From the sequence record PQ306573.1: a stretch of DNA of 64,000 nucleotides; one strand, 5' to 3'. Numbering within the stretch: position 1 is the first letter of the stretch; the number at the start of each line of letters is the position of its first letter. This DNA is from Escherichia phage vB_EcoM_PTE-Eco05. Below the pieces are notes generated by a model. It was not told where the DNA came from. It made no database searches and was given only the letters and a program-made list of their open reading frames with translations. Shown here piece by piece: positions 1 through 64,000 of the stretch. A program made the translations under genes and the position numbers.

Positions 1-525
1 TATGATTTGAATAGCTTCTTAAGCATTTTGAGTCTAGTGTCTGATGATGCCGAAATTTCAATGCATACTGATGGCAATATTAAAATTGCAGATACACGTT
101 CCACAGTTTATTGGCCTGCCGCTGACAAGAGCACCATTGTTTTTCCTAATAAGCCAATTCAATTCCCAGTGGCTTCTGTGATTACTGAAATTAAAGCTGA
201 AGACCTTCAACAATTGCTTCGAGTTTCACGTGGTCTTCAGATTGATACAATTGCTATTACAAATAAAGATGGTAAAATTGTTATCAATGGCTACAATAAA
301 GTTGAAGATTCTGGACTAACTCGTCCTAAGTATTCTTTGACTCTTACCGATTATGATGGTTCTAACAACTTTAACTTCGTAATCAATATGGCTAATATGA
401 AAATCCAGCCAGGTAACTATAAAGTAATGTTGTGGGGAGCTGGTGATAAAGTTGCAGCCAAGTTTGAAAGCTCTCAAGTAAGTTATGTTATTGCGATGGA
501 AGCCGATTCTACTCACGACTTCTAA
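1..525 (+). CDS. 45: Sliding clamp gp45, 5' partial (frame runs off window start)
   Basis: C-terminal clamp sequence ending ALEADSTHDF-like; directly upstream of clamp-loader genes as in T4. Confidence 0.9.
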   Translation, partial: YDLNSFLSILSLVSDDAEISMHTDGNIKIADTRSTVYWPAADKSTIVFPNKPIQFPVASVITEIKAEDLQQLLRVSRGLQIDTIAITNKDGKIVINGYNKVEDSGLTRPKYSLTLTDYDGSNNFNFVINMANMKIQPGNYKVMLWGAGDKVAAKFESSQVSYVIAMEADSTHDF

Positions 526-600
526 GTCAAAGCTTTACGTTTATTGTGATACGATTATGGAGGAGAAATCCTCCAGTTTAATGATAATGAGGAAAATTAC

Positions 601-1563
601 ATGATTACTATCAATTCCAAAGAACACATTCTAGAACAGAAATATCGTCCTTCTTCCATTGACGAATGTATTCTGCCTGCGTATGACCATGAAACATTCA
701 AGTCTTTAGTATCTAAAGGAAAACTTCCTCATATTATTTTGCACTCTCCATCTCCTGGTACTGGTAAAACAACCGTGGCAAAAGCATTATGTAACGATAT
801 CAACGCTGAAATGATGTTCGTCAACGGTTCTGATTGTAAAATTGATTTTGTACGTGGTCCGTTAACTGCATTCGCTCGTTCAGTCTCAATGGAAGGCAAG
901 CCGAAAGTTATCGTTATCGATGAATTTGACCGTAGTGGCCTCGCCGAATCACAACGTCACCTTCGTACGTTTATGGAAGAATTCTCTAGTAACTGTTCTA
1001 TTATTATTACTGCTAACAACATCGATGGAATTATCGAACCGTTACGTAGTCGTTGTCGAGTTATCGAATTCGGACGTCCAACCGAAGAAGATAAAATCTC
1101 GATGATGAAGAAAATGATTCATCGTATGGTTGAAATCTGTAAGAATGAAAATATCGAAATCGCTGATATGAAAGTTGTTGCAGCTCTGGTTAAAAAGAAC
1201 TTCCCGGACTTTCGTCGTACAATTGGACAATTAGATCAGTACTCGTCTAAAGGTGTTCTTGATGCAGGTATTCTGTCTATCGTAACTAATGACCGTGGCA
1301 CAGTCTCTGATGTTATTGAAGCAATGAAGAACAAAGATATCAAACAACTTCGTGCATTAGCTCCAAAATATGCTGCAGATTATTCATGGTTCATCGATAA
1401 ATTAGTTTCAGAATGTTATGACCAAGTTGCACCTGGTAAAAGTATTATTTCGCTTTACGAAATTGCAGGCGAAAATAATAAGTTTCATGGATTAGCTAGT
1501 AATATTGAATTACATGTTATGTATATGCTTCTTCAATTGACTTGTGAATTGACTTGGAAATAA
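601..1563 (+). CDS. 44: Clamp loader large subunit gp44 (AAA+ ATPase)
   Basis: 320 aa; Walker [15 protein letters not shown] Walker B, SRC motif; RBS-like ggagg upstream. Confidence 0.92.
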
Positions 1564-1564
1564 T

Positions 1565-2128
1565 ATGAACTTATTCGATGATGACGTCCGGCTTAACGAG
1601 CACCAAATTGCATGGAAGTCTAATGACGCTGATGCGATTCAAAAATGTGCTGATATGTTTAAAGAAAAACCTGAGAATGAATTCTTTAAAATCATTAATG
1701 CTATTAATGAAAAGAAATCTATGTCAATTGCTCAGGTCGACTACTCAAAATTTATGGTTGAGAACTCATTATCCCAGTTCCCAGAATGTATGCCAGCTGT
1801 TTACATGATGAACTTAGTCGGTTCTGAATTAAGTGATGAAGCGCACTTCAACTATATGATGGCGGCAATTCCGCGTGGTCGTCGATTCTCTAAATGGGCT
1901 AAACTAGTCGAAGACACTTCAGAGTTACTAGTTATCAAACTGTTGATGAAACGTTACACAATCAACATGAATGATGCTACCGAGTATAAGCGGCTCCTTG
2001 AAAAAAATAACAAGTTGCCAATAGTCCTTAAAGAACTGAAGGCCATGGTCACTGATGAGTTTCTCAAAGAAGTTACAAAAAATGTGAAAGAACAAAAACA
2101 ATTTAAAAAATTAGCATTGGAATGGTAA
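1565..2128 (+). CDS. 62: Clamp loader small subunit gp62
   Basis: 187 aa; start abuts gene 44 stop; synteny 44-62-regA. Confidence 0.8.
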
Positions 2129-2130
2129 AA

Positions 2131-2499
2131 ATGATTGAAATTAAATTGAAGAACCCTGAAGATTTTCTGAAAGTCAAAGAGACTTTGACCCGTATGGGCA
2201 TCGCTAATAACAAGGATAAAGTTCTTTATCAGTCCTGTCATATCCTCCAAAAGCAAGGTAAATACTACATCGTCCACTTTAAAGAAATGTTGCGTATGGA
2301 CGGACGTCAAGTTGATATCGATGGTGAAGACTATCAGCGACGTGATTCGATTGCCCAGTTGCTTGAAGACTGGGGATTGATTGTTATTGAAGACTCTGCT
2401 CGTGAAGATCTGTTTGGCCTTACTAATAACTTCCGTGTTATCTCTTTTAAACAGAAAGATGACTGGACTTTGAAAGCAAAATATACAATTGGTAATTAA
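2131..2499 (+). CDS. regA: Translational repressor RegA
   Basis: Track ORF 2122..2499; start moved to second ATG (MIEIKLK...) giving 122 aa; position between 62 and 43. Confidence 0.8.
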   Translation: MIEIKLKNPEDFLKVKETLTRMGIANNKDKVLYQSCHILQKQGKYYIVHFKEMLRMDGRQVDIDGEDYQRRDSIAQLLEDWGLIVIEDSAREDLFGLTNNFRVISFKQKDDWTLKAKYTIGN

Positions 2500-2502
2500 A
2501 GC

Positions 2503-2522
2503 AATGGGACTTCGGTCCCATT
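2503..2522 (+). terminator. UUCG-tetraloop stem-loop (aatgggac ttcg gtcccatt) between regA and gene 43; weak T-tract
   Basis: Perfect 8-bp stem with ttcg loop seen directly; only a short T run follows, so it may be a processing or regulatory hairpin. Confidence 0.4.
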
Positions 2523-2580
2523 TGGAGTATAATAAGTTCATCAACAAACAAAAGACAATAACTCGTCTAAAGGAAATTAA

Positions 2581-5292
2581 ATGAAAGAATTTTACTTAAC
2601 GGTTGAACAGATTGGTGATTCAATTTTTGAACGTTACATCGATTCTAATGGCCGTGAACGTACTCGTGAAGTAGAATATAAACCATCACTGTTTGCTCAT
2701 TGTCCAGAAAGTCAGGCTACGAAATATTTCGATATCTACGGTAAGCCGTGTACTCGTAAGTTGTTCGCTAATATGCGTGCTGCCTCCCAATGGATTAAAC
2801 GCATGGAAGATATCGGACTTGAAGCACTTGGCATGGACGATTTCAAATTGGCGTATTTGACTGACACTTATAACTATGAAATCAAATACGACCATACAAA
2901 AATTCGTGTGGCTAACTTCGACATCGAAGTAACATCTCCGGACGGGTTCCCTGAGCCGTCACAAGCAAAACATCCGATTGATGCTATCACCCATTATGAC
3001 TCAATTGACGACAGGTTCTACGTATTTGATCTATTGAATTCTCCATATGGTAATGTAGAAGAATGGTCTATTGAAATCGCTGCTAAGCTTCAAGAACAAG
3101 GCGGTGATGAAGTTCCATCCGAAATTATCGATAAAATCATTTATATGCCGTTCGATAACGAAAAAGAATTGTTGATGGAATATCTCAACTTCTGGCAACA
3201 GAAAACTCCTGTCATTTTGACTGGATGGAACGTTGAGTCATTTGATATTCCATATGTGTATAACCGAATCAAGAATATTTTTGGCGAATCTACTGCGAAA
3301 CGTTTATCACCACATCGTAAAACTCGTGTTAAAGTTATCGAAAACATGTATGGTTCTCGTGAAATCATTACATTGTTCGGTATCTCTGTTCTTGATTACA
3401 TTGACCTTTACAAAAAATTCTCTTTTACCAATCAACCGTCGTATTCTCTGGATTACATTTCAGAATTTGAATTGAACGTCGGTAAACTGAAATACGACGG
3501 CCCTATTTCTAAGCTTCGTGAAAGCAATCACCAACGATATATTTCTTATAACATTATCGACGTGTATCGTGTATTGCAAATTGATGCTAAGCGTCAGTTC
3601 ATCAACTTGAGTTTGGACATGGGTTATTATGCTAAGATACAGATTCAATCTGTGTTTAGCCCAATTAAAACATGGGATGCTATTATCTTTAATAGCCTTA
3701 AAGAGCAGAACAAGGTGATTCCACAAGGTCGTTCTCACCCGGTTCAACCTTATCCTGGCGCTTTTGTTAAGGAACCTATTCCAAATCGATACAAATATGT
3801 AATGAGTTTCGACCTTACATCTCTGTATCCAAGTATTATTCGCCAAGTGAATATTAGCCCGGAAACAATAGCAGGAACGTTTAAAGTAGCTCCACTGCAT
3901 GATTATATTAACGCAATCGCTGAACGTCCTTCAGATGTGTACAGTTGTTCTCCTAACGGCATGATGTATTATAAAGACCGTGATGGTGTAGTTCCAACTG
4001 AAATCACTAAGGTCTTTAATCAACGTAAAGAACATAAAGGTTACATGCTTGCAGCTCAACGTAATGGTGAAATAATTAAAGAGGCCTTACATAATCCTAA
4101 TCTTTCTGTTGACGAACCATTAGATGTTGATTATCGTTTCGACTTCAGTGATGAGATTAAAGAAAAGATTAAAAAGTTGTCTGCTAAATCTCTTAATGAA
4201 ATGTTGTTTAGAGCTCAACGTACTGAAGTTGCAGGTATGACTGCACAGATTAACCGTAAATTGCTCATCAACTCACTTTATGGTGCACTCGGCAACGTTT
4301 GGTTCCGTTATTACGATTTGCGTAATGCTACTGCAATCACAACATTTGGTCAAATGGCTTTACAGTGGATTGAACGTAAAGTTAATGAATATCTGAATGA
4401 AGTTTGTGGTACAGAAGGTGAAGCTTTCGTTCTTTATGGTGATACAGACTCTATTTACGTATCTGCTGATAAAATTATCGATAAGGTTGGTGAATCTAAA
4501 TTCCGTGATACCAACCATTGGGTAGACTTCTTAGATAAGTTTGCACGTGAACGTATGGAACCAGCTATTGATAGAGGTTTCCGTGAAATGTGTGAATACA
4601 TGAACAATAAACAACACTTAATGTTCATGGACCGAGAAGCTATCGCTGGGCCTCCGCTTGGTTCTAAAGGTATTGGCGGATTTTGGACTGGTAAGAAACG
4701 TTATGCATTAAACGTGTGGGATATGGAAGGTACTCGTTACGCTGAGCCTAAACTCAAAATCATGGGTCTAGAGACTCAGAAATCTTCGACTCCTAAAGCA
4801 GTACAGAAAGCTCTTAAAGAATGTATTCGTCGTATGCTTCAAGAAGGTGAAGAATCATTACAAGAATATTTTAAAGAGTTTGAAAAAGAATTCCGTCAAT
4901 TGAATTATATTAGCATCGCGTCGGTATCTTCTGCGAATAACATTGCTAAATACGACGTAGGTGGATTCCCGGGTCCTAAATGCCCGTTCCATATTCGTGG
5001 AATTCTGACGTATAACCGAGCTATCAAAGGTAATATTGATGCACCACAAGTTGTAGAAGGTGAAAAAGTATATGTTCTGCCTTTACGTGAAGGAAACCCA
5101 TTCGGTGATAAATGTATCGCATGGCCTTCTGGTACTGAAATCACAGATTTAATTAAAGACGATGTACTTCATTGGATGGACTACACTGTTCTCCTTGAGA
5201 AGACATTTATTAAACCGCTTGAAGGATTCACATCAGCAGCTAAACTCGATTACGAGAAGAAAGCATCTCTGTTCGATATGTTTGATTTTTGA
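2581..5292 (+). CDS. 43: DNA polymerase gp43 (family B, with 3'-5' exonuclease)
   Basis: 903 aa; exo motif FDIEV, polymerase motifs SLYPSII and YGDTDS. Confidence 0.95.
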   Translation: MKEFYLTVEQIGDSIFERYIDSNGRERTREVEYKPSLFAHCPESQATKYFDIYGKPCTRKLFANMRAASQWIKRMEDIGLEALGMDDFKLAYLTDTYNYEIKYDHTKIRVANFDIEVTSPDGFPEPSQAKHPIDAITHYDSIDDRFYVFDLLNSPYGNVEEWSIEIAAKLQEQGGDEVPSEIIDKIIYMPFDNEKELLMEYLNFWQQKTPVILTGWNVESFDIPYVYNRIKNIFGESTAKRLSPHRKTRVKVIENMYGSREIITLFGISVLDYIDLYKKFSFTNQPSYSLDYISEFELNVGKLKYDGPISKLRESNHQRYISYNIIDVYRVLQIDAKRQFINLSLDMGYYAKIQIQSVFSPIKTWDAIIFNSLKEQNKVIPQGRSHPVQPYPGAFVKEPIPNRYKYVMSFDLTSLYPSIIRQVNISPETIAGTFKVAPLHDYINAIAERPSDVYSCSPNGMMYYKDRDGVVPTEITKVFNQRKEHKGYMLAAQRNGEIIKEALHNPNLSVDEPLDVDYRFDFSDEIKEKIKKLSAKSLNEMLFRAQRTEVAGMTAQINRKLLINSLYGALGNVWFRYYDLRNATAITTFGQMALQWIERKVNEYLNEVCGTEGEAFVLYGDTDSIYVSADKIIDKVGESKFRDTNHWVDFLDKFARERMEPAIDRGFREMCEYMNNKQHLMFMDREAIAGPPLGSKGIGGFWTGKKRYALNVWDMEGTRYAEPKLKIMGLETQKSSTPKAVQKALKECIRRMLQEGEESLQEYFKEFEKEFRQLNYISIASVSSANNIAKYDVGGFPGPKCPFHIRGILTYNRAIKGNIDAPQVVEGEKVYVLPLREGNPFGDKCIAWPSGTEITDLIKDDVLHWMDYTVLLEKTFIKPLEGFTSAAKLDYEKKASLFDMFDF

Positions 5293-5332
5293 TATAATGC
5301 CAAGGACGGCCAACTAATTAAATGAGAGAAAT

Positions 5333-5968
5333 ATGAAAACTACACCAATCACTATCGCTATTGACGCAATCGTAAAACAAGCTTCATCTCTTGCCACTAT
5401 GGCTAAAGTAATTAGTCAAAACCCTGCTCGGTATAATGCTATTCTTGAAACTCTTCGTCGCCCTGGACTGAGTAATTATGAAAGTCGTGTAATTATTACA
5501 GGTGTTGGTAAGAACGCTAATATCGCAACTAAAGCTTCCGAGACTTTTGCTTCACTAGGTATTCCTAGCATGTATTTGAACACTGGGCATTATTCTCATG
5601 GTGACGCAGGATTTATTGCACCTAATGATGTATTAGTTCACATCAGCCGTTCTGGTAAGACTGAAGAAATGATAGGTGTTGCTAAACATCTTCGTATGAT
5701 TCGTCCTCAGGTTAAACAGATTCTGTTACATTGTAACCCTGACATTCCACAAGAATACGAAGCTCTTTTTGATTATACGTTCTGTACTGGTATCGCGGTA
5801 GAAGTTGACGAGAACTCTTTAGCTCCGACAATGTCTACTACATTGTTGTTAGCGCTTATCGATACGTTCGCTATCAACCTTTCGTCTGAACGTGGATTTA
5901 CCTCTAATGATTTCCTTAAGTTCCATCCAGGCGGTGCACTAGGTGCCATGTTACGAGGCGAACAATGA
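5333..5968 (+). CDS. SIS-domain sugar-phosphate isomerase (KpsF/GutQ arabinose-5-phosphate isomerase-like)
   Basis: 211 aa; SIS-type Rossmann pattern (VIITGVGKN, HISRSGKTEE) and C-terminal HPGGALG typical of KpsF/GutQ-type isomerases. Confidence 0.7.
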   Translation: MKTTPITIAIDAIVKQASSLATMAKVISQNPARYNAILETLRRPGLSNYESRVIITGVGKNANIATKASETFASLGIPSMYLNTGHYSHGDAGFIAPNDVLVHISRSGKTEEMIGVAKHLRMIRPQVKQILLHCNPDIPQEYEALFDYTFCTGIAVEVDENSLAPTMSTTLLLALIDTFAINLSSERGFTSNDFLKFHPGGALGAMLRGEQ

Positions 5969-6108
5969 AAGCAATATCAATAGGACTTTTACTATTGATG
6001 CTTGTCATGACTATCTACTGGAGCTTAACGGCTCCAGTAATGATTCCAACACTTGTAATTGGATGGATTATGATTGGACTACAAGCAAAGTATGAATGCT
6101 TTAACTAG
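5965..6108 (+). CDS. Small hydrophobic membrane protein (47 aa, two predicted TM segments)
   Basis: ATG overlaps upstream stop (ATGA); highly hydrophobic MKAISIGLLLLMLVMTIYW...; below the 60-aa cutoff of the ORF track. Confidence 0.35.
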   Translation: MKAISIGLLLLMLVMTIYWSLTAPVMIPTLVIGWIMIGLQAKYECFN

Positions 6109-6149
6109 AATAGTGTACAATACTCCTACTTACCAATGAGGACTTCAAC

Positions 6150-7835
6150 ATGAAAAAAGCTGTTATTCTTGGTGCTGGACTGGCAACTCGTTTGTATCCA
6201 ATAACGCATCATATTCCTAAGGTGCTTGTTAACTATAAACAAGACACTATTCTGAGCAATTTGTATACAATTTATTCTGACCTTGGCGCAGATGAAATTA
6301 TTGTAGTAGTTCATTCAAAATTTGCTGAAACTGTTCGAGCTTATTGTGAGCAAGAAGGGTTCAATGTGACTATTCGTACAGTTGATGAAGCGTATGGTTC
6401 TGCTTATGCTCTTGCTAAATTACACAAAGATTTAGACGGCCATAATGTAATTGTTAACTGGTGTGATATTATTCCCGATTTTGGTTCATGGTCTTGGAAT
6501 GTTAACGCAATCTATGTTAAGGGTGATGAATGTCGGTATAATTTCGATGGTGAAAATATCACTAATGTAGGTGAAACAGGCGGTAATGTTGTAGGAATTT
6601 ATCAGTTCAAAGACTGGGAATTCTATATGGGTTCTACCGATGAGGAAATTCATGAATACTGCAAAGGACGTGATTTCGTAGAATTCCTTTACGGCAGCAC
6701 ATTCAATAAATCAGAGCTTATGAATCTAATTGATTTAGGTGATATGCCTAAACTTGAAAAGGCCCATGAAGTTCGTGAACTGAACCGTAGTTTTAATGCA
6801 GTTGAAATTGGCGAAGAAACTGTAACTAAATTCGCATTAACCGAACAGGGTCGAGCTCTTCAGAAAGATGAGATTTCGTGGTATTTGAAAGTGAAATCAG
6901 ATTCAGTTCCTCAGTTAGTTTCTGTTAATGAAAATAACTTTGAAATGGAACGCATTAAAGGTAAGCCGGCATTTGAATATATTAAATCAAAATCAAGTCT
7001 TGCTCGTCCACAAATTATTGATGCAATTTTAGATGCACTGAAATTCAGCACAGACACTTATTTTGTAAGTCCTGAAACTGTTCGTCGTGATTTCACTAAA
7101 GAATTCTATACGAAAGTTATTGATCGTTGTGAAAGCATTCAACCATTGATTGATTCATTTGGTAAAATCACACATGTGAACTACACTAAGATTGGACGTC
7201 TGAAGCCAATGCTGAAACAAGCTTTAGAACACCTTATTCGTTATCATAACCGTTCTCAGGGACAGTACTCTGTTATTCATGGTGACCCGAACTTCAGTAA
7301 TACTATGATTACTGATAACGGCGAAGTCAAGTTTATCGACCCTCGTGGATATTTTGGCGAAACCAAGATTTACGGGCCAAAATTGTATGATGAAGCTAAA
7401 GTGCTTTACGCTGTTTCAGGTTATGATGAATTCAATGCTAATCCGACCTGGGGACAGTTTACTATTGATGAAACAACTTGTAATGTGACTATTAACATCA
7501 ATCCATTAGTTTACAAATATGGAAAGATGAGTTCGTTTAACGAGTATCATCATTTGGCAGTGGCAATTATCTGGATTGCATTAGGTGGTTATTTCAAGAA
7601 TAATCCACTTAAAGCGGTAGCCGCATATTATAAAGGTATGGAACTTCTGACTAAGCAATTACGTAATATGGGCCGTGTACTTCAAGACGGCTCTATTAGT
7701 TATGACGTAGCAGAACCTGTAACGGCTACTCTGATTACAAAAAATCCTGGTAAATGGGTACTAACTGATAAAGAAACTGGTGTTTCCTATCGTCCAATCG
7801 GTGGCGATATCACTCATCAATGGGAACGAATCTAA
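6150..7835 (+). CDS. Bifunctional sugar-1-phosphate nucleotidyltransferase (N-terminal) / APH-choline-kinase-fold sugar kinase (C-terminal)
   Basis: 561 aa; N-terminal MKKAVILGAGLATRLYPIT..PK.LV nucleotidyltransferase signature; C-terminal HGDPNFSNTMI...FIDPRGYFG kinase catalytic loop (Brenner HGD..N plus D). Confidence 0.7.
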   Translation: MKKAVILGAGLATRLYPITHHIPKVLVNYKQDTILSNLYTIYSDLGADEIIVVVHSKFAETVRAYCEQEGFNVTIRTVDEAYGSAYALAKLHKDLDGHNVIVNWCDIIPDFGSWSWNVNAIYVKGDECRYNFDGENITNVGETGGNVVGIYQFKDWEFYMGSTDEEIHEYCKGRDFVEFLYGSTFNKSELMNLIDLGDMPKLEKAHEVRELNRSFNAVEIGEETVTKFALTEQGRALQKDEISWYLKVKSDSVPQLVSVNENNFEMERIKGKPAFEYIKSKSSLARPQIIDAILDALKFSTDTYFVSPETVRRDFTKEFYTKVIDRCESIQPLIDSFGKITHVNYTKIGRLKPMLKQALEHLIRYHNRSQGQYSVIHGDPNFSNTMITDNGEVKFIDPRGYFGETKIYGPKLYDEAKVLYAVSGYDEFNANPTWGQFTIDETTCNVTININPLVYKYGKMSSFNEYHHLAVAIIWIALGGYFKNNPLKAVAAYYKGMELLTKQLRNMGRVLQDGSISYDVAEPVTATLITKNPGKWVLTDKETGVSYRPIGGDITHQWERI

Positions 7836-8221
7836 TGCACCGTGTAGAAAACATGCTTAATCTTTGTTTTGATGTCGATGATTGTATAACAGAGTGGAAT
7901 AACAATCGTGATTACGTGAACTTCAAACCAGACGTCGAAATGGTGTCTGCCATTAATGCTCTGTATGATGCAGGGCATACCATAACGCTTTACACTGCTC
8001 GCGGTATGAAGTCAGTAGGTCCTGGTCGTATAGCAATTGACATTCTCCCAAGTCTGATTCAGAACTTGGCAAACATTGGCTTGAAGTACCATAATTTGCT
8101 AACACATAAACCAGTATATGATTGGATTATCGACGACAAAGCTATGCGTCCTGACGAATTCAAAGCTCTTATGAATAAAGGCGAATTCGAAACATTTAAA
8201 TCGTATAAACCGAATCTATAA
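7820..8221 (+). CDS. HAD-superfamily phosphatase (KdsC-like small sugar-phosphate phosphatase)
   Basis: N-terminal FDVDDCIT (DxDx[TV] motif I of HAD enzymes); start may instead be the ATG at 7835 overlapping the upstream stop (TAATG). Confidence 0.6.
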   Translation: MGTNLMHRVENMLNLCFDVDDCITEWNNNRDYVNFKPDVEMVSAINALYDAGHTITLYTARGMKSVGPGRIAIDILPSLIQNLANIGLKYHNLLTHKPVYDWIIDDKAMRPDEFKALMNKGEFETFKSYKPNL

Positions 8222-8269
8222 TAATTTAAGTAAGACCTGCAAAAAAACCATCGCATCAATTAACGCGAG

Positions 8270-9439
8270 ATGCAAAAAATGAATACTTTTAAAATCGGAA
8301 CGAATTTTGATTTAGCTCTTCTTGATAAAATCGTAGAGCTCAATAAAACTTATCCTAATAGCTTGATAAATGAAGTATACGGCTCTACAAGAGAAATGGC
8401 TTTTGTAGCAGCCAGACCTGATTTTAGGCTTCCTGACGTTGACAAAAAGATGTTAGAAGATTACGTTAAACGTTGTAACGAATTAGGTATTTGCTTTAAC
8501 TATACACTCAACACGATAAATCCTGGTTCAAAAAGAGAACTAGTTGAGTGGAAGAAGAAAGCTATTCAGGATTATGTTCAGTATCTTTGGTCAATAGGCG
8601 TATGGCGTATTACTATCGCTAACCCTGTTGTTATGGAAATTGTTCGTGAAGTCAATAAAGACATTGAGATTGAAGTTTCAACAATTCTACATGTCGATGC
8701 TGTAACTCAAATCAAATACTTGCATGACCAGTATAATATCAAAAAGGTCTGCTGTGGAATTCATAAGAACCGTTCAGTTTCTTTCCTGAAGCGTGCAGCA
8801 GAGTTTTGCAATAAGAACAATATAATATTTGAAGTTCTTGTAAATGAGTTCTGTTCTAATGCTGGTAAAGGGTATACAACACATTGTAGCTATCGTGACT
8901 CTTGCTATATTTTCCATAGTACTGATGTTACAGCTGATGATGCTAAATCCTTAAACGGATATCCTATGCAGCACTGTATTAAAGCTCGTGATACAGACCC
9001 ATTTAACTGGTTGAGAACTCGTTTTGTTCGTCCTCAAGATTTGAAACTTTATAATGATATTGGTATCACTCAATTCAAAGTTTCAGGACGTACAGGTAGC
9101 ACAGACTACATTTTGAAAGTTCTTGAAGCATACGCTTCTGAAAAGTTTGAAGGTAATTTGTTAGAACTGTGGAAGCCTTTAGAGACTATTTTCACTCTTG
9201 AAAACGAAACTGAGTTTTCACATACAGTAAATATTGAAACCTCTTTGTTAGATGGCTTTTTAGAAAAAAGGTGGTTCAGACATCCAGATTTCGATTGTGC
9301 TAATGAAATCTGCGGGACGACGTGTACATATTGTGAAAGATATTATAAACGTCAATTATCTAAAAACGGGTTAGCAGAAAACTCTATATCTATTATTGAT
9401 ATAACTAACTCTGATGACGCTTTGAGGTACCCGGAATGA
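8270..9439 (+). CDS. Cys-rich protein, possibly a TIM-barrel Fe-S enzyme (U32-peptidase-family-like); function unknown
   Basis: 389 aa; alternating beta/alpha-like N-terminal pattern, conserved Cys clusters (EFCSNAGKGYTTHCSYRDSC; CANEICGTTCTYCERYY); family assignment tentative. Confidence 0.5.
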   Translation: MQKMNTFKIGTNFDLALLDKIVELNKTYPNSLINEVYGSTREMAFVAARPDFRLPDVDKKMLEDYVKRCNELGICFNYTLNTINPGSKRELVEWKKKAIQDYVQYLWSIGVWRITIANPVVMEIVREVNKDIEIEVSTILHVDAVTQIKYLHDQYNIKKVCCGIHKNRSVSFLKRAAEFCNKNNIIFEVLVNEFCSNAGKGYTTHCSYRDSCYIFHSTDVTADDAKSLNGYPMQHCIKARDTDPFNWLRTRFVRPQDLKLYNDIGITQFKVSGRTGSTDYILKVLEAYASEKFEGNLLELWKPLETIFTLENETEFSHTVNIETSLLDGFLEKRWFRHPDFDCANEICGTTCTYCERYYKRQLSKNGLAENSISIIDITNSDDALRYPE

Positions 9440-9675
9440 TTTCTAGAAAAACTTTTAACCACCAACTTAATGAAGAGATTTTGACTATGAAACTGAACAC
9501 TAACGAACAAATTCTTAAAAGGGCCCTGATGGGCCTGTTTGAAACTAAAGCGGCTAAAGTGATTAAAGAACCTGTTCAATTGGAATACTACGCTGATGCA
9601 TTTCTTCATAGTGTTCTTGGAAGTATCGGTGCTGAAGCTTTACGTTATATCAACATTGTCAAGAAATTCAAATAA
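9436..9675 (+). CDS. Hypothetical protein (79 aa)
   Basis: ATG overlaps upstream stop (ATGA); in-operon position. Confidence 0.45.
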   Translation: MISRKTFNHQLNEEILTMKLNTNEQILKRALMGLFETKAAKVIKEPVQLEYYADAFLHSVLGSIGAEALRYINIVKKFK

Positions 9676-9698
9676 GCTTTACGAATTGAGTATATAAT
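9675..9698 (+). promoter_or_regulatory. Candidate MotA-dependent middle promoter upstream of gene 42 (AGCTTTA box, about 11 bp, TATAAT)
   Basis: aagctttacgaattgagtaTATAAT seen in sequence; MotA-box match imperfect (A for T at first position). Confidence 0.35.
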
Positions 9699-9717
9699 AA
9701 ATTGTATTGAGGTAAAC

Positions 9718-10434
9718 ATGGGAAAACATAACACAATGAAATATATCAAAGCCGCAGATTTTCAAGCCGCATTTAAAGCAGTCAATCGTGAAATTTTAGA
9801 AAACCCGGAATTCGTAACTGATTCTCGTATTGGACGTTGTAATGAAATTGGGTCTATGACAGTAGTTGTTGACACTCCATCATCATTCAAAATGACCGAC
9901 CCACGTATTAACCGCATCTCTTATGAATATGCCGAAGACTTCTGGAAGTTTATGATTTCTGGTGGTACCAACGCAGAAGAAGCGTTTAAGGCATATCCTA
10001 ATGTCGCTAAATTTATTTCTAAACCAAAATCAGATGTTTTGCCGGCGAACTTCAACACTTTCTATGGTCCTCGCATTGCGGCCCAATTACCAGCTCTTCT
10101 AAAAGAACTTAAAGAGAAGCCTAACTCTCGAAGAGTTGTGTTCCAAATTCTAGAAAGTTCTGATCAGGCTTTGCTTGATTCAGACGAAACGCTTGAATAT
10201 CCATGTACTGACTCAGTGACTTATTATATCCGTGATGGTAAGCTTTATACCCACTGTCATATGCGTTCTCAGAACTGCGCTGTTGTTATGCAGTTGGATT
10301 TTTATCTCCAAGGAAAATTACTTCATTATATCGCTAACGAATGCGGTGTAGAAGTTGGTGATTATACTCATACCATGGTAAGTGCCCATGTGTTTGAACG
10401 TGATTTTGATTATGTTAAAGGATTCCTTGACTAA
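9718..10434 (+). CDS. 42: dCMP hydroxymethylase-like enzyme (thymidylate synthase superfamily), gp42 position
   Basis: 238 aa; TS-fold catalytic region YPCTDSVTYYIRDGKLYTHCHMRSQN (active-site Cys, RSxD-like); located between gene 43 block and uvsX as T4 gene 42. Confidence 0.7.
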   Translation: MGKHNTMKYIKAADFQAAFKAVNREILENPEFVTDSRIGRCNEIGSMTVVVDTPSSFKMTDPRINRISYEYAEDFWKFMISGGTNAEEAFKAYPNVAKFISKPKSDVLPANFNTFYGPRIAAQLPALLKELKEKPNSRRVVFQILESSDQALLDSDETLEYPCTDSVTYYIRDGKLYTHCHMRSQNCAVVMQLDFYLQGKLLHYIANECGVEVGDYTHTMVSAHVFERDFDYVKGFLD

Positions 10435-11333
10435 TGGCTATTTTCCGCGTACCAATCTTGAGTATGCGGTCTTATGAAACTGGACAGTATGCTATCCTTA
10501 AGGATGGCAACTTCCAACTTCATTTGCACCGTGCTAATCCGGGTGATGTGATTACATATCCACGTAATGCATCTGATATTAAAGAATGCGAACGTCTTTT
10601 TCCAGAATTTAAGTTTGTTCCATTATGGTATAAAGATAACGCGTATAACACTCGTAAATATTTCTGGTCTGAAAATGAATTTGTGGTTGATTCATTAATT
10701 GCTTATTATGATTGTGATTTTCTAATCACAGATATCACTGGATATGACGGCGCTTTTGATGTGGAATTCAATTTCAATATCACTGCAGACCCTAATAAAC
10801 CACGTTTTTATATTGACGAATTCTTAAAAACTGATATGTTGTCGGTTAATCGTTCACTTCAAACTACTGTGTTGAATGAACGTCAAAAAGAAGTGCTGGT
10901 TAACGCAGGTGCAGATGGTAATAAGATTATCGTAACGCAGAAAGTTATACGTCCTTCCATCATGCAGCGTCTTGTAGGTGATTTGGCTCCTATTTATCTA
11001 GATGGTATTTTTCATCCATTTCGAATTAGTGACCCGTGCTATCGTTTTGAACAAGTGGTTGAATGTGCAATTCAATTAGGCCAACCGCTTTATATAACCG
11101 ATCCAAATAATAGCTTCGACAGAAATAAGTATCCTGAAGAAGCGCTGATTCGAATTTTTAAACCAACTAAAACAGAGTACTATCAAATTCTTAAAGGGCG
11201 TCCTAAAATTCAATATTTCGAAAATCCTGAAGAAGTATTCCATCCAGGTCTTGGTGAGTTCATCTACTTTAATGCTTTAATTTCTTCGCCGTATAATATA
11301 CCTAAATATGAAGATGTCGTAATCGAGGAATAA
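10434..11333 (+). CDS. Hypothetical protein occupying the T4 beta-glucosyltransferase slot; candidate DNA-modification enzyme
   Basis: 299 aa; start overlaps gene 42 stop; no similarity to T4 beta-gt that I recognise. Confidence 0.55.
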   Translation: MAIFRVPILSMRSYETGQYAILKDGNFQLHLHRANPGDVITYPRNASDIKECERLFPEFKFVPLWYKDNAYNTRKYFWSENEFVVDSLIAYYDCDFLITDITGYDGAFDVEFNFNITADPNKPRFYIDEFLKTDMLSVNRSLQTTVLNERQKEVLVNAGADGNKIIVTQKVIRPSIMQRLVGDLAPIYLDGIFHPFRISDPCYRFEQVVECAIQLGQPLYITDPNNSFDRNKYPEEALIRIFKPTKTEYYQILKGRPKIQYFENPEEVFHPGLGEFIYFNALISSPYNIPKYEDVVIEE

Positions 11334-11334
11334 A

Positions 11335-11883
11335 ATGGCTAAAATTATTTTAGTAGATGGCCCAGATAATGCTGGTAAAACAACTTTCATTAATGACATA
11401 ATGGAAATTAGTGAAAGATATGTAAAGATTGATTTCCCTAAACGAACAGTTGATGGGCGTTTCGATGTTAAGTCTCGAAATGAAGTTGGCTGCTTCGAAA
11501 CGATGTTGAATTATTTAGACCCTACTAAGATTTATCTGTTAGACCGTGGATATATTAGTAACTGGGTTTATGGACGTATTCGACAAGATGCGGACTCGGT
11601 TCTTGACGTTTATGAACAGGATTATGTTCGTCTTTGCCAAAACCATGATGTGTTCACAATTATTTTAACACGTAACGAAATGACTGAAAGTTTTGAAGAC
11701 GACCTTATTACTTTGTCCTCATTCGGTTTTAATACAGTCATTTCACATTTTGAAGAGTTTGCAATTCATAACAAAATCCAAACGTATCAATTACTTAATC
11801 ATGATGGTGCTAACAAAGTTATAGGATTTAATGCAAGCGAACGTAATTATTTGATTACAGAAATTATCAAATGGGCTCGTTAA
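11335..11883 (+). CDS. P-loop kinase, thymidylate-kinase/dNMP-kinase-like
   Basis: 182 aa; Walker A GPDNAGKTT and a DRGY motif resembling the TMK DRY motif. Confidence 0.55.
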   Translation: MAKIILVDGPDNAGKTTFINDIMEISERYVKIDFPKRTVDGRFDVKSRNEVGCFETMLNYLDPTKIYLLDRGYISNWVYGRIRQDADSVLDVYEQDYVRLCQNHDVFTIILTRNEMTESFEDDLITLSSFGFNTVISHFEEFAIHNKIQTYQLLNHDGANKVIGFNASERNYLITEIIKWAR

Positions 11884-11903
11884 GAGCCATTTAAAGTTTT
11901 AAA

Positions 11904-11928
11904 TGCTGTATAACCCTTAGTATATAAT
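11904..11928 (+). promoter_or_regulatory. Candidate middle promoter upstream of uvsX (TGCTGTA box, then TATAAT)
   Basis: aaatgctgtataacccttagtaTATAAT; MotA-box-like with correct spacing to the -10. Confidence 0.3.
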
Positions 11929-11981
11929 CATCTTATCTTTTAAACATGAGTAAAATATAATGATGCCTATGGAAAAATACA

Positions 11982-13154
11982 ATGTCTGATTTAAAATCTC
12001 GTCTGATTAAAGCTTCTACTTCTAAAATGACTGCAGACTTGACTAAGTCTAAGCTGTTTAATAATCGTGATGAAGTCCCTACTCGTATTCCGATGTTGAA
12101 TATTGCACTAGGTGGTGCACTGAATGCCGGGTTGCAATCAGGCTTAACTATTTTTGCTGCTCCTTCTAAACACTTTAAAACATTGTTTGGGCTGACCATG
12201 GTTGCAGCATATATGAAGAAATATAAAGATGCAATCTGTTTGTTTTATGACTCAGAATTCGGTGCTTCAGAATCTTATTTTCGTTCAATGGGTGTTGATT
12301 TAGACCGTGTAGTTCATACTCCGATTCAATCTGTCGAACAACTTAAAGTTGATATGACTAATCAGCTTGACGCGATTGAACGCGGTGATAAAGTTATTAT
12401 CTTTATCGATTCAATCGGTAATACTGCATCTAAGAAAGAAACCGAAGATGCGTTGAACGAGAAAGTTGTAGGTGATATGTCTCGTGCTAAGGCACTTAAA
12501 TCTCTGTTCCGCATTGTGACTCCTTATCTGACTATTAAAGATATTCCATGTGTTGCAATCAACCATACAGCAATGGAAATCGGCGGATTGTATCCTAAAG
12601 AGATTATGGGCGGTGGTACCGGTATTCTTTATTCTGCCAACACGGTATTTTTTATCTCTAAACGTCAGGTTAAAGAAGGTACAGAATTGACCGGTTATGA
12701 CTTCACGTTGAAAGCAGAAAAATCTCGTACAGTTAAAGAGAAATCTACTTTCCCAATCACGGTTAATTTTGATGGCGGTATTGACCCATTCAGTGGCTTG
12801 TTAGAAATGGCAACTGAAATTGGATTTGTTGTTAAGCCTAAAGCCGGTTGGTATGCTCGCGAATTCCTTGACGAAGAAACAGGTGAAATGATTCGTGAAG
12901 AAAAATCATGGCGTGCTAAAGCTACTGATTGTGTAGAATTCTGGGGACCTTTGTTTAAACACAAACCTTTCCGAGATGCAATTGAAACTAAATATAAACT
13001 AGGTGCTATCTCTTCTATTAAAGAAGTTGATGACGCTGTTAACGACCTTATTAATTGCAAAGCAACAACTAAAGTTCCGGTTAAAACTTCTGATGCTCCG
13101 TCTGCAGCAGATATAGAAAACGACCTTGACGAAATGGAAGATTTCGATGAATAA
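11982..13154 (+). CDS. uvsX: Recombinase UvsX (RecA/Rad51 family)
   Basis: 390 aa; RecA-fold P-loop GAPSKHFKT, acidic C-terminal tail. Confidence 0.92.
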   Translation: MSDLKSRLIKASTSKMTADLTKSKLFNNRDEVPTRIPMLNIALGGALNAGLQSGLTIFAAPSKHFKTLFGLTMVAAYMKKYKDAICLFYDSEFGASESYFRSMGVDLDRVVHTPIQSVEQLKVDMTNQLDAIERGDKVIIFIDSIGNTASKKETEDALNEKVVGDMSRAKALKSLFRIVTPYLTIKDIPCVAINHTAMEIGGLYPKEIMGGGTGILYSANTVFFISKRQVKEGTELTGYDFTLKAEKSRTVKEKSTFPITVNFDGGIDPFSGLLEMATEIGFVVKPKAGWYAREFLDEETGEMIREEKSWRAKATDCVEFWGPLFKHKPFRDAIETKYKLGAISSIKEVDDAVNDLINCKATTKVPVKTSDAPSAADIENDLDEMEDFDE

Positions 13155-13488
13155 TCTCGATGATTTGAATCTAGAAATCGTTGATGAATCCCCTTCTTCG
13201 GAAGGGGAGGACATTCGCAAAGAACGAGTGTTTAATGAATCTCTTAAAATTATCCGTTCAGCAATGGAAAATGTCATTCAAGAGATTCTGATTACACTTG
13301 AAGACGGTTCCCATCATATAGTCTATATTACAAAACTAGACTGGGTCGATGGTAAAATCGTAATGGACTTTGCAGTTCTTGACCAGGACAGAAAAGCAGA
13401 ACTTGCACCACATGTTGAAAAATGTGTTACAATGCAAGTACAACAAGCTTTTAATGAACGAACCAAGAAAAAATTTAAATTCTTTTAA
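13147..13488 (+). CDS. 40: gp40-like protein (head vertex assembly factor position)
   Basis: Track ORF 13126..13488 trimmed to the ATG overlapping the uvsX end; about 113 aa; synteny uvsX-40-41. Confidence 0.55.
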   Translation: MNNLDDLNLEIVDESPSSEGEDIRKERVFNESLKIIRSAMENVIQEILITLEDGSHHIVYITKLDWVDGKIVMDFAVLDQDRKAELAPHVEKCVTMQVQQAFNERTKKKFKFF

Positions 13489-13497
13489 GGAGTTATC

Positions 13498-14940
13498 GTG
13501 GTAGAAATTATTTTGTCTCATCTAGTATACGACCAGGCTTATTTTTCTAAGGTCTGGCCTTATATGGATTCTGAGTATTTTGAGCGTGGACCGGCAAAAA
13601 ACGTCTTTAAAATTATAAAGAGCCACGTTAACGAATATAATGCAATGCCATCTATCAATGCATTAAAGGTGGCTTTAGATAACAGTTCTTTAACTGAAGC
13701 CGAATATAAAGGAACTTCAGACCTAATTGAAAAATTGGCTGATACTCCTGAAGACCACGAATGGTTGGTTAAAGAAACTGAGAAATATGTCCAGCAAAAA
13801 GCGATGTATAATGCTACGTCCAAAATCATTGAGATTCAGTCTAATGCTGAACTACCTCCAGAACAACGTAACAAGAAAATGCCTGACGTAGGAGCTATTC
13901 CTGATATTATGCGTCAAGCACTTTCAATTTCGTTTGATAGTTATGTTGGACATGACTGGATGGAAGACTACGAAGCACGCTGGCTTTCTTATCTAAATAA
14001 AGCACGTAAGGTCCCGTTCAAATTAAACATTCTGAATAAAATCACTAAAGGTGGTGCTGAAACCGGTACACTAAACGTTTTAATGGCAGGTGTTAACGTC
14101 GGTAAATCTTTAGGCCTTTGTTCACTTGCTGCAGATTATCTTCAAACAGGTCATAATGTTCTTTATATTTCCATGGAAATGGCTGAAGAAGTTTGTGCTA
14201 AGCGTATAGATGCAAACATGCTTGACGTATCACTCGATGATATCGATGATGGTAACGTATCTTATGCTGAATATAAAGCCAAGATGGAAAAATGGCGTTC
14301 AAAATCCACATTAGGACGTTTAGTAGTTAAACAGTATCCTACTGGTGGAGCTAATGCTAATACATTTCGTGCATTGCTTAATGAGTTAAAACTTAAGAAG
14401 AACTTTGTGCCATCTGTAATCATGGTTGATTACTTAGGTATTTGTGGGTCTTGTCGTATCAGAGTTTACACTGAAAATAGCTACACATTAGTTAAAGCTA
14501 TCGCAGAAGAACTTCGTGCATTAGCAGTAGAATCTGAAACAGTTCTATGGACTGCAGCTCAAGTAGGACGTGCAGCATGGGATGCTTCAGACATGAACAT
14601 GAGTGATATTGCAGAATCAGCAGGTTTACCAGCAACGGCAGATTTCATGTTGGCCGTAATTGAAACCGAAGAACTTGCACAAGCTGAACAACAACTTATC
14701 AAACAAATCAAATCACGATACGGTGATAAGAATAAGTGGAATAAATTCCTGATGGGTGTACGTAAAGGCAACCAGAAATGGATTGAGATTGAGCAAGAAG
14801 GCATGAACACACCTAACACAGTAAATGAAAACGCAGGTGCTCAGATGCGTCAGGCAGAGGTGAATCGTACGGAACGCGTAGGTAAAGCCAAAGCAACACG
14901 TGCTGACCTAGATAGCTTAGCCAATGAGTTAAAATTTTAA
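13498..14940 (+). CDS. 41: Replicative DNA helicase gp41 (DnaB-like)
   Basis: 480 aa; GTG start after aaggag RBS; Walker A GVNVGKSLGL; DnaB-family motifs. Confidence 0.92.
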   Translation: MVEIILSHLVYDQAYFSKVWPYMDSEYFERGPAKNVFKIIKSHVNEYNAMPSINALKVALDNSSLTEAEYKGTSDLIEKLADTPEDHEWLVKETEKYVQQKAMYNATSKIIEIQSNAELPPEQRNKKMPDVGAIPDIMRQALSISFDSYVGHDWMEDYEARWLSYLNKARKVPFKLNILNKITKGGAETGTLNVLMAGVNVGKSLGLCSLAADYLQTGHNVLYISMEMAEEVCAKRIDANMLDVSLDDIDDGNVSYAEYKAKMEKWRSKSTLGRLVVKQYPTGGANANTFRALLNELKLKKNFVPSVIMVDYLGICGSCRIRVYTENSYTLVKAIAEELRALAVESETVLWTAAQVGRAAWDASDMNMSDIAESAGLPATADFMLAVIETEELAQAEQQLIKQIKSRYGDKNKWNKFLMGVRKGNQKWIEIEQEGMNTPNTVNENAGAQMRQAEVNRTERVGKAKATRADLDSLANELKF

Positions 14941-14945
14941 TAAAA

Positions 14946-14968
14946 AGGAGACTTCGGTCTCCTTTCGG
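14946..14968 (+). terminator. Rho-independent terminator after gene 41 (aggagac ttcg gtctcct)
   Basis: 7-bp stem, UUCG loop, followed by ttcggggttt. Confidence 0.6.
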
Positions 14969-14969
14969 G

Positions 14970-14999
14970 GTTTACATCTTCCTCTAGGCATGATATGAT
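14970..14999 (+). promoter_or_regulatory. Early-type promoter (GTTTACA, about 17 bp, TATGAT)
   Basis: -35 GTTTACA and -10-like element upstream of ORF 15029; spacer tcttcctct is complementary to the downstream RBS agaggaa. Confidence 0.5.
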
Positions 15000-15028
15000 G
15001 TACTTACACCAACCAAGAGGAAAACATT

Positions 15029-15403
15029 ATGAATATGTCTCAAGCAATTTTTACTGCAATCACCGAAAACACAACTGTTGAAGTAGTTTCTCCGCTGGCA
15101 ACCTACGTTATTCTTGCTCCTAAAACTATTGTATCTCGTATGGAAAACATGGGCAAACGTATCGTACAAATTGTTGGAGCCGGAAATCAAAAACTTGATT
15201 ATCTGCGAACCATCAAAGCTTATGAACATTTCCAGCTCGAAAAAGGTTCTCCTATCCAGGTAGAACTCGTAAATGGTGATATCGTTCGAGCAATGTTCCA
15301 TCATTTCTATGCATTGAATGACCCATCTAAAGCGGTTCGTTTGATTGCATATGACGCAAACCAAAACGAAATCAACGCAGATATATCTAAATTACGTTTT
15401 TAA
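15029..15403 (+). CDS. Hypothetical protein (124 aa)
   Basis: ATG with agaggaaaa RBS. Confidence 0.55.
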   Translation: MNMSQAIFTAITENTTVEVVSPLATYVILAPKTIVSRMENMGKRIVQIVGAGNQKLDYLRTIKAYEHFQLEKGSPIQVELVNGDIVRAMFHHFYALNDPSKAVRLIAYDANQNEINADISKLRF

Positions 15404-15436
15404 GTTTACTTCTCCAGTAGTTGTGTTATTATAGAC
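15404..15436 (+). promoter_or_regulatory. Early-type promoter (GTTTAC, spacer, TATTATAGACC)
   Basis: Part of a recurring GTTTAC(A), about 17 bp, TAtAGaCCTATCA architecture; embedded in a 14-bp inverted repeat. Confidence 0.5.
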
Positions 15437-15458
15437 CTATCAACTACTGGAGAACAAA

Positions 15459-15776
15459 ATGAAAACCATCGATTGTAAAGCAGAATTTAAGATTTTTTAT
15501 CACGGTTCAAGTAGTTCAGCTAACATCGAAAACATGCTTTGTCCTCCTGAAGAAACAGGAGTTCTGTCTGAAACTGGACGTAAGAAAAACTTGGATCGTG
15601 TATTCTTTACTGAAGATATCGGTTTAGCAAAGATTTATGCAGGACGAGCAGCACGCTCTTATGGAGGTGAACCACGTCTCTATCGAGTAATTTCTCCGGT
15701 AGATGTAGTTCAAATGAATGATACTAAAGGTGCTACAGTTTATCACGCTGAATGGGCATTTTGCGAGGAAATATGA
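15459..15776 (+). CDS. Hypothetical protein (105 aa)
   Basis: ATG 5 nt after ggagaa RBS. Confidence 0.55.
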   Translation: MKTIDCKAEFKIFYHGSSSSANIENMLCPPEETGVLSETGRKKNLDRVFFTEDIGLAKIYAGRAARSYGGEPRLYRVISPVDVVQMNDTKGATVYHAEWAFCEEI

Positions 15777-15961
15777 GCAAATTAACTAAAGTTACTTTTA
15801 TTGGCTGGTTTAAAAGCGGTGAGATGTTCACTAAAGATATCATGTTATCAGGTGATCGTGAAGAAATCGAGTGGGTTGCGGTACAACTTGCTGAAGTGAA
15901 CAACGCATTAGTTAAAGCATTTGTTAATGACGAGAAAGTTTTCGAAGCAGATTTTCGATAA
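15773..15961 (+). CDS. Hypothetical protein (62 aa)
   Basis: Track ORF 15752..15961 trimmed to the ATG overlapping the upstream stop, with gaggaa RBS. Confidence 0.45.
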   Translation: MSKLTKVTFIGWFKSGEMFTKDIMLSGDREEIEWVAVQLAEVNNALVKAFVNDEKVFEADFR

Positions 15962-15974
15962 TTTTAAAATAACT

Positions 15975-16006
15975 GTTTACAAGCCCCACATACTGTGTTA
16001 CTATCT
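15975..16006 (+). promoter_or_regulatory. Early-type promoter (GTTTACA, spacer, TTACTAT)
   Basis: GTTTACA 52 nt upstream of ORF 16033. Confidence 0.45.
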
Positions 16007-16032
16007 TTCTATCAACTACAGAGGAAATTGAA

Positions 16033-16401
16033 ATGAAAAAATTAATCGCTTTAGCAATGGTATTTGGATTAACCGGATGTGGTGCTCATGGCTTTATCCC
16101 TAATAACGTTGGCCAACTGATTTACAATCCGAATGTTAAACAATATGAACAACCTAAAGTTGAAGTGGAAGACCCGGTTACTGTAGGTAATCGAATGATT
16201 CAAGCTGATGCTCATGCTCAACGTTATCGTGATTCTGATACTGTAGCATTGTCAAAAGAACAACGCGTTAAAGAACATTGTCTACAGGCTACTGAAATCG
16301 CATTCATTCGCTATGTTGAAACAACTGGTAAAGAGCCTACCCAGAAACAAATCGCGAATAACTACGTCCAGTGTATTGAACGTTTAAACAAATTTAATTA
16401 A
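16033..16401 (+). CDS. Predicted lipoprotein (122 aa)
   Basis: Signal peptide with lipobox LTGC (MKKLIALAMVFGLTGCG). Confidence 0.6.
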   Translation: MKKLIALAMVFGLTGCGAHGFIPNNVGQLIYNPNVKQYEQPKVEVEDPVTVGNRMIQADAHAQRYRDSDTVALSKEQRVKEHCLQATEIAFIRYVETTGKEPTQKQIANNYVQCIERLNKFN

Positions 16402-16404
16402 TTG

Positions 16405-16440
16405 GTTTACACCAAAGTTAAAATAAGATACTATAAACAT
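16405..16440 (+). promoter_or_regulatory. Early-type promoter (GTTTACA, spacer, TACTATAAA)
   Basis: GTTTACA and -10-like element upstream of ORF 16463. Confidence 0.45.
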
Positions 16441-16462
16441 AACAAATCAAGAGGAAATTAAC

Positions 16463-16711
16463 ATGGAATTATTCGTAGCTAGTTCAGTAGCAGTTTTAAT
16501 CGCAGGTATTGGTTCAATCATCATTTACATGTTGCCTTGGGTAATCGCACTTATTCGTGGCACAAAAAGCACAACAGCAATCTTCTTTGTATCTTTGCTC
16601 TTTAACTGGACGATGATTGGTTGGATTGGAACTTTAATTTGGTCTATCGTTGCCGAAAAGAAATCTGCTCAGCAGCCTCAACAAGTAATTATTATTCGCG
16701 AAAAAGAATAA
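16463..16711 (+). CDS. Small inner-membrane protein (82 aa, two predicted TM helices)
   Basis: Hydrophobic segments VAVLIAGIGSIIIYMLPWVIALI and IFFVSLLFNWTMIGWIGTLIWSIV. Confidence 0.55.
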   Translation: MELFVASSVAVLIAGIGSIIIYMLPWVIALIRGTKSTTAIFFVSLLFNWTMIGWIGTLIWSIVAEKKSAQQPQQVIIIREKE

Positions 16712-16715
16712 ACTT

Positions 16716-16750
16716 GTTTACATTATAGATGGACTATAGTATAGTAGTCC
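16716..16750 (+). promoter_or_regulatory. Early-type promoter (GTTTACA, spacer, TATAGTAGTCC) overlapping palindrome GGACTA/TAGTCC
   Basis: Seen directly; same extended -10 block recurs at about 36781, 37293 and 57015. Confidence 0.5.
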
Positions 16751-16774
16751 TATCAAATCAACTAAGGAGTTAAA

Positions 16775-17068
16775 ATGAAAAAGTTATCATTGGCAGCAAT
16801 CTTACTTGCAGTATCATGTGCACCGGCTCCAGTTACGGCAGGTTATGATAAAGACCTCTGTGAGTGGTCAATGACTGCAAATCAAGAAGATGTTGAACAA
16901 CAAATCTTCTCTGATATCATGAACATCACTAAACGAGACCGTCCTAATATGGTTAATAAAGTTGTTGAACAACTTAAGTCTGGCGGTATCATGCAGTACA
17001 ACTATGTTTTGTATTGTGACCCTAATTTCGATAACAAAGATATCGTAACCGAAATCACAGGTGAATAA
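16775..17068 (+). CDS. sp: Secreted periplasmic protein, Spackle (sp)-like superinfection exclusion factor
   Basis: 97 aa with cleavable signal peptide (MKKLSLAAILLAVSCAPAPVTA); size and position between 41 and 61 match T4 sp; identity from memory, not verified. Confidence 0.55.
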   Translation: MKKLSLAAILLAVSCAPAPVTAGYDKDLCEWSMTANQEDVEQQIFSDIMNITKRDRPNMVNKVVEQLKSGGIMQYNYVLYCDPNFDNKDIVTEITGE

Positions 17069-17069
17069 T

Positions 17070-17720
17070 ATGATTTATTACATGCACAAAAACGCACCAT
17101 TTAAATATGGTAAATTTCCTAATGCACAATGTTATAATATAACGCCGAATGAAAATAATAACGGATACCATATTGGTGTAATTTTTGTAATTGTTAAAGA
17201 TAACGAAATTGTTGCCTGGGCAGATTTTAAAGGTACAACATATGATGTTAATCCTGTGCCTTTCACATATTACAATATAATGGATTTGGCATATGATTAT
17301 AATTGGTTTAATCATGACACGTTGGCTCATATTGAAGGTGTAGGATTTGACATCTCTTATTCTAGCTATTCATTATGTCCTATGAGCCGAGCTCACGGTA
17401 AAGATGTATCATATCTTTCAATTCGGAAACGTGTAAACTTCAAACGCAGTACAGAGTATGTTGGTGGACTCTTTGTTAAAGATAATAAAATAACCCGTAT
17501 TAGTTATCCTTTAAGTGTAGGTCAAAAAGATGTTGATGTTGATTTAGACTTAACTGAAAGTAACATTAATCGTATTGCTTCTGTATATTTTGATATCGAT
17601 GAAAAAATTGTAGTGTGTGGATACGAATTACCACCTGAAGAAAAGGCTGAAACAATTGAAGTCGAATTAGAAATTTCTGTTGATGACCAAATATTTAATG
17701 CATTTATGAATCGAGGTTAA
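17070..17720 (+). CDS. Hypothetical protein (216 aa)
   Basis: Track ORF starts at a GTG at 17061; ATG at 17070 follows aggtga RBS. Confidence 0.5.
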   Translation: MIYYMHKNAPFKYGKFPNAQCYNITPNENNNGYHIGVIFVIVKDNEIVAWADFKGTTYDVNPVPFTYYNIMDLAYDYNWFNHDTLAHIEGVGFDISYSSYSLCPMSRAHGKDVSYLSIRKRVNFKRSTEYVGGLFVKDNKITRISYPLSVGQKDVDVDLDLTESNINRIASVYFDIDEKIVVCGYELPPEEKAETIEVELEISVDDQIFNAFMNRG

Positions 17721-17721
17721 A

Positions 17722-17919
17722 ATGACTACTGCAATTTGCACTGGTTCTAAAATTAGTGTTTTTACAAGTTTTGAAGATTATGAAGTTGTTTCAAAACACC
17801 AATGCCATATTAGCGTAAAAGCTAATGATGGTGTAATTTGGAATATTCCACATTATGAAGACACTACATATGAAGTCACAGATGCGAACGGTGATAAAGC
17901 GATCTTTGTGATTGATTAA
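17722..17919 (+). CDS. Hypothetical small protein (65 aa)
   Basis: ATG immediately after upstream stop. Confidence 0.45.
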   Translation: MTTAICTGSKISVFTSFEDYEVVSKHQCHISVKANDGVIWNIPHYEDTTYEVTDANGDKAIFVID

Positions 17920-17938
17920 ATATACTCAGGAGGTACCT

Positions 17939-18406
17939 ATGGGTATTATTAACACTGCAATAGATTCAGTTTATGCATATAAGTTTATTCGACTAATGCA
18001 AAAACCTTTTACAGAATGGAAAGCGTACGAAGCCAAAATAATCGACGAACGTGGAAGTGTTCTTAAACGTCCTTCTACTCCTGAAGAGAAAGCGGCTTAT
18101 ACACCTTTTCATGCTTCAGTTCGTTCAATGAAGCGAATGATGAGCACTGTTCCGGGTCTTAATGGAATGGCCTCAATGATGTCTGCTTGGAGTGCTGTAG
18201 CTTCACGCTATAACATTACTGAAGAACAACAGAAAGAAATATTTAAAGAACTCCCTTTATTTGAGGATATGGTTGCTGGTGATTCAGGCGGCAGTCCTCA
18301 AGTTATTGCATCAGGAACAACTACAGGTGCAGTCGTAAATAAAGGTCCAGAACAAATTCCTTCCAAGAAAAGAAAGCGAATTAAAGTAAATATTAATAAG
18401 TTGTGA
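17939..18406 (+). CDS. Hypothetical protein (155 aa)
   Basis: Track ORF 17912..18406 trimmed to the ATG preceded by strong RBS caggaggtacct. Confidence 0.5.
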   Translation: MGIINTAIDSVYAYKFIRLMQKPFTEWKAYEAKIIDERGSVLKRPSTPEEKAAYTPFHASVRSMKRMMSTVPGLNGMASMMSAWSAVASRYNITEEQQKEIFKELPLFEDMVAGDSGGSPQVIASGTTTGAVVNKGPEQIPSKKRKRIKVNINKL

Positions 18407-18445
18407 TAAGATGGCCTTATTAATTTAAGGCCTCTGGAGAATACT

Positions 18446-19468
18446 ATGGCTGAATGGATAGATAATGAATTTGCTTATCGTGCGTTTTCTCACCTACCTC
18501 GTTTTAGACAAATCAATAATTCAAGCACATTTAAATTAACATTTCGTTGTCCAGTTTGTGGCGACTCCCAGACAGATGCAATGAAAGCTCGCGGTTGGTA
18601 TTATGGCGGTACTCCTGGTAATGTACATTGCTATAACTGTCAATACCACAATACAATTTCCGGATACTTAAAGGAGTATGATGAAGAGCTTTATCGCGAA
18701 TATCTAATGGAAGTTCGTAAAGAAAAAGCTAGAATGGAACCAAAGATTGAAAAGGTTCCTGAACATAAACCAGAACCGGAGAAAAAGACTATAAATTCTT
18801 TGCCGTCTTGTTCTCGTCTGGACAAGTTGCCTGAAGAGCATCCTATTGTGAAATATGTTAAGTCTCGGTGTATTCCTAAAGAATCATGGAACAGATTATG
18901 GTTCACATTAGAATGGCCTAAATTGGTCAACAAGATTCAACCTGGTACGTATAAGAAAGAGATTCCCGAACCACGTTTAGTGATTCCTATTTTTAATAAA
19001 GATGGGAAGGCCGAGTCATTCCAAGGACGTGCACTTCGTAAAGATGCTCCTCAGAAATATATCACTATTAAAGCGTTTGAGTCTGCAACAAAAATTTATG
19101 GTGTTGAACGTGTTAAGGAAGGGGACGTCTGGGTAATGGAAGGCCCTATTGATAGTTTATTCATACCAAATGCAATCGCTATTACAGGCGGCTCGATAGA
19201 TTTAGATGTGGTACCATTTAAAGAACGTCGGGTATGGGTAATGGATAACGAACCTAGGCATCCGGATACTATAGCTCGCATGAAGCGATTAGTTGATGCA
19301 GGCGAACGTGTCATGTTCTGGGACCGAGCTCCATGGAGATCAAAGGATGTGAACGATATGGTAATGAAAGAAAATGCAACACCACAAGAAATTTTAGAAT
19401 ATATGAAACAGAATATTTCAAGTGGGTTGCATGCTAAAATGAGATTATCTCGTTATTCGAAGATTTAA
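18446..19468 (+). CDS. 61: DNA primase gp61
   Basis: 340 aa; N-terminal zinc ribbon CPVCGD...CYNCQYH; Toprim-like core; position after gene 41 region. Confidence 0.88.
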   Translation: MAEWIDNEFAYRAFSHLPRFRQINNSSTFKLTFRCPVCGDSQTDAMKARGWYYGGTPGNVHCYNCQYHNTISGYLKEYDEELYREYLMEVRKEKARMEPKIEKVPEHKPEPEKKTINSLPSCSRLDKLPEEHPIVKYVKSRCIPKESWNRLWFTLEWPKLVNKIQPGTYKKEIPEPRLVIPIFNKDGKAESFQGRALRKDAPQKYITIKAFESATKIYGVERVKEGDVWVMEGPIDSLFIPNAIAITGGSIDLDVVPFKERRVWVMDNEPRHPDTIARMKRLVDAGERVMFWDRAPWRSKDVNDMVMKENATPQEILEYMKQNISSGLHAKMRLSRYSKI

Positions 19469-19662
19469 ACAAGCCCTATAATAGCAAAGGCTAAATCAAC
19501 TACAGTATCCAATGGAACAGAAGGAACTATAATACCATGGGCAACTAACAATGGTGCAATCCCGAAGTTCCATGAAATAATGCCACCTACAACTATTGCA
19601 GCGATAGCAGTTTTCTTTTTATTGCCTTTAATAGCGTTGATTAACGATGGAAGTTTAAACAT
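19465..19662 (-). CDS. Small hydrophobic membrane protein (65 aa) on the opposite strand
   Basis: Strong RBS aaggagat 6 nt upstream on the minus strand; hydrophobic sequence. Confidence 0.45.
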   Translation of the reverse strand: MFKLPSLINAIKGNKKKTAIAAIVVGGIISWNFGIAPLLVAHGIIVPSVPLDTVVDLAFAIIGLV

Positions 19663-19751
19663 AATATCTCCTTAGTTACCTATTATTTATTACGCTTTAT
19701 AAAATTAATGTTAGAATTAAACTCTCTTATACTGAATTGAAAGGAAAAATA

Positions 19752-20273
19752 ATGGCGCACTTTAACGAATGTTCACAACTTATTTCTGGTGTTGATAAAG
19801 CAGAAGAAGCTTATTTTAATGCTCTGATTCACGAAGATAAAGACCCACTGCAGGTAATGCTTGATATGCAGAAATCTTTACAGGTTCGTCTGGCAAATGA
19901 CAAGCCTGAACATAACAAACATCCTGATGAATTAGCTACCGCCGGTGATGTTGTTGATTGGCTGCGTAATCAGAAAGATTATATTGATGATGAATTCCGT
20001 GAACTGCTGACTTCACTTGGCGGTATGAGCAATGGTGAAAAAGCTGCCAGCAGTGTATGGAAGCCATGGAAAGCACAACATGCTGAATATCGTAATCGTC
20101 GTATCGATGAACTGTCTCCTGAAGACCAGCTCGAAATTAAATTCGAAATGATTGATATTCTGCACTTCGTTCTGAACATGTTCCAAGGTCTGGGTCTTTC
20201 TGCTGAAGAAATCTTTAAACTGTATTACCTGAAAAACCAACACAACTTTGAACGCCAGGATAATGGTTACTGA
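19752..20273 (+). CDS. 56: dCTP pyrophosphatase gp56 (MazG-like)
   Basis: Track ORF 19737..20273 trimmed to ATG after aaggaaaaata; 173 aa; helical MazG-like sequence; T4-syntenic position. Confidence 0.75.
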   Translation: MAHFNECSQLISGVDKAEEAYFNALIHEDKDPLQVMLDMQKSLQVRLANDKPEHNKHPDELATAGDVVDWLRNQKDYIDDEFRELLTSLGGMSNGEKAASSVWKPWKAQHAEYRNRRIDELSPEDQLEIKFEMIDILHFVLNMFQGLGLSAEEIFKLYYLKNQHNFERQDNGY

Positions 20274-20279
20274 TTAAGT

Positions 20280-20287
20280 TATAAATA
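20280..20287 (+). promoter_or_regulatory. Late promoter TATAAATA upstream of soc
   Basis: Exact TATAAATA 32 nt upstream of the soc start codon. Confidence 0.5.
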
Positions 20288-20318
20288 CACCTGTAATTAA
20301 ACAACAAAGGAGTTAATT

Positions 20319-20555
20319 ATGGGTGGTTATGTAAACATCAAAACCTTTACGCGTCCTGCTGGTGAAGGTAAAGAAGTTAAAGGTATGGAAGTTTCTGTGC
20401 CGTTTGAGATTTATTCAAACGAACATCGGATTGCAGATTCTCATTACCAAATCTTTCCGTCAGAAAAGGCAGCTTATTCTGATGTCGTTTCTGATGCAGC
20501 AACTTGGAAAACTAAGAACGCTGCAATGTTTACCCCTACGCCAGTAAGTGGTTAA
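20319..20555 (+). CDS. soc: Small outer capsid protein Soc
   Basis: 78 aa; ...GYVNIKTF... resembles T4 Soc N-terminus as I recall it; late promoter upstream and strong terminator downstream. Confidence 0.6.
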   Translation: MGGYVNIKTFTRPAGEGKEVKGMEVSVPFEIYSNEHRIADSHYQIFPSEKAAYSDVVSDAATWKTKNAAMFTPTPVSG

Positions 20556-20562
20556 ATAATTT

Positions 20563-20591
20563 AAGGAATCCTTCGGGATTCCTTTTTTTTT
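20563..20591 (+). terminator. Rho-independent terminator (aaggaatcc ttcg ggattcctt followed by T8)
   Basis: 9-bp stem, UUCG loop and an 8-9 nt T tract seen directly. Confidence 0.85.
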
Positions 20592-20600
20592 GTTTCCACA

Positions 20601-20636
20601 GTTTACAACCACTAAAAACTGTGTTAAGATATTTTT
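20601..20636 (+). promoter_or_regulatory. Early-type promoter (GTTTACA, spacer, TAAGATAT)
   Basis: GTTTACA immediately after the terminator. Confidence 0.4.
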
Positions 20637-20658
20637 ACTTACTCAAGAGGAGAACAAT

Positions 20659-20886
20659 ATGTTAAATCGTTGGATTAAACCTAATAACACATTAGGTGCT
20701 TTGATTGCTCAAGAAGTTTCATTAAAGTACGGTCTTGGATACTATGATGATGTAGTCGTACACTCATTCATGATGGATGGTGAAGACGTCAAATTTAATG
20801 CCGAAATCCGTTGGGATGATGGTGGTGTTCGTTTTGTTCGAGGAACAATTAATGCTTACGATGCTGAAGAAATTGTTTGCTGTTAA
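20659..20886 (+). CDS. Hypothetical protein (75 aa)
   Basis: Track ORF 20590..20886 trimmed to ATG after agaggag RBS. Confidence 0.5.
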   Translation: MLNRWIKPNNTLGALIAQEVSLKYGLGYYDDVVVHSFMMDGEDVKFNAEIRWDDGGVRFVRGTINAYDAEEIVCC

Positions 20887-20901
20887 ACCAGGCGAAGGTA
20901 T

Positions 20902-21100
20902 GATGCCTATTCCTGATACACACGAAAAAAGTTGGGAATATATCGGTGACGGAATGATGGAAGAAGTTATTCGTCCAAAAACAAAACAGGTTAACGCTTC
21001 AAGCTCTTCAAGTTATAATCATTCATACGTATCGTCTTGGCCTGGTGATTCTGGGTCAAGTTATTCTGATTGTGGTTCAAGCTCAGGGAGCTGCGAATGA
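20902..21100 (+). CDS. Hypothetical Ser-rich small protein; start uncertain (alternative ATG at 20863)
   Basis: Open frame with Ser-rich C-terminus (NASSSSSYNHSYVSS...GSSSGSCE). Confidence 0.3.
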
Positions 21101-21276
21101 ACAAGATAGTTAAATGGTTTAAAAGCTGGAATGATGGAGTCGGACCAGAAGATTGGTTAGATGTTCTTGAAGAGAATATGGCTAAAGAATTCCAGAAACA
21201 TGAAGAAAAACTCGTCGAAGATGAAGGCGAACGTATTGTAAAACTTTATATGGGTGAACCATCGAGGAAATTATAA
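21097..21276 (+). CDS. Hypothetical small protein (59 aa)
   Basis: ATG overlapping upstream stop (ATGA). Confidence 0.35.
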   Translation: MNKIVKWFKSWNDGVGPEDWLDVLEENMAKEFQKHEEKLVEDEGERIVKLYMGEPSRKL

Positions 21277-21740
21277 TGGATGCTATGTTATTTAAAATGT
21301 ATTTGCTTGAAGCCAAGTCGTTTAAACATATACCAGTAGAAGATAAGACTCCACTAGAAATAGCTATTCTCATTAACAAAAGTCTAAATAATCCGCAATA
21401 TATCGTAGAAGAATTCTGCAAATTGCAGATTCCTAAAGGTTACAAAATTCGTGTAGAGCGAGTTGGAGCTATTACTCGTTCTAAAAATTCTCCGTTTAGT
21501 CTTGAAGAAGGCATAAAGGACTTAGGTTATGAATCTACGGAAAATGCCGTTTATGTGAATCCTGAAAAGCGTTTAGACTTGTTTGAAAAGCGAGACCACA
21601 AGTATTTTGCCAAAAAATACTTTATTACATCATTAGCAGATTTAATCCATTTGCAACGAGCTATTTGGAAATTTTTTAAGACAAAAGGTGTAGCGATAGA
21701 AACATTCTCCGAGCAGCCTAGTTTTTATTTAGGTGAATAA
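21276..21740 (+). CDS. Hypothetical protein (154 aa)
   Basis: ATG overlapping upstream stop (TAATG). Confidence 0.5.
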   Translation: MDAMLFKMYLLEAKSFKHIPVEDKTPLEIAILINKSLNNPQYIVEEFCKLQIPKGYKIRVERVGAITRSKNSPFSLEEGIKDLGYESTENAVYVNPEKRLDLFEKRDHKYFAKKYFITSLADLIHLQRAIWKFFKTKGVAIETFSEQPSFYLGE

Positions 21741-21741
21741 T

Positions 21742-21921
21742 ATGGACCTTATGAGTATGTTTGACGAGCCTGAAGTTGAGGCTCCTAAAGTTCATCGTAG
21801 TGAACTTGTTGATGAACTAGATAGTATTATACAACGACACGGCTTTAGTTTACCTGTTGAAGCCCTGAAAGACCTTGCCTCTTATTATGACGACCCTCCA
21901 CCATGGAGTCCTTGGAAATGA
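21742..21921 (+). CDS. Hypothetical small protein (59 aa)
   Basis: ATG after aggtgaataat RBS. Confidence 0.4.
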   Translation: MDLMSMFDEPEVEAPKVHRSELVDELDSIIQRHGFSLPVEALKDLASYYDDPPPWSPWK

Positions 21922-22082
21922 AAGAGAAATTTAAAGAGAAATTCTTACTAGAAATCAAGGAAAAAGACTTTGAGACATGGTATCGAATGGTGAAAGGGTT
22001 GACATTGCTTTTTAAAGCATCGTTATTCATGTTAGAACAACCTGGCCCTGATGGTCCTTTAGTAGGAAAGCTTAAAAAGTAG
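21918..22082 (+). CDS. Hypothetical small protein (54 aa), below ORF-track cutoff
   Basis: ATG overlapping upstream stop; uninterrupted frame up to the next promoter. Confidence 0.3.
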   Translation: MKEKFKEKFLLEIKEKDFETWYRMVKGLTLLFKASLFMLEQPGPDGPLVGKLKK

Positions 22083-22113
22083 TTTACATTCCCTCCTCTC
22101 GTGTTATGATAGG
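22082..22113 (+). promoter_or_regulatory. Early-type promoter (GTTTACA, spacer, TTATGATAGG)
   Basis: GTTTACA 55 nt upstream of ORF 22138. Confidence 0.45.
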
Positions 22114-22137
22114 CTTATCTTTAAATGGAGGTCTATC

Positions 22138-22719
22138 ATGATATGTCAATCTGAACTTCAAGAACGCGAATATCTCGCAGCACTAATTGATGATAAATTC
22201 ACTAAACAAGAACAAAACATTCTCTGGGCTTGCACCGATTCTAAGGAAGACCCGGATTTCCACTATGAATTAGACCATCTTGTTCGTAAGCATATGACTT
22301 CTACAGTACCAGTAGAACTCTACCGCGGTGTAACTCCAGAAGAAGTAGAACGTCTTTCACTTCTTTCTGTTGGATGCCATTGGTCTCCTGGACGAGTAAC
22401 ATCGTTCACAACTGATTTCAGTACAGCTCGTCAATTCTCTGGGAGTTGGGAATATCAGACGTATACTATTCTTAGTCTCAGGAATGCTCCATTCATTTTT
22501 GATTACTACCAAAACATGGTTAACATTGTACTCGCCGGAAAGAACCCTAAGCATGTTATAGAAGAAAAGCGTGTTGACGTCCTAGATATGATTGAATCTG
22601 AACAAGAGTACATGGTCTCAGGTATCTCTAGATTTGAGATTGTGGAAATTGAAGACTTAGAATATGACCCTTTATCTCGATTATACAAAATCATTCATTT
22701 GAAAATGTTGAATTTTTAG
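22138..22719 (+). CDS. Mono-ADP-ribosyltransferase (ModA/ModB-like), copy 1
   Basis: 193 aa; R-S-ExE architecture: YRG, S-T-A-R, and EQEYMVSG. Confidence 0.55.
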   Translation: MICQSELQEREYLAALIDDKFTKQEQNILWACTDSKEDPDFHYELDHLVRKHMTSTVPVELYRGVTPEEVERLSLLSVGCHWSPGRVTSFTTDFSTARQFSGSWEYQTYTILSLRNAPFIFDYYQNMVNIVLAGKNPKHVIEEKRVDVLDMIESEQEYMVSGISRFEIVEIEDLEYDPLSRLYKIIHLKMLNF

Positions 22720-22752
22720 TGTACAAACTCTTCCGATGATGATACTATAGAC
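22719..22752 (+). promoter_or_regulatory. Early-type promoter (GTGTACA, spacer, TACTATAGACC)
   Basis: Variant -35 with the conserved TATAGACCTATCA block. Confidence 0.4.
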
Positions 22753-22776
22753 CTATCAACCAGAGGAGAAACCAAA

Positions 22777-23385
22777 ATGTTTATGCCGTATAACGAGTGT
22801 GAAATTGAAGAAATGGTTCGTCGTGCTCAAAACCCCGAATATCAAGATGTATTGCAGTACGAAATTGATAGTCAATTCAACGATAATGAACAAAGCATCC
22901 TTTGGCAGTGTATGGAAAACAAGCCAGACTGTATTCAACAGGAGTTAAGTTCAATCGTTCGTAGAAATTGGACGTCTTCTGTTCCTGAGACAATGTATCG
23001 TGGAATCTCTAAGAAAACTATGGCCACACTCGATGATAAAGGCATTGGTAGTATTATTAAATTTGACAGAGTAATGAGCTTCAGCCCAGTGTTCGGTGTA
23101 GCACGTAACTTTGCTTCATATAATTTTTACGGAACATTTAATATGTTCTGCATCAAAGATGCGCCATTTGCTTTCAACTTCCGTGAACATATGCTTAACA
23201 TGATTCTGGCTGCGCCATCTTGTGAGTTCAATGGAGCTTTCCCTGAAGCGACAAGACGGTCTAATGCTAGACTTATATCTGACGAATGTGAATTTATGCT
23301 CCCTATAGGGACTACACTGCGTGTAGATTCTATTATTCAAGATGGACGTTATACAATCTGGAATCTGTCTATTGTCAGTTACTGA
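22777..23385 (+). CDS. Mono-ADP-ribosyltransferase (ModA/ModB-like), copy 2
   Basis: 202 aa; YRG ... FSPVFGVAR ... DECEFML pattern paralogous to the upstream ORF. Confidence 0.55.
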   Translation: MFMPYNECEIEEMVRRAQNPEYQDVLQYEIDSQFNDNEQSILWQCMENKPDCIQQELSSIVRRNWTSSVPETMYRGISKKTMATLDDKGIGSIIKFDRVMSFSPVFGVARNFASYNFYGTFNMFCIKDAPFAFNFREHMLNMILAAPSCEFNGAFPEATRRSNARLISDECEFMLPIGTTLRVDSIIQDGRYTIWNLSIVSY

Positions 23386-23459
23386 CTGAATTGGAATAAC
23401 CGGATGGAACTCAGAACCATTATAACACATAAAAAATTAAAGCATTTTACGAAAAAAGA

Positions 23460-23492
23460 GTGTACACTACCTGAGGGCATGATATTATAAGC
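23460..23492 (+). promoter_or_regulatory. Early-type promoter (TGTACAC, spacer, TATTATAAG)
   Basis: -35-like and -10 elements upstream of ORF 23538. Confidence 0.35.
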
Positions 23493-23537
23493 TTATCAAC
23501 TAAATGACCTAACGTCCGTAAGACAGAGGAAAATATT

Positions 23538-24284
23538 ATGTTATCAAATAATAAAATTAACAAAATCAATCGTCGTCTTGACCACACCAGAGCTTCTGCG
23601 AAGAGACGCTCTAAGGATTTTAACTTAGACTTTAATTACCTTAAAAACATTCTTGATCAAAAGGTCTGCGCTTACTCAGGTGAATCTTTTAATAACTCTG
23701 TTGAAGGTGAGAAATTATCCTTAGAACGTTTTAATAATGATATAGGCTACATTAAAGGTAATGTTATCCCGGTTAAGAAAAAATATAACACGGCTCGTTC
23801 TGATTTAACATTAGAAGAACTTATTGAGAAACGTGATGCCATTGCAAGACGTATCGCTAATCCTTCTGCCCGTAAAGTAGAGAAACTTAATCTCGATGAG
23901 AAGAAATGGGCCCAAATTAAAAAGGTTTATGGTACTATTTTAAAAATCCGAGCAAAACGTGAAAATCGTGTTAAGCATATGGCGAACATGATGAAAAATC
24001 AACCTTTATCTAACGAATCTAAACTTAGAATTGTTGCTTTGAAAGCACGCATTAATGGCTCGCATCAAGCAGAAGGCCATGAACTTACTAAACTCAACGT
24101 TCTTCTTAAAGGTTCTGACTGGAAAACTAAAACTAAATTAACTGACGCTGAATCGCTTTTCGATACATATGATAAAGTTATCCAAGGTCTGCAACGTTTT
24201 GAAAAGATTGGTTTCATTGGTAAATTAAAATTGAAACGCGGCTTACCACTTAGCGCATCATTATTCCAACTGATTAAAGGTTAA
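23538..24284 (+). CDS. Basic protein (248 aa), Srd-like by position and size
   Basis: Position between ADP-ribosyltransferases and dda matches T4 srd; identity not verified. Confidence 0.4.
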   Translation: MLSNNKINKINRRLDHTRASAKRRSKDFNLDFNYLKNILDQKVCAYSGESFNNSVEGEKLSLERFNNDIGYIKGNVIPVKKKYNTARSDLTLEELIEKRDAIARRIANPSARKVEKLNLDEKKWAQIKKVYGTILKIRAKRENRVKHMANMMKNQPLSNESKLRIVALKARINGSHQAEGHELTKLNVLLKGSDWKTKTKLTDAESLFDTYDKVIQGLQRFEKIGFIGKLKLKRGLPLSASLFQLIKG

Positions 24285-24286
24285 TT

Positions 24287-24598
24287 ATGGTTTATGTATA
24301 TGCAATAGTTTATCGAGATATGGAAGGATTTACTGTCCCGGTTCCACTTGATGAGCATCGTCCTGCAGTATTTTTTAGAAAGGATATTGCAGATAAAGTT
24401 TTCGATACTTTGAAAACACAGTATAAAACAGATTTAAAAATGGGAGTTCTAAGAATGGTCGAAACTCCGCGTAAGTTCTGGTTTAATAAGCTTGAAATGA
24501 AACACGTTAAACTAGATGCGGAGACGCAAAGATTGTATCAACGAATCCTGGACACAGGCCGTATTGTTAGTATTCCAATTGCAGGGACTTTACGATGA
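24287..24598 (+). CDS. Hypothetical protein (103 aa)
   Basis: ATG 3 nt after upstream stop; end overlaps dda start. Confidence 0.5.
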   Translation: MVYVYAIVYRDMEGFTVPVPLDEHRPAVFFRKDIADKVFDTLKTQYKTDLKMGVLRMVETPRKFWFNKLEMKHVKLDAETQRLYQRILDTGRIVSIPIAGTLR

Positions 24599-25908
24599 CA
24601 TTTGATGATTTGACTGAAGGCCAGAAAAACGCCTTCAACGTTGTTATGAACGCTATTAAAGAAAAGAAACATCATGTAACTATTAACGGGCCCGCTGGTA
24701 CAGGTAAAACAACCCTTACTAGATTCATCGTTGAAGCCCTTATTTCTTCTGGAGAATCAGGTATTATTTTAGCAGCCCCTACACATGCTGCTAAAAAGGT
24801 TCTAAGCAAACTTGCAGGTCAAGAAGCATCGACTATTCATAGCATTCTTAAAATCAACCCAACTACATACGAAGAAAACGTATTGTTTGAACAGAAAAAG
24901 GTTCCCGACTTAGCCTTGTGTCGTGTACTGTTATTTGATGAAGCGTCAATGTGCGACCGTCCTCTGTTTAAAATAATGTTAGCTAGTATCCCTAAATGGT
25001 GCACAGTAATTGGAATTGGTGACCGATGCCAGATTCGACCGGTAGACCCAGGCGAATCAACTGCGTATCTAAGTCCTTTCTTCACTCACAAAGACTTCGT
25101 GCAATGCAACCTTACAGATGTTAAACGTAGCAATGCACCAATTATTGATGTTGCGACTGATATTCGTAATGGCAAATGGATTTACGATAAAGTAGTTGAC
25201 GGCCACGGTGTTCATGGATATACAGACCTTAAATCGTATATGACGAACTATTTTAATGTCGTTAAAACTCCTGAAGACCTTTTCGAAAATCGAATGATGG
25301 CATTCACAAATAAGTCAGTGGACAAGTTAAATTCAATTATTCGCCGAAAACTTCTTGAAACAGAAAAACCATTTATTAAAGACGAAGTCATTGTTCTACA
25401 AGAGCCATTTACTAAGACATATAAGCTAGACGGTAAAAATATGACCGAAATGCTTTTCAATAATGGGCAATTCGTTCGTATTAGAGATGCTGTAGAAACG
25501 TCTACATTCGTTAAAGCACGTGGTGTTTCAGGCGAATATATGATACGATACTGGAATCTTACAGTAGAAACATATGGGGATGATGAAGAATACATCCGCG
25601 AAGATATAAAGGTTATTTCTTCTGAAGAAGAGCTTTATAAATTCAATTTGTTTTTGGCTAAGACCGCAGAAACATACAAATTCTGGAATAAAGGTGGTAA
25701 AGCTCCATGGAGCGAATTCTGGGATGCTAAACGTATGTTCACTAAGGTGAAGGCACTACCAGTATCAACCTTCCATAAGGCCCAGGGTATGTCTGTTGAC
25801 ACGGCCTTTGTTTATACACCGTGTATCCATTATGCCGATTCAGAACTAGCTAAACAGCTATTGTATGTCGGCACAACTCGTGGTCGTTTTGACGTCCATT
25901 TTATTTGA
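24595..25908 (+). CDS. dda: DNA helicase Dda (SF1B)
   Basis: 437 aa; Walker A GPAGTGKTT, DEASM Walker B. Confidence 0.85.
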   Translation: MTFDDLTEGQKNAFNVVMNAIKEKKHHVTINGPAGTGKTTLTRFIVEALISSGESGIILAAPTHAAKKVLSKLAGQEASTIHSILKINPTTYEENVLFEQKKVPDLALCRVLLFDEASMCDRPLFKIMLASIPKWCTVIGIGDRCQIRPVDPGESTAYLSPFFTHKDFVQCNLTDVKRSNAPIIDVATDIRNGKWIYDKVVDGHGVHGYTDLKSYMTNYFNVVKTPEDLFENRMMAFTNKSVDKLNSIIRRKLLETEKPFIKDEVIVLQEPFTKTYKLDGKNMTEMLFNNGQFVRIRDAVETSTFVKARGVSGEYMIRYWNLTVETYGDDEEYIREDIKVISSEEELYKFNLFLAKTAETYKFWNKGGKAPWSEFWDAKRMFTKVKALPVSTFHKAQGMSVDTAFVYTPCIHYADSELAKQLLYVGTTRGRFDVHFI

Positions 25909-25917
25909 GAGAAAATT

Positions 25918-26595
25918 ATGAGCACTGATGTTATTATAGATTTTGAAACATTCGGCAATACATCAAAAGCGGCTGTTATTGACCTTGCGGTTATTGCATA
26001 TAATTCCGACCCTGAAGTTGTTGAATCATTTGAAGAACTTGTTCAACGAGGTAAGCGAATTAAATTTAATTTAGCTTCTCAAAAAGGGAAGCGAGTTTTC
26101 GCTAAATCCACTATGAAATGGTGGAAAGAACAATCGGCTGAAGCGCGTAAAAACTTGGCTCCGTCTGAAGACGATGTCACTACGCTTGAAGGCATTAAAA
26201 TCTTTTTAGATTATTGTCGAGCTAATAAAGTTGACCAATGGAAATCACAGATGTGGTGCCGTGGTATGAGCTTTGACTTCCCAATCTTGGTCGATTTGAT
26301 TCGTGACCTCTATCGTGATGAAGGTGTTCTTGAACCAGAGATTGATACTGATAAATTAGAACCGGTTAAATTCTGGGCTCAACGCGATATTCGTACGGCA
26401 ATCGAAGCTTACTCGTTGACACGAGGATTAAGTATGTGTCCATTACCAATGGGTACGCTAAAAGGATTCGTTGCCCATGATAGTATTCACGATTGTGCTA
26501 AAGATATTTTGATGTTAAAATATGCTCAGCGTTATGCGCTTGGCCTTGAAGATGTCCCTGAGAATCCTGACCCGTTAAGTGTAAAACAGCGATAA
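25918..26595 (+). CDS. dexA: Exonuclease A (DexA), DEDD 3'-5' exonuclease
   Basis: 225 aa; N-terminal IIDFETFG exo motif I; position after dda. Confidence 0.8.
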   Translation: MSTDVIIDFETFGNTSKAAVIDLAVIAYNSDPEVVESFEELVQRGKRIKFNLASQKGKRVFAKSTMKWWKEQSAEARKNLAPSEDDVTTLEGIKIFLDYCRANKVDQWKSQMWCRGMSFDFPILVDLIRDLYRDEGVLEPEIDTDKLEPVKFWAQRDIRTAIEAYSLTRGLSMCPLPMGTLKGFVAHDSIHDCAKDILMLKYAQRYALGLEDVPENPDPLSVKQR

Positions 26596-26600
26596 AATCA

Positions 26601-26630
26601 GTTTACAACCAAGGATGGTTGGAGTATAAT
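26601..26630 (+). promoter_or_regulatory. Early-type promoter (GTTTACA, 17 bp, TATAAT)
   Basis: Near-consensus GTTTACA and TATAAT seen directly. Confidence 0.55.
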
Positions 26631-26660
26631 GAATTCAACTTAAACAAAGAGAGAAAAAAT

Positions 26661-27125
26661 ATGATTAATATTGGTGAAATTAAACGTGTATCGACAGCGT
26701 CTCGTTCTAAAGCTGCAGGAAAGCTGGTTGAAGTAGTAGGACTTCGTACTAATGGCATGGGCCGTATTAAAGAAGTTAAAGTTCGAATCATTCCTAGTTC
26801 TGGAAAAACTGAAACTCAGTTCGCCTATGTAAGTCCTAAATTCTTTGAAACTCGTGTAAGTGCCCACTTTGCTTCAAGCGATATCGTTGAGCCTACTACA
26901 CAGTTCAAATGGGCCCTTTGCAAAGGCGTTGAATTTATAACCGATAAAGAATTTGATTACATCGACGAATACGGCTATCCAAGCACAACTGATACCATGT
27001 GTGGCTTCATTAGTGACCAATGGGTTGAAGATGGTGAAAAGTTATACAATATCGTATTCTTAGGTGACTTCCGAGTTGTTAAAGAATCTGAAATCACTCG
27101 CTATGTGTCTCCTCGTAAAGCTTAA
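26661..27125 (+). CDS. Hypothetical protein, paralog A of a tandem pair
   Basis: Track ORF 26619..27125 trimmed to ATG after gagaaaaaat; shares SRSKxAGKLVEV and GFISDQWVEDGxKLYNIVF blocks with the next ORF. Confidence 0.55.
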   Translation: MINIGEIKRVSTASRSKAAGKLVEVVGLRTNGMGRIKEVKVRIIPSSGKTETQFAYVSPKFFETRVSAHFASSDIVEPTTQFKWALCKGVEFITDKEFDYIDEYGYPSTTDTMCGFISDQWVEDGEKLYNIVFLGDFRVVKESEITRYVSPRKA

Positions 27126-27134
27126 GGAATTATT

Positions 27135-27554
27135 ATGAATATTGTAAATCTCTCTACAGGTAATTACGTATATGTATCTGTTGCTTCTCGCTCTAAAGTT
27201 GCCGGGAAGTTGGTTGAAGTTCTTTCTGTGAGTGATCCGGTTTTTGGACGTAACGAAGTTAAAGTTCGTGATGCTAATGGTAATATTGGCTACGTCTCAA
27301 GCCAGTTCATTGAGCCAGAAGAACGTGCGTTCAAATGGAAACTGTGCAGGTCTGTTTTAGTTGTAAAAGACCATGAATTTACTATTGCTGCTGCAACTGA
27401 CGGGTCTCCATGGACAACGAATCAAGTTGCTGGTTTTATTTCGGACCAATGGGTAGAAGATGGTGTTAAGCTTTATAACATCGTTTTCGCTGGACAGTTC
27501 ATGGTAGTTCCTGAGTTCCAAATCAAAAAATATTGTCCAGCATCTTTTGCATAA
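27135..27554 (+). CDS. Hypothetical protein, paralog B of a tandem pair
   Basis: 139 aa; same conserved blocks as the upstream ORF. Confidence 0.55.
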   Translation: MNIVNLSTGNYVYVSVASRSKVAGKLVEVLSVSDPVFGRNEVKVRDANGNIGYVSSQFIEPEERAFKWKLCRSVLVVKDHEFTIAAATDGSPWTTNQVAGFISDQWVEDGVKLYNIVFAGQFMVVPEFQIKKYCPASFA

Positions 27555-27558
27555 AGTT

Positions 27559-27590
27559 GTTTACTTCTCCTCCGGTTTTGATATTATAAC
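27559..27590 (+). promoter_or_regulatory. Early-type promoter (GTTTAC, spacer, TATTATAAC); spacer ttctcctc complementary to downstream RBS gaggagaa
   Basis: Seen directly; 8-bp perfect complement between 27565..27572 and 27602..27609. Confidence 0.5.
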
Positions 27591-27613
27591 CATATCAACC
27601 AGAGGAGAATAAT

Positions 27614-28081
27614 ATGTTAGTTTACCGCGTAGAACGTAGTTTTTGTACTCAACGTGAATCATTACCAGGAATTGCTATCGAAGATGGTAAAGCCGTCAGA
27701 ATTTGGGAAACCTCTTGGAATAAAGAACCTCGTTCGCCATACGGTTGGTCGGGCACCGACAACTCTGAAGAAACATGGGAGTTCCTTGATAAGCATGGAA
27801 TACTCTCAGGTAACTTCTACCATCACGGCGACAACTATAATGTCCCTAATCGTCCTACAGTAAATGAAGACAAACTCCTTGAACAAAATATCTTAAGATA
27901 CTATAGAATTGAGCACACATTTGAATTGAGTGAAGATTGGGCTCAAGGGTTCTATTTTGGATTTGAAAGTGTTGACGCGGTTTATGCATGGTTTGATGAC
28001 CAGGTGGATGTTGAACTCTTGAAAGCTAAAGGATACTACATCGCGGTCTATGAAGCACCTGATTTCATCCTCGGAAGTTGA
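27614..28081 (+). CDS. Hypothetical protein (155 aa)
   Basis: ATG after gaggagaataat RBS. Confidence 0.55.
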   Translation: MLVYRVERSFCTQRESLPGIAIEDGKAVRIWETSWNKEPRSPYGWSGTDNSEETWEFLDKHGILSGNFYHHGDNYNVPNRPTVNEDKLLEQNILRYYRIEHTFELSEDWAQGFYFGFESVDAVYAWFDDQVDVELLKAKGYYIAVYEAPDFILGS

Positions 28082-28138
28082 CAATTAATGTTTAGACGTT
28101 CATTGGCAGAACAAGTTGATTTTATTTTGCTAAAATGA

Positions 28139-28172
28139 TGTACAACAACTATGGTCTATGATACTATAGACC
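28139..28172 (+). promoter_or_regulatory. Early-type promoter (TGTACAA, spacer, TACTATAGACC)
   Basis: Conserved TATAGACCTATCA block; partial palindrome ggtctat/atagacc. Confidence 0.4.
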
Positions 28173-28195
28173 TATCAAAACAAGAGGAGAATATT

Positions 28196-28423
28196 ATGAA
28201 ACGTCAAATCATTAAAAACGTAACTACTGATTCAAACATCGATGAGTTTGAAGATGTTCTGTTTAATCCTGATTTAGTTGTTGTACAGAAAAACTGGACT
28301 GAATTTTTATGCTACACTGAAGTGGTTTACGTTTACGAAAAACTCGGCGATGAAATGCCTATCTATGGTATCTTCCGTGAAATCACTGAAAACGGTACAA
28401 CTTATTGGAAGGAAACTTACTAA
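28196..28423 (+). CDS. Hypothetical small protein (75 aa)
   Basis: Track ORF 28151..28423 trimmed to ATG after aagaggagaatatt. Confidence 0.45.
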
Positions 28424-28833
28424 TGGCTAATAAATTCCGCGTTAACTCATGGTACCAATTTAAAGATAAACGTGCCCAAGAAGAGTTTATTAAAGACCAC
28501 ACTGATAATGGGATTTATGCACGACGTCTTGGCATGGAACCATTTAAAGTATTAGATGTTGACCATCTTGGTCGTCCTACTAAAATTGTGACATCTACTG
28601 GCATGGTTGGATACGCAACAGGCGGTGATATCCTTGATGAAAACTTTATCTGGCTCTCCACGAATGAAGCAGAGTTCTTTGACGAAGTTGGAAATCCATA
28701 TCAAGAGTCTGAAGAGCAAGATTCTAGTGAACTTGACGAATTGTCTGAATTTCCGGTGATGACGATTACTATCGAAAATAACGTCCAGGCATGGTCTTTG
28801 TATCAAATGTTGAAAGCACATTTTAAGGAATAA
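28423..28833 (+). CDS. Hypothetical protein (136 aa)
   Basis: ATG overlaps upstream stop (TAATG). Confidence 0.5.
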
Positions 28834-28835
28834 TA

Positions 28836-29015
28836 ATGCCGTTATACGACTATAAATGTCAATCTGAAGATTGTGGCCATGAATATGAAAAAATTAAAAG
28901 GATTTCTGAACGAGAAAACGATGTTTGCCCTGAATGTCATCGTCTGTCTACTCGTCGGGTTTCTGCTCCTAAACATGTGAACGGTGGTTTTTACGACTTA
29001 CTTAAGAAGGGTTAA
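28836..29015 (+). CDS. Zinc-ribbon small protein (59 aa, CxxC...CxxC)
   Basis: MPLYDYKCQSEDCGHE...CPECH; two CxxC pairs; below ORF-track cutoff. Confidence 0.4.
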   Translation: MPLYDYKCQSEDCGHEYEKIKRISERENDVCPECHRLSTRRVSAPKHVNGGFYDLLKKG

Positions 29016-29017
29016 TT

Positions 29018-29443
29018 ATGGCTTTTAAAGGTTTTGAAGTTGGTAAGAAATATCGTATTATCAAAGGTCAAGAAGATAATTTCTTGAGAATTCTTAATAC
29101 GACTGGTAAACGTCTTAATACTAATCTGCATACTACTTTATTGTCCAAAGATTTTATTGTGGAAGAGATGATTGGTTACGGTGTTTCGGTTATTGCTGTA
29201 GAAGCCGTAGGCGATTATGGCCGAACTATTCATAGTATGCAAGGTGATATTCTGCTTTATGGTGCAGAATTTAAATTCTTTGAAGAAGTTCAGGAACCAG
29301 ATACAGCTGTCGATTTCAAAAAAGGCTCTATAGAATTTGTTGATGGTTCGGTGATCGTATCAGGCGATGTGGTCATTACAGTTAAAAGTGAACAAGGGCG
29401 TTTGGCTGCAATTGATGCACTTCAGAAAATTAAATTTAAATAA
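29018..29443 (+). CDS. Hypothetical protein (141 aa)
   Basis: ATG 2 nt after upstream stop; followed by terminator. Confidence 0.55.
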   Translation: MAFKGFEVGKKYRIIKGQEDNFLRILNTTGKRLNTNLHTTLLSKDFIVEEMIGYGVSVIAVEAVGDYGRTIHSMQGDILLYGAEFKFFEEVQEPDTAVDFKKGSIEFVDGSVIVSGDVVITVKSEQGRLAAIDALQKIKFK

Positions 29444-29460
29444 GGGCTTCGGCCCTTTTT
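29444..29460 (+). terminator. Rho-independent terminator (gggc ttcg gccc followed by T5)
   Basis: GC stem, UUCG loop and T tract seen directly. Confidence 0.65.
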
Positions 29461-29484
29461 GCTTTAGATTTCGGATGATAGAAT
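29460..29484 (+). promoter_or_regulatory. MotA-dependent middle promoter candidate upstream of gene 39 (TTGCTTTA box, 11 bp, TAGAAT)
   Basis: tttTGCTTTAgatttcggatgaTAGAAT matches the (a/t)(a/t)TGCTT(t/c)A MotA box with correct spacing to TAnnnT. Confidence 0.5.
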
Positions 29485-29506
29485 ACCTTCATAACGAGGA
29501 GACAAC

Positions 29507-31324
29507 ATGATTAAAAATGAAATTAAGGTATTGTCAGATGTAGAACATATTAAGAAACGTAGTGGTATGTATATTGGTTCTTCTGCTAAAGAAGCACATG
29601 AGCGTTTTTTGTTTGGTAAATATCAACAAGTTGAATATGTTCCTGGTCTGGTTAAATTAATCGATGAGATTATTGACAACTCGGTTGATGAAGCTATTCG
29701 TACATCATTTAAGTTTGCAAATAAAATTGATGTGCAAATTAAAAATAATCAAGTTTCGGTGGAAGATAACGGACGTGGTATTCCTCAAGGTTTAGTTACC
29801 GACCAAACAGGTGAACAAATTCCTGGGCCTGTAGCAGCCTGGACTATTCCAAAGGCTGGTGGTAACTTTGGTGATGATTCTGAACGCAAGACTGGTGGTA
29901 TGAACGGCGTCGGGAGTAGTTTAACTAATATCTTCTCTACGTTGTTTACAGGCATCACGTCAGATGGCGAAAATGAAATCACTGTTAACTGTTCAAACGG
30001 AATGGAAAACAAATCATGGTCTTCTAAGAAATCTAAAGGTAAAGGCACTAAAGTAATCTTCACTCCTGATTTCACTTCATTTGAAGAGCATAATTTATCT
30101 CAAATTTATTTAGATATTACTTTAGACCGACTTCAAACATTGGCAGTCGTTTATCCTGATATCAAGTTCACATTTAATGGTAAAAAGGTTGATGGTAATT
30201 TTAAACGATTTGCTAAACAATTTGGTGAAGATAACATCATTCAAGAAAATGATAAAGTCTCTATAGCATTCACAACATCACCCGATGGCTTCCGTCATTT
30301 AACTTATGTGAATAACATCCATACTAAAAATGGTGGTCATCATGTTGAATGTGTAATGGATGATATCTGCGAACATCTTTTACCGGGTATTAAAAAGAAA
30401 TATAAGGGTATTGAAGTCACTAAAGCTCGTGTTAAAGAATGCCTCACAATGTTGATGTTTATTAGAGACATGAGCAACATGCGTTTTGATTCTCAGACTA
30501 AAGAACGTTTAACGTCAACGTATGGTGATATTCGTAATCATATCCAATTAGATGCTAAAAAAATTGCTCAGGCACTTCTTAAAAACGAAGCCTTGATTAT
30601 GCCTATTGTTGAAGCAGCATTAGCTCGTAAATTGGCAGCAGAAAAGGCTGCAGAAACTAAAGCAGCTAAAAAGGCAACTAAAGCTAAGGTTCATAAGCAT
30701 ATTAAAGCTAACCAATGTGGTAAAGATGCAGATACGACATTGTTCTTAACAGAAGGTGATTCTGCAATTGGTTATCTCATTGATGTTCGTGACCGTGAAC
30801 TACACGGTGGATTCCCATTACGTGGTAAGGTGATGAATAGCTGGGGTATGTCATATGCTGATATGATGAAGAACAAAGAGCTCTTCGATATCTGTGCTAT
30901 CACAGGTCTTATTCTTGGTGAAAAGGCAGAGAATACGAACTATCGTAATATTGCAATTATGACCGATGCCGATCACGACGGTCTTGGAAGTATTTATCCT
31001 GCTTTGCTTGCTTTCTTTAGTAATTGGCCCGAATTGTTTGAACAAGGACGTATTCGCTTTGTTAAAACACCTGTAATTATTGCACAAATTGGCAAAACTC
31101 AAAAATGGTTTTATACTGTAGCTGAGTATGAAGAAGTTAAAGATACACTGCCTAAGCATAGTATTCGATACATCAAGGGATTAGGCTCCCTTGAAAAGTC
31201 AGAGTATCGTGAAATGATTCAGAACCCTGTGTACGACGTAGTTAAACTTCCTGAAAATTGGAAAGAACTCTTTGAAATGTTGTTGGGTGATGATTCAGAA
31301 CTTCGTAAAGAATGGATGTCCTAA
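29507..31324 (+). CDS. 39: DNA topoisomerase II large subunit, unsplit gp39 (GyrB-like ATPase plus Toprim plus C-terminal segment)
   Basis: 605 aa; GHKL ATPase N-terminus, Toprim LFLTEGDSA and MTDADHDG, C-terminal YIKGLGSL...ELFEMLLGD (GyrB tail) all in one ORF. Confidence 0.9.
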   Translation: MIKNEIKVLSDVEHIKKRSGMYIGSSAKEAHERFLFGKYQQVEYVPGLVKLIDEIIDNSVDEAIRTSFKFANKIDVQIKNNQVSVEDNGRGIPQGLVTDQTGEQIPGPVAAWTIPKAGGNFGDDSERKTGGMNGVGSSLTNIFSTLFTGITSDGENEITVNCSNGMENKSWSSKKSKGKGTKVIFTPDFTSFEEHNLSQIYLDITLDRLQTLAVVYPDIKFTFNGKKVDGNFKRFAKQFGEDNIIQENDKVSIAFTTSPDGFRHLTYVNNIHTKNGGHHVECVMDDICEHLLPGIKKKYKGIEVTKARVKECLTMLMFIRDMSNMRFDSQTKERLTSTYGDIRNHIQLDAKKIAQALLKNEALIMPIVEAALARKLAAEKAAETKAAKKATKAKVHKHIKANQCGKDADTTLFLTEGDSAIGYLIDVRDRELHGGFPLRGKVMNSWGMSYADMMKNKELFDICAITGLILGEKAENTNYRNIAIMTDADHDGLGSIYPALLAFFSNWPELFEQGRIRFVKTPVIIAQIGKTQKWFYTVAEYEEVKDTLPKHSIRYIKGLGSLEKSEYREMIQNPVYDVVKLPENWKELFEMLLGDDSELRKEWMS

Positions 31325-31340
31325 GCTCCTTCGGGAGCTT
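31324..31340 (+). terminator. Stem-loop (agctcc ttcg ggagct) after gene 39, weak T tract
   Basis: 6-bp stem with UUCG loop, followed by cattttaatttt. Confidence 0.45.
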
Positions 31341-31366
31341 CATTTTAATTTTAATAAGGCTTAATT

Positions 31367-32467
31367 ATGAAAGTTATGTTTATCCCATCTCGCGCAGTCC
31401 CATTTAACCCAGAACGTGTACAAGGTGGTCTTGAAGCAGTACATTTAAATGTGTTGAAATATTTAGTTTCTATCGGTGCCGATATTGATTATATTGGTTT
31501 TGATAATGACACGTTTGGTGACTGGAAAGTTAATCATCATCCTGTTGGTCATCTGACTAAATTCAGTCTAGGTATGAGTTATACTATGGCTCGTAAGATT
31601 GTTGAACTAGCCGGCATTAATGAGTACGATTTCGTTGTTACAATGGAACCGACCAAACTAACCGTTCAGGCAATTAAAGACGCAGGTCTCTCTAAAGTTC
31701 ATAAGAATTTTATGGCAACACCATTTGAACCAGTATCTCGTGGCATTGTTCAAATTTGGGACCAGACTATTCAAATTCGTAAGAACGGTGGTAAGAGTTA
31801 TGCTCCTACTAAAGCCTTCCGTGAATTTGAACGCAAATATTGTTATATGACTTCAGGTCTGACTGACAAAATTGATTATGATTATTGGCGAGCAAATCCG
31901 TTGTTTGAAACCGAAGATTATCCGGTTATTTGTTTGAATGAGAAACCTGAAGTTCTTCCGGCGACTGATCTGATTATTAGTGCACAACGTTATGACACTA
32001 AAATGCGTCGTACTGATGTTGCTCTTGAAGCGATTAAAGCACTAGGCGAAAATGGTGTAGGATACTGTCCTAGTAAATGGGCACCACCGGCTAAGTATCC
32101 TGTTATTATTGATGCTCCACACAGTGAAATCATGGAACGTCTTAAAACAGCTAAAGCACTTATCAATACGTGTCCTGACACGGGTACGGTAGAGAATAGT
32201 TCTATTGAAGCCATCTCTAAAGGTGTCCCTGTGATTCAGTTAGTTTTTAAGGATTATCCGCACGCGACATTCGAATACGACCCAGATACTGTGCGTGTAG
32301 AAATTGATTCCTCTACTCCTAAGAAAGAAGTAGTTGCGCTTTACACAAAAGCTGTATTAGAATTCACTGACACATACGAAGCTCGAGTTAAACGTGCTGA
32401 AGCCGTATGGAAGAAGTATAACCGAGATGCAGTTGTTGCGATGTGGGATAAAATCTTCACAGCGTAA
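31367..32467 (+). CDS. GT-B fold glycosyltransferase (GT4/GT5-like); candidate DNA sugar transferase
   Basis: 366 aa; N-terminus MKVMFIPSRAVPFNPERVQGGLEAV resembles the xGGL donor-binding start of GT4/GT5 enzymes; C-terminal TGTVENSSIEAISKGVPVI resembles the E-x7-E/PVI motif. Confidence 0.6.
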   Translation: MKVMFIPSRAVPFNPERVQGGLEAVHLNVLKYLVSIGADIDYIGFDNDTFGDWKVNHHPVGHLTKFSLGMSYTMARKIVELAGINEYDFVVTMEPTKLTVQAIKDAGLSKVHKNFMATPFEPVSRGIVQIWDQTIQIRKNGGKSYAPTKAFREFERKYCYMTSGLTDKIDYDYWRANPLFETEDYPVICLNEKPEVLPATDLIISAQRYDTKMRRTDVALEAIKALGENGVGYCPSKWAPPAKYPVIIDAPHSEIMERLKTAKALINTCPDTGTVENSSIEAISKGVPVIQLVFKDYPHATFEYDPDTVRVEIDSSTPKKEVVALYTKAVLEFTDTYEARVKRAEAVWKKYNRDAVVAMWDKIFTA

Positions 32468-32483
32468 ATCCTGAATCGCCTGA

Positions 32484-32534
32484 GGCACTATTACACATAA
32501 GATGATAGATTATATGGTCTTTAGTAATAGTGCC
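32484..32534 (+). repeat. 11-bp perfect inverted repeat (ggcactattac ... gtaatagtgcc) with 29-nt loop
   Basis: Seen directly between the glycosyltransferase gene and the next ORF. Confidence 0.6.
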
Positions 32535-32559
32535 CTAGGAATCTACTGAAGAGAATATT

Positions 32560-32760
32560 ATGAGAACATATAACGTGGACTTGGAACTTTTTGATAAAGC
32601 AGTGCTCCGGGAATTCCGGCTTATCCAAAGATTTTTTGATATCGAATCAGCAGAGTCCTTTAAAGAACGCTTTAAAGAAATTCGATATAAAATACAAACC
32701 GATACAGCTACTAAAGAAGAACTTCTTGAAGTAGCAGAAATTTTTAAACGTAACTTGTGA
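32560..32760 (+). CDS. Hypothetical small protein (66 aa)
   Basis: ATG after gaagagaatatt; upstream of rIIA. Confidence 0.45.
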   Translation: MRTYNVDLELFDKAVLREFRLIQRFFDIESAESFKERFKEIRYKIQTDTATKEELLEVAEIFKRNL

Positions 32761-32772
32761 TGAGAGAAAAAT

Positions 32773-34986
32773 ATGATTATTGAAACGGCTAAAGAAACGA
32801 TTATTGGTTCAGGCGGTAAGAGCACAGCATTCACTATTCAAGGCAATAGCAAAGTTTATAAGATTTTGTCTAATGACCTTTATACAAACAAAGAATTGGC
32901 TTGTGTACGTGAATTAATCACAAACTGTATTGATGGACAAATTCTTAATGGTTGCACTGATAAGTTTATTGTTCAGGCTCCAGGTCGTTTAGACCCACGT
33001 TTTGTAGTTCGAGACTTTGGTCCTGGTATGAGCGATTTCACCATTCGAGGTAATGACGAAGAGCCAGGAATCTATAACTCATATTTTGCTTCAACTAAAA
33101 CATCGAGTAACGATTTCATTGGTGGATTCGGACTCGGCTCTAAAGCTCCACTAGCATATACTGATACGTTTAACCTTACGTCTTATCACAACGGTGAAGT
33201 TCGTGGTTACGTAATCTACCAAGATGACACGGGTCCCCAGATTAAGCCGACCTTCGTAGATAAGATGGGTCCTGATGACCGGACCGGCGTTGAAGTAGTT
33301 GTGCCTGTTAACCCAGAAGATTTTGAAAAGTTCGCATCCGAAATTGCTTATGTTATGCGTCCTCTCGGCGATATTGCAGAAGTTCGTGGTGTTAAAGATA
33401 TCAAATACTTCCCGGAATTCGATGATGTTTATTTAGCCAAGGAAGCTCCATGGGGTGAACGTGGTAATATCATGGCTGTTTATGGTGGTATTGTATATCC
33501 AATCGGAAGTGTTATTAAAGAACAAACATGGATGATGACGCGATGCACTACAGCTTATATTAAATTCCCTATGGGTGAACTAGATGTAGCCCCGTCTCGT
33601 GAAGCATTGTCATTTGATAAACGTACAGTAGCAAATATCCATAAACGTGTTGCAGAAATCGATGCAAAATTATTTGCTGAAGATTCTAAGAAATGGATTG
33701 ATTGTAAATACCCACGCCATGTGTTCCGTGAAATTGATTCTCTTGGTTATACCGCTCGTAAATACATGGAAAAGGCTGGGTCTAATATTGAATCACTGAA
33801 ATACTCTAAAGAACAGCTAACTTATTCCGAGTTGTACAAACGTTTTAAAATGGGACCTGAGTGGTGTAATCTTGGCATCGTATACGATATCGTTGAATCC
33901 CCTCGTCTTCGTCGTATTCGTGAAAGTGGTAGCTCATCATCAACCATTTCAATTAACAGCCTGATTGGCATTAACATTAAAAACGTTGAAATTGTTATTG
34001 ACGACGTTAAGGGACGCGTTCCATTAATGCGAGCTCTTAATTCAATTGAAATGTCTAAAGACGAGGTTAAATTAACCGGTAAAGTTCCACGCGGTTTTGG
34101 TAAAAGCGTACTATTCGTTGACCCTACAGACGAAGATGCAATGAAACTTCTGGAACGCCTTAAAGTTATCTTTGATGGCGATAACATTAACATGTACAAG
34201 ACTTCAGAGCTTTTACAAATCGTTAAGCCATGGATTGAAGTCAGGAAACGAACTAATGAGCCTCGTCCTAAATCCCCAAGTGCTCATCGGTTCTTTAAGA
34301 ATGAAAACGATGTTTGGGTATCGGAAGATCTCTTTATTCCAGCGAGTGAAGCTGATGAAATCCAAGGTTATGCTATAGTTCGTAATCGTTCTAATGCTGA
34401 ATGTCTTGACGCAGATAAAGGTTGGTTGAACTACGACTCTAATTTCTTGACCCGTATTGCCGATTTGTCAGGTATTAAAGAGTTCACTGTAGTCCGTCCA
34501 CAGATTGCTAAGAAAGTTCGTAAACTTGGTGAAGTAGAATGTTTGTTTGAAAAATCAATTAATGACTATATTATGCTAATCGATAAAGTAGATTATGATG
34601 AGTATGTATCACCAAGTCGTAGAGCACAGCCTTATTTGAATCATATTACTCGTAATGAAGAGCTTAACTTCCTTAGTAAGTATTTTAGCTCTAAGAACAA
34701 AGAAATCAGTAAAGACTTTGCAAAACTCTCAACAGTAAATAATCGTTGGGGATGGAATCGATTCGCAGGTGCTACTAATACAGACCTGAATAAGAAGTTA
34801 GAATTGTGTGCTAAAATTTTCGATAAGCTTAAAGATAATGCTTATGATAATGATAATAAAATGGTTATTGAATTCGAAACCAATTATCATATTGTGTCAG
34901 AATACATGGGACGACGTGGTACTCTTTCAAAAGAACAGGTCGCTCAAATCGTTAAATTCATGAAGGCCGTGGAAGCGGCCAAATAA
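32773..34986 (+). CDS. rIIA: rIIA protein (membrane-associated lysis-inhibition / exclusion-escape factor)
   Basis: 737 aa; N-terminal GHKL-like ATPase fold (ELITNCIDG, GGFGLGSK); paired with rIIB. Confidence 0.8.
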   Translation: MIIETAKETIIGSGGKSTAFTIQGNSKVYKILSNDLYTNKELACVRELITNCIDGQILNGCTDKFIVQAPGRLDPRFVVRDFGPGMSDFTIRGNDEEPGIYNSYFASTKTSSNDFIGGFGLGSKAPLAYTDTFNLTSYHNGEVRGYVIYQDDTGPQIKPTFVDKMGPDDRTGVEVVVPVNPEDFEKFASEIAYVMRPLGDIAEVRGVKDIKYFPEFDDVYLAKEAPWGERGNIMAVYGGIVYPIGSVIKEQTWMMTRCTTAYIKFPMGELDVAPSREALSFDKRTVANIHKRVAEIDAKLFAEDSKKWIDCKYPRHVFREIDSLGYTARKYMEKAGSNIESLKYSKEQLTYSELYKRFKMGPEWCNLGIVYDIVESPRLRRIRESGSSSSTISINSLIGINIKNVEIVIDDVKGRVPLMRALNSIEMSKDEVKLTGKVPRGFGKSVLFVDPTDEDAMKLLERLKVIFDGDNINMYKTSELLQIVKPWIEVRKRTNEPRPKSPSAHRFFKNENDVWVSEDLFIPASEADEIQGYAIVRNRSNAECLDADKGWLNYDSNFLTRIADLSGIKEFTVVRPQIAKKVRKLGEVECLFEKSINDYIMLIDKVDYDEYVSPSRRAQPYLNHITRNEELNFLSKYFSSKNKEISKDFAKLSTVNNRWGWNRFAGATNTDLNKKLELCAKIFDKLKDNAYDNDNKMVIEFETNYHIVSEYMGRRGTLSKEQVAQIVKFMKAVEAAK

Positions 34987-34995
34987 GGAAACATT

Positions 34996-35922
34996 ATGTA
35001 CAATATCAAATGCTTGTCCAAAGAAGAACAGTTAGAAGCTTACAGACTGGTTGAATCAGATCAATGGACCCGTCGGGAAATTGCTGATTACTTCGACATT
35101 TCAACAGATACTCTTCGTAAGATTGTTAAGAATTTTAAAGCCGAAGATGAGACTTCGAAAGTTGAAGAAGTTCCAGAAAATGATGAACCTATTATCGGCG
35201 GCCATCGTCCTGAAATCGTATGGAATGCGTCATCTAAATTTATTTCAATTATTGAAGGACGCGTAGCATACAATGCGACTCCATCAAGTCATGCAAATTT
35301 TGAAGAAATTAAAGCTAATCTGGTCGCAGGAAACCTTAGTAAAGCTGTCGAACTTATTAACATCAAGAAAGCTATTAGTAAGTTTGTTGACGGTAATGTT
35401 GTTATTGAAGGTGGTAGTTTATTTTATCAAGGTATAGAAATTCGTTCAGGACTGGTTAATCGTATTATTGATTCTATGGAAAAAGGCGAAGACTTTAAAT
35501 TCTATCTGCCGTTCCTTGAAAACCTGTTAGAAAACCCAAGCGAAAAAGCTGTACAACGTTTATTCGACTTCTTGGTTGCAAACGATATTGAAATCACTGA
35601 AGATGGGCATTTCTATGCGTGGAAAGTAGTTCGTAAGGACTATTTAGACTGCTATAGTGGTACATTTGATAACTCCCCAGGTAAAGTTGTTTCAATGCCT
35701 CGTACTCGAGTTAACGACGATGATACTCAAACCTGTTCTCGCGGTCTCCATGTTTGTGCTAAATCTTATATTCGCCACTTTGGTTCAAGCTCAGATAAAG
35801 TTGTGAAAGTTAAAGTTCATCCACGTGATGTTGTATCCATCCCGGTTGACTATGGTGATGCTAAGATGCGTACATGTCGTTATGAAGTAATTTCAGACGT
35901 TACTGAATTGTTTGCAGAATAA
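34996..35922 (+). CDS. rIIB: rIIB protein
   Basis: 308 aa immediately downstream of rIIA; size and synteny. Confidence 0.75.
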   Translation: MYNIKCLSKEEQLEAYRLVESDQWTRREIADYFDISTDTLRKIVKNFKAEDETSKVEEVPENDEPIIGGHRPEIVWNASSKFISIIEGRVAYNATPSSHANFEEIKANLVAGNLSKAVELINIKKAISKFVDGNVVIEGGSLFYQGIEIRSGLVNRIIDSMEKGEDFKFYLPFLENLLENPSEKAVQRLFDFLVANDIEITEDGHFYAWKVVRKDYLDCYSGTFDNSPGKVVSMPRTRVNDDDTQTCSRGLHVCAKSYIRHFGSSSDKVVKVKVHPRDVVSIPVDYGDAKMRTCRYEVISDVTELFAE

Positions 35923-35927
35923 TAATT

Positions 35928-35950
35928 GGGGACTTCGGTCCCCTTTTTTC
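35928..35950 (+). terminator. Rho-independent terminator (ggggac ttcg gtcccc followed by T6)
   Basis: Seen directly after rIIB. Confidence 0.8.
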
Positions 35951-35963
35951 TTTAGGGGTAATT

Positions 35964-36251
35964 ATGATTCATCCATTTGACGTATCAGAATCCAAAATTG
36001 CTAATCTTCGTGGTCATCATAAGTGTAAATCAGTTTATTGTGCTAAATTGGTAAAACATCCTGGCGATGCACACTACGGCTGGTTAGAATGCGACGAAGT
36101 TGTTATTGAAATTCCGCCTGTAGATGCAGAATATCTTGAAGAAGGTGACCGCATTTATTTTGGCGAACTACACATCAGAGGTATCTATGGTAAAGACGAA
36201 CTTGGGGCTGTTGAGGCTGAAGAGTCTTCCGACATTTATCCTGTCGAATGA
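35964..36251 (+). CDS. Hypothetical protein (95 aa)
   Basis: ATG after aggggtaatt RBS just downstream of the terminator. Confidence 0.5.
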   Translation: MIHPFDVSESKIANLRGHHKCKSVYCAKLVKHPGDAHYGWLECDEVVIEIPPVDAEYLEEGDRIYFGELHIRGIYGKDELGAVEAEESSDIYPVE

Positions 36252-36267
36252 GTTTTTGACTAGCGAA

Positions 36268-36744
36268 ATGAAGGTTAAGATCGCTGATACTGCTCGGTAC
36301 TCGTTGAAACAAGATCCAGGTCAAATAAAAGAAGACGTTGTTCGACGTTGTAAGGTTGCAGTCTTTGCAGAGTATGTAGTAGCAAATTGGCTAGACGGAT
36401 ATGTTAATAAAGGTAATGAAGACGTAGAAGACCCGTACACGTATGCATGGGACGTTTTAGCTCATCCTAAGTACTGTGGTCTACGCGTAGAAGTAAAGAC
36501 CCATCAGATGGATTCGAAATGGATTTCGGTTACCACAGGATACAGTGGTGATTATCCGGGTGGTAATGGAATCAATATAGGGCCCTTCTTGAACCATCGA
36601 GTCGCAGATTGCATTATTATATTAGATGTCAAAGAAACCTCACCTGACGTCTTCTCTTATTCTATAAAGTTCGTGGGAGACCATGAAGACCTAAAGAAAA
36701 TCGTCCGCAAGAGCAACTACAACGGGTGGTATCTTCATCTTTAA
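36268..36744 (+). CDS. Hypothetical protein (about 158 aa); start uncertain
   Basis: Track ORF 36124..36744 overlaps the upstream gene; first ATG downstream of the upstream stop is 36268. Confidence 0.4.
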   Translation: MKVKIADTARYSLKQDPGQIKEDVVRRCKVAVFAEYVVANWLDGYVNKGNEDVEDPYTYAWDVLAHPKYCGLRVEVKTHQMDSKWISVTTGYSGDYPGGNGINIGPFLNHRVADCIIILDVKETSPDVFSYSIKFVGDHEDLKKIVRKSNYNGWYLHL

Positions 36745-36756
36745 TTTCATAAAAGT

Positions 36757-36790
36757 GTTTACAACTAAGTAGGACTATGATATAGTAGTC
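36757..36790 (+). promoter_or_regulatory. Early-type promoter (GTTTACA, spacer, TATAGTAGTCC) with palindrome AGGACTA/TAGTCCT
   Basis: Seen directly. Confidence 0.5.
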
Positions 36791-36812
36791 CTATCTAAAA
36801 GAAGATAACATC

Positions 36813-37076
36813 ATGAAATTTAAATTTTTCTACGCAAAACATAAAGTAACAGGCGAATTTGTTTCAATGTGCAACACTGCAGATGACGAAGGGATGATTT
36901 ATACCCATTTGGGTCTATCTCATTGGGACTCGGACGTGCCTTATATGTCATCTGAAGCCGAAATAACTCGTTTAGTTAACGGACATATGAACGACCATTT
37001 TGGTATTATTCTTTCTAAAGACCTTAAAGAGGTTATCAACAAAGGATATATGGAACTCGCGGAAGTTGAGATATGA
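36813..37076 (+). CDS. Hypothetical protein (87 aa)
   Basis: ATG after aagaagataacatc. Confidence 0.5.
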   Translation: MKFKFFYAKHKVTGEFVSMCNTADDEGMIYTHLGLSHWDSDVPYMSSEAEITRLVNGHMNDHFGIILSKDLKEVINKGYMELAEVEI

Positions 37077-37268
37077 GCTCTAAAATGTGGATAGGAATAT
37101 GGTTGCTTAGTATCCCAATGATTTGTATAATATTTTCAATTGTGTTGAGGTACTTATGAAAAATGCACTTCTTATTGTACTAAGAACAATTTGTGATGCG
37201 TGGTTTTACATCGCATGTTCGTTCACTGGAACATGGTTGGCTTTAACATATTTTAATGTAATTTAATT

Positions 37269-37302
37269 GTTTACAACAAGGTAGGATTATGGTATAGTAG
37301 TC
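37269..37302 (+). promoter_or_regulatory. Early-type promoter (GTTTACA, spacer, TATAGTAGTCC) with palindrome GTAGGA/TCCTAC
   Basis: Seen directly. Confidence 0.5.
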
Positions 37303-37326
37303 CTACTGAAACATGAGGAACACAAA

Positions 37327-37527
37327 ATGGCTAAGCTTTTTAAAGATGTTGAAATTGGTGAAAAATTTGTTCTGAATAACGGTCAGCAGCTTATTCGTGT
37401 AGCTTCTATCGCCGGACAAACTCATAACTGTATCGCCCCAACGTGTTGGACTCGATTCTTTATTGAAGATGACACTGAATGTTTAACTGTTGAAGAGCTT
37501 TTTGAACGTTCTGATATAGCCGAATAA
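37327..37527 (+). CDS. Hypothetical small protein (66 aa)
   Basis: ATG after catgaggaacacaaa RBS. Confidence 0.5.
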   Translation: MAKLFKDVEIGEKFVLNNGQQLIRVASIAGQTHNCIAPTCWTRFFIEDDTECLTVEELFERSDIAE

Positions 37528-37529
37528 AA

Positions 37530-37560
37530 TTGTACAAACTCTTGAGAGCAGAGTATAATG
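37530..37560 (+). promoter_or_regulatory. Early-type promoter (TTGTACA, 18 bp, TATAAT) inside palindrome gagagc/gctctc
   Basis: Seen directly upstream of ORF 37606. Confidence 0.45.
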
Positions 37561-37605
37561 CTCTCATGGATTACAAAAAAACATTAATCAATTGAGGAAA
37601 TTAGC

Positions 37606-38052
37606 ATGTCCAAATATTTAACTCGTAAAGACCTTCTGGCAGTTGGCGGTGAAGTTGTTGCAGTAGTTCGTAATGGCGAATACGGTTCTGAAGTTTCTAA
37701 AGAGTTTCGTTCTCGTGAAGGTTTTTACTTCTTCGTTAAAGGTTCATCTGATTGGCGACAAGTAGCAGCACGATTCTTTGTAGGACGTCAACGTTCTAAA
37801 CAAGGGTTGGATGCAATTCTTTCTCACATTCGTCAAGGCCGTTCGCAACTAGCCCGTACCATGGGCACTAACAATATTGAATATGATGTAATCTTTGTTG
37901 CAGCTAAGAACATGAAACCACTGACCACTGGTTATGGTAAAGGTCAATTGGCTCTGGCATTCACTCGCAACCATACATCAGAATATCAAACACTCACTGA
38001 AATGAACCGTCTTCTGGCTGATAATTTCAAATTCATTCTGCAGAGTTACTAA
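37606..38052 (+). CDS. Ndd-like nucleoid disruption protein (tentative)
   Basis: 148 aa, basic; position between rIIB and gene 52 and size match T4 ndd; identity not verified. Confidence 0.45.
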
Positions 38053-38104
38053 TTTATACAGGCCTATTAAGTTAGGCCTTTAATTTATTTTTGAGGTAAT
38101 TAAA

Positions 38105-38251
38105 ATGGTATCATGGATTATTGCATTGTTGTGTTGGTCGTTTTTATTCGTTAACACTTTAGTTACAGGCGAAACAACGGTATTTCAACAGGCCGTATCA
38201 CAAGGCACCTTAGCGGTCTTAGCTCTTCTTAACGTGTTAAAAGGCGAGTAA
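38105..38251 (+). CDS. Small hydrophobic peptide (48 aa)
   Basis: MVSWIIALLCWSFLFVNTLV...; below ORF-track cutoff. Confidence 0.3.
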   Translation: MVSWIIALLCWSFLFVNTLVTGETTVFQQAVSQGTLAVLALLNVLKGE

Positions 38252-38391
38252 TGATTAAGAAAATCTTAGCAGGAGCCTTCGGGCTCTTGTTGTTGCTTAC
38301 GGTTCTGTACTACGGTGTGATGTTTGGACTAATCCAAGTAGTGCTTTTCATTTCAGATGTTATAATGGTTATTCGTTCATTAATATGGTGA
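38251..38391 (+). CDS. Small hydrophobic peptide (46 aa)
   Basis: MIKKILAGAFGLLLLLTVLYYGVMFGLIQVV...; start overlaps previous stop. Confidence 0.3.
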   Translation: MIKKILAGAFGLLLLLTVLYYGVMFGLIQVVLFISDVIMVIRSLIW

Positions 38392-38395
38392 AAAT

Positions 38396-39721
38396 ATGCA
38401 ATTGAATTCTCGTAATCTAAAAAGTATTATTGATAACGAAGCCTTAGCATATGCGATGTACACCGTTGAAAACCGTGCAATCCCAAACATGATTGATGGA
38501 TTTAAGCCGGTTCAACGTTTTGTGGTTCATCGTGCGTTAGATTTGGCTCGTGGTAATAAAGAAAAATTTCATAAACTTGCGTCAATTGCAGGAGGTGTTG
38601 CAGATTTAGGTTATCACCATGGTGAATCTTCTGCACAAGATGCAGGTGCATTGATGGCTAACACATGGAACAACAACTATCCACTGTTAGATGGCCAAGG
38701 CAACTTTGGTTCTAGAACAGTCCAAAAAGCTGCAGCATCTCGTTATATTTTTGCTCGTGTAAGTAAAAATTTCTATAACGTATATAAAGACACTGAATAT
38801 GCTCCAGCTCATGAAGATAAAGAACATATTCCACCAAAATTCTATCTTCCTATTATTCCGACAGTTCTTTTGAATGGTGTCTCTGGTATTGCAACCGGTT
38901 ACGCAACAAATATTCTGCCTCATAGTTTTAAATCAGTCAAAAAGGCTGTATTACAAGCTCTTCAAGGTAAAAATGTCACTAAGCCAAAAGTTGAATTCCC
39001 GGAATTCCGTGGTGAAGTACATGAAGTTGATGGGCGTTATGAGATTCACGGAACATATAAGTTCACGTCTCGCACTCAAATGCAGATAACTGAAATCCCA
39101 TATAAATTCGACCGTGAAACGTATGTGAGTAAGGTTCTTGACCCGTTGGAAGACAAAGGTCTAATCTCATGGGAAGATGATTGTGGTGAACACGGCTTTG
39201 GGTTTAAGGTGAAGTTCCGTAAAGAGTACTCGCTTCCTGATGATGAAGAGCTACGTCATGAAAAAATCATGAAAGATTTTAGTCTCATCGAACGTCGTTC
39301 ACAAAACATCACAGTGATTAATGAAAAGGGTAAATTAGCGGTCTACGATAACGTAGTGGACTTAATCAAAGATTTTGTTGAAGTCCGTAAGACTTACGTT
39401 CAGAAACGTATTGACAACAAAATCCTTGAATCTGAAAAAGCATTTAAACTGGCTTTTGCTAAGGCGCACTTCATCAAAAAAGTTATCAACGGTGAAATTG
39501 TGATTCAAGGCAAGACTCGTAAAGCTTTGACTGAAGAGCTAGCACAAATCGAAATGTATAAAGAACATGTCGATAAACTGGTAGGTCTTAACATCTTCCA
39601 TATCACTTCCGATGAAGCACGTAAATTAGCAGAAGAAGCTAAAGCTAAGAAAGAAGAAAATGAGTATTGGAAGTCTACTGATGTTGTGACAGAGTACACT
39701 AAAGACTTGGAGGCACTTTGA
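38396..39721 (+). CDS. 52: DNA topoisomerase II medium subunit gp52 (GyrA-like N-terminal domain)
   Basis: 441 aa; GyrA-type N-terminus (AYAMYTVENRAIPN..DGFKPVQR) and active-site region. Confidence 0.9.
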   Translation: MQLNSRNLKSIIDNEALAYAMYTVENRAIPNMIDGFKPVQRFVVHRALDLARGNKEKFHKLASIAGGVADLGYHHGESSAQDAGALMANTWNNNYPLLDGQGNFGSRTVQKAAASRYIFARVSKNFYNVYKDTEYAPAHEDKEHIPPKFYLPIIPTVLLNGVSGIATGYATNILPHSFKSVKKAVLQALQGKNVTKPKVEFPEFRGEVHEVDGRYEIHGTYKFTSRTQMQITEIPYKFDRETYVSKVLDPLEDKGLISWEDDCGEHGFGFKVKFRKEYSLPDDEELRHEKIMKDFSLIERRSQNITVINEKGKLAVYDNVVDLIKDFVEVRKTYVQKRIDNKILESEKAFKLAFAKAHFIKKVINGEIVIQGKTRKALTEELAQIEMYKEHVDKLVGLNIFHITSDEARKLAEEAKAKKEENEYWKSTDVVTEYTKDLEAL

Positions 39722-39797
39722 GTGCCCTAGCCTTAGGATTTCTCGGTGCAATAGCTGCACTAGTGATTTGGCTGTATTGGTTGGACAAACATGATTA

Positions 39798-39817
39798 GGG
39801 AGCTTCGGCTCCCTTTT
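39798..39817 (+). terminator. Rho-independent terminator (gggagc ttcg gctccc followed by ttttg)
   Basis: Seen directly after gene 52. Confidence 0.7.
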
Positions 39818-39841
39818 GTGCATTTTTTTCCTCACAAAACA

Positions 39842-39874
39842 GTTTACATGTGCTTCAAACATGATATTATAGAC
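39842..39874 (+). promoter_or_regulatory. Early-type promoter (GTTTACA, spacer, TATTATAGACC); contains a TGCTTCA MotA-box-like heptamer
   Basis: Seen directly upstream of motA. Confidence 0.5.
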
Positions 39875-39909
39875 CTATCAAAACAAAACAACCAAATTGG
39901 AGAAATAAA

Positions 39910-40542
39910 ATGTCTAAAGTTACTTACATCATCAAAGCTTCTGAAAACGCTCTGAATGAAAAAACTGCTGCAATAATGGTTTATATCATTAAGAACAACT
40001 TCACCACTGCTGCCAATGTCCGTGAAGCTCTGGAAGCGGAATACAACGCATCGGTTGTTAACTCTAACATTGGTGTATTGATTAAGAAAGGTTTAGTCGA
40101 AAAATCCGGTGATGGACTTGTAGCAACAGGCGAAGCAATGGATATTATCCAAAAAGCTGCAGACCTCTTTGCCCAAGAAAATGCTCCAGAACTTCTTCAG
40201 AAACGTAACACTAGAAAAGCACGTGGAGTTACTCCTGAAATGCATGAATTAGCAAACTTTGTTTTTGAAAATATTAAAGATAAAGTTGAAGTTAAAGAAA
40301 TTGGTGAAAACCGTAGTAACTTGGAAGTTCGATTTGCAAAACGAGTTCTAGGTATTCGTCAGATCGAAATTCGTCGAGATGGTTCTCTTAGAATCTTTGC
40401 ATACAACATGTCAGAAACTGAATCAAAGCTGTTTACTTCTCTTGAAAATGATGTTAAGATTAAGATCGGTGGTAAATATACTTACATTGACTTCCCTAAT
40501 GTGTCCAAAGAAATCATTACCCTTGTAACTAATGTACTGTGA
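39910..40542 (+). CDS. motA: Middle-transcription activator MotA
   Basis: 210 aa; size and position next to gene 52 and asiA. Confidence 0.75.
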   Translation: MSKVTYIIKASENALNEKTAAIMVYIIKNNFTTAANVREALEAEYNASVVNSNIGVLIKKGLVEKSGDGLVATGEAMDIIQKAADLFAQENAPELLQKRNTRKARGVTPEMHELANFVFENIKDKVEVKEIGENRSNLEVRFAKRVLGIRQIEIRRDGSLRIFAYNMSETESKLFTSLENDVKIKIGGKYTYIDFPNVSKEIITLVTNVL

Positions 40543-40552
40543 GGAATACATA

Positions 40553-40882
40553 ATGAATAAGCTGAATATTATTAACGAACTTCGTAAATGTGCAGAACCT
40601 ACTCAGGAAGGATGGGATATTTGGTACCACGGGGCTTATTTAGGGACAATTGTAAAGATTAAAGCAGGCCAATATACGGTTATTCGTGAAAATAATGACG
40701 CACCATTTGGCCTTCGTAAAAACTACATGGCAGCGATCAGTTCATTTGTTGATGCAGCTTACGAAATCTATAAAGAAGATTATAAAGAATATCAGCAGTC
40801 ACAACCGGTTATTCGTTCGATTGGTGTAAATAAACAAGCACAAAAATCTATTTGGCAACGTATTAAAGGATGGTTTAAATGA
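40553..40882 (+). CDS. Hypothetical protein (109 aa)
   Basis: Track ORF 40532..40882 trimmed to ATG after gaggaatacata. Confidence 0.5.
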
Positions 40883-41340
40883 AAACTTTTAAAGAACGTT
40901 TAGCTCTGTTAGATAAAGCTTTGTCGCGTGAGACTCCGGAAAGTCTGGCTGCTAAATTAGCTTCTTACGGCGGCGAATATACAGAACAAAATGTTTTAGA
41001 TGAAGTTCCTGAAATCTGTTGGCAGACTCTGTATTGGGATGAAAACCAAAAGTATCAACGTCGAATTGTCTGTGCAGCCAACCGTTTTAAATTAAAAGAT
41101 GGACGAACTCTTATTATTCCAGGTGCTCGTCATTATTCTAAAGATATGGCAGAAGTTTTAGATGTAGTTAAACCTCAATTAGTTACTCAACAAGTTTGTG
41201 GTGACGACCAAGGCTTTATCGACCAATATAGTAATTATTGGACACGTGAAGAAGCAATGATTATTGCAACTTACGCTGGACAAGTACGTATTGAACGTGG
41301 TGGTAATGAAAAAGAACTTTACTCTGAGGACCTTTACTAA
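40879..41340 (+). CDS. Hypothetical protein (153 aa)
   Basis: ATGA overlap with upstream gene. Confidence 0.5.
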
Positions 41341-41621
41341 TGAATCTTAAACAACTCCAGATTGATGCTATTGAAGCCCACATTAATCATATCAAACGCC
41401 TGAATGCTATGATGGAAGAAAATTATGGTATGTATGCTAATCAGCCTGGTTGGGATGCTTTAGACCATCCTTATTTGGTTAATTTATGTAAAGGTGATAC
41501 GTTAGCAATTATTCGTGATGGGTTAAAACCTTTCTTGCGCGACATGTATATTAAAATGAACGAAGAAATTATTAGCTCGTTGCAATATCAATTAAGGAAA
41601 TTAGATGATGAGAATAATTGA
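41340..41621 (+). CDS. Hypothetical protein (93 aa)
   Basis: TAATG overlap with upstream gene. Confidence 0.5.
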   Translation: MNLKQLQIDAIEAHINHIKRLNAMMEENYGMYANQPGWDALDHPYLVNLCKGDTLAIIRDGLKPFLRDMYIKMNEEIISSLQYQLRKLDDENN

Positions 41622-41823
41622 TTCTAAAGCAGATTATTTTAATTCTGTTAATGATAAGAATAAAGCTTTAATTCGCCACTTTATTACTGAGATGGGATAT
41701 ACCGACTCTAAAGATTTGAAAGAGCACATTATCGAATGTTCTGTGGCTAAAAAGTTTTCTTTCACAGACAAATGTTTAAACGAGGTTATAAATCATTATG
41801 AACAATCTTGTAGCAAAACATGA
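41605..41823 (+). CDS. Hypothetical small protein (72 aa)
   Basis: Overlapping start within the upstream gene end. Confidence 0.4.
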   Translation: MMRIIDSKADYFNSVNDKNKALIRHFITEMGYTDSKDLKEHIIECSVAKKFSFTDKCLNEVINHYEQSCSKT

Positions 41824-41906
41824 TTTCAATAAGGCTTCTGTTCATAAGGACAAGAAGAAATCGGAACTTCAATCTAAACGCAAACAAAAACATAAGGGTA
41901 AAGACT

Positions 41907-42194
41907 ATGCTTACTAAAATCAAAGAAAATCCTGCCACTGAACTTGTTATTCGATGTGAAGAACTTGCAGAGCTTTATCAGGTTAACCGAGAAGTGTATC
42001 GTAGTGTTGTTGTAGATATGGCAGACGAAGTATGTTCTCGTATTCCTTTTAGTGTCGATTTCAATCACATGAAGCCTGGTGAAATCACTATCGTCTTTGG
42101 TTCTGACTATACTGAAGAACGGGCTCTTAATGTCCTAGAATATGAAATGTCATTCTTTGACATACAGGACTACATTGATAGTTATAAGGAATGA
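41907..42194 (+). CDS. Hypothetical protein (about 95 aa); start uncertain
   Basis: Track ORF 41820..42194 has an odd basic N-terminal extension; ATG at 41907 follows aagggtaaagact. Confidence 0.4.
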   Translation: MLTKIKENPATELVIRCEELAELYQVNREVYRSVVVDMADEVCSRIPFSVDFNHMKPGEITIVFGSDYTEERALNVLEYEMSFFDIQDYIDSYKE

Positions 42195-42195
42195 T

Positions 42196-42357
42196 ATGAG
42201 CCATAATCTTCAGAACGTAGTAGAGGCAGAACGTGAGCGTGAGGCTTTAGTCTATAATGAACTATTAGCCACGTTCTTGGCCTTACACTCGTATGAACAG
42301 GAAGACTACACTGATTACGTTAAAAGTGTAGAAAAAGCTGTTTACAATCAACACTGA
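42196..42357 (+). CDS. Hypothetical small protein (53 aa)
   Basis: Track ORF 42142..42357 trimmed to ATG after ataagga. Confidence 0.35.
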   Translation: MSHNLQNVVEAEREREALVYNELLATFLALHSYEQEDYTDYVKSVEKAVYNQH

Positions 42358-42372
42358 TAATGGTACTATACT
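42340..42372 (+). promoter_or_regulatory. Early-type promoter (GTTTACA, spacer, TACTATAC) upstream of asiA
   Basis: Seen directly. Confidence 0.5.
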
Positions 42373-42403
42373 CATATCAACTAAATGGAATGAATAAAAC
42401 GTT

Positions 42404-42676
42404 ATGAATAAAGATATTGAAATTGTACGTGAAATTATTACGGTTGCTTCTATTTTGATTAAATTCTCGAGGGAAGATATTGTTGAAGACCGAGCAAATT
42501 TCATCGGATTCTTGAATGAGATTGGAATTAAAAAAGATGGTCGGCAGCTAAATCAGAATTCGTTCAGAAAACTAATTACAAATTTAACCGCCGAAGAAAA
42601 GAAAACACTGATTAGTGAATTCAATGAAGGTTTTGAAAATATTTATCGCCATTTGACGATGTATTCTAACAACTAA
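42404..42676 (+). CDS. asiA: Anti-sigma-70 factor AsiA
   Basis: 90 aa; size and sequence resemble T4 AsiA as I recall it; adjacent to holin t in opposite orientation as in T4. Confidence 0.8.
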   Translation: MNKDIEIVREIITVASILIKFSREDIVEDRANFIGFLNEIGIKKDGRQLNQNSFRKLITNLTAEEKKTLISEFNEGFENIYRHLTMYSNN

Positions 42677-43336
42677 TTATTTAGCCCGCCCTAATATCCT
42701 TGCTGCTTGGTTGCATATTGCAGCCAAGCGTTCTTCATTTAACACATCCGACCCCTTATACCAATACATAGAAACAGTTCCAGCATATATGTTATCCAAA
42801 TTGAAGTAAGGACAACTATACATATACGCCAGTTCCGGAGTTTTTGATTTGGTAGGTAAGAAAGCAAAATCTGTTTTAGAAGTAAAGTGAAGTCCACTTA
42901 AATGGACCGAATATTCTGCTGTCGTTTTATCAACAGGAAATCCTCCCATAGATTTTTCAGTTACTGTGCTAGGTAACTTACCTTCATACGCAATAAGGTC
43001 GACGAAATAATTTAGATTTTTAGGTCTGAAAGAATACACCGAACTAAAATCCGCCCTTGATGTGACGTGGACTATTTGTAGTTGTTCTAAAGCCGCAGAT
43101 TCAAATCGTGTATTTCTTTCTTTTTGAATTACTTCTGTGTAAGTATCATATTTCGACCTCACGTAATAATCCATAAAAATATTCCCTTTGTACCATATTA
43201 GTGCCATTAGGAACAAAAGAACTACAACAGCAACTCTTGAAATAAGAATATTTCCGGAGGCGTTATCTTTGAAAATGCGGTCTAGCAACCCAAATAAAAT
43301 ATCACTAGGCGAAAATGATACTTTTGGTGCTGCCAT
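42677..43336 (-). CDS. t: Holin T (class III holin, lysis-inhibition sensor)
   Basis: Track ORF 42677..43348; second ATG (MAAPKVSFSP...) chosen because the first ATG lies inside the gggagg RBS; single N-terminal TM helix. Confidence 0.85.
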   Translation of the reverse strand: MAAPKVSFSPSDILFGLLDRIFKDNASGNILISRVAVVVLLFLMALIWYKGNIFMDYYVRSKYDTYTEVIQKERNTRFESAALEQLQIVHVTSRADFSSVYSFRPKNLNYFVDLIAYEGKLPSTVTEKSMGGFPVDKTTAEYSVHLSGLHFTSKTDFAFLPTKSKTPELAYMYSCPYFNLDNIYAGTVSMYWYKGSDVLNEERLAAICNQAARILGRAK

Positions 43337-43355
43337 ATTACCTCCCATTTATCAA

Positions 43356-43363
43356 TATTTATA
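43356..43363 (-). promoter_or_regulatory. Late promoter TATAAATA for holin t (minus strand)
   Basis: Plus-strand tatttata is the reverse complement of TATAAATA, about 20 nt upstream of the t start. Confidence 0.5.
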
Positions 43364-43381
43364 ATTGAGAGGTATTATCGT

Positions 43382-44155
43382 TTAAATCCAGGAGCCGTAG
43401 ATTGTGCCTGTAGCACCCCATGACGGTGAACTTCCGAATACTGCTCTGCCAGGAGAACCACCGCCGGATCTAGATAAGTGTTTACCCCATCCATCTCCGC
43501 CCCGACCTCCAGCATCACCGCCATTGCCTCCGCCGTATTGGGAAGTGTAACCGGCACTGCCCGGGGCGTCATAACTAGCATTACCGCCAGGCCAATTAAC
43601 GCCACCGCCGCCGAGGCCAAATGGTCTGCCGCCACCGCCACCTGCTGTAGCATTTGGCGCCCAGCTATTCTGTAATGACACTGCACCACCACCACCACCA
43701 CCTGATGCAATAACGCCATAGTTCCAAATACGAAGTCTTCCGCCGATATCATTTTGGATTACATCGCCACCATTTGTGCCTGGGTTTCCGTTTACAGTAC
43801 CGTTACCACCTCGTCCCCACATATGAACTCCACCATGAATATTCAAAGTAACATATTCATTTGGCGTATCGCCATACATAAAGAATAATGGAACATCTTT
43901 ACTATATGATACTAAATTTCCAGTGATATTAAACACTATAGGTGCACTACCTGCCTCAAAACATCTATCTCGGAACCATTGACCATTGAAGTTATGGTCT
44001 GCTCCAAGTGTGTGAATTACTTCAACAGATCGACCTATCATATTACTCATCCAAAACGGAATTCCCATTCTCAATCTCTGTGCGGCACCACCCATCCAAT
44101 TTTGTCCTGTATTAACTACTGCAGACGATCCTACCCACGGTCCTGTTACTGCCAT
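43382..44155 (-). CDS. 38: Tail-fibre adhesin gp38, T2-type (glycine-rich, tip-bound receptor-recognition protein)
   Basis: 257 aa from ATG after ggagg RBS (track ORF begins at a TTG at 44167); conserved N-terminus plus poly-Gly blocks (GGGGGG, GGGGG) separating short variable segments. Confidence 0.8.
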
Positions 44156-44185
44156 ATAAACCTCCAAGGGCCGAAGCCCCTCTTA

Positions 44186-47100
44186 TTATTTTAACAATGA
44201 TTTAACTAATGCTTTAAGTTCTTCAATTTCTGATTTAAGTTCCGCAATTTCTGTAGTATGTTCATTTATTGCAGCTGTATTTAAACCAATTACACCGTTA
44301 TAGTTCAAACGAAGTAAAGCTTCGCCATCGGGGTCACCTTCAACTAATTCTGGTAAAATAGCTTGAACTTCTTGGGCTATCAAACCGGCGTTAGGTTCCC
44401 ATTTCTGATTGCCTTCTTCGTCCGTTCCACGTTTCTGCATATAAGTGTAACCGTTAATTTTAGAAAGCTTCTCAGAAGCATTTTCAAATTTAACAAGGTC
44501 TTTTTTAACACGAATATCAGAACGGACATAAACATCACGGACAAACGTTGAATAACTATCATTTGCCTGAACGAGATGCCCATGAGAAACGATAGCTCTT
44601 CCAACTTCTGTCCAAAAAGCACCGGTTGAATCCCAAAGCCCAGGATGAGATTGATAGCCTGCTCCCCAGTTTGCAATATGTATACCATTGGCAACCATAT
44701 TGATTCGGCCGTCACCACCATGAACTAATCCGGTGTCATTATCACCAATAACAACACATGCGCCTGTCCATGCAGGGTCACCTCCACCAGCTGATATTCT
44801 TACTCCAGCTTTAACCATGTCAGGAACGTACATGTTTCCATTATGGTGGAATTCGAAGATAGCTTGTGGGTCGGAACCGTTTTCCTGATTACCTACACGA
44901 ATAATACCTTGTGCCCAGTTATTAGGAATGCGTCGCATACCAAAATCAACACCAGATACGTATCCATCATTCGTAATAACAGATTTTCCTTTGATAATTG
45001 GATAATAACTATCATTACCGACGTAGCCAAAATCCACAAATACGGGAGCTTCCTGGCGCCATTGATTTCCCCAATCGCCGGCCTGGTGTGCGGTCCAGAC
45101 CGACCCATTTATATAAATTCGGTCCCTATTAAAATTAAAAGTGGCAGTCCCTTCCGGGTTTAAAGCAATATCACCACCATTATTAACATATATGCCTGAT
45201 CTATTTTGGAAACTATAAAACGATATGGCATTATCAGCACCACCATTACCTACATACCAGTTATCAACGCCTGCTTTTTGTCCTTTCAAATAGCCAGATT
45301 CGGTTGCCGTGCTATTAATAACGATGGCATCAGAGTTTGCATTAAGAGTTAAGCGACCTGTCATCGTGTCGCCTTCTTTAGAAACACGGGTAGCTATTGC
45401 ATCGCGAATATTTGTAGTGTCTCCTGCTGAAGTAAACGATTTCCAAATATCCGAGAAAATATTACCATTACGAGCAATAGTAGCTTCACCGCCGCCGACC
45501 TGAACGTTATCTGGGAAGTTAACAGTACCGTCTTGATTAAAACGAGACGTATGGCCTTGTGAACCATCTTCTTTCAGATGATGAATAACGAATGTACCCG
45601 AACTAATTTCAGTACCTAAAGACCAAACAGCTTTACCATTTAAAAACTTCTGTTTAACAATAGGATAATATTTGCTTACAGCATCATCATCAATTTCCTG
45701 GAAAATAGGAGCCGCTTGAGCATATTGAATATCATAACCACCAGCGCCTGCGCCATGACCAGTAAATTTAATATAGCCGTTTGCTGCGAACGTATTGTAA
45801 CTTGATTGTAAATCTGGAATAGTAACTTTACCAGTATCTAAAGCCATACTAAACGGGCGAAGTGGACCGATATCACCATTTTTGCCTTCACCATAAGCAG
45901 TCGGAATAATATGAAGACTACCTTCTGAACGTCTAAAAATGGCTCCATAATCTGCGTTCCAAATACGAAGCGCATTCACTGCTCCAGATGAAATTTCGCC
46001 TGTTGTGTGAACTCCTCTATTTCCAGCAGTAACACCAGATGATTCAAATGAACCGTTAACGTTCATTTCTACTTCACCTGTTGTAAGTCTTTGAATATAG
46101 CTCATCCAACTAGTTGCATCAGAAATTTCCATGACGTTTTTACGATTACCTACACTAGGATTAGTAAACGTATTGCCCCACACAGAAATTGTCATATTAT
46201 CAACTGAACTAGCTCCGGTCGTGTTACCTCTAAACATCAGTGTAGAAGCATTATTTCTACCATCGATATTAACAGAACCACCAATAACGTCAATATTACC
46301 AGGAGTAACTAACAAACCGCCGTGAGTATTAATGTTTGTGGTACCCTTGCCGCGGAAATAATGATGATAGTTACCGCCTTGATAATATCCTAAAAGAGTC
46401 TGACCATCTCCAAACGCGTTATTATCGTGATATGTCACGACAGTAGCGAGAGCATAGTTTTCAGTTGGAGGAGTAGTTAAATCGGTTCCGTTAGTAGAAT
46501 ATCCAGCTACAAATTTTCTTAGGCTAGTTGTTTCGCTGGGACTAAATAAAAATGTTTTCGTTCCATTATTAACGCTAAAATAATATCCATCTTGATGCCA
46601 TTTAAATCCAGTATCATTATCGCCAAGAGAAATTGAAGCAGTCCCTAATTCAGAGTATCCTTTATTGCCACCAGGAGTACCAACAGAAATAGAATGGCCT
46701 GCTTTCAATCCACCTGACCAGGTAAACGACCAAAGATAAGTGTCTAAGCCATCTCCAGTATACCAAGTTATTCCATCATTATCTTTAACTTCATGGAATA
46801 CACCAGCGCCTACAGCATTGCGCATAACACGGAGATGATTAATAGCAGTAGTGCTTTCAGACAATGGAACGTTGTCTGCCATAGAATAAATGTCATAATC
46901 GCTCGTAGATTTATTATTAGTAATAACTCTATTTGTCAAAATCTGAGGAGTTGACATAGATTTCCATGCTGATACTTCAGGTGAAGTAAATAGTCCACTG
47001 CCCGAAAATGCATAGGTGCTTTCATCACCAGCGGCGTAGTCTTTAACGCGGATATTAACTACTTGCGTAGTTAATCCATCATTAGCCGGTGCATAAATAA

Positions 47101-47497
47101 TGCCACGTTCACGATCAGCCGAATCATGAAAACGAACATGTGCTGTACCTGAACTTTTTGTAATAAGTTCACCGCCTTCGGTCATAATCTGCCCAGCGGC
47201 AATAATATCACGAGTTACTCGAGCAATACCGGTTAAATTAAAATTACCTGTCTGAGTGAAGGTGCCATTTAAAGTATAATCGCCAGTTTGGTTATAATTG
47301 CCAGTATGAATAACATTCCCGTCAATACTACCACCTTTAGCAAAACCCAGATCAATAATATTTCCTTGGTCATCTTTAGTAAAAAGTACACGGTCTTTTA
47401 AGTTTATAGCCAATTCACCTTCGGCTAATACTGAAGCGGCAGGACGTGCTCCTGCAGTTTTGCTTCTTTTAAATTGTATTTGTTTTAAAGTAGCCAT
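44186..47497 (-). CDS. 37: Long tail fibre distal subunit gp37 with C-terminal intramolecular-chaperone-like domain
   Basis: 1103 aa; N-terminus MATLKQIQFKRSK...; C-terminal roughly 110 aa ...DIRVKKDLVKF...NYNGVIGLNTAAINEH...EELKALV resembles autoproteolytic chaperone domains. Confidence 0.88.
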   Translation of the reverse strand: MATLKQIQFKRSKTAGARPAASVLAEGELAINLKDRVLFTKDDQGNIIDLGFAKGGSIDGNVIHTGNYNQTGDYTLNGTFTQTGNFNLTGIARVTRDIIAAGQIMTEGGELITKSSGTAHVRFHDSADRERGIIYAPANDGLTTQVVNIRVKDYAAGDESTYAFSGSGLFTSPEVSAWKSMSTPQILTNRVITNNKSTSDYDIYSMADNVPLSESTTAINHLRVMRNAVGAGVFHEVKDNDGITWYTGDGLDTYLWSFTWSGGLKAGHSISVGTPGGNKGYSELGTASISLGDNDTGFKWHQDGYYFSVNNGTKTFLFSPSETTSLRKFVAGYSTNGTDLTTPPTENYALATVVTYHDNNAFGDGQTLLGYYQGGNYHHYFRGKGTTNINTHGGLLVTPGNIDVIGGSVNIDGRNNASTLMFRGNTTGASSVDNMTISVWGNTFTNPSVGNRKNVMEISDATSWMSYIQRLTTGEVEMNVNGSFESSGVTAGNRGVHTTGEISSGAVNALRIWNADYGAIFRRSEGSLHIIPTAYGEGKNGDIGPLRPFSMALDTGKVTIPDLQSSYNTFAANGYIKFTGHGAGAGGYDIQYAQAAPIFQEIDDDAVSKYYPIVKQKFLNGKAVWSLGTEISSGTFVIHHLKEDGSQGHTSRFNQDGTVNFPDNVQVGGGEATIARNGNIFSDIWKSFTSAGDTTNIRDAIATRVSKEGDTMTGRLTLNANSDAIVINSTATESGYLKGQKAGVDNWYVGNGGADNAISFYSFQNRSGIYVNNGGDIALNPEGTATFNFNRDRIYINGSVWTAHQAGDWGNQWRQEAPVFVDFGYVGNDSYYPIIKGKSVITNDGYVSGVDFGMRRIPNNWAQGIIRVGNQENGSDPQAIFEFHHNGNMYVPDMVKAGVRISAGGGDPAWTGACVVIGDNDTGLVHGGDGRINMVANGIHIANWGAGYQSHPGLWDSTGAFWTEVGRAIVSHGHLVQANDSYSTFVRDVYVRSDIRVKKDLVKFENASEKLSKINGYTYMQKRGTDEEGNQKWEPNAGLIAQEVQAILPELVEGDPDGEALLRLNYNGVIGLNTAAINEHTTEIAELKSEIEELKALVKSLLK

Positions 47498-47505
47498 AAG
47501 TCCTC

Positions 47506-48162
47506 TTAATAATAGCCGAAATCTTGAACAGAATCCTTAATAACAATTTGGTCAAATCGTGGAACATGTGAGGGTTGAGATGCAGGATTCTGTGAGAAAA
47601 AGTTTGGGGCAGTTAGCGCGCCGGTCATCGTATCTCCTGAACGGAGTACACGACTGTTTGCATTAGCATTAACTGTATTTATTTGACTATCAACATAATC
47701 TTTGCGAGTAAGGTCGTAATTATTTAAAGGTGCTAACGTTGTGGCTCTGAATTGAGATGCTTCAATAACGCCTTTAGAACTTATATTACCGGTGCGAGTA
47801 TCAATTACAACAGTTCTTTCACCTGTACCTTGAGATGATTTAAACCCAATACCATACCACGAAACAATATCCATGTTTGTTTGGTCGAATGTCGCGGCGT
47901 CAGCACCACCAGAAAAAATACCATTCGTTTGGTCATCTGCTGTTTTGACTGCAACACCTTCGTTAAAGATTACCTTTTTGAGATATGTCCCACCATTTGC
48001 TTTAGATACGAAATCGTTATCAGCCGCTTTTGGCTTGTTATATTCGGTGTATAATTTAAATGTTTTATATAGGATGTCATCGCCAGCTGGCATTAAAGGA
48101 AAATTGCCTTGATGCCATATGACGGAACCACCAACTGTACTTCCGGCTTTTAAATCGGCCAT
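47506..48162 (-). CDS. 36: Long tail fibre hinge connector gp36
   Basis: Track ORF 47506..48213 trimmed to ATG (MADLKAGS...) after aaggaga RBS; late promoter upstream. Confidence 0.8.
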   Translation of the reverse strand: MADLKAGSTVGGSVIWHQGNFPLMPAGDDILYKTFKLYTEYNKPKAADNDFVSKANGGTYLKKVIFNEGVAVKTADDQTNGIFSGGADAATFDQTNMDIVSWYGIGFKSSQGTGERTVVIDTRTGNISSKGVIEASQFRATTLAPLNNYDLTRKDYVDSQINTVNANANSRVLRSGDTMTGALTAPNFFSQNPASQPSHVPRFDQIVIKDSVQDFGYY

Positions 48163-48188
48163 TTCGTGTCTCCTTATTAATATTAAAG

Positions 48189-48196
48189 TATTTATA
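48189..48196 (-). promoter_or_regulatory. Late promoter TATAAATA for gene 36 (minus strand)
   Basis: Reverse complement of plus-strand tatttata lies between the gene 35 stop and the gene 36 RBS. Confidence 0.5.
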
Positions 48197-48221
48197 CGCG
48201 AAAAGGAGACCAAAGTCTCCT

Positions 48222-49346
48222 TTATTCTGTGTACTCTTTAAATTCCTGCCCAAATACCTTACCTGTGTCGTTAGATAACTGAGTAGGCAAGTCCATTATA
48301 TCATTACCGGTTAATGATTCATCAATGTAATTAACACGAATACCGTTTATACCAAACTCGGCGGGTTTTGCTATACTTCCGTTACATGATACTTCAGTGA
48401 AAATAACATTTCTTAGTCCACCTTGACCGACTGAGGCCGTACGGTAACAATATACTGTAAAGCCATCAGCTTCAGCTGGTATTTCAACGTATTCTTCATA
48501 TAGCTTCCACTCCCGGGCAGTTCCATCAAAGTTTATATCTTTAGATGATATAGGAGAGCTAGATGGAGACTTAAAGAAACGAATTGAAAGTCTTGTGGTT
48601 CCTTCCTCTAATAATTCTTCATCAGCCATTAATTGAAATTTCAAATAAAGAAAATCTGTAGGCTTTAATCCATAGTTTGCGATAGGAGTAACAAGGGATG
48701 ATGTAGGCATCCTTTTTATTTCATTGTTAGTTCCTCCAACAGGAGATAAAAACGTTTCTAGAGCTTCATATGTACGTCTAGGATAGCCGGTAGCACCTAT
48801 ATCAGCAATAGAGTCATATACAATATCTAATGGAGTTGCGTAATCAGAAATTGTTTTCTTATTACTGTATTTTATGTGTTCTAATGCAATAGTATTTTTA
48901 CCTGAAACATAAAACGCTGAATATGAAATATCAACAAGACTAGCAACTTCAATCGACGGTATAACTGAACTCCCAGCAGCTTTAAACCATTCAATTATTT
49001 CTGGCGGCAAATTAAATTTGTTATTAGAAATAAATGCGAAAATGAAATTATCTGCGTATGTGTTAACAAACGAAATAAATGCAGCTGAAGTTGCATTATT
49101 TGTAGGCGCAAAATTGTATAATTTACTATCAACTATAGTTCCATTTTCCGGATTTATCACCCTAACATTTAGTCCAATACCAAAAGACTGCAACCCTAAA
49201 GGCTCATTTTGGAATAAAATATACGGATTAGTTGTTGAAAGCGGGCATGAACCCGCTATACTTAGCTTAAATCTAACTGAATTGCTTTCCGATAAAAACG
49301 GCGTTTGGACGTATCCCTGTCCAAACCTTGCCATAAATTTTTCCAT
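48222..49346 (-). CDS. 35: Long tail fibre hinge connector gp35
   Basis: 374 aa; MEKFMARFGQGYVQTPFLSES... start; synteny 34-35-36-37. Confidence 0.85.
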   Translation of the reverse strand: MEKFMARFGQGYVQTPFLSESNSVRFKLSIAGSCPLSTTNPYILFQNEPLGLQSFGIGLNVRVINPENGTIVDSKLYNFAPTNNATSAAFISFVNTYADNFIFAFISNNKFNLPPEIIEWFKAAGSSVIPSIEVASLVDISYSAFYVSGKNTIALEHIKYSNKKTISDYATPLDIVYDSIADIGATGYPRRTYEALETFLSPVGGTNNEIKRMPTSSLVTPIANYGLKPTDFLYLKFQLMADEELLEEGTTRLSIRFFKSPSSSPISSKDINFDGTAREWKLYEEYVEIPAEADGFTVYCYRTASVGQGGLRNVIFTEVSCNGSIAKPAEFGINGIRVNYIDESLTGNDIMDLPTQLSNDTGKVFGQEFKEYTE

Positions 49347-49354
49347 ATAACCTC

Positions 49355-52300
49355 TTATTCAACCCATATAAATTTAACTGTTTTGTTAACCGGGTCTGGA
49401 ACAATTCTCACATTTCCTAATTGTAAGAAGTCTCGAACAGTAAGGTTTCCAATAACAGCATTATCAGATGGGATAGCACCGACATCGCTAGGTGAAGGTG
49501 GGTTGCCACTATCAAATACCATTGCAAATGAAGTCCAAGCATCTTTATTTTTCTGCCAGGTACGAGTATAACGAATACTACCACCATTTGCACCTGTAGG
49601 ATAACAAATCCAATCCTGATAAAGCGAATCTAAGCTATTGCCGAATTGAGTCAAAGTACCAGGATATTTAATTTCTTGGTCACGGTTACCTTTGTTATCA
49701 CGCGTCCAGTATCCAGGGAATTGGCTATATACAGCAGAATCGTTAATGTCAATAGACCAAAAACCTACAGTAGAAGCTGTTGGTTTATCGGTATAAACAG
49801 TGGCAGTTTGAACGCCGTTAGAAATAATTCTGTTATTTACAGTTAACCCACCGGTAGTTATTGTTGCACCACTTGTGATTTGAACACCATTGTCAAGACG
49901 AACTAAGCCTGTGGCGTTGTTAATCGTGATCGGGCGTAAGTTATTAAACGTCCCGGTCTGGTCACCTGAGTTAGTTAATGCAATATAAGAACTGTTACCA
50001 GCGTTATAAAGCATAACACCATAGTTACCGTTAATAGCTCTGAATGCAATAGGAGAACTAGAAACAATTTCGCCTGTAGCACTAATAGGCCCGGTAAAAG
50101 TAGAAACACCTGTAACATTTAATCCATTTGTAGAAACAATACCTGTTGAATAAAGTGTTCCATTAATATTAAATGATACTTTATTATCAGCAGCGCGCTG
50201 AGAATAGAAATGGTATCCGGTTTCGTCACCCGCTTCAAATACTGTATCACGGGCACCATCTGTAGCGCTATTGCCCCATGCTCTAACAACGAAATTCTCT
50301 TTATTACTAAGAGATTGGGTTCCTTTAGTGAAAACTATTTCGGAACCGCTAGAGTCATTAAGAGTTAATCTACGAGTAACAGATGCTTCGGAACCAAAAG
50401 AAGCAGTGCTTGTAGATACTAAAGGAGCACTCAGGTTGGTCTGTTTAGTAAGACTTAAAGAACCATTAACCGTCTGGTCGATGTCTCTACGGATGAACTG
50501 AAGAGAATCTAGACCATCTAACAAATTACTATCAGCTGCTTTAGCTTTCAACGGTAAGTAGTTAGCAAGTACACGGTTTAATTCATATGGAGAAATAGCA
50601 TAACTATTTTTCTCATAAAGATTCAAATCCTGGGTATTACCTTGAGTATCGTCACCGACAAATGTAATAGAACCAGATGAAGTTTTAACGAATCCACGAA
50701 TTGCCGTAGTAGCAGTCCATGATGGTTCTGATTGAACAATCCATTTTAAATTCTTAGGTGATACAGCAGTATTAGCAGAAGTTCCCGTTACAGTTTCATC
50801 TTGAGTAGCAACCTTAATCACGCCTTCAGACGTTTCAGTGGACTTAGTCCCTAAAAGCTTTTTAGGAGTAATAAGAACATCATCTAAAGTTCCTGCATTA
50901 GATTCTGCCTGGGTCGCTACGCGAAGTGTACCGCGTTGTGTTTCATTTGCTTTAGAAATATCAAGAGTATAATGGTTCCACAAGGTTCCTTCTTCAATAA
51001 GTCCGGAATCAGAATTAACACTGGTACGGTCAGAAGAATCAAAATGAGTTTTAATTTTCAGTGGAGACGAGATACGAGTATCGTCAGTTCCAGTATCAAA
51101 TTCAACTTGCGTAGCAATTTCGGCTATGCCAGATAATCCTTCCGTAGCTTTCCTATCATTTAACGTCTTAGGCGTTACTGCTCTAGTATAATCAGTTCCA
51201 GTGTTAGTTTCTGCTTGCGTAGCAATTTCAATTAAACCAATACGACCATCAGTAGAAGTTTTCTTATGCAGAGTTTCAGGGGTCACTACAGCATTAGCCC
51301 AACCGGCTTGTGATTCGCCAGCGATAACTTCACTTTCAATAGCAAGAATTACTGCACCCTGCTGAGTAGGGGTAGCTTTATACTGGTCAAGAGCCTTTGG
51401 AGAAATAGTTAAATTATCTACGGCTTTGTTATAAACGTTAGTCCCAGCATTACCGCGAATAGTAGCAGCTGTAGTACCAGTCGTAGATGTGTATTTTACA
51501 ATACCAGATAAAACTTCAGAACCTTGACGGGCATCCAATTTCTTAGGAGTAATAATAGTGGTATCATCTGTGCCAGCATTAGTTTCAGCCTGAGTTGCAA
51601 CTTCAGCAACACCTCTACGGGTTTCAGTTGCTGTACGTTCATTCAATTTCTTAGGAGAAATAATCAAATCATCCTGGAATGCAAAATCGGTATTCTGGTT
51701 AACTTGTGCAGTTGTTGCAATACGAGCAATACCACGACGAGTTTCAGTTGCTGTACGATTTGCTAATGTTTCTGGAGTAATAGCCAGTTCTTTACCAGGA
51801 GCATTTTCTAAATCAACATTTGCTTGCGCTTGAGAAGCAAGAGCAATAACACCTAAACGAGCTCGAGTTGTATTGCTCGATGCATCGACTCGTTCGACGG
51901 TTACAGTGTTTTGTTGAACTACCCAATATTTTGTTTCAGATGAATAATCTTCTATATAAGCTAACTCAAGTACAGGTACATACGAAGTATCACCATTAAA
52001 TTCCAGCTCACTAACAGAAACCCATTGTGCATCAGGTGGATACTCCGAACGTTTTGGGAACTGTAATAAAGAAATACTGCTAGCAATTGTATCGCCTTCA
52101 GCAGCTTTAATTTTTACAGTTTGCCCTTTACGCATGTAATTCAACGATATTTTAACAGTATCGCCAGACAAAATATCTGTAGGCAAAGTAAGATTTACCG
52201 TCGAGATTGTATTATTATCAGTTCCAAAAACAAGAACTTCTTCATTAGGGTGTAAATCAGTATCATTACGAACTATACGTAAACGAGATTTCTGGTCACC

Positions 52301-53188
52301 TTCCCAAACTCTCCACAAACTAGATGCTGCATCAAAAATAAAAAGAGCATCAGCAAAATTACGTCCTTCTGCTACATGAACACCGGCTTCTCGTATAGAA
52401 GTTGTATCATCGTAAGTTTTGACAATTGTGTGATATAATGGGTTTAATTTGTCTAAATCCACTAAATTAATAATATCGCCATTATTAGCATTACGAGGCA
52501 ATGTAATATTAATAGGAGCGGCTGATGTAAAACGTCGAATGATAAAATCATTAGGTTGCGCTTGATATGGCGTAGCAGGAGTTACTGTGACTGCATTACG
52601 TTCGTAATCAGAAACATACATTTGCCATAGGCGGTTGCTAAAAATGAAGACCATTTTAGATTTTGGGTGCGTCATTAAAACTGAACGAACCTGTTGTCCT
52701 CTAAAGTTTACAATACTTTGAGCCGCTGCAGTAATTTGAACTTTTACATAGCCTACTCTACCGCCAATATCAGACAAAATAACTGTATCGCCATCTAAAG
52801 GATTTTGAGGCAAAGTGAAATTAATATCAGTGCCAGCTGAAGTATCAACCGCAATAGAGTTACCTACTGATAATTGGAAATCTCCGCCTTGAACTGTAAT
52901 CCATTCTGCATCAGCACGAGTTGCCTTCCATTTAGCCAAAGAGAAAGGGCCTGCCGGAGCTGGAATATCGCTTAAAGCTTGATAAAAACGATTATTATAA
53001 AGAACAATAAAATCTTTTGTATACGCGCGCGTCTCGTCATAATTCTGTACGGTGTTTTCTTGCACCAAAAAGTCAACGTTCACGCCATCGGTGCCAACTG
53101 TGCGGTCGGCAAGCGCAACGTTAACTATCTTATCACCGCCTGCGTCAAGACCATCTTCGGCCCTGAACTTACGTTTGATGTCAACCAT
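49355..53188 (-). CDS. 34: Long tail fibre proximal subunit gp34
   Basis: 1277 aa; repeated ...TPKKL...ATETRRG... motifs; late promoter upstream. Confidence 0.9.
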   Translation of the reverse strand: MVDIKRKFRAEDGLDAGGDKIVNVALADRTVGTDGVNVDFLVQENTVQNYDETRAYTKDFIVLYNNRFYQALSDIPAPAGPFSLAKWKATRADAEWITVQGGDFQLSVGNSIAVDTSAGTDINFTLPQNPLDGDTVILSDIGGRVGYVKVQITAAAQSIVNFRGQQVRSVLMTHPKSKMVFIFSNRLWQMYVSDYERNAVTVTPATPYQAQPNDFIIRRFTSAAPINITLPRNANNGDIINLVDLDKLNPLYHTIVKTYDDTTSIREAGVHVAEGRNFADALFIFDAASSLWRVWEGDQKSRLRIVRNDTDLHPNEEVLVFGTDNNTISTVNLTLPTDILSGDTVKISLNYMRKGQTVKIKAAEGDTIASSISLLQFPKRSEYPPDAQWVSVSELEFNGDTSYVPVLELAYIEDYSSETKYWVVQQNTVTVERVDASSNTTRARLGVIALASQAQANVDLENAPGKELAITPETLANRTATETRRGIARIATTAQVNQNTDFAFQDDLIISPKKLNERTATETRRGVAEVATQAETNAGTDDTTIITPKKLDARQGSEVLSGIVKYTSTTGTTAATIRGNAGTNVYNKAVDNLTISPKALDQYKATPTQQGAVILAIESEVIAGESQAGWANAVVTPETLHKKTSTDGRIGLIEIATQAETNTGTDYTRAVTPKTLNDRKATEGLSGIAEIATQVEFDTGTDDTRISSPLKIKTHFDSSDRTSVNSDSGLIEEGTLWNHYTLDISKANETQRGTLRVATQAESNAGTLDDVLITPKKLLGTKSTETSEGVIKVATQDETVTGTSANTAVSPKNLKWIVQSEPSWTATTAIRGFVKTSSGSITFVGDDTQGNTQDLNLYEKNSYAISPYELNRVLANYLPLKAKAADSNLLDGLDSLQFIRRDIDQTVNGSLSLTKQTNLSAPLVSTSTASFGSEASVTRRLTLNDSSGSEIVFTKGTQSLSNKENFVVRAWGNSATDGARDTVFEAGDETGYHFYSQRAADNKVSFNINGTLYSTGIVSTNGLNVTGVSTFTGPISATGEIVSSSPIAFRAINGNYGVMLYNAGNSSYIALTNSGDQTGTFNNLRPITINNATGLVRLDNGVQITSGATITTGGLTVNNRIISNGVQTATVYTDKPTASTVGFWSIDINDSAVYSQFPGYWTRDNKGNRDQEIKYPGTLTQFGNSLDSLYQDWICYPTGANGGSIRYTRTWQKNKDAWTSFAMVFDSGNPPSPSDVGAIPSDNAVIGNLTVRDFLQLGNVRIVPDPVNKTVKFIWVE

Positions 53189-53221
53189 GGTAGTCCTCTT
53201 ATCATTATGTGTTCTATTTTA

Positions 53222-53229
53222 CTATTTAT
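53222..53229 (-). promoter_or_regulatory. Late promoter TATAAATA for gene 34 (minus strand)
   Basis: Reverse complement of plus-strand tatttata, about 35 nt upstream of the gene 34 start. Confidence 0.55.
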
Positions 53230-53308
53230 AAATGAGTAAAAGACTATTTACGCTTTCGAACTAGTATGTTACTATGGTCTAAGTTGACTAACTGAACAAG
53301 AGGTTCAT

Positions 53309-54226
53309 ATGGATTTAGAAATGATGTTGGATGAAGATTACAAAGAAGGTATTGCGCTTGCAGACTTTAGTAACATTGCATTGGCAGCTGCATTAAACAA
53401 CTTTGAAGACGGCGATAAAATTACTGTTCCGATGGTTCGCCATGTAATCTTGAATTCAATTCGTAAAAACGTAGTGATGTTCCGTAAGCAAGGCTATACA
53501 AAATTTGTATTGTGTATGGATAATGCTACTTCAGGTTATTGGCGTCGTGACTTTGCTTACTATTACAAGAAAAATCGTAAAACCGATCGTGAAGCTTCAA
53601 AGTGGGATTGGGAAGGATATTTTACTGCACTCCATCAAGTTGTTGATGAGATTAAGAAATACATGCCATACGTTGTAATGGATATTGACAAGTATGAAGC
53701 GGATGACCATATCGGTGTATTAACTAAATATTTGTCATTAGCCGGTCATAAGGTATGTATTGTTGCATCAGACGGTGACTTTACACAATTACACAAATAT
53801 CCTAACGTTAAACAGTGGTCGCCACCACAGAAAAAATGGGTTAAAATTAAGAATGGTTCTGCTGAAATTGATTGCATGACTAAAATTCTTAAAGGTGACC
53901 GTAAAGACGGCGTTGCATCTGTTCGAGTTCGTGGCGACTTCTGGTTTACCAGAGTTGATGGTGAACGAACTCCGAGCATGAAAACAACGATTATTGAAGC
54001 AATTGCCAATGACCGTTCTCAATCTGAAGTATTATTAAGTGCAGAAGAATATAAACGGTATCAAGAAAATTTGGTTCTCATTGATTTTGATTATATCCCT
54101 GATAATATTGCTTCAACCATTATAGAGTATTATAACTCATATAAACCACAACCTAAAGGCAAGATTTATTCATACTTTGTAAAATCCGGTCTTTCTAAAT
54201 TAACAAGTGTAATTAATGAATTCTGA
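53309..54226 (+). CDS. rnh: RNase H (5'-3' exonuclease / flap endonuclease)
   Basis: 305 aa; FEN-family acidic clusters (DNATSGYWRR, YEADDHIG, ASDGDFTQL); position before dsbA-33-59-32. Confidence 0.85.
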   Translation: MDLEMMLDEDYKEGIALADFSNIALAAALNNFEDGDKITVPMVRHVILNSIRKNVVMFRKQGYTKFVLCMDNATSGYWRRDFAYYYKKNRKTDREASKWDWEGYFTALHQVVDEIKKYMPYVVMDIDKYEADDHIGVLTKYLSLAGHKVCIVASDGDFTQLHKYPNVKQWSPPQKKWVKIKNGSAEIDCMTKILKGDRKDGVASVRVRGDFWFTRVDGERTPSMKTTIIEAIANDRSQSEVLLSAEEYKRYQENLVLIDFDYIPDNIASTIIEYYNSYKPQPKGKIYSYFVKSGLSKLTSVINEF

Positions 54227-54233
54227 GGTAAAC

Positions 54234-54503
54234 ATGGCTAAGAAAGAAGCAGTTGAATTTAATCAAGATGTGCATGGTGAAGAACTGGCTAAACTAGTCA
54301 AGGAAGCTTCCGATAACAAACTTAAAATTTCTGGTTATAATGAACTGATTAAAGACATTCGTACTCGTGCTAAAGAAGAGCTTGGTGTCGATGGAAAAAT
54401 GTTTAATCGTTTGTTAGCTCTTTATCATAAAGACGCTCGTGACCAATTTGAAGCTGAAAACGAAGAGGTAGTCGAGCTTTATGACACAGTTTTCACTAAG
54501 TGA
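54234..54503 (+). CDS. dsbA: dsDNA-binding protein DsbA
   Basis: Track ORF 54216..54503 trimmed to ATG after gaggtaaac; 89 aa; synteny. Confidence 0.65.
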   Translation: MAKKEAVEFNQDVHGEELAKLVKEASDNKLKISGYNELIKDIRTRAKEELGVDGKMFNRLLALYHKDARDQFEAENEEVVELYDTVFTK

Positions 54504-54819
54504 TATTAAACCGGTTGATGAGGCCGGTTTATCTGAACAAGAATTAGCAGTAAAACACGATAAAGATGATATCGCTAAATTGCTTGATCGGCAAGAAAAC
54601 GGATTTATTATCGAATCCATGGTTGAACAATTTGGTATGTCTTATTTAGAAGCAACAACTGCTTTCTTGGAAGAAAATTCTATTCCAGAAACACAATTTG
54701 CTAAATTTATTCCTACAGGAATTGTTGAAAAAATTACAAGCGAAGCAATTGACGAAAACATGCTTCGCCCATCAGTTGCTCGTGGTGAAAAAACTAATAC
54801 GTTAGATTTCTTATTATGA
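54481..54819 (+). CDS. 33: Late-transcription co-activator gp33
   Basis: 112 aa; position between dsbA and 59. Confidence 0.75.
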   Translation: MTQFSLSDIKPVDEAGLSEQELAVKHDKDDIAKLLDRQENGFIIESMVEQFGMSYLEATTAFLEENSIPETQFAKFIPTGIVEKITSEAIDENMLRPSVARGEKTNTLDFLL

Positions 54820-55469
54820 TTAAAATACGCATGCCTCCTGATGGAGAACGTTATATTAACGGAAAATCGGTATACAAACTATACTTGATGTGCAAACAAC
54901 ATTTTAATGGTCGGTATGACGTAATCAAATATAACTGGTGCATGCGTGTTTCGGATAATGCGTACCAAAAACGCCGAGATAAATATTTCTTTGAAAAACT
55001 AGCAGAGAAATATAAATTGAAGGAACTCACCTTGATATTCATAAGCAACTTAGTTGCTAACCAAGACGCATGGATTGGTGAGATATCAGACGCTGATGCA
55101 TTAGTTTTCTATAGGGAATATATTGGACGTCTCAAACAAGCCAAGGAGACGTTTGCTGAAGATGTACGTAACATCTACTATTTCAGTAAGAAAGTTGAAG
55201 TTAGTGCGCTTCAAGAGATATTTGATTATAATAACAACGTTCAGTCGAGCTACATATTCAAATTGCTACAAAGCAATATAATTTCATTTGAGACTTTCTT
55301 ATTGTTGGACTCATTTTTGAATATTATAGATAAGCACGACGAACTCACCGATAACTTAGTCTGGCAAAATTATTCTACCAAATTAAAGGCATATCGAAAA
55401 ATACTTCAAATCGATGGAAATGCTGCTAAGAAATTGTTCATAGAAACAATCAAATCATGTAAGTATTAA
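54816..55469 (+). CDS. 59: Helicase loader gp59
   Basis: 217 aa; MIKIRMP...KYNWCMRVSDNAYQKRRDKYFF; position before gene 32. Confidence 0.85.
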   Translation: MIKIRMPPDGERYINGKSVYKLYLMCKQHFNGRYDVIKYNWCMRVSDNAYQKRRDKYFFEKLAEKYKLKELTLIFISNLVANQDAWIGEISDADALVFYREYIGRLKQAKETFAEDVRNIYYFSKKVEVSALQEIFDYNNNVQSSYIFKLLQSNIISFETFLLLDSFLNIIDKHDELTDNLVWQNYSTKLKAYRKILQIDGNAAKKLFIETIKSCKY

Positions 55470-55498
55470 GCTTTATTTCTTGTGTGTTAAAATTACTT

Positions 55499-55506
55499 TA
55501 TAAATA
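55499..55506 (+). promoter_or_regulatory. Late promoter TATAAATA upstream of gene 32
   Basis: Exact TATAAATA 80 nt upstream of the gene 32 ATG. Confidence 0.45.
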
Positions 55507-55516
55507 AATCATACCA

Positions 55517-55586
55517 GCTACGAGGTATAAGTGTCGTAGCAACCAACTGTAAAATTTAATTAATAATCTAAATAAAGGCAAATAAA
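55517..55586 (+). promoter_or_regulatory. Gene 32 mRNA leader: hairpin (gctacga/tcgtagc) followed by unstructured A/U-rich tract; candidate autoregulatory translational operator
   Basis: Stem arms 55517..55523 and 55534..55540 seen directly, then about 40 nt A/U-rich sequence up to the ATG; matches the known architecture of the T4 gene 32 operator. Confidence 0.45.
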
Positions 55587-56486
55587 ATGTTTAAACGTAA
55601 AAGTACCGCAGACCTCGCAGCTCAGATGGCTAAACTGAATGGTAACAAAGGTTTCTCTTCAGAAGATAAAGGTGAATGGAAGCTGAAACTCGACGCATCC
55701 GGTAATGGCCAAGCGGTAATTCGTTTCCTGCCGGCAAAAACAGATGACGCACTTCCGTTTGCAATTCTTGTTAACCACGGGTTCAAGAAAAATGGCAAAT
55801 GGTATATTGAAACCTGTTCATCTACACACGGCGATTATGACTCTTGTCCTGTATGTCAGTACATTAGTAAAAATGACCTGTACAATACCAACAAAACTGA
55901 ATATTCTCAACTGAAACGTAAAACTTCTTATTGGGCTAATATCCTGGTTGTTAAAGACCCTCAAGCTCCAGATAATGAAGGTAAAGTATTCAAATATCGT
56001 TTCGGTAAAAAGATTTGGGACAAAATCAATGCAATGATTGCAGTCGATACTGAAATGGGTGAAACTCCTGTTGATGTAACTTGCCCGTGGGAAGGTGCTA
56101 ACTTTGTGCTGAAAGTTAAACAGGTTTCTGGTTTCAGTAACTACGACGAATCTAAATTCCTGAATCAATCTGCGATTCCAAACATTGATGATGAATCTTT
56201 CCAGAAAGAATTGTTCGAACAAATGGTTGACCTTTCTGAAATGACTTCTAAAGATAAGTTCAAATCGTTTGAAGAATTGAATACTAAATTTAATCAAGTT
56301 CTTGGTACTGCCGCTCTGGGCGGTGCAGCAGCTGCCGCAGCTTCTGTTGCAGATAAAGTTGCTTCTGACCTTGACGATTTTGATAAAGACATGGAAGCCT
56401 TTAGTTCTGCAAAAACTGAAGATGACTTCATGAGTTCCTCGTCTTCTGACGATGGCGACCTCGATGACCTGTTAGCTGGTCTATAA
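55587..56486 (+). CDS. 32: Single-stranded DNA-binding protein gp32
   Basis: 299 aa; zinc-binding H..C..CPVC region; acidic Ser/Asp-rich C-terminal tail. Confidence 0.9.
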
Positions 56487-56492
56487 TAAATT

Positions 56493-56515
56493 GGGAGACT
56501 TCGGTCTCCCTTTTG
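56493..56515 (+). terminator. Rho-independent terminator (gggagac ttcg gtctccc followed by tttt)
   Basis: Seen directly after gene 32. Confidence 0.8.
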
Positions 56516-56541
56516 AGTATCTGTAAATTGCCGAAAAAGTT

Positions 56542-56575
56542 GTTTACTTCTTCCCTGGATGTGTTAGTATAGACC
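56542..56575 (+). promoter_or_regulatory. Early-type promoter (GTTTAC, spacer, TAGTATAGACC)
   Basis: Seen directly upstream of ORF 56600. Confidence 0.5.
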
Positions 56576-56599
56576 TATCAACAACATGAGGAAATCAAA

Positions 56600-56992
56600 A
56601 TGGAAATCGGAAAATCTTATATCATTAACCCTTTATTTAAAGATGACTTTGTTCAAGAAGCACCACACAATAACGCTAAGATGTTAAAATTGATTGAACT
56701 CCACGGGCCTAGTTTTGTTGTAAACGGAATGAAACCTGATTATGATAGCGATACGTCAAACGTAGTAAGTGTAACTATGGAAGATGGTACTGTATGTTCT
56801 GCCGGTGGTGAAATTGAAACTTATTTTGAGATTTATTATGATGAGTTCAAATACTTTACTGAGGTAGATTTAGTAAAGCCTCAACCTACTAACGAAGGTA
56901 TAACTTTAGGTATAACAAAAATCCATTGTATCGTAGATGAAACTAACGTCGACGAAATCATCAAACTTTTGCAAAAAACTTTTAAAAAGTAG
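56600..56992 (+). CDS. Hypothetical protein (130 aa)
   Basis: ATG after catgaggaaatcaaa. Confidence 0.55.
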   Translation: MEIGKSYIINPLFKDDFVQEAPHNNAKMLKLIELHGPSFVVNGMKPDYDSDTSNVVSVTMEDGTVCSAGGEIETYFEIYYDEFKYFTEVDLVKPQPTNEGITLGITKIHCIVDETNVDEIIKLLQKTFKK

Positions 56993-57025
56993 TTTATAAC
57001 AAGATAGGGCTATGTTATAGTAGTC
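56992..57025 (+). promoter_or_regulatory. Early-type promoter (GTTTATA, spacer, TATAGTAGTCC)
   Basis: Seen directly. Confidence 0.45.
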
Positions 57026-57054
57026 CTATCAAATCAAAAGTGAAGGAGAATAAA

Positions 57055-57303
57055 ATGAGATTGCAACGCCAGAGCATCAAAGATTCTGAAGTTAGAGGTA
57101 AATGGTACTTCAACATCGTTGGTAAAGATTCTGAACTTGTTGAAAAAGCTGAACATCTTTTACGCGATATGGGATGGGAAGATGAATGCGATGGATGTCC
57201 TCTTTATGAAGACGGAGAAAGCGCAGGATTCTGGATTTACCATTCTGACGTCGAGCAGTTTAAAGCTGATTGGAAAGTTGTTAAGAAAAATCTGAGGAAA
57301 TAA
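57055..57303 (+). CDS. Hypothetical protein (82 aa)
   Basis: Track ORF begins at a GTG at 57040; ATG 57055 follows aaggagaataaa. Confidence 0.5.
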   Translation: MRLQRQSIKDSEVRGKWYFNIVGKDSELVEKAEHLLRDMGWEDECDGCPLYEDGESAGFWIYHSDVEQFKADWKVVKKNLRK

Positions 57304-57305
57304 AA

Positions 57306-57893
57306 ATGCTTAAATTAGTATTCGCATGTGCTCCGACTAAAACAGTTGATGATAAACTGGAATATGCTTTTGGATTAGGTGATGGACTTCCATGGAAGCA
57401 TATCAAACAAGATATGAGTAACTTTGTTGCTCGCACTAAAAACACTGTAATGGTTATGGGTGCTAAGACATTTGCATCATTACCTCGTCTACTCCCAGAT
57501 CGTACTCATGTGGTTGTCACTGATATGGCCAGAGAACTGCCTAGGACCAAAACCAACGAACTTGCGCGTTTCTATATCACCCAATCTGAATTTATTACCT
57601 TGGTAATGGGTGGTGAAATTAACCTGTTTAGCACTGCAACTGACGTACCATTTAAACTTTCTACTGAACATGTTGATGTATCTGTTATTGGTGGCCCTGC
57701 TTTATTGAAACAAGCATTGCCTTATGCTGATGAAATCGTGATGACTAAAATCATTAAGAAATGTCGTGTTAATTCCGATGTTCAACTTGATAAAGATTTC
57801 GTCCAAGATATTATGCTTCAACGTTCTATGGTAGAATCTCATTACTACAGAATCGATGAACTCACCGAAATTACTGAGAGCGTTTATAAATGA
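57306..57893 (+). CDS. frd: Dihydrofolate reductase
   Basis: 195 aa; DHFR-like N-terminus (FACAPTKTVDDKLEYAFGLGDGLPWKHIKQDM) and position directly upstream of td. Confidence 0.8.
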   Translation: MLKLVFACAPTKTVDDKLEYAFGLGDGLPWKHIKQDMSNFVARTKNTVMVMGAKTFASLPRLLPDRTHVVVTDMARELPRTKTNELARFYITQSEFITLVMGGEINLFSTATDVPFKLSTEHVDVSVIGGPALLKQALPYADEIVMTKIIKKCRVNSDVQLDKDFVQDIMLQRSMVESHYYRIDELTEITESVYK

Positions 57894-58438
57894 AACAATA
57901 CCAATACCTGATTAAAGATATCTTAGAAAATGGCTACGAAACAGACGACCGTACAGGTACAGGCACTATTGCCCTGTTCGGAACTAAATTGCGATGGGAT
58001 CTGACTAAAGGATTCCCTGCGGTAACAACTAAGAAATTAGCATGGAAAGCTTGTATTGCCGAGTTACTGTGGTTCATGTCTGGCTCTACCAATGTTAATG
58101 ATTTGCGTATTCGTACTCATGGTAGTCTTATTCAAGGTAAAACTATTTGGGACGACAACTATGAAAATCAGGCAAAAGACCTTGGATATCATAGCGGCGA
58201 ACTTGGTCCTATTTATGGTAAGCAATGGCGTGATTTTGGTGGTGTAGACCAATTGGTCAAAACTATCGACCGTATTAAAGCTCTTCCTAATGATCGTCGT
58301 CAAATAGTTTCTGCATGGAACCCGGCTGAAATTGACCAAATGGCTCTTCCTCCTTGTCATATGTTCTATCAATTTAATGTGCGTAATGGACATCTTGATT
58401 TACAATGGTACCAACGCAGTGTTGATGTTTTCTTAGGT
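57890..58438 (+). CDS. td: Thymidylate synthase, exon 1
   Basis: TS motifs (RTGTGT, PPCH); coding sense ends at ...QRSVDVFLG and is followed by the canonical td intron 5' sequence taatt.aggcct. Confidence 0.9.
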
Positions 58439-59454
58439 TAATTTAGGCCTAGGTATAAGGTGACTTATACTTGTAATCTATCTAAACGGGGGACCTCTCT
58501 AGTAGACAATCCCGTGCTAAATTGTAGGACTACCCTTTAATAAATACTTCTATATAAAAAGAGGTGTTTATGAAAAGCGGAATTTATCAGATTAAAAACA
58601 CTTTAAACGGTAAAGTGTATGTTGGAAGTGCTAAAGATTTTGAGAAAAGATGGAAGAGGCGTTTTAAAGACCTTGAAAACGGTGTTCACTCTTCTATAAA
58701 ATTTCAAAGGTCTTTTAATAAACATGGTAATGTTTTTGAATGCTCTGTACTGGAAGAAATTCCATATGAGAAAGATTTGATTATTGAACGAGAAAATTTT
58801 TTGATTAAAGAGCTAAATTCTAAAATTAATGGATATAATATTGCTGATGCGTCTTTTGGCGATGTGCTTTCAAATCATCCATTAAAAGAAGAAATTGCTA
58901 AGAAACGAGCTGAAACTGTTAAAGCTAAGATGCTTAAGCTTGGTCCTGACGGTCGGAAAGCTCTTTATGGTAAACACGGAAGTAAAAATGGCCGATGGAA
59001 TCCAGAAAACCACAAGTTTTGTAAATGCGGTGTTCGCATACCATCTTCGGCCGATACTTGTGGAAAGTGCCGAAAACGTTCAGGTGAAAATAACCCGTTC
59101 TTTAATCACAAACATTCAGAAAAAACTAAAACTAAACTATCTGAAAAGATGAAAGGCAAAAAGCCAGCTAACATCAAAAAGATTTCATGCGATGGGATTA
59201 TTTTTGAATGTGCAGCCGATGCGGCTAGACATTTTGAAATTTCATCAGGATTAGTTACTTACCGTGTAAAATCTGATAAGTGGAATTGGTTCTACATAAA
59301 TGCCTAACGACTATCCCTTTAGGGAGTAGGGTCAAGTGACTCGAAACGATAGACAACTTGCTTTAACAAGTTGGAGATATAGTCTGCTCTGCATGGTGAC
59401 ATGCAGCTGGATATAATTCCGGGATAAGATTAACGACCTTATCTGAACATAATG
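58439..59454 (+). mobile_element. Group I self-splicing intron in td (1016 nt) carrying a homing endonuclease ORF
   Basis: Exon 1 ends in U (..cttaggt); intron ends ..ataatg; 5' and 3' core segments (gtgacttatacttg..., ...gggataagattaacgaccttatctgaacataatg) flank the ORF; spliced product restores ...FLG-LPFNIASY. Confidence 0.85.
58570..59307 (+). CDS. GIY-YIG homing endonuclease, I-TevI-like (intron-encoded)
   Basis: 245 aa from ATG after agaggtgttt; N-terminal GIYQIKN...GKVYVGSA GIY-YIG module; Cys4 zinc finger and C-terminal DNA-binding domain. Confidence 0.88.
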   Translation: MKSGIYQIKNTLNGKVYVGSAKDFEKRWKRRFKDLENGVHSSIKFQRSFNKHGNVFECSVLEEIPYEKDLIIERENFLIKELNSKINGYNIADASFGDVLSNHPLKEEIAKKRAETVKAKMLKLGPDGRKALYGKHGSKNGRWNPENHKFCKCGVRIPSSADTCGKCRKRSGENNPFFNHKHSEKTKTKLSEKMKGKKPANIKKISCDGIIFECAADAARHFEISSGLVTYRVKSDKWNWFYINA

Positions 59455-59766
59455 CTACCGTTCAACATTGCCTCGTACGCTGCCTTGACGCATATTGTAG
59501 CGAAGATGTGTAACCTTATCCCAGGTGATTTAGTGTTCTCAGGCGGCAACACGCATATCTACAGCAATCATGTAGAACAATGCAAAGAAGTTCTTCGTCG
59601 TGAACCTAAAGAGTTGTGTTCTCTTGAAATTAATTGGCCTAGTAATTTTGAGAATTGGCCTACAAAAATCCAAATGGACTGGGTTACTGGAACGATGACA
59701 CATTCTGATTTCGTTCTTAAAAATTACGAATCTCATCCAACTATCAAAGCTAAAATGGCGGTATAA
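59455..59766 (+). CDS. td: Thymidylate synthase, exon 2
   Basis: Begins LPFNIASYAALTHIV... (TS C-terminal core); joined exons give about 286 aa. Confidence 0.88.
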   Translation, partial: LPFNIASYAALTHIVAKMCNLIPGDLVFSGGNTHIYSNHVEQCKEVLRREPKELCSLEINWPSNFENWPTKIQMDWVTGTMTHSDFVLKNYESHPTIKAKMAV

Positions 59767-60021
59767 ATGATTTTACGTTTTATTAATTCATATGGCACCA
59801 CAATTTTTGAAATGAAAAATCCAAGTGAACTGGATATCCCTTCACCGAATAGTGAAATCACAGTTAAAGGTGAACGATTCATTTGTTATTCACATGAACG
59901 AATTTATGAATATCGTGAATTTTGTGGTGGTTACGGTATGGAAAAAGAACCATTGGTTTATTTCGATATCACGGTCTTGACACCTAAAGAATACGAAGAA
60001 ATTATTGCTGAGGATAATTAA
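59767..60021 (+). CDS. Hypothetical protein (84 aa)
   Basis: ATG directly after td stop. Confidence 0.45.
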   Translation: MILRFINSYGTTIFEMKNPSELDIPSPNSEITVKGERFICYSHERIYEYREFCGGYGMEKEPLVYFDITVLTPKEYEEIIAEDN

Positions 60022-60108
60022 CGCTTCAGTTTAAAAGTGTATAATAAATTAACGGGATAAATACTATCCCGTTTGGAGTAATGTCTATCAACCTATACTG
60101 AGGAATAT

Positions 60109-61533
60109 ATGCAAGTAACTAAGAGCAGTGGTGTATCCCAAAATTTTGATGCACAGAAAATTATTCAAGTCTTAACTTGGCAATGTGAAGGAACACAAAT
60201 TGACCCATATGAATTGTACGAAGAAATTAAGACCCATCTTGTCGACGGGATGAGCACCAAAGATATCCAGAAGATTTGTATTAAAGTTGCAGCTAACTCG
60301 ATTTCTGTCGAAGAACCTGATTATCAGTATGTCGCCGCCAAAGGGCTAATGTTTGCACTTCGTAAAGATGTATATGGGCAGTTTGAACCGCCTGCTTTTA
60401 TCGACCATATTTCTTATTGTGTTAATGAAGGCAAATATGACCCTGAGCTGTTGTCTAGATATTCTGCAGAAGAAATCATTTATCTTGATTCTCGGATTAA
60501 ACATGAGCGAGATTTTGACCTGACTTATGCTGGTGCTATGCAGCTTAAAGAAAAATACCTGGTTAAAGATAAAACAACTGGGAAGATTTATGAAACTCCA
60601 CAGTTTGCTATCATGGCTATCGGTATGGCCTTACACCAAGACGAAACTCATGACCGTTTGAAACATATTATTCGTTTTTATGATGCCGTTTCTACTCATC
60701 AAGTTTCATTGCCAACCCCAATTATGGCAGGTGCTCGTACTCCAACTCGCCAGTTCTCTAGTTGTGTAGTTATTGAAGCCGGTGATTCGTTAAAATCTAT
60801 TAACAAAACTTCAGCATCAATTATTGAATATATTTCTAAACGAGCTGGTATTGGTATCAACGTTGGTATGCTTCGTGCAGAAGGTTCTAAGATTGGTATG
60901 GGTGAAGTTCGACATACAGGTGTTATTCCATTTTGGAAACATTTCCAAACTGCAGTAAAATCTTGTTCTCAAGGTGGTATTCGTGGTGGTGCTGCTACAG
61001 CGTATTATCCGATGTGGCACTTAGAAGTAGAGAACCTATTAGTTCTGAAAAATAACAAAGGCGTGGATGAAAACCGTATTCGACATATGGACTACGGAAT
61101 TCAGATTAATGACCTCATGATGGAACGCCTTGGTAAAAATGATTATATTACTTTATTTAGCCCTCACGAAATGTCAGGCGAACTATACTACTCGTTCTTT
61201 GAAGATCAAGATAAATTCCGTGAGCTTTATGAGAAAGCTGAAAAAGACCCAACAATCAGAAAGAAAAGAATCAAAGCACTAGAACTCTTTGAATTGTTCA
61301 TGACTGAACGTTCTGGTACTGCTCGAATTTATCCACAGTTTGTTGATAACACGAATAACTACACTCCGTTTATTCGTGAAAAAGCTCCAATTCGTCAGAG
61401 TAACTTATGTTGTGAAATCGCTATTCCAACTAATGATGTGAATAGCCAACAAACCCGTTTAATCAAAATTAAGAAGTCGGATGTAGCTAAGTTTTATGAA
61501 GCTAATCCTGGCGGTATAATTCAAAGCAAATAA
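60109..61533 (+). CDS. nrdA: Ribonucleotide reductase large subunit, N-terminal fragment (NrdA-a)
   Basis: 474 aa; class Ia NrdA through active-site SNLCCEIAIPT..NDVN, then about 30 non-homologous residues and a stop. Confidence 0.85.
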   Translation: MQVTKSSGVSQNFDAQKIIQVLTWQCEGTQIDPYELYEEIKTHLVDGMSTKDIQKICIKVAANSISVEEPDYQYVAAKGLMFALRKDVYGQFEPPAFIDHISYCVNEGKYDPELLSRYSAEEIIYLDSRIKHERDFDLTYAGAMQLKEKYLVKDKTTGKIYETPQFAIMAIGMALHQDETHDRLKHIIRFYDAVSTHQVSLPTPIMAGARTPTRQFSSCVVIEAGDSLKSINKTSASIIEYISKRAGIGINVGMLRAEGSKIGMGEVRHTGVIPFWKHFQTAVKSCSQGGIRGGAATAYYPMWHLEVENLLVLKNNKGVDENRIRHMDYGIQINDLMMERLGKNDYITLFSPHEMSGELYYSFFEDQDKFRELYEKAEKDPTIRKKRIKALELFELFMTERSGTARIYPQFVDNTNNYTPFIREKAPIRQSNLCCEIAIPTNDVNSQQTRLIKIKKSDVAKFYEANPGGIIQSK

Positions 61534-61578
61534 AGTACACAGACCGTTAATAAATAATCCATAACAAGAGGAAAAGTT

Positions 61579-62289
61579 ATGGATTATTCTAAAATTTACA
61601 ATAACCTTATTTCTAAAGCTAAGAATAGAAAATTAGATTGCTATACCGAATCACACCATATTATACCTCTGTGTATTGGTGGTTCTGATACAAAGGAAAA
61701 CCTGGTAGATTTGACACCAGAAGAGCATTACATAGCTCATCAATTATTAGTAAAGATATATCCAGATAATCATAAATTGATATTTGCCGCTAATATGATG
61801 TGTGTTTATTCTAAAGATAATATTGAACGAAAGAACACCAATAAACGCCATGGGTGGCTTAGAAGAAAATTGGCTATTTCTGTATCTGAAAATAATAAAG
61901 GCAAACCAGCTTGGAACAAAGGTATTCCTATGTCTCCAGAAGTTAAATCTCGACTTCAAACATCTTGGGTGTTTACATTTCCGGATGGTCATGAGGAAAT
62001 TCATCGAGGTCTTAACGAATTTTGTAAAGAGCATAATTTAAATCCATCTGCAATGTCAGCCGTTTGTAAAGGTAAACGGGCGCATCACAAAGGATTTAAG
62101 TGTAAGAAATTGGATAAGATTTCAGAGCTTGATAATTTAGTTTTCGTCAGTAAACCTCATCCAAAGGGATTAAAACCCCATAACTTAATTGCTGTAAAAA
62201 TAAACGGTATAGAATATCAATCAATACATCGAGCATCTAAAGCTTTAGGAATTACTAGAAAAAAGGTAGAAGAATTAAATGAATATTGA
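61579..62289 (+). CDS. HNH homing endonuclease inserted within nrdA
   Basis: 236 aa; HNH motif ESHHIIPLCIGGSDTKENLVDLTPEEHYIAH; C-terminal putative DNA-binding modules; own RBS aagagga. Confidence 0.8.
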   Translation: MDYSKIYNNLISKAKNRKLDCYTESHHIIPLCIGGSDTKENLVDLTPEEHYIAHQLLVKIYPDNHKLIFAANMMCVYSKDNIERKNTNKRHGWLRRKLAISVSENNKGKPAWNKGIPMSPEVKSRLQTSWVFTFPDGHEEIHRGLNEFCKEHNLNPSAMSAVCKGKRAHHKGFKCKKLDKISELDNLVFVSKPHPKGLKPHNLIAVKINGIEYQSIHRASKALGITRKKVEELNEY

Positions 62290-63268
62290 TTATGAATTTG
62301 TAGATGAATTTTACGAAGATGATGAGTATACTACAATAAAAGTTATTGAAAACAAGGGAGAAGTGGGGCTTTGTACTCTCTCTGCATTCGTATTAGATAA
62401 ATTTGATTGGCAAGACCAAGATAAAATTAATGAACTTGCTGAAGTACAAGTACGTGCACTTGATAACCTGTTAGACTATCAAGATTATCCGGTTCCAGAA
62501 GCTTTAAAAGCTAAAAAGCGTCGTAATCTTGGTGTTGGTGTTACGAACTATGCTGCATGGTTAGCTTCTAACTTTGCTTCATATGAAGACGCTAACGATT
62601 TGACTCATGAATTGTTTGAGAGATTGCAATATGGCCTTATCAAAGCATCAATCAAACTCGCCAAAGAAAAAGGATGTTGCGAGTATTATTCAGACACTAA
62701 ATGGTCTAGAGGCGAATTACCTATCGACTGGTACAATAAAAAGATTGACCAAATCGCAGCCCCGAACTACGTCTGTGACTGGGAAGAACTTCGAGCTGAA
62801 CTCAAAGAACATGGAATTCGTAACTCAACGTTGTCTGCACTCATGCCTTGTGAGTCAAGCAGTCAAGTATCGAACTCTACAAACGGGATTGAGCCCCCAC
62901 GTGGTCCAGTAAGTATTAAAGAATCTAAAGAAGGCAACTTCCGACAGGTTGTTCCTAATATCGAACATAACATGAGTCTTTACGACTACGCGTGGAAACT
63001 TGCTAAGAAAGGTAATAAACCTTATTTGACCCAAGTTGCTATCATGTTGAAATGGGTGTGCCAATCTGCTTCTGCTAATACTTACTACGACCCTGCAGTA
63101 TTTGAGAAAGGTAAAGTGCCAATGTCAGTAATGCTTGACGATCTGCTTTACTTCTGGTACTTTGGCGGAAAAAACCTCTACTATCATAACACCCGTGATG
63201 GGTCAGGTACAGATGACTATGAATTAGAAACACCTAAAGCTGAAGATTGCTCTGCTTGTAAGCTTTAA
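62279..63268 (+). CDS. nrdA: Ribonucleotide reductase large subunit, C-terminal fragment (NrdA-b)
   Basis: 329 aa; resumes at ...GEVGLCTLSAF and contains SALMPCESSSQ and C-terminal CSACKL; start overlaps endonuclease gene end. Confidence 0.85.
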   Translation: MNIDYEFVDEFYEDDEYTTIKVIENKGEVGLCTLSAFVLDKFDWQDQDKINELAEVQVRALDNLLDYQDYPVPEALKAKKRRNLGVGVTNYAAWLASNFASYEDANDLTHELFERLQYGLIKASIKLAKEKGCCEYYSDTKWSRGELPIDWYNKKIDQIAAPNYVCDWEELRAELKEHGIRNSTLSALMPCESSSQVSNSTNGIEPPRGPVSIKESKEGNFRQVVPNIEHNMSLYDYAWKLAKKGNKPYLTQVAIMLKWVCQSASANTYYDPAVFEKGKVPMSVMLDDLLYFWYFGGKNLYYHNTRDGSGTDDYELETPKAEDCSACKL

Positions 63269-63313
63269 GACTTTTGATTATAATTTACTCATGGATGAGT
63301 TAATAACTAAGTG

Positions 63314-64000
63314 AGAAAATATAATGAGTACAGTTTTTAATACACAACAAGTCGATGTTTTGAACGAACCGATGTTCTTTGGTTCTGGTCTTGGTCTTGC
63401 ACGGTATGATATTCAGCGTCATAAAGTTTTTGAAGAACTTATAGAAAAATCCTTGTCATTTTTCTGGCGCCCCGAAGAGGTAAACTTAATGTTGGACTCT
63501 GCACAGTTCAATAAGCTTCCTCAGTTCCAACAGGACATCTTTACAAACAATCTTAAGTATCAATCATTATTGGATTCTATCCAAGGCAGGGCCCCATCTG
63601 CGGTACTTATGGCACTGCTTTCCGACCCTTCATTAGATACGTGGGTTGCAACATGGACATTCAGTGAAACTATTCACTCTCGTTCATATACTCATATTAT
63701 GCGAAATCTTTATACCGATCCATCCAAAGTATTTGATGAGATTGTATTAGACGAAGCAATCATGAAACGAGCTGAATCAATAGGTAAATATTACGATGAT
63801 GTTCTAGTCAAGACTCGTAATTGGGAAAATGCTAAAGAATTTGTAGAACTAGCTAAAGAATCTCCTGATGCCGACTTTCGTTTAAACCGAGCTATTAAAC
63901 AAGAAGCCGAAGCTAAACGTGCTTTAATGAAATCTCTTTACCTCTGTTTGCACGTTATTAATGCCTTAGAAGCTATTCGTTTTTATGTATCTTTTGCGTA
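63314..64000 (+). CDS. nrdB: Ribonucleotide reductase small subunit NrdB, 3' partial (runs off window)
   Basis: MSTVFNTQQVDVLNEPMFFG... with ferritin-like diiron motifs; no stop before window end. Confidence 0.85.

Follow-up and report, generated by a model that had tools for sequence, protein, structure and literature searches.

Three early promoters in the 64-kb stretch of DNA analysed here (the window) carry in their own non-transcribed part a segment complementary to the translation initiation region (TIR) of the gene that follows, and RNA folding predicts that this region is closed by a hairpin on transcripts arriving from upstream and left open on transcripts started at the promoter itself. 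The cassettes concerned (15404, 27559 and 22082, the last one preceding modB) are probably self-gating early promoter/RBS units and a subset of the PeSL-type cassettes of T4-like phages. The window is from an RB69-like (Mosigvirus) T-even phage, its region 14000–17000 sharing 98.7% identity with Escherichia phage mogra and with many further members of this group, and early transcription runs along the + strand. The gene 41 helicase ends at 14940 and is followed by two small ORFs without T4 counterpart (15029–15403 and 15459–15776), which in comparison with T4 are inserted between gene 41 and dmd. After ORF 15459 the gene order is dmd, imm, sp, gene 61, soc, modB, modA, srd, dda, dexA and motB-like genes. 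Promoters P15404 and P27559 have the structure GTTTAC-N17-TATTAT, P15404 with TGn, in agreement with the T4/RB69 early consensus (PMC2988021, PMC1524935). Transcription starts were placed at the usual 7 nt past the −10 box (consensus spacing). The features of the four promoters discussed below are:

15404–15409, + strand: −35 box GTTTAC of P15404 (site 1), starting 1 nt past the stop codon (15401–15403) of ORF 15029–15403
15410–15423, + strand: left (anti-SD) arm TTCTCCAGTAGTTG, within the 17-nt promoter spacer and present only on RNA from upstream
15427–15432, + strand: −10 box TATTAT after TGn, in the hairpin loop; predicted start at ~15439
15441–15454, + strand: right arm CAACTACTGGAGAA, including the Shine-Dalgarno (SD) sequence GGAG (15449–15452); ATG at 15459
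15459–15776, + strand: putatively gated gene ORF 15459, 105-aa protein, phrog_2110 (function not assigned); its stop overlaps the dmd start
27559–27587, + strand: P27559 (site 2), with −35 box GTTTAC (27559–27564), left arm TTCTCCTCCGGTT (27565–27577) and −10 box TATTAT (27582–27587)
27597–27609, + strand: right arm AACCAGAGGAGAA, including the SD of ORF 27614
27614–28081, + strand: putatively gated gene ORF 27614, 155-aa protein, phrog_1106 (function not assigned)
14970–15028, + strand: site 3 promoter GTTTAC-N18-TATGAT with TTCCTCT (14979–14985) and AGAGGAA (15016–15022)
22082–22115, + strand: modB early promoter, with −35 box at 22082–22087, −10 box TATGAT at 22105–22110 and left arm at 22100–22115
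22130–22145, + strand: modB right arm, covering the 3' end of the SD GGAGG, the AUG (22138–22140) and codons 2–3

The initial annotation of this DNA had described 15410–15423 as the perfect reverse complement of 15441–15454, and the two arms are indeed found there, the left one corresponding to the first 14 nt of the 17-nt spacer (columns 7–20 of alignment A1, below). No other perfect short-range inverted repeat in the 64-kb window reaches the length of their stem; by a rough estimate, ~0.02 perfect 14-mers with loops of up to 45 nt are expected per window. As the left arm lies inside the promoter, RNA started there cannot carry it, while RNA from upstream must. The same annotation had deduced from this layout that read-through transcripts would bury the RBS and promoter-initiated ones would leave it accessible, at three sites. 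The logic stands in that read-through RNA has both arms and the promoter's own RNA lacks the left one, and folding bore it out at sites 1 and 2, where the read-through leaders form the stems and the promoter-initiated leaders are unstructured; at site 3 the effect was insignificant.

Accessibility was expressed as an opening cost, the free energy required to hold the SD and AUG (−14 to +3) unpaired, which was compared between read-through and promoter-initiated RNA. At site 1 the read-through leader folds with −25.0 kcal/mol (z = −4.4, with none of 200 shuffles as low), whereas the promoter-initiated leader (−1.0 kcal/mol) is essentially without structure. Opening the SD and AUG costs 19.9 kcal/mol on read-through RNA and 3.9 kcal/mol on the gene's own transcript, and shuffling of the spacer alone gave 4.4±1.3 kcal/mol, with 0/100 shuffles matching the observed 19.9. 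The stop codon of ORF 15459 and the start of dmd overlap in ATGA (15773–15776), and dmd may share the fate of ORF 15459.

At site 2, an 8-bp repeat (27565–27572/27602–27609) had been reported; it is present and extends to a stem of 13 bp (27565–27577/27597–27609) with one C·A mismatch (27573/27601). In near-identical relatives (L080) the 13-bp stem is perfect, with T-A in place of the C·A of the window. The start of P27559 is predicted at ~27594. The read-through leader folds with −23.4 kcal/mol (z = −3.1) and the promoter-initiated leader, with −0.9 kcal/mol, is essentially without structure; the opening costs are 15.0 and 1.6 kcal/mol, respectively, and spacer-only shuffles gave 6.3±1.8 kcal/mol, with 0/100 matching the observed 15.0.

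The strong masking at modB was not among the sites of the initial annotation. There the left arm spans the end of the spacer, the −10 box and the discriminator, and the predicted start (~22117) lies past it. The opening cost is 15.7 kcal/mol on read-through and 5.1 kcal/mol on own RNA, a read-through value that exceeds 99–100 of 100 spacer shuffles, and the helix is found in the MFE and the centroid structures alike. At site 3, the 7-bp complementarity proposed between 14979–14985 and 15016–15022 exists, although it is not above chance and does not reach masking: the stem is missing from the MFE structure (z = 0.05), and the opening costs of 6.5 vs 2.7 kcal/mol compare with 4.7±1.6 kcal/mol for spacer shuffles, 12–14 of 100 of which match the observed value. 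Site 3 was consequently rejected as a masking hairpin on the basis of folding and spacer shuffles.

The arrangement had also been called systematic. Scanning of the window yielded 17 usable gene-proximal GTTTAC-type early promoters, only three of which (15404, 27559 and 22082) mask the TIR strongly, so that masking in the window is recurrent, not systematic. Weaker masking that nearly always beat the spacer shuffles was detected at 22719 (opening cost of 4.9 vs 0.9 kcal/mol for read-through and own RNA) and at 23460 (7.5 vs 5.0 kcal/mol). The promoter at 56542 (UUCUUC/GAGGAA), promising by eye, had opening costs of 9.8 vs 2.2 kcal/mol and was discarded, as its fold was not robust (z +1.6, missing from the centroid) and did not beat the spacer shuffles. 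The search of the whole window against Rfam 15 at the gathering threshold returned 0 matches, and Pfam returned none.

Phage T4 (AF158101) was scanned by the same measure, covering 212 early-strand genes. The hairpins that sequester the RBS of T4 e, 49, I-TevI, segB and soc are experimentally established (PMC2988022, PMC3014915), and they top our ranking of T4 genes without an early promoter, with opening costs of 16.4 (segB), 15.6 (49), 15.5 (e), 14.3 (I-TevI) and 9.1 kcal/mol (soc). The costs at 15404, 27559 and 22082 (15–20 kcal/mol) equal or exceed those of these proven hairpins. Values of at least 10 kcal/mol were obtained for 10 of the 34 early-promoter-proximal T4 genes versus 14 of the 178 others (Fisher p = 0.0012). 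The masked T4 genes, with their opening costs in kcal/mol, are:

regB 18.8, alc 16.9, modB 16.6, alt.-3 16.1, nrdC.8 15.7
motB.2 15.2, ndd.4 14.0, e.8 11.8, denV 11.2, 30.8 10.6

In nine of these ten, the SD pairs with the spacer of the promoter itself, and shuffling the spacer abolishes the effect; in T4 modB the pairing is with the −10 region. Roughly one fifth to one quarter of early promoters, not all of them, show the arrangement.

Four lines of sequence evidence (a swap test, covariation, a G·U bias and the modB hairpin) support the view that the pairing is under selection. For the swap test, 50 promoters and 50 leaders from T4 and the window were combined into 2450 swapped chimeras. Opening costs of at least 10 kcal/mol were found for 13 of the 50 own promoter/leader pairs vs 7.1% of the swapped ones, a result matched by 0 of 20,000 permutations, which indicates that the effect is more than a generic pyrimidine motif opposite a purine-rich SD.

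As ORF 27614 is confined to very close relatives (3 near-identical loci) and the long stem is not kept among the homologues of ORF 15459 (50 loci), the comparison was moved from genes to cassettes. The pattern GTTTAC-N-TCTCC-N22-24-ATCAAC, which leaves the variable part of both arms free, retrieved 76 IMG/VR loci, out of which 28 distinct T-even cassettes preceding at least seven different genes make up alignment A1. Helix 7–20/40–53 of A1, equivalent to 15410–15423/15441–15454, has a covariation score of 0.219 vs 0.086±0.013 for column shuffles (0/500), a count that is no probability because the rows are phylogenetically dependent; when the partner is slid, the score is at most 0.07. Two rows, L135 and L068, were mis-registered by MAFFT, and both count against the structure. 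Changes on both sides give five pairs of arms, AGTAG/CTACT, ATTAG/CTAAT, TGTAG/CTACA (the version of the T4 denV promoter), TCATG/CATGA and TCTGGTT/AACCAGA, and all the one-sided changes in the TCTCC/GGAGA core are U·G. The robust part of the covariation evidence, as read from the sequences, is this set of at least five distinct compensatory arm types.

Interior mismatches in the promoter inverted repeats, identified as ungapped repeats with all mismatches penalised equally, comprise 13 G:T, 2 A:C and 4 others. The bias for G·U over A·C points to selection on the sense RNA, not on duplex or cruciform DNA. Finally, the modB TIR hairpin is preserved despite differing sequences in T4 (AUAGCUUC/GGAGGCUAU), RB69-like (AUAGRCUU/GGUCUAU) and JS98-like phages (AUGACCUC/GGAGGUCAU), with compensatory changes and opening costs of 13.6–16.9 vs 2.1–5.1 kcal/mol; the modB locus search was made with a single protein and gave 3 loci.

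According to the mechanism that we propose, the non-transcribed part of the promoter (the spacer or, for modB, the −10 and discriminator) would contain an anti-SD sequence plus a gene-specific extension, together complementary to the translation initiation region 20–40 nt downstream. A polymerase coming from an upstream promoter would copy both arms, and a hairpin of 13–16 bp would shut over the SD (and also the AUG in modB) as soon as it is transcribed, blocking 30S binding. RNA from the embedded sigma-70 early promoter would start between the arms and, without the left one, would have an open RBS. The gated gene would then be translated essentially from its own promoter only, while early promoters fire, and its output would be independent of transcription spilling in from upstream. 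The likely consequences would be expression limited to the few minutes of early promoter firing and insulation of the module from upstream transcription, which would suit mobile cassettes. The sequence anatomy, the thermodynamics, the covariation and the G·U bias of the sense strand are observed; hairpin formation in vivo, the translation block and the selected benefit in insulation or timing are inferred. The untranslated read-through RNA might in addition become accessible to Rho or be protected from RegB.

The terminator scan found no terminator-like site between the upstream promoters (14970 and 26601) and the hairpins, so read-through is available. An upstream ORF ends 0–11 nt before the −35 box in 10 of 13 hairpin promoters. 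The relation between hairpin promoters and a missing upstream terminator (1/13 vs 11/37, p = 0.15) is a non-significant trend.

The closest known system is the gating of T4 late genes, in which a helix likewise hides the SD and/or the AUG on a long RNA and an internal promoter yields helix-free RNA. That promoter lies within the 5' arm or directly behind it, the shorter RNA is the one translated, and members of this class are e, soc, 49, I-TevI/II/III and segB, together with Aeh1 mobE (PMC2988022, PMC3014915). The internal promoter in those cases is late (gp55, TATAAATA), whereas the cassettes in the window have a sigma-70 early promoter (GTTTAC-N17-TAnnnT) and neither the late promoter nor the late gene of that class. 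Unlike in the T4 late-gene cases, the 5' arm here comes from the spacer or −10 region of the promoter itself, the arrangement recurs as a movable cassette before many genes, and it would not delay expression but restrict it to the immediate-early window or insulate the cassettes. The 2010 reviews name late genes only for the promoter-in-hairpin mechanism (PMC2988022, PMC3014915), the regulated genes being described as "are all late genes" (PMC2988022). Our literature search, which covered sources other than the Miller 2003 review and the primary papers of the 1980s–90s, returned no previous account of hairpins between an early promoter and an SD. Hairpins are also not mentioned in the RB69 genome paper at its 57 predicted early promoters.

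The cassettes also have the features of PeSLs and clearly fall into that class: a stem-loop in or overlapping the promoter, AT-rich DNA ahead of a strong early promoter of the sigma-70 type, and SD and ATG at the 3' end. Variable ORFans and cassette recombination are likewise shared, L129 being a left/right-arm chimera recombined within the loop. The searchable text of the PeSL papers (Arbiol 2010; Comeau 2014) presents the stem-loop as a terminator or attenuator and a recombination substrate; RBS masking is absent from that text, in which 'ribosome' and 'translation' have 0 occurrences. It also puts the T4 and PST stem-loops upstream of the promoter, whereas the stems of the window have no U-tracts and are SD-complementary. 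It is plausible that the cassettes represent an early-promoter variant of the T4 promoter-in-hairpin logic built into PeSL-type cassettes.

The purpose for which the structure was selected could nevertheless be translational gating, nuclease shielding or a generic function of PeSL stem-loops. In the last case the stems would serve to attenuate or terminate incoming transcription and to provide homology for the shuffling of ORFan cassettes by recombination, their overlap with the SD being incidental. We consider this unlikely, even though one cassette type stands before at least seven different genes, arm chimeras such as L129 occur, the putatively gated ORFs vary between lineages and are inserted relative to T4, and stems enclosing the −10 box at 16716, 36757, 37269, 56992 and ~28140 stop short of the SD. 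Such −10-only hairpins, equally good and never touching the SD, are found at many sister promoters, which implies that part of the selection on the cassettes is for a hairpin as such. The SD-directed stems, however, have no U-tract behind them (at sites 1 and 2 they are followed by CAAAAUG and UAAUAUG), so they are not intrinsic terminators, and they are absent from the terminator scan. They have loops of 15–25 nt, costly for a mere hairpin, vs 8–10 nt in the −10-enclosing ones, every stem of the SD class has the anti-SD core in its left arm, and own leaders pair far better than swapped ones. Homology for recombination, moreover, needs neither intramolecular complementarity nor tolerance of G·U. 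PeSL membership is therefore compatible with translational gating and no substitute for it. The notion that the inverted repeats act at the DNA level, as an operator or cruciform, or arose functionless, by quasi-palindrome templated mutation or from a hitch-hiking pyrimidine motif, fits the rough symmetry of the arms around the −10 box, the TCTCC right after the −35 box common to the whole promoter family, the chance level of site 3 and the loss of the stem in some lineages. Yet the arm sequences vary by promoter, which argues against a common operator, the strand-asymmetric excess of G:T (13) over A:C (2) is unexpected for duplex or cruciform DNA, the compensatory arm variants (at least five) are independent, and neither spacer shuffles nor swapped chimeras reproduce the pairing, all of which makes this explanation hardly credible.

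Nuclease shielding would mean that the hairpin hides a GGAG RegB site, or nearby RNase E/G sites, on the long polycistronic RNA, so that long RNAs survive for downstream genes (e.g. dmd) and promoter-proximal early RNAs stay cleavable. The masked SDs are of the GGAG type with an A-rich 3' context, as in RegB sites, and structure blocks RegB. The SD region of site 1, GGAGAACAAAA, fits the RegB cleavage consensus GGAGRAYARAA (PMC1702504) exactly and that of site 2, GGAGAAUAAUA, nearly so, and the arrangement is present at T4 regB itself. RegB, though, is a trans-acting cleavage activity and the element in the window a cis RNA structure, which also occurs at T4 denV, where the GGAG is RegB-resistant through its 3' context; the modB helix, for its part, covers chiefly the AUG and not the GGAG. 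Shielding is in our judgement quite improbable as the selected purpose, and since shielding and masking are one physical event, shielding of read-through RNA from RegB is more plausibly an additional consequence than an alternative. Translational coupling, in which ribosomes ending at the upstream stop would melt the base of the stem, where the SD is paired, on read-through RNA, would apply best to site 1: there the TTCTCC arm begins at 15410 and the last letter of the upstream stop is 15403, which puts the arm within reach of the mRNA channel of a terminating ribosome as judged from general ribosome footprints, and the first pairs to open would be those on GGAGAA. Even so, nine more base pairs would stay closed at site 1, the left arm of site 2 lies 11 nt past the stop, with similar or larger distances in T4 regB and most others, at which a ribosome would open at most one pair, and in several cases the end of the upstream ORF is over 50 nt distant. 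We thus regard coupling as very improbable.

If translational gating is correct, T-even phages could carry widespread, mobile 'self-insulating' early cassettes in which the spacer doubles as an anti-SD and the gene is translated from its own promoter only, a generalization that we put forward tentatively. Promoter-ORF modules would then be context-independent when shuffled, and potent or toxic early functions would be held to the immediate-early window (regB, alc, modB and denV in T4; ORF 15459/dmd, ORF 27614 and modB in the window analysed). Such gating would concern about one T4 early promoter in four and amount to a general layer of early control missing from the reviews examined. T4 is a reference for phage gene regulation, in which there is only a partial explanation of the shut-off of early protein synthesis and of the way closely packed tandem early promoters escape additive over-expression (PMC2988021, PMC3014915), and its control would gain a simple cis-encoded layer from a rule such as 'translate only RNA born at this promoter'. 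Gating would also give a function to part of the conserved PeSL stem-loops, would explain how promoter-ORFan modules move between contexts with unchanged output, and would offer a design ready for the synthetic insulation of operon genes.

For ORF 15459 in particular, the outer three base pairs of the 14-bp stem occur only in the lineage of the window, JS98-like homologues retain TCTCC/GGAGA alone (5–6 bp), and the left arm is missing from one relative in which the right one is present; the lack of conservation of the long stem among orthologues suggests that the gate is dispensable for that gene. The only nearby source of read-through into site 1 is an early promoter 430 nt upstream, so that gating there would alter dosage or insulation, not timing. 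A UUCG-tetraloop hairpin with only a short T-run is located at 14944–14965, after gene 41 and just upstream of site 3, and leakage of transcripts through it would be the exception regarding timing at site 1.

The start region of modB (ADP-ribosyltransferase; 22130-22145) pairs with 22100-22115, where the gene's own early promoter has its -10 box and discriminator, and this pairing is kept with compensatory changes across T4, RB69-like and JS98-like phages. Among the IMG/VR loci carrying homologous promoter cassettes, L129 (IMGVR_UViG_641509422_000001) proved to be chimeric when compared with L076 and L101: an ATTAG-type left arm is joined to a CTACT-type right arm and gene, a combination that disrupts one base pair. 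A crossover within the hairpin loop, of the kind suggested for the shuffling of PeSLs, the promoter-early stem-loop cassettes of T4-like phages, could account for L129.

The masked SD upstream of ORF 15459 (15449-15459, GGAGAACAAAA) fits exactly the consensus of the RegB endoribonuclease, GGAGRAYARAA, and that upstream of ORF 27614 (27604-27614, GGAGAAUAAUA) is a near fit to it. In the latter hairpin, a C at 27573 produces a C·A mismatch with 27601, whereas near-identical relatives (L080, L095, L103) have a T at this position and a perfect 13-bp stem; on this comparison, the C arose by a recent single substitution and weakens the stem. The stop codon of ORF 15459 overlaps the start codon of dmd as ATGA (15773-15776). 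Compared with T4, ORFs 15029-15403 and 15459-15776 are insertions, and dmd lacks a dedicated promoter in this phage, whereas T4 dmd has one, located directly 3' of gene 41 and carrying a hairpin that encloses the -10 box.

A second class of promoter hairpin was also observed in the window, in which inverted repeats surround the -10 box alone and leave the SD untouched:

16716-16775, -10-enclosing promoter hairpin
36757-36812, same class
37269-37326, same class
56992-57054, same class
about 28136-28196, same class

Loops are of 8-10 nt, the right arm spans approximately +1 to +12, and the arms are exemplified by TAGGACTAT...ATAGTCCTA. Many such hairpins are present in T4, including those of dmd, ipI, ipII (perfect, 14 bp), mobD.2 and 30.7, and they are probably the stem-loops of the PeSLs.

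In T4 (AF158101), the annotated starts of ndd.4 (166749-166764) and alc (136275-136278) differ from the best SD-spaced ATG. The annotated ATG of ndd.4 lies 13 nt 3' of the -10 box and lacks an SD, and a second in-frame ATG, 15 nt further downstream, is preceded by GGAGGAAC-N4. The annotation may be wrong.

Further inverted repeats were detected in the window:

61553-61565 / 61576-61588, perfect 13-bp repeat, 10-nt loop
26607-26620, palindrome in promoter spacer (AACCAaggaTGGTT)
39848-39862, palindrome in promoter spacer (ATGTgcttcaaACAT)
2503-2522, UUCG-tetraloop hairpin
13189-13208, same type
14944-14965, same type
20563-20584, same type
29442-29457, same type
31323-31340, same type
35928-35943, same type
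38273-38286, same type
39797-39814, same type
56493-56510, same type

The 13-bp repeat, with an SD (AAGAGGAAAA) in its loop and an ATG (GTTATGGATTATT) in its right arm, is a candidate for a further translational structure, of a design unlike that of the promoter-arm hairpins. Neither spacer palindrome involves the -10 box or the SD. Of the ten UUCG hairpins, most are intergenic, several have a T-run after them and are of the terminator or RNA-stabiliser type known in T4, and several contain GGAG in the stem.

Follow-up and report, generated by a model that had tools for sequence, protein, structure and literature searches.

Orthologues of the T4 genes imm.1, imm and sp, each with a predicted early promoter, lie side by side between the helicase and primase genes of a Mosigvirus (RB69-type) phage

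Which genes are the three small open reading frames (ORFs) that stand one after another between the helicase and primase genes of Escherichia phage vB_EcoM_PTE-Eco05 (PQ306573.1), and do they form a functional unit? In the 64,000-nt stretch that we analyzed (hereafter, the window), the initial annotation had described a lipobox lipoprotein, a two-span membrane protein and a signal-peptide protein resembling Spackle, each with its own early promoter, and had read them as a superinfection-exclusion or envelope-remodeling cassette. The coordinates of the three consecutive ORFs proved exact, and all three lie on the + strand (Table 1). We concluded, with a probability that we put at about 0.93, that they are the Mosigvirus (RB69-type) orthologues of T4 imm.1, imm and sp, with their own early promoters, and that Sp and Imm serve in superinfection exclusion. 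Gene identity, conservation of the Sp–gp5 interface on both partners, promoter motifs and synteny rest on the present analysis; what Sp and Imm do biochemically is carried over by analogy from work on T4.

Table 1. Features of the imm.1–imm–sp locus and its surroundings in the window.
Feature	Position	Strand	Length or motif	Match or basis	Location
gene 43	2581-5292				
43–42 interval	5333-9675				between genes 43 and 42
gene 42	9718-10434				
uvsX	11982-13154				upstream of block; then gene 40
gp41 helicase	13498-14940				upstream of block; then two small ORFs, then dmd
small early ORF	15029-15403			RB69ORF041c/phrog_10668	
small early ORF	15459-15776			RB69ORF040c/phrog_2110	
dmd	15773-15961			Pfam Dmd, 3e-19	upstream of imm.1
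imm.1 early promoter	15975..16004	+	GTTTACA, 17 nt, TACTAT	RB69 Pe:19761	
imm.1 (ORF1)	16033-16401	+	122 aa	ORF listing and direct reading	
imm early promoter	16405..16434	+	GTTTACA, 17 nt, TACTAT	RB69 Pe:19331	
imm (ORF2)	16463-16711	+	82 aa	ORF listing and direct reading	
sp early promoter	16716..16745	+	GTTTACA, 17 nt, TATAGT	RB69 Pe:19020	
sp (gene 61.3, ORF3)	16775-17068	+	97 aa	ORF listing and direct reading	
61.2/AdfA, anti-DarT factor	17070-17720			Pfam AdfA, 5e-119	downstream of sp
single ORF, gp61.1-like C-terminal part	17939-18406		155 aa		
gp61 primase	18446-19468				downstream; two small ORFs between AdfA and primase
hydrophobic ORF	19465-19662	-	65 aa	RB69ORF029w	just past primase

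A 3.6-kb region containing the block was 98.1–98.6% identical to many Mosigvirus genomes, including phages AV116 and mogra (98.6%) and O157 typing phages; 152 records spanned at least 80% of this query in the nucleotide comparison. The records of these relatives carry the taxonomy Straboviridae, Tevenvirinae, Mosigvirus, and RB69, the type phage, has the same block. In the RB69 RefSeq record the genes at the equivalent site are named imm.1, imm and sp, and the Imm.1, Imm and Sp proteins of the window each differ from their RB69 counterparts by one residue. The block occurs at 95% protein identity or more in 154 phage records, with homologues in 656–807 records, and this conservation at the sequence level takes it far beyond chance. 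It is also an already known block, annotated in RB69, ordinary and widely conserved for this phage group. All three ORFs scored above the curated Pfam cutoffs and matched PHROG families, and NCBIfam profiles gave no match for any of the three proteins. Identity to the T4 proteins was 33% for Imm.1, 65% for Imm and 66% for Sp.

ORF3, which had been called Spackle-like, is by its sequence a true Spackle orthologue. It matched Pfam T4_Spackle (PF25676) at 145 bits (cutoff 27, E = 1e-42) over residues 1–96 of 96, phrog_1586 (spackle periplasmic) at 3e-42, and the solved Spackle structures 6x6o (E = 1.4e-39, residues 1–97) and 7cn6 in the PDB; identity to T4 Sp rose to 72% in the mature part. At the N-terminus, an MKK n-region leads into a hydrophobic core, and residues 20–26 read VTA|GYDK. 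N-terminal sequencing showed that T4 Sp loses its first 22 residues (Kanamaru et al. 2020, PMC7650644). ORF3 has the identical site, and a cut after residue 22 would leave a predicted mature start of GYDKDLCEW. Our calls of signal peptides and lipoboxes in this study were based on sequence rules and on homology to this experimentally processed protein.

Conservation extended to the inhibitor's contact surface. In T4, Sp touches the gp5 lysozyme through Ser32, Met33, Thr34, Ala35, Gln37 and Asn76, and Cys29–Cys81 form a disulfide (Shi et al. 2020, PMC7677548). ORF3 keeps C29, S32, M33, T34, A35, Q37, N76 and C81, all identical to T4 Sp. Gene 5 lies outside the window, and the RB69 reference gp5 was used instead. 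This protein is 78% identical to T4 gp5 and keeps the basic Spackle-binding residues R181, R182, R187, K189, R312, K321 and R326, together with G322. The conservation of the Sp contact residues and of the gp5 surface suggests that the inhibitor–target pair is intact in this lineage. Sp would be exported by the Sec route with its 22-residue signal cut before GYDK, and the mature, helical protein of 75 residues would bind the gp5 lysozyme domain 1:1 at the tail tip of later T-even phages, as well as any free gp5 that reaches the periplasm. Gp5 held in this way could not digest peptidoglycan, which would prevent both lysis from without and penetration by the tail tube. Whether Sp acts in exclusion is a matter of debate. 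Superinfection exclusion is the role for which Shi et al. (PMC7677548) argued; Kanamaru et al. (PMC7650644) found that overexpressed Sp did not reduce T4 titre, and argued that its main role is to neutralize free gp5. The latter result makes 'envelope protection' as apt a term for Sp as 'exclusion'.

ORF2 is Imm, the other canonical superinfection-exclusion protein of T4, as judged from its sequence. It matched Pfam Imm_superinfect (PF14373) at 57.2 bits (cutoff 27.9) and phrog_1039 (immunity to superinfection) at 1e-30, and aligned with T4 Imm over its full length (83 columns, E = 2e-36). Kyte-Doolittle analysis found two hydrophobic spans, at about residues 3–31 and 38–63, with RGTK between them, in line with the two transmembrane segments first noted. 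Passages of PMC7677548 and PMC6832632 present Imm and Sp as the two classical exclusion functions of T4 (Cornett 1974; Lu & Henning 1994, as cited there). Imm is described as residing in the plasma membrane and acting by a mechanism that is still poorly understood (PMC6832632), and it was among the host-protective matches of a 2025 accessory-gene screen (PMC12373910). By analogy with T4, Imm would insert into the inner membrane by its two spans and stop the DNA of a secondary phage from crossing that membrane, so that the DNA would be left in the periplasm and degraded there.

The lipoprotein, ORF1, is the T4 Imm.1 homologue and belongs to a very small family. It scored 38.2 bits (cutoff 27) against Pfam DUF5481 (PF17578), its sole PHROG match was phrog_1754 (6e-29, annotated as unknown function), and it aligned with T4 Imm.1 at E = 2e-18. 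A word-indexed protein search with ORF1 returned three matches. An alignment query and an exhaustive representative search confirmed that the family is small: the latter covered 1.84 billion proteins and found seven representatives at 50% identity. A scan of IMG/VR yielded seven loci, all T4- or RB69-type. In the phage collection, Imm.1 had 656 records, comprising 502 from Tequatrovirus (at least 95% identical to T4) and 154 from Mosigvirus (at least 95% identical to the window), with 33% identity between the two groups. RefSeq names T4 imm.1 (NC_000866, 9637-10014) an 'iduronate sulfatase', a name that several other phage records have taken over; we rejected it, as the only family match was DUF5481 and NCBIfam gave none. 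Some records label Imm.1 'immunity', a name given by adjacency. Searches of the available literature for imm.1 and for DUF5481 turned up neither a relevant paper nor experimental support for the protein.

The N-terminus of ORF1 reads MKK-LIALAMVFG-LTGC, with an MKK n-region, a hydrophobic core and a lipobox whose cysteine is Cys16, followed by Gly at +2; the lipoprotein call thus held under our sequence rules. In E. coli, the Lol rule sends lipoproteins with Gly at +2 to the outer membrane. Imm.1 is therefore predicted to be exported, lipid-anchored at Cys16 and placed in the outer membrane. Every family member that we examined had an export signal of either the lipobox or the SPase-I type. 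Most have a lipobox (LAGC, LTGC, LVGC or TTGC), and the cysteine is kept in the T4-type protein and in two metagenomic types (P0004 and P0005). In two further relatives (P0002 and P0010) the signal is of the SPase-I type and the lipidated cysteine is absent, which suggests that the family can do without a lipid anchor. Other conserved features are a YNPNVK motif after the signal and a cysteine pair, C83/C114 in window numbering. An AlphaFold2 model built from a 10-sequence alignment had a mean pLDDT of 65 and was confident only at residues 75–120. It showed disorder at 17–47 and helices at 48–70, 75–98 and 104–120, of which only the last two were confident. According to this model, Imm.1 may consist of an extended tether of about 30 residues carrying YNPNVK and a small helical head, probably closed by a C83–C114 disulfide. 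Foldseek found no PDB match at E < 0.001 for this model of moderate confidence, and against BFVD it matched only its own family, so that no function could be assigned from the fold.

We then considered the possibility that ORF1 is a spurious or mis-started frame; this reading could draw on the literature search without experimental evidence for the protein and on the moderate model confidence, and it is effectively refuted by conservation, as the frame is intact in 656 phage genomes from two clades that are 33% identical at the protein level, its signal, cysteine pair and YNPNVK are conserved, its Pfam match lies above the cutoff, and both a separate promoter and, 8 nt upstream, a Shine-Dalgarno sequence (GAGG) precede the frame.

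The initial annotation had given each gene its own early promoter, and at the motif level two sources agreed with it: our motif scan and a published prediction for RB69. A generic sigma-70 scan found TTTACA-17-TACTAT at 15976 and 16406, and TTTACA-17-TATAGT at 16717. A stricter T4-early motif, GTTTAC[AT]-N16-18-TAnnnT, occurred 16 times on the + strand of the window and once on the - strand, against about one expected from shuffles. Five of the 16 + strand motifs fall between gp41 and sp, each directly upstream of a gene. These five match one-to-one the RB69 promoters Pe:20971, Pe:20537, Pe:19761, Pe:19331 and Pe:19020, predicted in supplementary file 3 of Nolan et al. 2006 (PMC1524935); the three early promoters of the block are thus already known as RB69 predictions since 2006. 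The imm.1 promoter region is identical to that of RB69 except for one base. Genes imm.1, imm and sp would each be read from their own sigma-70/Alt-type early promoter, and with separate promoters of this kind their products are expected within the first minutes of infection. The promoter before the second of the small ORFs upstream of dmd (15405-15459) lies inside a 19-nt inverted repeat that is 89% complementary, and its region has a 33-nt segment, at 76% identity, in common with the imm.1 promoter region (15994-16026; repeat D1). This arrangement resembles the promoter/stem-loop cassettes that are thought to drive modular shuffling in T4-type phages.

Gene order was then compared across lineages. 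In T4 the order is 43-imm.1-imm-42, and dmd-61.4-sp-61.2 lies about 6 kb away. Two diverged metagenomic lineages (P0010 and P0004) share the 43-imm.1-imm-42 order with T4, and we infer that this is probably the ancestral site. RB69 has the order dmd-61.4-imm.1-imm-sp-61.2, and the window has the same order minus 61.4. In T4, RB69 and the two metagenomic lineages alike, imm.1 is directly upstream of imm on the same strand. The gap between the two genes measures 61 nt in the window; it is shorter in T4 (11 nt) and in two metagenomic lineages (7 and 10 nt). The pair thus appears, from gene order, to have been relocated as a unit beside sp in Mosigvirus. Our literature search found no paper that discusses this move, which is plain in public annotation, and an early comparative paper on RB69 makes no mention of imm or sp. 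The 43–42 interval holds DNA-arabinosylation genes here and imm.1-imm in T4. In the window, SIS-domain, nucleotidyl-transferase and U32-like genes occupy it, and its nucleotidyl-transferase ORF (561 aa) equals in length RB69 ORF53_52c as corrected in the arabinosyl-hmC study (PMC6024577).

Several further observations concern the interval between genes 41 and 61. Gene 61.4, found in both RB69 and T4, is cleanly deleted in the window (15961-16033, compared with 2298-2510 of the RB69 locus, L011). T4 gp61.4, which occupies the equivalent slot in T4, was tried as a relative of Imm or Imm.1, and no similarity was found. The two small early ORFs between gp41 and dmd are conserved, have their own early promoters and lack a Pfam match; the second overlaps the start of dmd by 4 nt. 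Between AdfA and the primase, the window has one ORF with a gp61.1-like C-terminal part where the RB69 RefSeq record (L011 4477-4943) has two, ORF032c and 61.1. This split goes back to a 1-nt gap in GAGAAAGC of the RB69 record, which reflects either a sequencing error in that reference, like the documented one in ORF053c/052c, or a real frameshift. The ORF just past the primase lies on the - strand of an otherwise + strand early region. As the known counter-defense genes dmd and 61.2/AdfA flank the block, the 41–61 interval can be regarded as a dense host-interaction island.

Do the three genes work together? The reading as an exclusion cassette was essentially right, with caveats. Imm and Spackle are T4 exclusion proteins; any such role for the lipoprotein, Imm.1, is speculative. 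In T4, imm and sp lie about 6 kb apart. That separation makes their adjacency here a lineage-specific juxtaposition of independently promoted genes, with no obligate operon.

The strongest rival reading, to which we give slightly less than even odds, is that there is no functional cassette: adjacency would be a by-product of shuffled, promoter-bearing early modules, and Imm.1 would have a role unrelated to exclusion, for example in periplasmic stress, in lysis timing or in countering an envelope-acting host defense. Several of the observations above fit this reading, namely the distant imm.1-imm site of T4 and of two metagenomic lineages, the promoter at each gene, the sequence that promoter cassettes share (repeat D1 and the inverted repeat at the 15405 promoter), indels that set close relatives apart (the missing 61.4 is one), and neighbors, Dmd and AdfA, that are unrelated counter-defense genes. 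Against it, all three products act in the envelope, and imm.1 and imm moved as a pair and are adjacent in every lineage that has both, which suggests at least co-selection of that pair.

How tightly Imm.1 is tied to Imm bears on the same question. Record counts for Imm.1 coincide with the identity bands of Imm, which implies that, within the phage collection, every record with Imm.1 also has Imm. About 150 records in that collection have Imm without Imm.1, for example Gaprivervirus VR26. Moon-type lipoproteins of 146 aa occupy the same slot upstream of imm, and one Moon-like lineage has the lipoprotein with imm absent. Profile comparison of the Moon-type with the T4/RB69-type Imm.1 aligned little beyond the signal peptide; pairwise comparison with the P0004 and P0005 types gave E = 7e-5 and 8e-4, with a post-signal segment in common. 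The Moon-type proteins are thus likely, but not securely, distant Imm.1 homologues on sequence grounds. Taken together, VR26, the Moon-like lineage, the relatives that lack the lipidated cysteine and the match of Imm in the accessory-gene screen argue that Imm.1 is no obligate partner of Imm.

A second rival holds that Imm.1 is a receptor-masking lipoprotein, like T5 Llp or lambdoid Cor, that blocks adsorption by kin and shields progeny from cell debris. Imm.1 has the right profile for such a protein: it is small, early, a lipoprotein with a predicted outer-membrane location, and adjoins two exclusion genes. It also diverges fastest, as its T4–RB69 identity is half that of Imm and Sp and lower still relative to that of gp5. 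However, Imm.1 is at least 95% identical to the T4 protein in all 502 Tequatrovirus records, T2 included. T2 uses FadL/OmpF as its receptor and T4 uses OmpC, and near-identity despite different receptors makes an Llp-like role unlikely. In addition, the P0002 and P0010 relatives would be soluble periplasmic proteins with no lipid anchor, and neither the sequence and PHROG searches nor the fold comparison, the last with a model of moderate confidence, revealed a resemblance to Llp or Cor. To our knowledge, T-even exclusion leaves secondary adsorption unblocked. We therefore rejected receptor masking, and consider it very improbable.

Our best guess for Imm.1, a speculative one, is that it is an accessory envelope-side factor that may act with or alongside Imm. 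A stronger version, which we offer tentatively and consider rather doubtful, is that Imm.1 might be a third component of T-even exclusion or envelope protection, usually anchored in the outer membrane, with the extended YNPNVK segment engaging either Imm or the incoming tail tip. This proposal is compatible with the presence of Imm in all 656 genomes that have Imm.1, with the joint relocation of the two genes, with an export signal throughout the family, and with searches that returned neither a fold relative nor literature. If it were true, the Mosigvirus rearrangement would have gathered outer-membrane, periplasmic/peptidoglycan and inner-membrane factors in one 1-kb block, and a third exclusion player would be relevant to the design of cocktails of T-even phages, where mutual exclusion limits co-infection. 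For genome annotation the locus carries little weight, because the RB69 reference already names its genes, and they are conserved across hundreds of sequenced phages. Its interest lies in Imm.1 (DUF5481), a conserved, exported protein that has traveled with imm since before the T4–RB69 split and for which the literature search returned none.

Comparison with known systems places each protein closest to its T4 namesake. Spackle of T4 (gp61.3; PF25676; PDB 6X6O, 6XC0/6XC1 and 7CN6/7CN7) is 97 aa long, as is ORF3; the two share the cleavage site, the Cys29/Cys81 pair, the gp5-contact residues and the downstream neighbor (61.2/AdfA), and differ in 28% of mature residues and in the upstream neighbor, which is 61.4 in T4 and imm here. 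T4 Imm (83 aa, compared with 82 aa here) aligns end to end with ORF2; both have two hydrophobic spans joined by an RG(T/S)KS loop, and the C-terminal QVIIIREKE is identical. The T4 gene lies between genes 43 and 42, immediately after imm.1, whereas imm here lies between dmd and sp, at a greater distance from imm.1 and with an early promoter of its own. T4 Imm.1 (RB69p037 in RB69) has in common with ORF1 the lipobox, YNPNVK, the C-terminal cysteine pair and the slot directly upstream of imm; in contrast, the extra Cys32/Cys44 pair of the T4 protein is absent here and the tether is shorter. T5 Llp and lambdoid Cor resemble Imm.1 as small, early phage lipoproteins suspected of excluding kin, but no sequence or fold similarity between them was detected; Imm.1 stays the same across receptor specificities, and some of its relatives lack the lipid anchor.

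Follow-up and report, generated by a model that had tools for sequence, protein, structure and literature searches.

The PeSL (promoter-early stem-loop) cassettes of T4-like phages (Arbiol et al. 2010, PMC2839356; Comeau et al. 2014, PMC4122927) are the closest described systems to the promoters analysed here. In these cassettes, a stem-loop containing G–T pairs is located between the -35 and -10 elements of an early promoter or overlaps the -10, and one stem-loop that was tested terminated transcription (PMC2839356). PeSLs sit between a stop codon and the next Shine-Dalgarno sequence and ATG, and they are repeated in hyperplastic regions (PMC2839356, PMC4122927). It has been proposed by their authors that they attenuate transcription arriving from upstream and take part in modular shuffling (PMC2839356, PMC4122927); furthermore, PeSL mini-circles with crossover points in the stem-loop have been demonstrated (PMC2839356). 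The stems of T4 and PST follow the scheme AGNA-loop-TCNT, the denB-ndd region being given as an example (PMC4122927).

A promoter inside a hairpin is also known from the translational control of T4 e, soc, 49 and I-TevI (reviewed in PMC3014915). In these genes, as in the promoters described below, the promoter is positioned inside the 5´ arm or behind it, and as a result long transcripts fold and short ones do not.

The DNA under study is a stretch of 64,000 nucleotides from Escherichia phage vB_EcoM_PTE-Eco05 (PQ306573.1), called the window in what follows. Compared with Mosigvirus genomes, the window shows 98–100% identity. Bases 14000-20000 match many Escherichia phages of this genus (RB69-like Tevenvirinae) over their full length at 98–99% identity, and the 301 bases around the A1 site match phage NBG1 at 100% identity. 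Early genes 45, 44, 62, regA, 43, 42, uvsX, 41, dmd, imm, sp, 61, 56, modB, modA, srd, dda, dexA, 39, rIIA, rIIB, denB and ndd are located on the + strand, and the tail-fibre genes 34-37 on the – strand. No Rfam family matched at its gathering score across positions 1-64000 of the window.

Shared blocks and the early-promoter consensus

The initial annotation had described four promoters sharing one sequence block and a second family of five sites with a block of its own. Both families proved exact, with coordinates that needed shifting by at most 1–2 nt. The 13-mer TATAGTAGTCCTA is found on the + strand at 16740, 36781, 37293 and 57016, exactly four copies in the window; with up to two mismatches there are 6 matches against 1.33 expected, a number reached in 0 of 100 shuffles. 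The second block, TATAGACCTATCA, is present in five exact copies (15430, 22746, 28165, 39868 and 56568), and its observed count was likewise reached in 0 of 100 shuffles. The two sets are designated A-type (A1–A4) and B-type (B1–B5) sites, and their coordinates are collected in Table 1.

For the recognition of early promoters, a -35 element GTTTAC/TTTACA, a spacer of 16–18 nt and a -10 hexamer TAnnnT (A at position 2, T at position 6) were used. All nine sites have this arrangement, with GTTTAC(A) or a one-base variant at -35, 17–18 nt before the -10 hexamer, and with a Shine-Dalgarno sequence and ATG 20–45 nt downstream. At A1, the consensus scan gave TTTACA-17-TATAGT with 10 of 12 matches. 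The orientation also agrees, since the genes directly downstream of the sites are sp and modA, together with ORFs from the denB-ndd region and ORFs that follow gene 32.

The A sites have TATAGT as their -10 hexamer; the B sites have TAnTAT, which begins three bases upstream of the block as first delimited. Once the -10 registers are aligned, the two families continue identically with AG(T/A)CCTATCA. The consensus of the 20 recognisable early promoters in the window is taTGn-TAttAT-Ag.CcTATCaA. RB69 early promoters favour C at -3 to -1 (Nolan et al. 2006, PMC1524935), and the agreement of the window consensus with this preference supports early-promoter identity. By consensus and position, the A and B sites are identified as sigma-70, T4-type early promoters of an RB69-like (Mosigvirus) phage. 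Judged in the same way, the shared block is the -10 hexamer plus a discriminator/start-site consensus (AG.CCTATCA) common to most of the 20 early promoters. It had been taken for an extended -10, which it is not; the real TGn element sits in the hairpin loop and immediately precedes the hexamer in A2 (TGA), A3 (TGG) and A4 (TGT), TG being absent from A1 (TAG).

An involvement of MotA or of AsiA-associated polymerase had also been considered in the initial annotation. MotA-dependent middle promoters were defined by a box (a/t)(a/t)(a/t)TGCTT(t/c)A centred at -30. None of the nine sites has such a box, the -35 region being GTTTACA, which indicates early rather than middle promoters and speaks against a MotA/AsiA role.

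The T4-type early promoter consensus (Nolan et al. 2006, PMC1524935; Hinton 2010, PMC2988021) is shared in its GTTTAC -35, TGn and -10 hexamer, in the A-rich upstream sequence, in the extra conserved positions beyond the sigma-70 elements and in the RB69-type C at -3 to -1. However, this consensus explains the right-hand block only, and not the complementary segment in the spacer of the A promoters.

Table 1. Early promoters, embedded hairpins and related features of the window and of relatives (A-type stem lengths include G·U pairs)
Feature	Position	Strand	Promoter elements	Hairpin or stem	Fold energy (sense RNA)
A1, early promoter of sp (spackle, CDS 16775-17068)	16716-16754	+	-35 GTTTACA 16716-16722; -10 TATAGT 16740-16745	left arm 16728-16737; loop 16738-16743; right arm 16744-16754, one bulge; 10 bp	-11.1 kcal/mol, z -2.67
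A2, early promoter after denB, upstream of 87-aa ORF (36813-37076)	36757-36794	+	-35 36757-36763; TGn 36778-36780; -10 36781-36786	36769-36778/36785-36794; 10 bp, 2 G·U	-13.2 kcal/mol, z -3.89
A3, early promoter upstream of 66-aa ORF (37327-37527)	37269-37307	+	-10 37293-37298	37280-37290/37297-37307; 11 bp, 3 G·U; block end TCCTAC pairs with GTAGGA	-13.6 kcal/mol, z -2.92
A4, early promoter upstream of small ORF (ATG 57055, end 57303)	56992-57030	+	GTTTATA; -10 57016-57021	57003-57013/57020-57030; 11 bp, 2 G·U	-16.0 kcal/mol, z -5.91
B1, early promoter	15404-15454	+	-10 TATTAT 15427-15432, then AGACCTATCA	15410-15454; perfect 11-bp repeat CTCCAGTAGTT/AACTACTGGAG	-21.5 kcal/mol, z -5.2
B2, early promoter of modA	22719-22768	+	-10 TACTAT 22743-22748	weak stem CTCTTC/GAGGAG (with G·U)	-7.7 kcal/mol, z -0.86 (not significant)
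B3, early promoter	28138-28177	+	-10 TACTAT 28162-28167	28153-28160/28165-28172; 8 bp, core GGTCTAT/ATAGACC	-9.5 kcal/mol, z -1.2
B4, early promoter	39842-39880	+	-10 TATTAT 39865-39870	no embedded hairpin	z about 0
B5, early promoter after gene 32	56542-56580	+	-10 TAGTAT 56565-56570	weak interrupted stem	z +0.76
P27582, early promoter	27559-27609	+		27565-27609; spacer TTCTCCTCCGGTT pairs with AACCAGAGGAGAA, including the Shine-Dalgarno sequence	-19.2 kcal/mol, z -5.1
P37554, early promoter upstream of ndd	37530-37570	+	-10 TATAAT	GAGAGC/GCTCTC around the -10 (window 37540-37570)	-14.6 kcal/mol
ndd-promoter relative, L004	6754-6804
ndd-promoter relative, L010	3303-3353
ndd-promoter relative, L136 (T4)	7167-7215
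CTTCGG-loop hairpins, each within	2501-2540; 13177-13216; 14945-14984; 20549-20588; 31309-31348; 35905-35944; 38253-38292; 39785-39824; 56477-56516	+		GC-rich, CTTCGG (UUCG) loop

Hairpins embedded in the promoters

The short spacer segments reported as complementary to the block are present at all four A promoters (GGACTA 16731-16736, AGGACTA 36771-36777, GTAGGA 37281-37286 and ATAGG 57004-57008). They had been regarded as different from one promoter to the next; they belong instead to one conserved segment (..TAGGACTAT..) that occupies the same register in all four, and by sequence this left arm lies outside the promoter consensus. When G·U pairs are counted, the arms extend beyond the lengths first described, giving stems of 10, 10, 11 and 11 bp in A1–A4. 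The loop is 6 nt long (G-n-TATA) and comprises part of TGn and the first four bases of the -10. The stems end 12–25 nt upstream of the Shine-Dalgarno sequence, which is not included at any of the four sites. A2 and A3 lie 512 bp apart, in the variable denB-ndd region.

The four hairpins differ in strength, from A1 as the least stable to A4, for which 0 of 200 shuffles were equally stable (Table 1). An inverted-repeat search, which at the settings used listed A3 and A4, gave arms of 10 nt with 90% complementarity for A4; the perfect 8-bp arms of A2 and the 6-bp arms of A1 were confirmed by reading and folding. Shuffling of the 17-nt spacers, scored by the contiguous run of pairs, yielded p = 0.054 (A1), 0.00085 (A2), 0.0006 (A3) and 0.00025 (A4), and the spacers of the other 16 promoters of the window pair with the A-type right arm over no more than 5 nt. 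A1 (16731-16750), the site on which the initial annotation was centred, is thus the weakest of the four and marginal when taken alone. On the – strand, a promoter-like TTGATT-17-TATAGT at 16761-16733 arises from the A1 palindrome and is probably fortuitous; it was rejected as an antisense promoter, being a by-product of the palindrome restricted to A1, with no equivalent at the other A sites.

Of the 20 early promoters, roughly half contain a strong embedded hairpin, and the rest are without one. The B-type sites are heterogeneous in this respect. The right arm of the B1 hairpin covers the Shine-Dalgarno GGAG of the ORF at 15459-15776, the weak B2 stem also reaches the Shine-Dalgarno sequence, and B3 scores 26.4 bits with the covariance model of the A family. 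A canonical UUCG-loop terminator lies upstream of B4 (within 39785-39824), and another lies upstream of B5 (within 56477-56516). At P27582, which belongs to neither family, 12 of 13 positions are paired. The stems of B1 and P27582 run from the spacer to the Shine-Dalgarno sequence and comprise 17 bp (-21 and -19 kcal/mol). A 3´ arm over the Shine-Dalgarno sequence is a feature of these two promoters and, more weakly, of B2 and P14994. As analysed from the layout, read-through RNA at B1 and P27582 would mask the ribosome-binding site and RNA from their own promoters would not, as at T4 e and soc, but here with early promoters.

The promoter upstream of ndd (P37554) represents a second family with relatives in other phages. 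Its stem is GAGAGC/GCTCTC in this phage, GGAGC/GCTCC in L004 and L010, and GGACC/GGTCC in T4, which amounts to two independent compensatory changes between this phage, the second group and T4. The T4 sp promoter is without a hairpin. According to the GenBank record of T4, a 14-bp stretch at L137 13301-13314 (T4 133300-133313) is inverted and complementary relative to the previous sequence version, a change said to 'correct' the early promoter Pe133295; this stretch falls inside a promoter-embedded hairpin (GGTAGAG.../...CTCTACC).

Covariation in the A family was followed in relatives gathered from viral contigs, from T4 and by covariance-model search, of which 18 distinct sequences were aligned. 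Most of them were found with a pattern that fixes the 13-mer, and in columns 25–37, where the right arm is fixed, changes are consequently visible in the left arm only. A relaxed scan of viral contigs with TTTACA-N17-TATAGTAG gave matches that were mostly due to chance, with one or two promoter-like sites among the matches listed. In the alignment, 87.2% of the cells are paired, against 28–65% when the 3´ partner is slid, and 6 of the 13 pairs have changed on both sides (18 relatives including the T4 dmd promoter), a result reached in 0 of 500 shuffles. The base of the stem reads ATC/GAT, ACT/AGT, ACC/GGT or ACCG/CGGT in different relatives, and pair 11-40 is U-A, U-G or C-G among the A3 orthologues (L004, L007, L010 and L011). 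The early promoter of T4 dmd, GCTGACAAGACTAT-GGTATA-GTAGTCTTGTCGG (-21.7 kcal/mol), pairs through AAGACTA/TAGTCTT plus GACA/TGTC; here AGGA/TCCT is replaced by AAGA/TCTT, the loop is kept and the outer arms differ.

The compensatory changes, together with a proportion of paired cells above the slid control, indicate that pairing is under selection and that the promoter consensus alone is insufficient. The suggestion that the arms covary under such selection was therefore upheld. The same relatives were examined for a lack of conservation of the arms and for arms that merely follow the promoter consensus, and the outcome favours selection on pairing.

The form in which the pairing acts was approached through asymmetric changes and strand-specific folding. 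All one-sided changes in the inner nine stem pairs produce G·U on the sense strand and none produces A·C. Antisense RNA folds worse than sense RNA at all four A sites; at A3, the energies are -13.6 (sense) and -6.3 kcal/mol (antisense, z -0.40). Among 33 hairpin-bearing promoters of the window and T4, G·U accounts for 57 of 362 sense pairs versus 18 of 297 antisense pairs, with mean fold energies of -12.0 and -10.0 kcal/mol, respectively (Wilcoxon p = 0.03). Antisense RNA folds better at P14994 and P27582 of the window, and the sense-strand bias is a tendency, not a rule. Folded as DNA, the A-type hairpins reach only -3.4 to -5.6 kcal/mol, with a z-score of only -0.8 for A3.

The wobble-only one-sided changes and the weaker antisense folds favour an RNA hairpin over the two other forms suggested in the initial annotation, a cruciform and a dimeric protein site. 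Both of these are unlikely, the former in view of the weak DNA hairpins, the latter in view of the strand-specific wobble and of the quite different palindromes found at other promoters of this phage. The pairing is more likely to occur in the sense transcript than in the non-template DNA strand, two forms that sequence alone cannot separate.

Promoter spacing, terminators and possible rearrangement

In the window, the distribution of the hairpins is related to the space available upstream. Of 9 promoters with a -35 no more than 15 nt from the upstream stop codon, 6 have a strong hairpin, against 0 of 7 promoters with longer gaps (p = 0.011). T4 alone shows the same trend, which is not significant (4/7 vs 4/13, p = 0.36), with gap lengths that are unreliable because the 35-aa ORF cut-off misses the very small ORFs of T4.

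The window also contains canonical GC-rich hairpins with a CTTCGG loop (Table 1). Most of them are followed by a T-run, several directly precede early promoters that have no embedded hairpin, often those with the longer gaps, and they are probably the true intrinsic terminators of the phage. Like these T4-type UUCG-loop terminators, the A-type hairpins are intercistronic and stand at the 3´ end of the upstream gene. However, the terminators of the window combine a GC-rich stem, a UUCG tetraloop and a T-run, and the A-type hairpins have none of these. Their stems are AU-rich and no U-tract follows them, the tails being ATCAAATC, ATCTAAAA, CTGAAACA and again ATCAAATC; moreover, a terminator scan at A1 returned no terminator-like site. 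A-type stems were accordingly ruled out as canonical intrinsic terminators, and with AU-rich stems and no U-tract their termination efficiency may be low or nil.

Possible signs of rearrangement are found at A2 and in one relative. When region 36300-37800 is compared with Tequatrovirus genomes, many of them match the denB part only up to query position 464 (about 36763), a break in homology that coincides with the -35 of A2. In other genomes, the A-type cassette precedes unrelated ORFs. A further observation comes from L010, where a 22-nt sequence, GATACTATAGACCTATCAACTT (a B-type -10/start-site core), is inserted at 5743-5764 upstream of an A-type promoter, between a stop codon and the -35. 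This half cassette is missing at the orthologous loci L004, L007 and L011, and its sequence suggests that it was left behind when promoter cassettes recombined.

Proposed role and comparison with known systems

Transcription from sigma-70 promoters starts 6–8 nt after the -10. By this geometry, the A1 transcript is predicted to begin near A16752, inside the right arm, so that RNA from the promoter itself would lack the left arm; the stem-loop would then be present only in read-through RNA coming from upstream promoters on the same strand. In the literature consulted, no start-site or 3´-end map was found for T4 or RB69.

The best explanation, and probably the right one, is that the promoter-embedded hairpin forms in vivo in read-through RNA, where its role would most likely be that of an attenuator or 3´-end barrier, and that the cassette provides homology for recombination. 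The spacer between -35 and -10 in a subset of promoters would have evolved complementarity to the block and, in other promoters, to the leader or the ribosome-binding site; in the window, complementary spacers would have arisen mainly where the -35 abuts the upstream stop codon. In read-through RNA, the hairpin may act on transcription as a weak attenuator, or on RNA stability as a 3´-end barrier that delimits and stabilises the upstream message. Such a barrier would insulate each small early-gene cassette, and where the hairpin covers the ribosome-binding site, the read-through RNA would in addition be silenced at the level of translation. Furthermore, the conserved cassette of roughly 50 bp could provide the homology through which small early genes are shuffled by recombination.

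Recombination also enters an unlikely but not negligible alternative, in which the structure works at the DNA level, as a cruciform or as a hairpin of the single non-template strand that promotes cassette recombination, and not in RNA. The PeSL mini-circles with their crossover points in the stem-loop (PMC2839356) agree with it, as do the half cassette beside the A-type promoter of L010 and the break in Tequatrovirus homology at the A2 -35, and G·T mismatches are tolerated in same-strand DNA hairpins too. The weak DNA folds described above argue against this proposal, and homologous recombination requires only the repeated cassette sequence and no hairpin; the DNA-level and RNA readings are nevertheless compatible with each other. 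That the complementarity is incidental is improbable. The four A-type promoters would then be copies of one duplicated cassette, with a left arm kept by descent or by the needs of the polymerase in the spacer, as might be suspected from a left arm of the same sequence and register in four copies, a right arm that is generic consensus, cassettes placed before unrelated genes in different genomes, and the marginal result for A1 alone. Common descent accounts poorly, however, for changes on both sides of 6 of the 13 pairs and for one-sided changes that all preserve wobble pairing in the inner nine, and B1, P27582, P37554 and many T4 promoters repeat the architecture with different arms.

The symmetry of the site allows another interpretation, to which a low probability is given: the palindrome TAGGACTA-N8-TAGTCCTA, centred on the -10, would be a double-stranded operator for a dimeric phage protein, either an early-promoter shut-off factor or a protein that targets recombination to the cassettes. 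Symmetric changes in both half-sites, as in T4 dmd, would mimic compensatory ones; the shut-off mechanism of T4 early promoters is reported as not understood (PMC2988021; PMC3014915), and published work has put forward a recombination protein with sequence specificity. A dimer binding duplex DNA would not, however, favour asymmetric changes that are all G·T on the sense strand in the inner nine pairs; the outer arm positions vary freely provided that they pair, unrelated palindromes occur at other promoters, and the site is present in only 4 of the 20 early promoters of the window. Least credible is a general role as translational switches of the T4 e/soc/49/I-TevI type, with the ribosome-binding site hidden in read-through RNA and translation confined to the transcript that starts at the promoter itself. 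Such a switch has a precedent (PMC3014915) and would suit B1, P27582, several T4 early promoters and, more weakly, B2 and P14994; all four A-type stems exclude the Shine-Dalgarno sequence by the distance given above.

Two extensions of the preferred reading, that of a hairpin in read-through RNA, are offered as long shots. The A-type palindrome might in addition be the operator of a phage factor that shuts off a subset of early promoters or targets recombination to it; in a milder form, embedded hairpins might generally replace intercistronic terminators, under selection, where the -35 abuts the upstream stop codon. If the operator were real, it would give a handle on the unexplained shut-off of early promoters in T4-type phages.

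Regarding known systems, the T4 genes e, soc, 49 and I-TevI share the placement of the promoter relative to the 5´ arm, but they use late or middle promoters and sequester the Shine-Dalgarno sequence or AUG, whereas the A-type hairpins leave the ribosome-binding site free. A literature search with the sequences of the shared blocks gave unrelated primer matches only.

The correspondence with PeSLs is much closer. It includes an early promoter with a stem-loop that overlaps the -10 or lies between it and the -35, G·T in the stems, and a cassette repeated several times per genome in nearly identical form, each copy preceding small variable early ORFs, with the denB-ndd region among the locations; the AGNA-loop-TCNT scheme of T4 and PST fits the AGGA...TCCT of the A-type stems. 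Some differences are apparent. RB49 and phi1 PeSL stems are polyG/polyC, one of them a shown terminator, in contrast to the AU-rich A-type stems without U-tract; and according to a figure legend in Comeau et al. (2014) the stems of PST/T4 are found 'just upstream' of the promoter, in contrast to the A-type right arm, which is the promoter's own discriminator/start-site block. RB69-like phages are not mentioned in either PeSL paper (PMC2839356, PMC4122927).

On sequence grounds, the A-type promoters are further examples of the PeSL cassettes already described: the element is real and not of a new kind, and no new kind of regulatory system is revealed by an architecture known from related phages. 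Three points are added to that description. The 3´ arm is the promoter's own conserved discriminator/start-site block; pairing is maintained by compensatory changes and by sense-strand wobble changes, a pattern that points to RNA; and the embedded hairpins of the window sit where a separate terminator has no room. For annotation and phage engineering, these cassettes of roughly 50 bp mark transcription-unit boundaries and likely recombination joints. The combination of promoter and stem-loop known from RB49/phi1, T4/PST and KVP40/nt-1 is in this way extended to the RB69-like phages.

Follow-up and report, generated by a model that had tools for sequence, protein, structure and literature searches.

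Are the two adjacent genes at this locus of Escherichia phage vB_EcoM_PTE-Eco05 (sequence record PQ306573.1) the counterparts of modB and modA of phage T4 and, if so, how far can what is known of the T4 enzymes be applied to them? The stretch of DNA analysed, 64,000 nucleotides long and referred to here as the window, had been read before from its letters alone, and the original prediction was of two tandem, paralogous mono-ADP-ribosyltransferases, each with an early promoter of its own, probably of the ModA/ModB type and directed at different targets. The two neighbouring ORFs have exactly the coordinates and sizes given for them, 193 and 202 amino acids, and both lie on the + strand. With a probability of roughly 0.9, we take ORF1 and ORF2 to be the modB and modA of this T-even phage, encoding single-domain, arginine-specific mono-ADP-ribosyltransferases of the R-S-E type, of approximately 200 amino acids, which would follow the scheme of early expression, transfer from NAD+ and T4-like targets proposed below. 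The genes and their ribosome-binding sites, as read from the sequence, are as follows.

22127..22131, + strand: Shine-Dalgarno sequence GGAGG of ORF1, 6 nt before the ATG
22138..22719, + strand: ORF1, 193 aa, predicted Mod-family Arg-type mono-ADP-ribosyltransferase at the modB position
22763..22768, + strand: Shine-Dalgarno sequence GAGGAG of ORF2, 8 nt before the ATG
22777..23385, + strand: ORF2, 202 aa, predicted Mod-family Arg-type mono-ADP-ribosyltransferase at the modA position

A spacer of 57 nt separates the two ORFs, and the GGAGG before ORF1 is the same in all six of the phages compared. The proposed paralogy was confirmed by the direct comparison of ORF1 with ORF2, which are 32.7% identical over 159 aa (E 1.3e-26). 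The best homologues have E values of 1e-120 for ORF1 and 1e-128 for ORF2. When 5.8 billion proteins were searched, the protein cluster closest to ORF1 was 95% identical (‘ribosyltransferase [Escherichia phage AV112]’, 205 members) and that closest to ORF2 was 96% identical (298 member sequences); a modest number of remoter phage relatives was also matched, and PF26816 is the precomputed Pfam label on all of the homologues returned. Scans of Pfam-A and NCBIfam gave no family match, PF26816 being evidently absent from the Pfam copy scanned, and we take this as a gap in the library that says nothing against membership; the sole Pfam line obtained, DUF6597 at E 0.15, is a chance match. A profile of the family, searched against 1.84 billion cluster representatives, matched 130 at E ≤ 0.001 and 16 at E ≤ 1e-30, with ART domains within very long proteins among the remoter matches, and the Mod family is, to judge from its sequences, small and phage-centred.

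The same profile, applied to the 377 six-frame ORFs of the window, matched only ORF1 and ORF2, with E values of 2e-88 and 3e-83. No third ART was found by this search; an Alt-type enzyme would probably be too distant for the profile, and an Alt-type gene is unexpected in this part of a T4-like genome. The notion that the two ORFs and their motifs are chance features of AT-rich phage sequence, to which we give practically no credence and for which nothing speaks except that a list of ORFs is compiled mechanically, is refuted by these homologues, by the 130 representatives that match the profile, by the restriction of its matches in the window to this pair, and by the presence of ribosome-binding sites and predicted promoters. 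Four antisense ORFs on the − strand (22357-22554, 22506-22694, 22756-22938 and 23116-23430) are inside the strongly supported + strand genes and were set aside as chance.

Alignment to T4 ModA (NP_049635, 200 aa) and T4 ModB (NP_049636, 207 aa) showed each ORF to be homologous to both T4 proteins, with E values from 6e-10 to 1e-32 in BLASTP.

ORF1 against T4 ModB: 37% identity, 91 bits, E 7e-28
ORF1 against T4 ModA: 26% identity, 42 bits, E 6e-10
ORF2 against T4 ModB: 30% identity, 103 bits, E 1e-32
ORF2 against T4 ModA: 31% identity, 74 bits, E 3e-21

Both ORFs also match PHROG 832, ‘RNA polymerase ADP-ribosylase’, at 1e-37. The gene order in the window is mrh-like, small ORFs, ORF1, ORF2, srd, dda.1, dda and dexA, and that in T4 is mrh, srh, modA.4, modA.3, modA.2, modB, modA, srd, dda.1, dda and dexA; because the order is the same, ORF1 occupies the place of modB and ORF2 that of modA. 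In phage JK45 the order runs dCTPase-like, soc-like, small ORFs, Mrh-like, two small ORFs, ADP-ribosylase (‘ModB’), ADP-ribosylase, Srd, hypothetical (Dda.1), Dda and exonuclease and, by comparison with the annotated regions of JK45, T4, JS10 and E33, the locus matches the early-gene cluster that extends from soc/mrh/modA.x to srd-dda.1-dda. In at least one Karamvirus phage, the locus contains only one mod gene. Many sequenced T-even coliphages match the 4 kb surrounding the pair at 97.7-98.3% identity; ECO111 5-P, vB_EQ1, NRG-P0074, JK45 and APCEc01 are among them, and in these near-identical phages both genes go under the name ‘RNA polymerase ADP-ribosylase’, ‘ribosyltransferase’ or ‘ModA or ModB ribosyltransferase’. 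The pair is a known gene family at a known locus, annotated already in near-identical genomes, and corresponds to the usual module with which T-even phages take over the host. The assignment to ModA/ModB-type host-takeover enzymes is upheld by the homology to the T4 proteins, the PHROG match and the modB-modA synteny, and also by the retained R, S and ExE residues and the R-S-E fold of the models, which are described in the following paragraphs.

In order to identify the catalytic residues, we used an alignment of 36 sequences, T4 ModA and ModB included. The residues E25, L29, C32, K36, L45, P58, R63, G64, S89, A97, F100, Y106, R145, E155, E157 and M159 (ORF1 numbering) are invariant in it, and the catalytic set of ORF2 is R75/G76, S101 and E170/E172. 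The corresponding codons are at these positions.

ORF1, + strand: R63 at 22324-22326, S89 at 22402-22404, E155 at 22600-22602 and E157 at 22606-22608
ORF2, + strand: R75 at 22999-23001, S101 at 23077-23079, E170 at 23284-23286 and E172 at 23290-23292

The arrangement first described for the two proteins, R / S-T-x / E-x-E, stands at its two ends and has to be corrected in the middle. The YRG string found in both ORFs holds the invariant Arg-Gly (R63/G64 and R75/G76), and the strings EQEY and ECEF contain the true Glu-x-Glu motif (E155-Q-E157 in ORF1 and E170-C-E172 in ORF2), both glutamates of which are invariant across the 36 sequences. The strings STAR (ORF1) and GVAR (ORF2), which had been named as the Ser motif, are present but fall within the helix after the true Ser strand; the Ser is 6-8 residues upstream, in TSFT and MSFS, where S89-F-T91 forms part of V-T-S-F-T-T in ORF1 and S101-F-S103 forms part of V-M-S-F-S-P in ORF2, the first Ser being invariant. 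Both R63 and R75 align with R73 of T4 ModB, for which the double mutation R73A,G74A has been reported to abolish both ADP-ribosylation and RNAylation, and in T4 phage carrying this mutant ModB, lysis was delayed and the burst reduced (PMC10468400).

In ORF1 and its closest relatives, ~10-30 residues usual at the N-terminus are missing and the conserved M-[LF]-P-x-G-T after the ExE is replaced by M-V-S-G-I-S. These departures might be taken to mean that one copy has lost catalysis and persists as a pseudoenzyme with a role in binding or regulation only. Such a loss of activity seems to us very improbable, as R, G, S, E-x-E, A97, F100, Y106 and R145 are intact in both copies, both structural models are confident and complete ART folds, and both genes are intact ORFs in hundreds of phage records.

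The models were built with AlphaFold2 on a 33-sequence alignment, and gave a pLDDT of 89.3 and a pTM of 0.84 for ORF1, and 94.3 and 0.88, respectively, for ORF2. In both, an N-terminal helix bundle is followed by an ART core, in which the Arg is on strand 60-64 (ORF1) or 72-76 (ORF2), the Ser is on strand 88-91 or 100-103 with a helix following at 94-101 or 106-113, and the second Glu of the ExE is at the start of a strand. Foldseek comparison with the PDB returned only R-S-E mono-ADP-ribosyltransferases as top matches, the names being Vis, Certhrax, CDTa, HopU1, iota Ia, XopAI, C3, VIP2, SpvB and Tre1. Searching the PDB with the single protein sequences gave chance matches only (nucleophosmin and Cas9, E ≥ 0.012) or none, and the family profile gave a single marginal match to XopAI (E 0.11), with the ExE regions aligned; no structure of a Mod-family protein was found in the PDB by sequence. 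On the evidence of the models, ORF1 and ORF2 have the ART fold of the R-S-E clade. The Arg- and Asn-specific toxins of this clade (C3/VIP2/iota-type; Vis, Certhrax, C3, Ia/CDTa, HopU1, XopAI and Tre1) are only 10-20% identical in sequence to ORF1 and ORF2, and they lack the N-terminal helical region, with its conserved EQ-x-LW-x-C-x-x-K motif, that is specific to the phage Mod family. Furthermore, the phage Mod enzymes are made inside the infected cell, whereas the bacterial R-S-E toxins are delivered.

An early promoter of T4 is made up of UP, −35, TGn and −10 elements (PMC2988021), and sites of this kind were located upstream of both genes and of srd.

22082..22110, + strand: predicted T4-type early promoter of ORF1, −35 GTTTAC(A), TGn and −10 TATGAT (TGtTATGAT), with an A/T-rich stretch upstream
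22719..22748, + strand: predicted T4-type early promoter of ORF2, −35 GTGTAC(A), TGn and −10 TACTAT (TGaTACTAT), in the 57-nt spacer
23460-23488, + strand: promoter-pattern site just upstream of srd

The first base of the ORF2 site is the final base of the stop codon of ORF1, and all three sites show TG two bases ahead of the −10 and are preceded by A/T-rich sequence. The + strand of the window contains 19 occurrences of the pattern GT[GT]TAC-N16-18-TAnnnT and the − strand three, compared with about 2.9 per strand in shuffled sequences. A generic sigma-70 scan found the ORF1 site; the ORF2 site, with eight of the 12 consensus positions, fell below its threshold. The −35, TG and −10 of the ORF1 promoter are also conserved before T4 modB and before the JS10, E33 and KMB20 genes, and the hexamers of the ORF2 promoter are kept in JS10 and E33 (GTTTACA ... 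TACTAT) despite the diverged sequence of the spacer around them, which is the pattern that a functional promoter should leave in an alignment. The expectation of a separate early promoter for each gene is therefore borne out at the level of sequence, the sites being both strand-biased and phylogenetically conserved.

Which copy corresponds to which T4 enzyme is less sharply defined. In the full-length neighbour-joining quartet, 111 of 200 bootstrap replicates grouped ORF1 with ORF2 and ModB with ModA, compared with 68 that gave positional orthology and 21 that gave the third topology. When the quartet was restricted to the catalytic core, 150 of 200 replicates (75%) paired ORF1 with ModB and ORF2 with ModA; the N-terminal helical region alone gave only noise. 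A neighbour-joining tree of 49 sequences placed T4 ModA on a long branch, apart from ORF1 and ORF2. By segment, the first half of the core brings ORF1 closest to ModB (41% identity), and the second, C-terminal half brings ORF2 closest to ModA (36%). The best non-T4 matches of T4 ModA are the downstream genes, JS10 modA at 86 bits and ORF2 at 74 bits, and with the upstream genes it scored 42 bits (ORF1) or gave no match (JS10 modB). ORF2, however, scores higher with ModB (103 bits) than with ModA, and T4 ModB shows no clearly greater similarity to the upstream than to the downstream genes. Judged by these sequence comparisons, positional orthology, with ORF1 as ModB and ORF2 as ModA, is likely, though its support is no more than moderate.

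T4 ModB resembles ORF1 in family, size, possession of a single domain and upstream position in the pair, as well as in the conserved early promoter in front of it, the equivalence of R73 to R63 and the common S and ExE motifs. It differs in being only 37% identical to ORF1 (and 30% to ORF2), and ORF1 has a shorter N-terminus and lacks the insertion YTYEDTDGL that precedes the ExE helix in ModB. T4 ModA resembles ORF2 in family and in its downstream position adjoining srd, its closest match in the window phage is ORF2 rather than ORF1, and the two share FP[ED]..R..N..L[IV]SDExExMxPxG in the C-terminal core. They are nevertheless only 31% identical overall, the N-terminal region of ModA is strongly diverged, and W-R-G and S-A-S in ModA correspond to Y-R-G and S-F-S in ORF2. 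The arrangement of the pair differs too, because T4 modB and modA overlap by four bases, so that modA has no spacer in front of it, whereas the spacer in the window contains a predicted promoter belonging to ORF2.

The closest distinct pair is instead the modB/modA of Dhakavirus (JS10, YP_002922366 and YP_002922365; also E33), which has the same sizes (189 and 204 aa), a spacer of ~54-57 nt and conserved −35 and −10 hexamers, although the backbone is that of another genus. The identities of the window proteins to those of T4 and of JS10 are listed below.

ORF1/modB: 37% to T4, 65% to JS10
ORF2/modA: 31% to T4, 56% to JS10
Srd: 68% to T4, 45% to JS10
Dda.1: 79% to T4, 33% to JS10
Dda: 78% to T4, 59% to JS10

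The switch in similarity falls near the end of ORF2. T4 ModA and ModB are ~30-39% identical to both the window and the Dhakavirus types, and the identity of T4 ModA across phage records is bimodal, with about 500 records at ≥ 95%, three at 60-95% and 420 below 60%. Read most simply, these figures make the T4-type pair the outlier, its cassette having been replaced or its divergence accelerated in the T4 lineage, and the window pair would represent the type that Dhakavirus also has. As the T4 enzymes are only ~30-39% identical to the window proteins and the neighbouring genes are far better conserved, the label ‘RNA polymerase ADP-ribosylase’ on both genes has been transferred by position.

These figures raise the question of whether the two proteins, though active ADP-ribosyltransferases of the Mod family, are functional equivalents of T4 ModA and ModB at all, or whether their targets or their use of NAD-capped RNA have come to differ through divergence or exchange of the cassette independently of the backbone. 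The latter would be consistent with mod genes of 31-37% identity to T4 between flanks of 68-79%, with the reverse relation to JS10 (65% and 56% in the mod genes, 33-59% in the flanks), with the only characterized pair being the outlier among the types, and with the failure of the full-length phylogeny to recover positional orthology; in addition, most viral ARTs have been described in a survey as fast-evolving conflict proteins (PMC9503650). We regard such non-equivalence as unlikely, though plausible enough to be weighed, because synteny, size, early-promoter control and all of the catalytic residues are conserved, the core-only quartet favours positional orthology at 75%, and ADP-ribosyltransferases often retain their targets at low sequence identity.

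We return to the pair as the modB and modA of this phage, for which the following course of events is proposed. Judging from the promoter sequences, host sigma-70 RNA polymerase would begin to transcribe each gene as soon as infection has occurred, using the strong early promoter of T4 type in front of it. The conserved residues and the predicted fold suggest that NAD+ would be held by the β-strand Arg (R63/R75) together with the Ser motif (S89/S101), and that the Glu-x-Glu (E155/E157 and E170/E172) would catalyse the transfer of ADP-ribose to arginines of host proteins. In T4, ModA ADP-ribosylates Arg265 of both α subunits of RNA polymerase (PMC2988021), and ModB ADP-ribosylates ribosomal protein S1, EF-Tu and trigger factor (PMC10468400, PMC2988021) and RNAylates S1 and L2 with NAD-capped RNA (PMC10468400). 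By analogy, Arg265 of RNA polymerase α is the most likely target of the downstream enzyme (ORF2), and ribosomal protein S1, EF-Tu and trigger factor are the most likely targets of the upstream enzyme (ORF1), which may also accept NAD-capped RNA in ‘RNAylation’; the two copies would then have different targets, as had been suggested from their divergence. The assignment of targets, which we infer from T4, is the weakest step of this mechanism, the identity to the T4 enzymes being low.

All functional knowledge of ModA and ModB, whether of α-Arg265, of S1, EF-Tu and trigger factor, or of RNAylation, comes from T4, and the T4 targets are not safely transferable to ORF1 and ORF2 because this pair is 31-37% identical to that of T4 while its flanks are 68-79% identical. 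A broader proposal, which we put forward tentatively and consider rather doubtful, is that the Mod pair of this widespread coliphage lineage, which the Dhakavirus-type phages share, differs in function from that of T4, whose enzymes would have become outliers by cassette replacement or accelerated divergence, and that the ORF1/ORF2 type has a different set of targets or a different ability to RNAylate. If this were true, the possession of an early promoter by each gene would permit separate dosage or timing of the two enzymes. The divergent pair would provide a natural comparison set for the determinants of target choice, and of RNAylation, in ModB-like enzymes.

Comparison of window positions 22138-23400 with T4 and with Dhakavirus JS10 showed that the two adjacent Mod-family ADP-ribosyltransferase genes, ORF1 (modB position) and ORF2 (modA position), have 31-37% identity to their T4 counterparts but 56-65% to those of JS10, whereas the flanking srd, dda.1 and dda match T4 at 68-79% identity but JS10 at only 33-59%. 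The mod genes and their flanks are mosaic, being discordant in their relatedness to the two phages, and the similarity switches near the ORF2 stop. It is the characterized T4 mod pair that looks like the evolutionary outlier. Homologues of ORF1 and ORF2 bear the precomputed Pfam label PF26816; a Pfam-A scan gave no match for either ORF, the copy scanned evidently lacking the PF26816 model.

In a three-way comparison of the intergenic interval that separates ORF2 from srd (23386-23537), short blocks were found to be kept in the window, T4 and JS10, although their surroundings have diverged:

Within 23386-23537, block 1, CATTATAnC...TTTAAAGCA, located before the promoter of srd
Within 23386-23537, block 2, CGTCCGTAAGA, immediately 5' of the srd ribosome-binding site

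Block 2 might serve as a signal in translation or RNA processing.

The whole window was scanned on both strands for a T4-early-promoter-like pattern (GT[GT]TAC-N16-18-TAnnnT), which gave 19 sites on the plus strand and three on the minus strand, against approximately 2.9 expected per strand; most include TGn. The plus-strand sites make up a dense set of candidate early promoters across the region, examples being:

14970, 15404, 15975, 16405, 16716, 20601 (+)
22082, 22719, 23460, 26601, 27559, 36757 (+)
37269, 39842, 40431, 42340, 56542 (+)

The site at 20601 directly follows a predicted bidirectional terminator-like site, 3' of the soc-like ORF (20319-20555):

20563-20584, G+C-rich hairpin with a perfect stem of 9 bp, each strand having a T-run

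The block of small ORFs lying between soc and the mod pair shows still greater plasticity than the pair itself. It includes:

21276-21740, 'Mrh-like' ORF, 154 aa, upstream of the mod pair, with only ~22% identity to T4 modA.3 and likewise to JS10 modA.3

In contrast to the tandem arrangement in the window, the Karamvirus KMB20 has just one Mod-family gene between a modA.2-like ORF and srd:

L005 (Enterobacter phage vB-EclM_KMB20) 2363-3040, lone Mod-family gene, 225 aa

Its product scores 122 bits against T4 ModB, above the score of either window ORF. Since KMB20 has a single Mod-family gene, not all Tevenvirinae carry the tandem pair.
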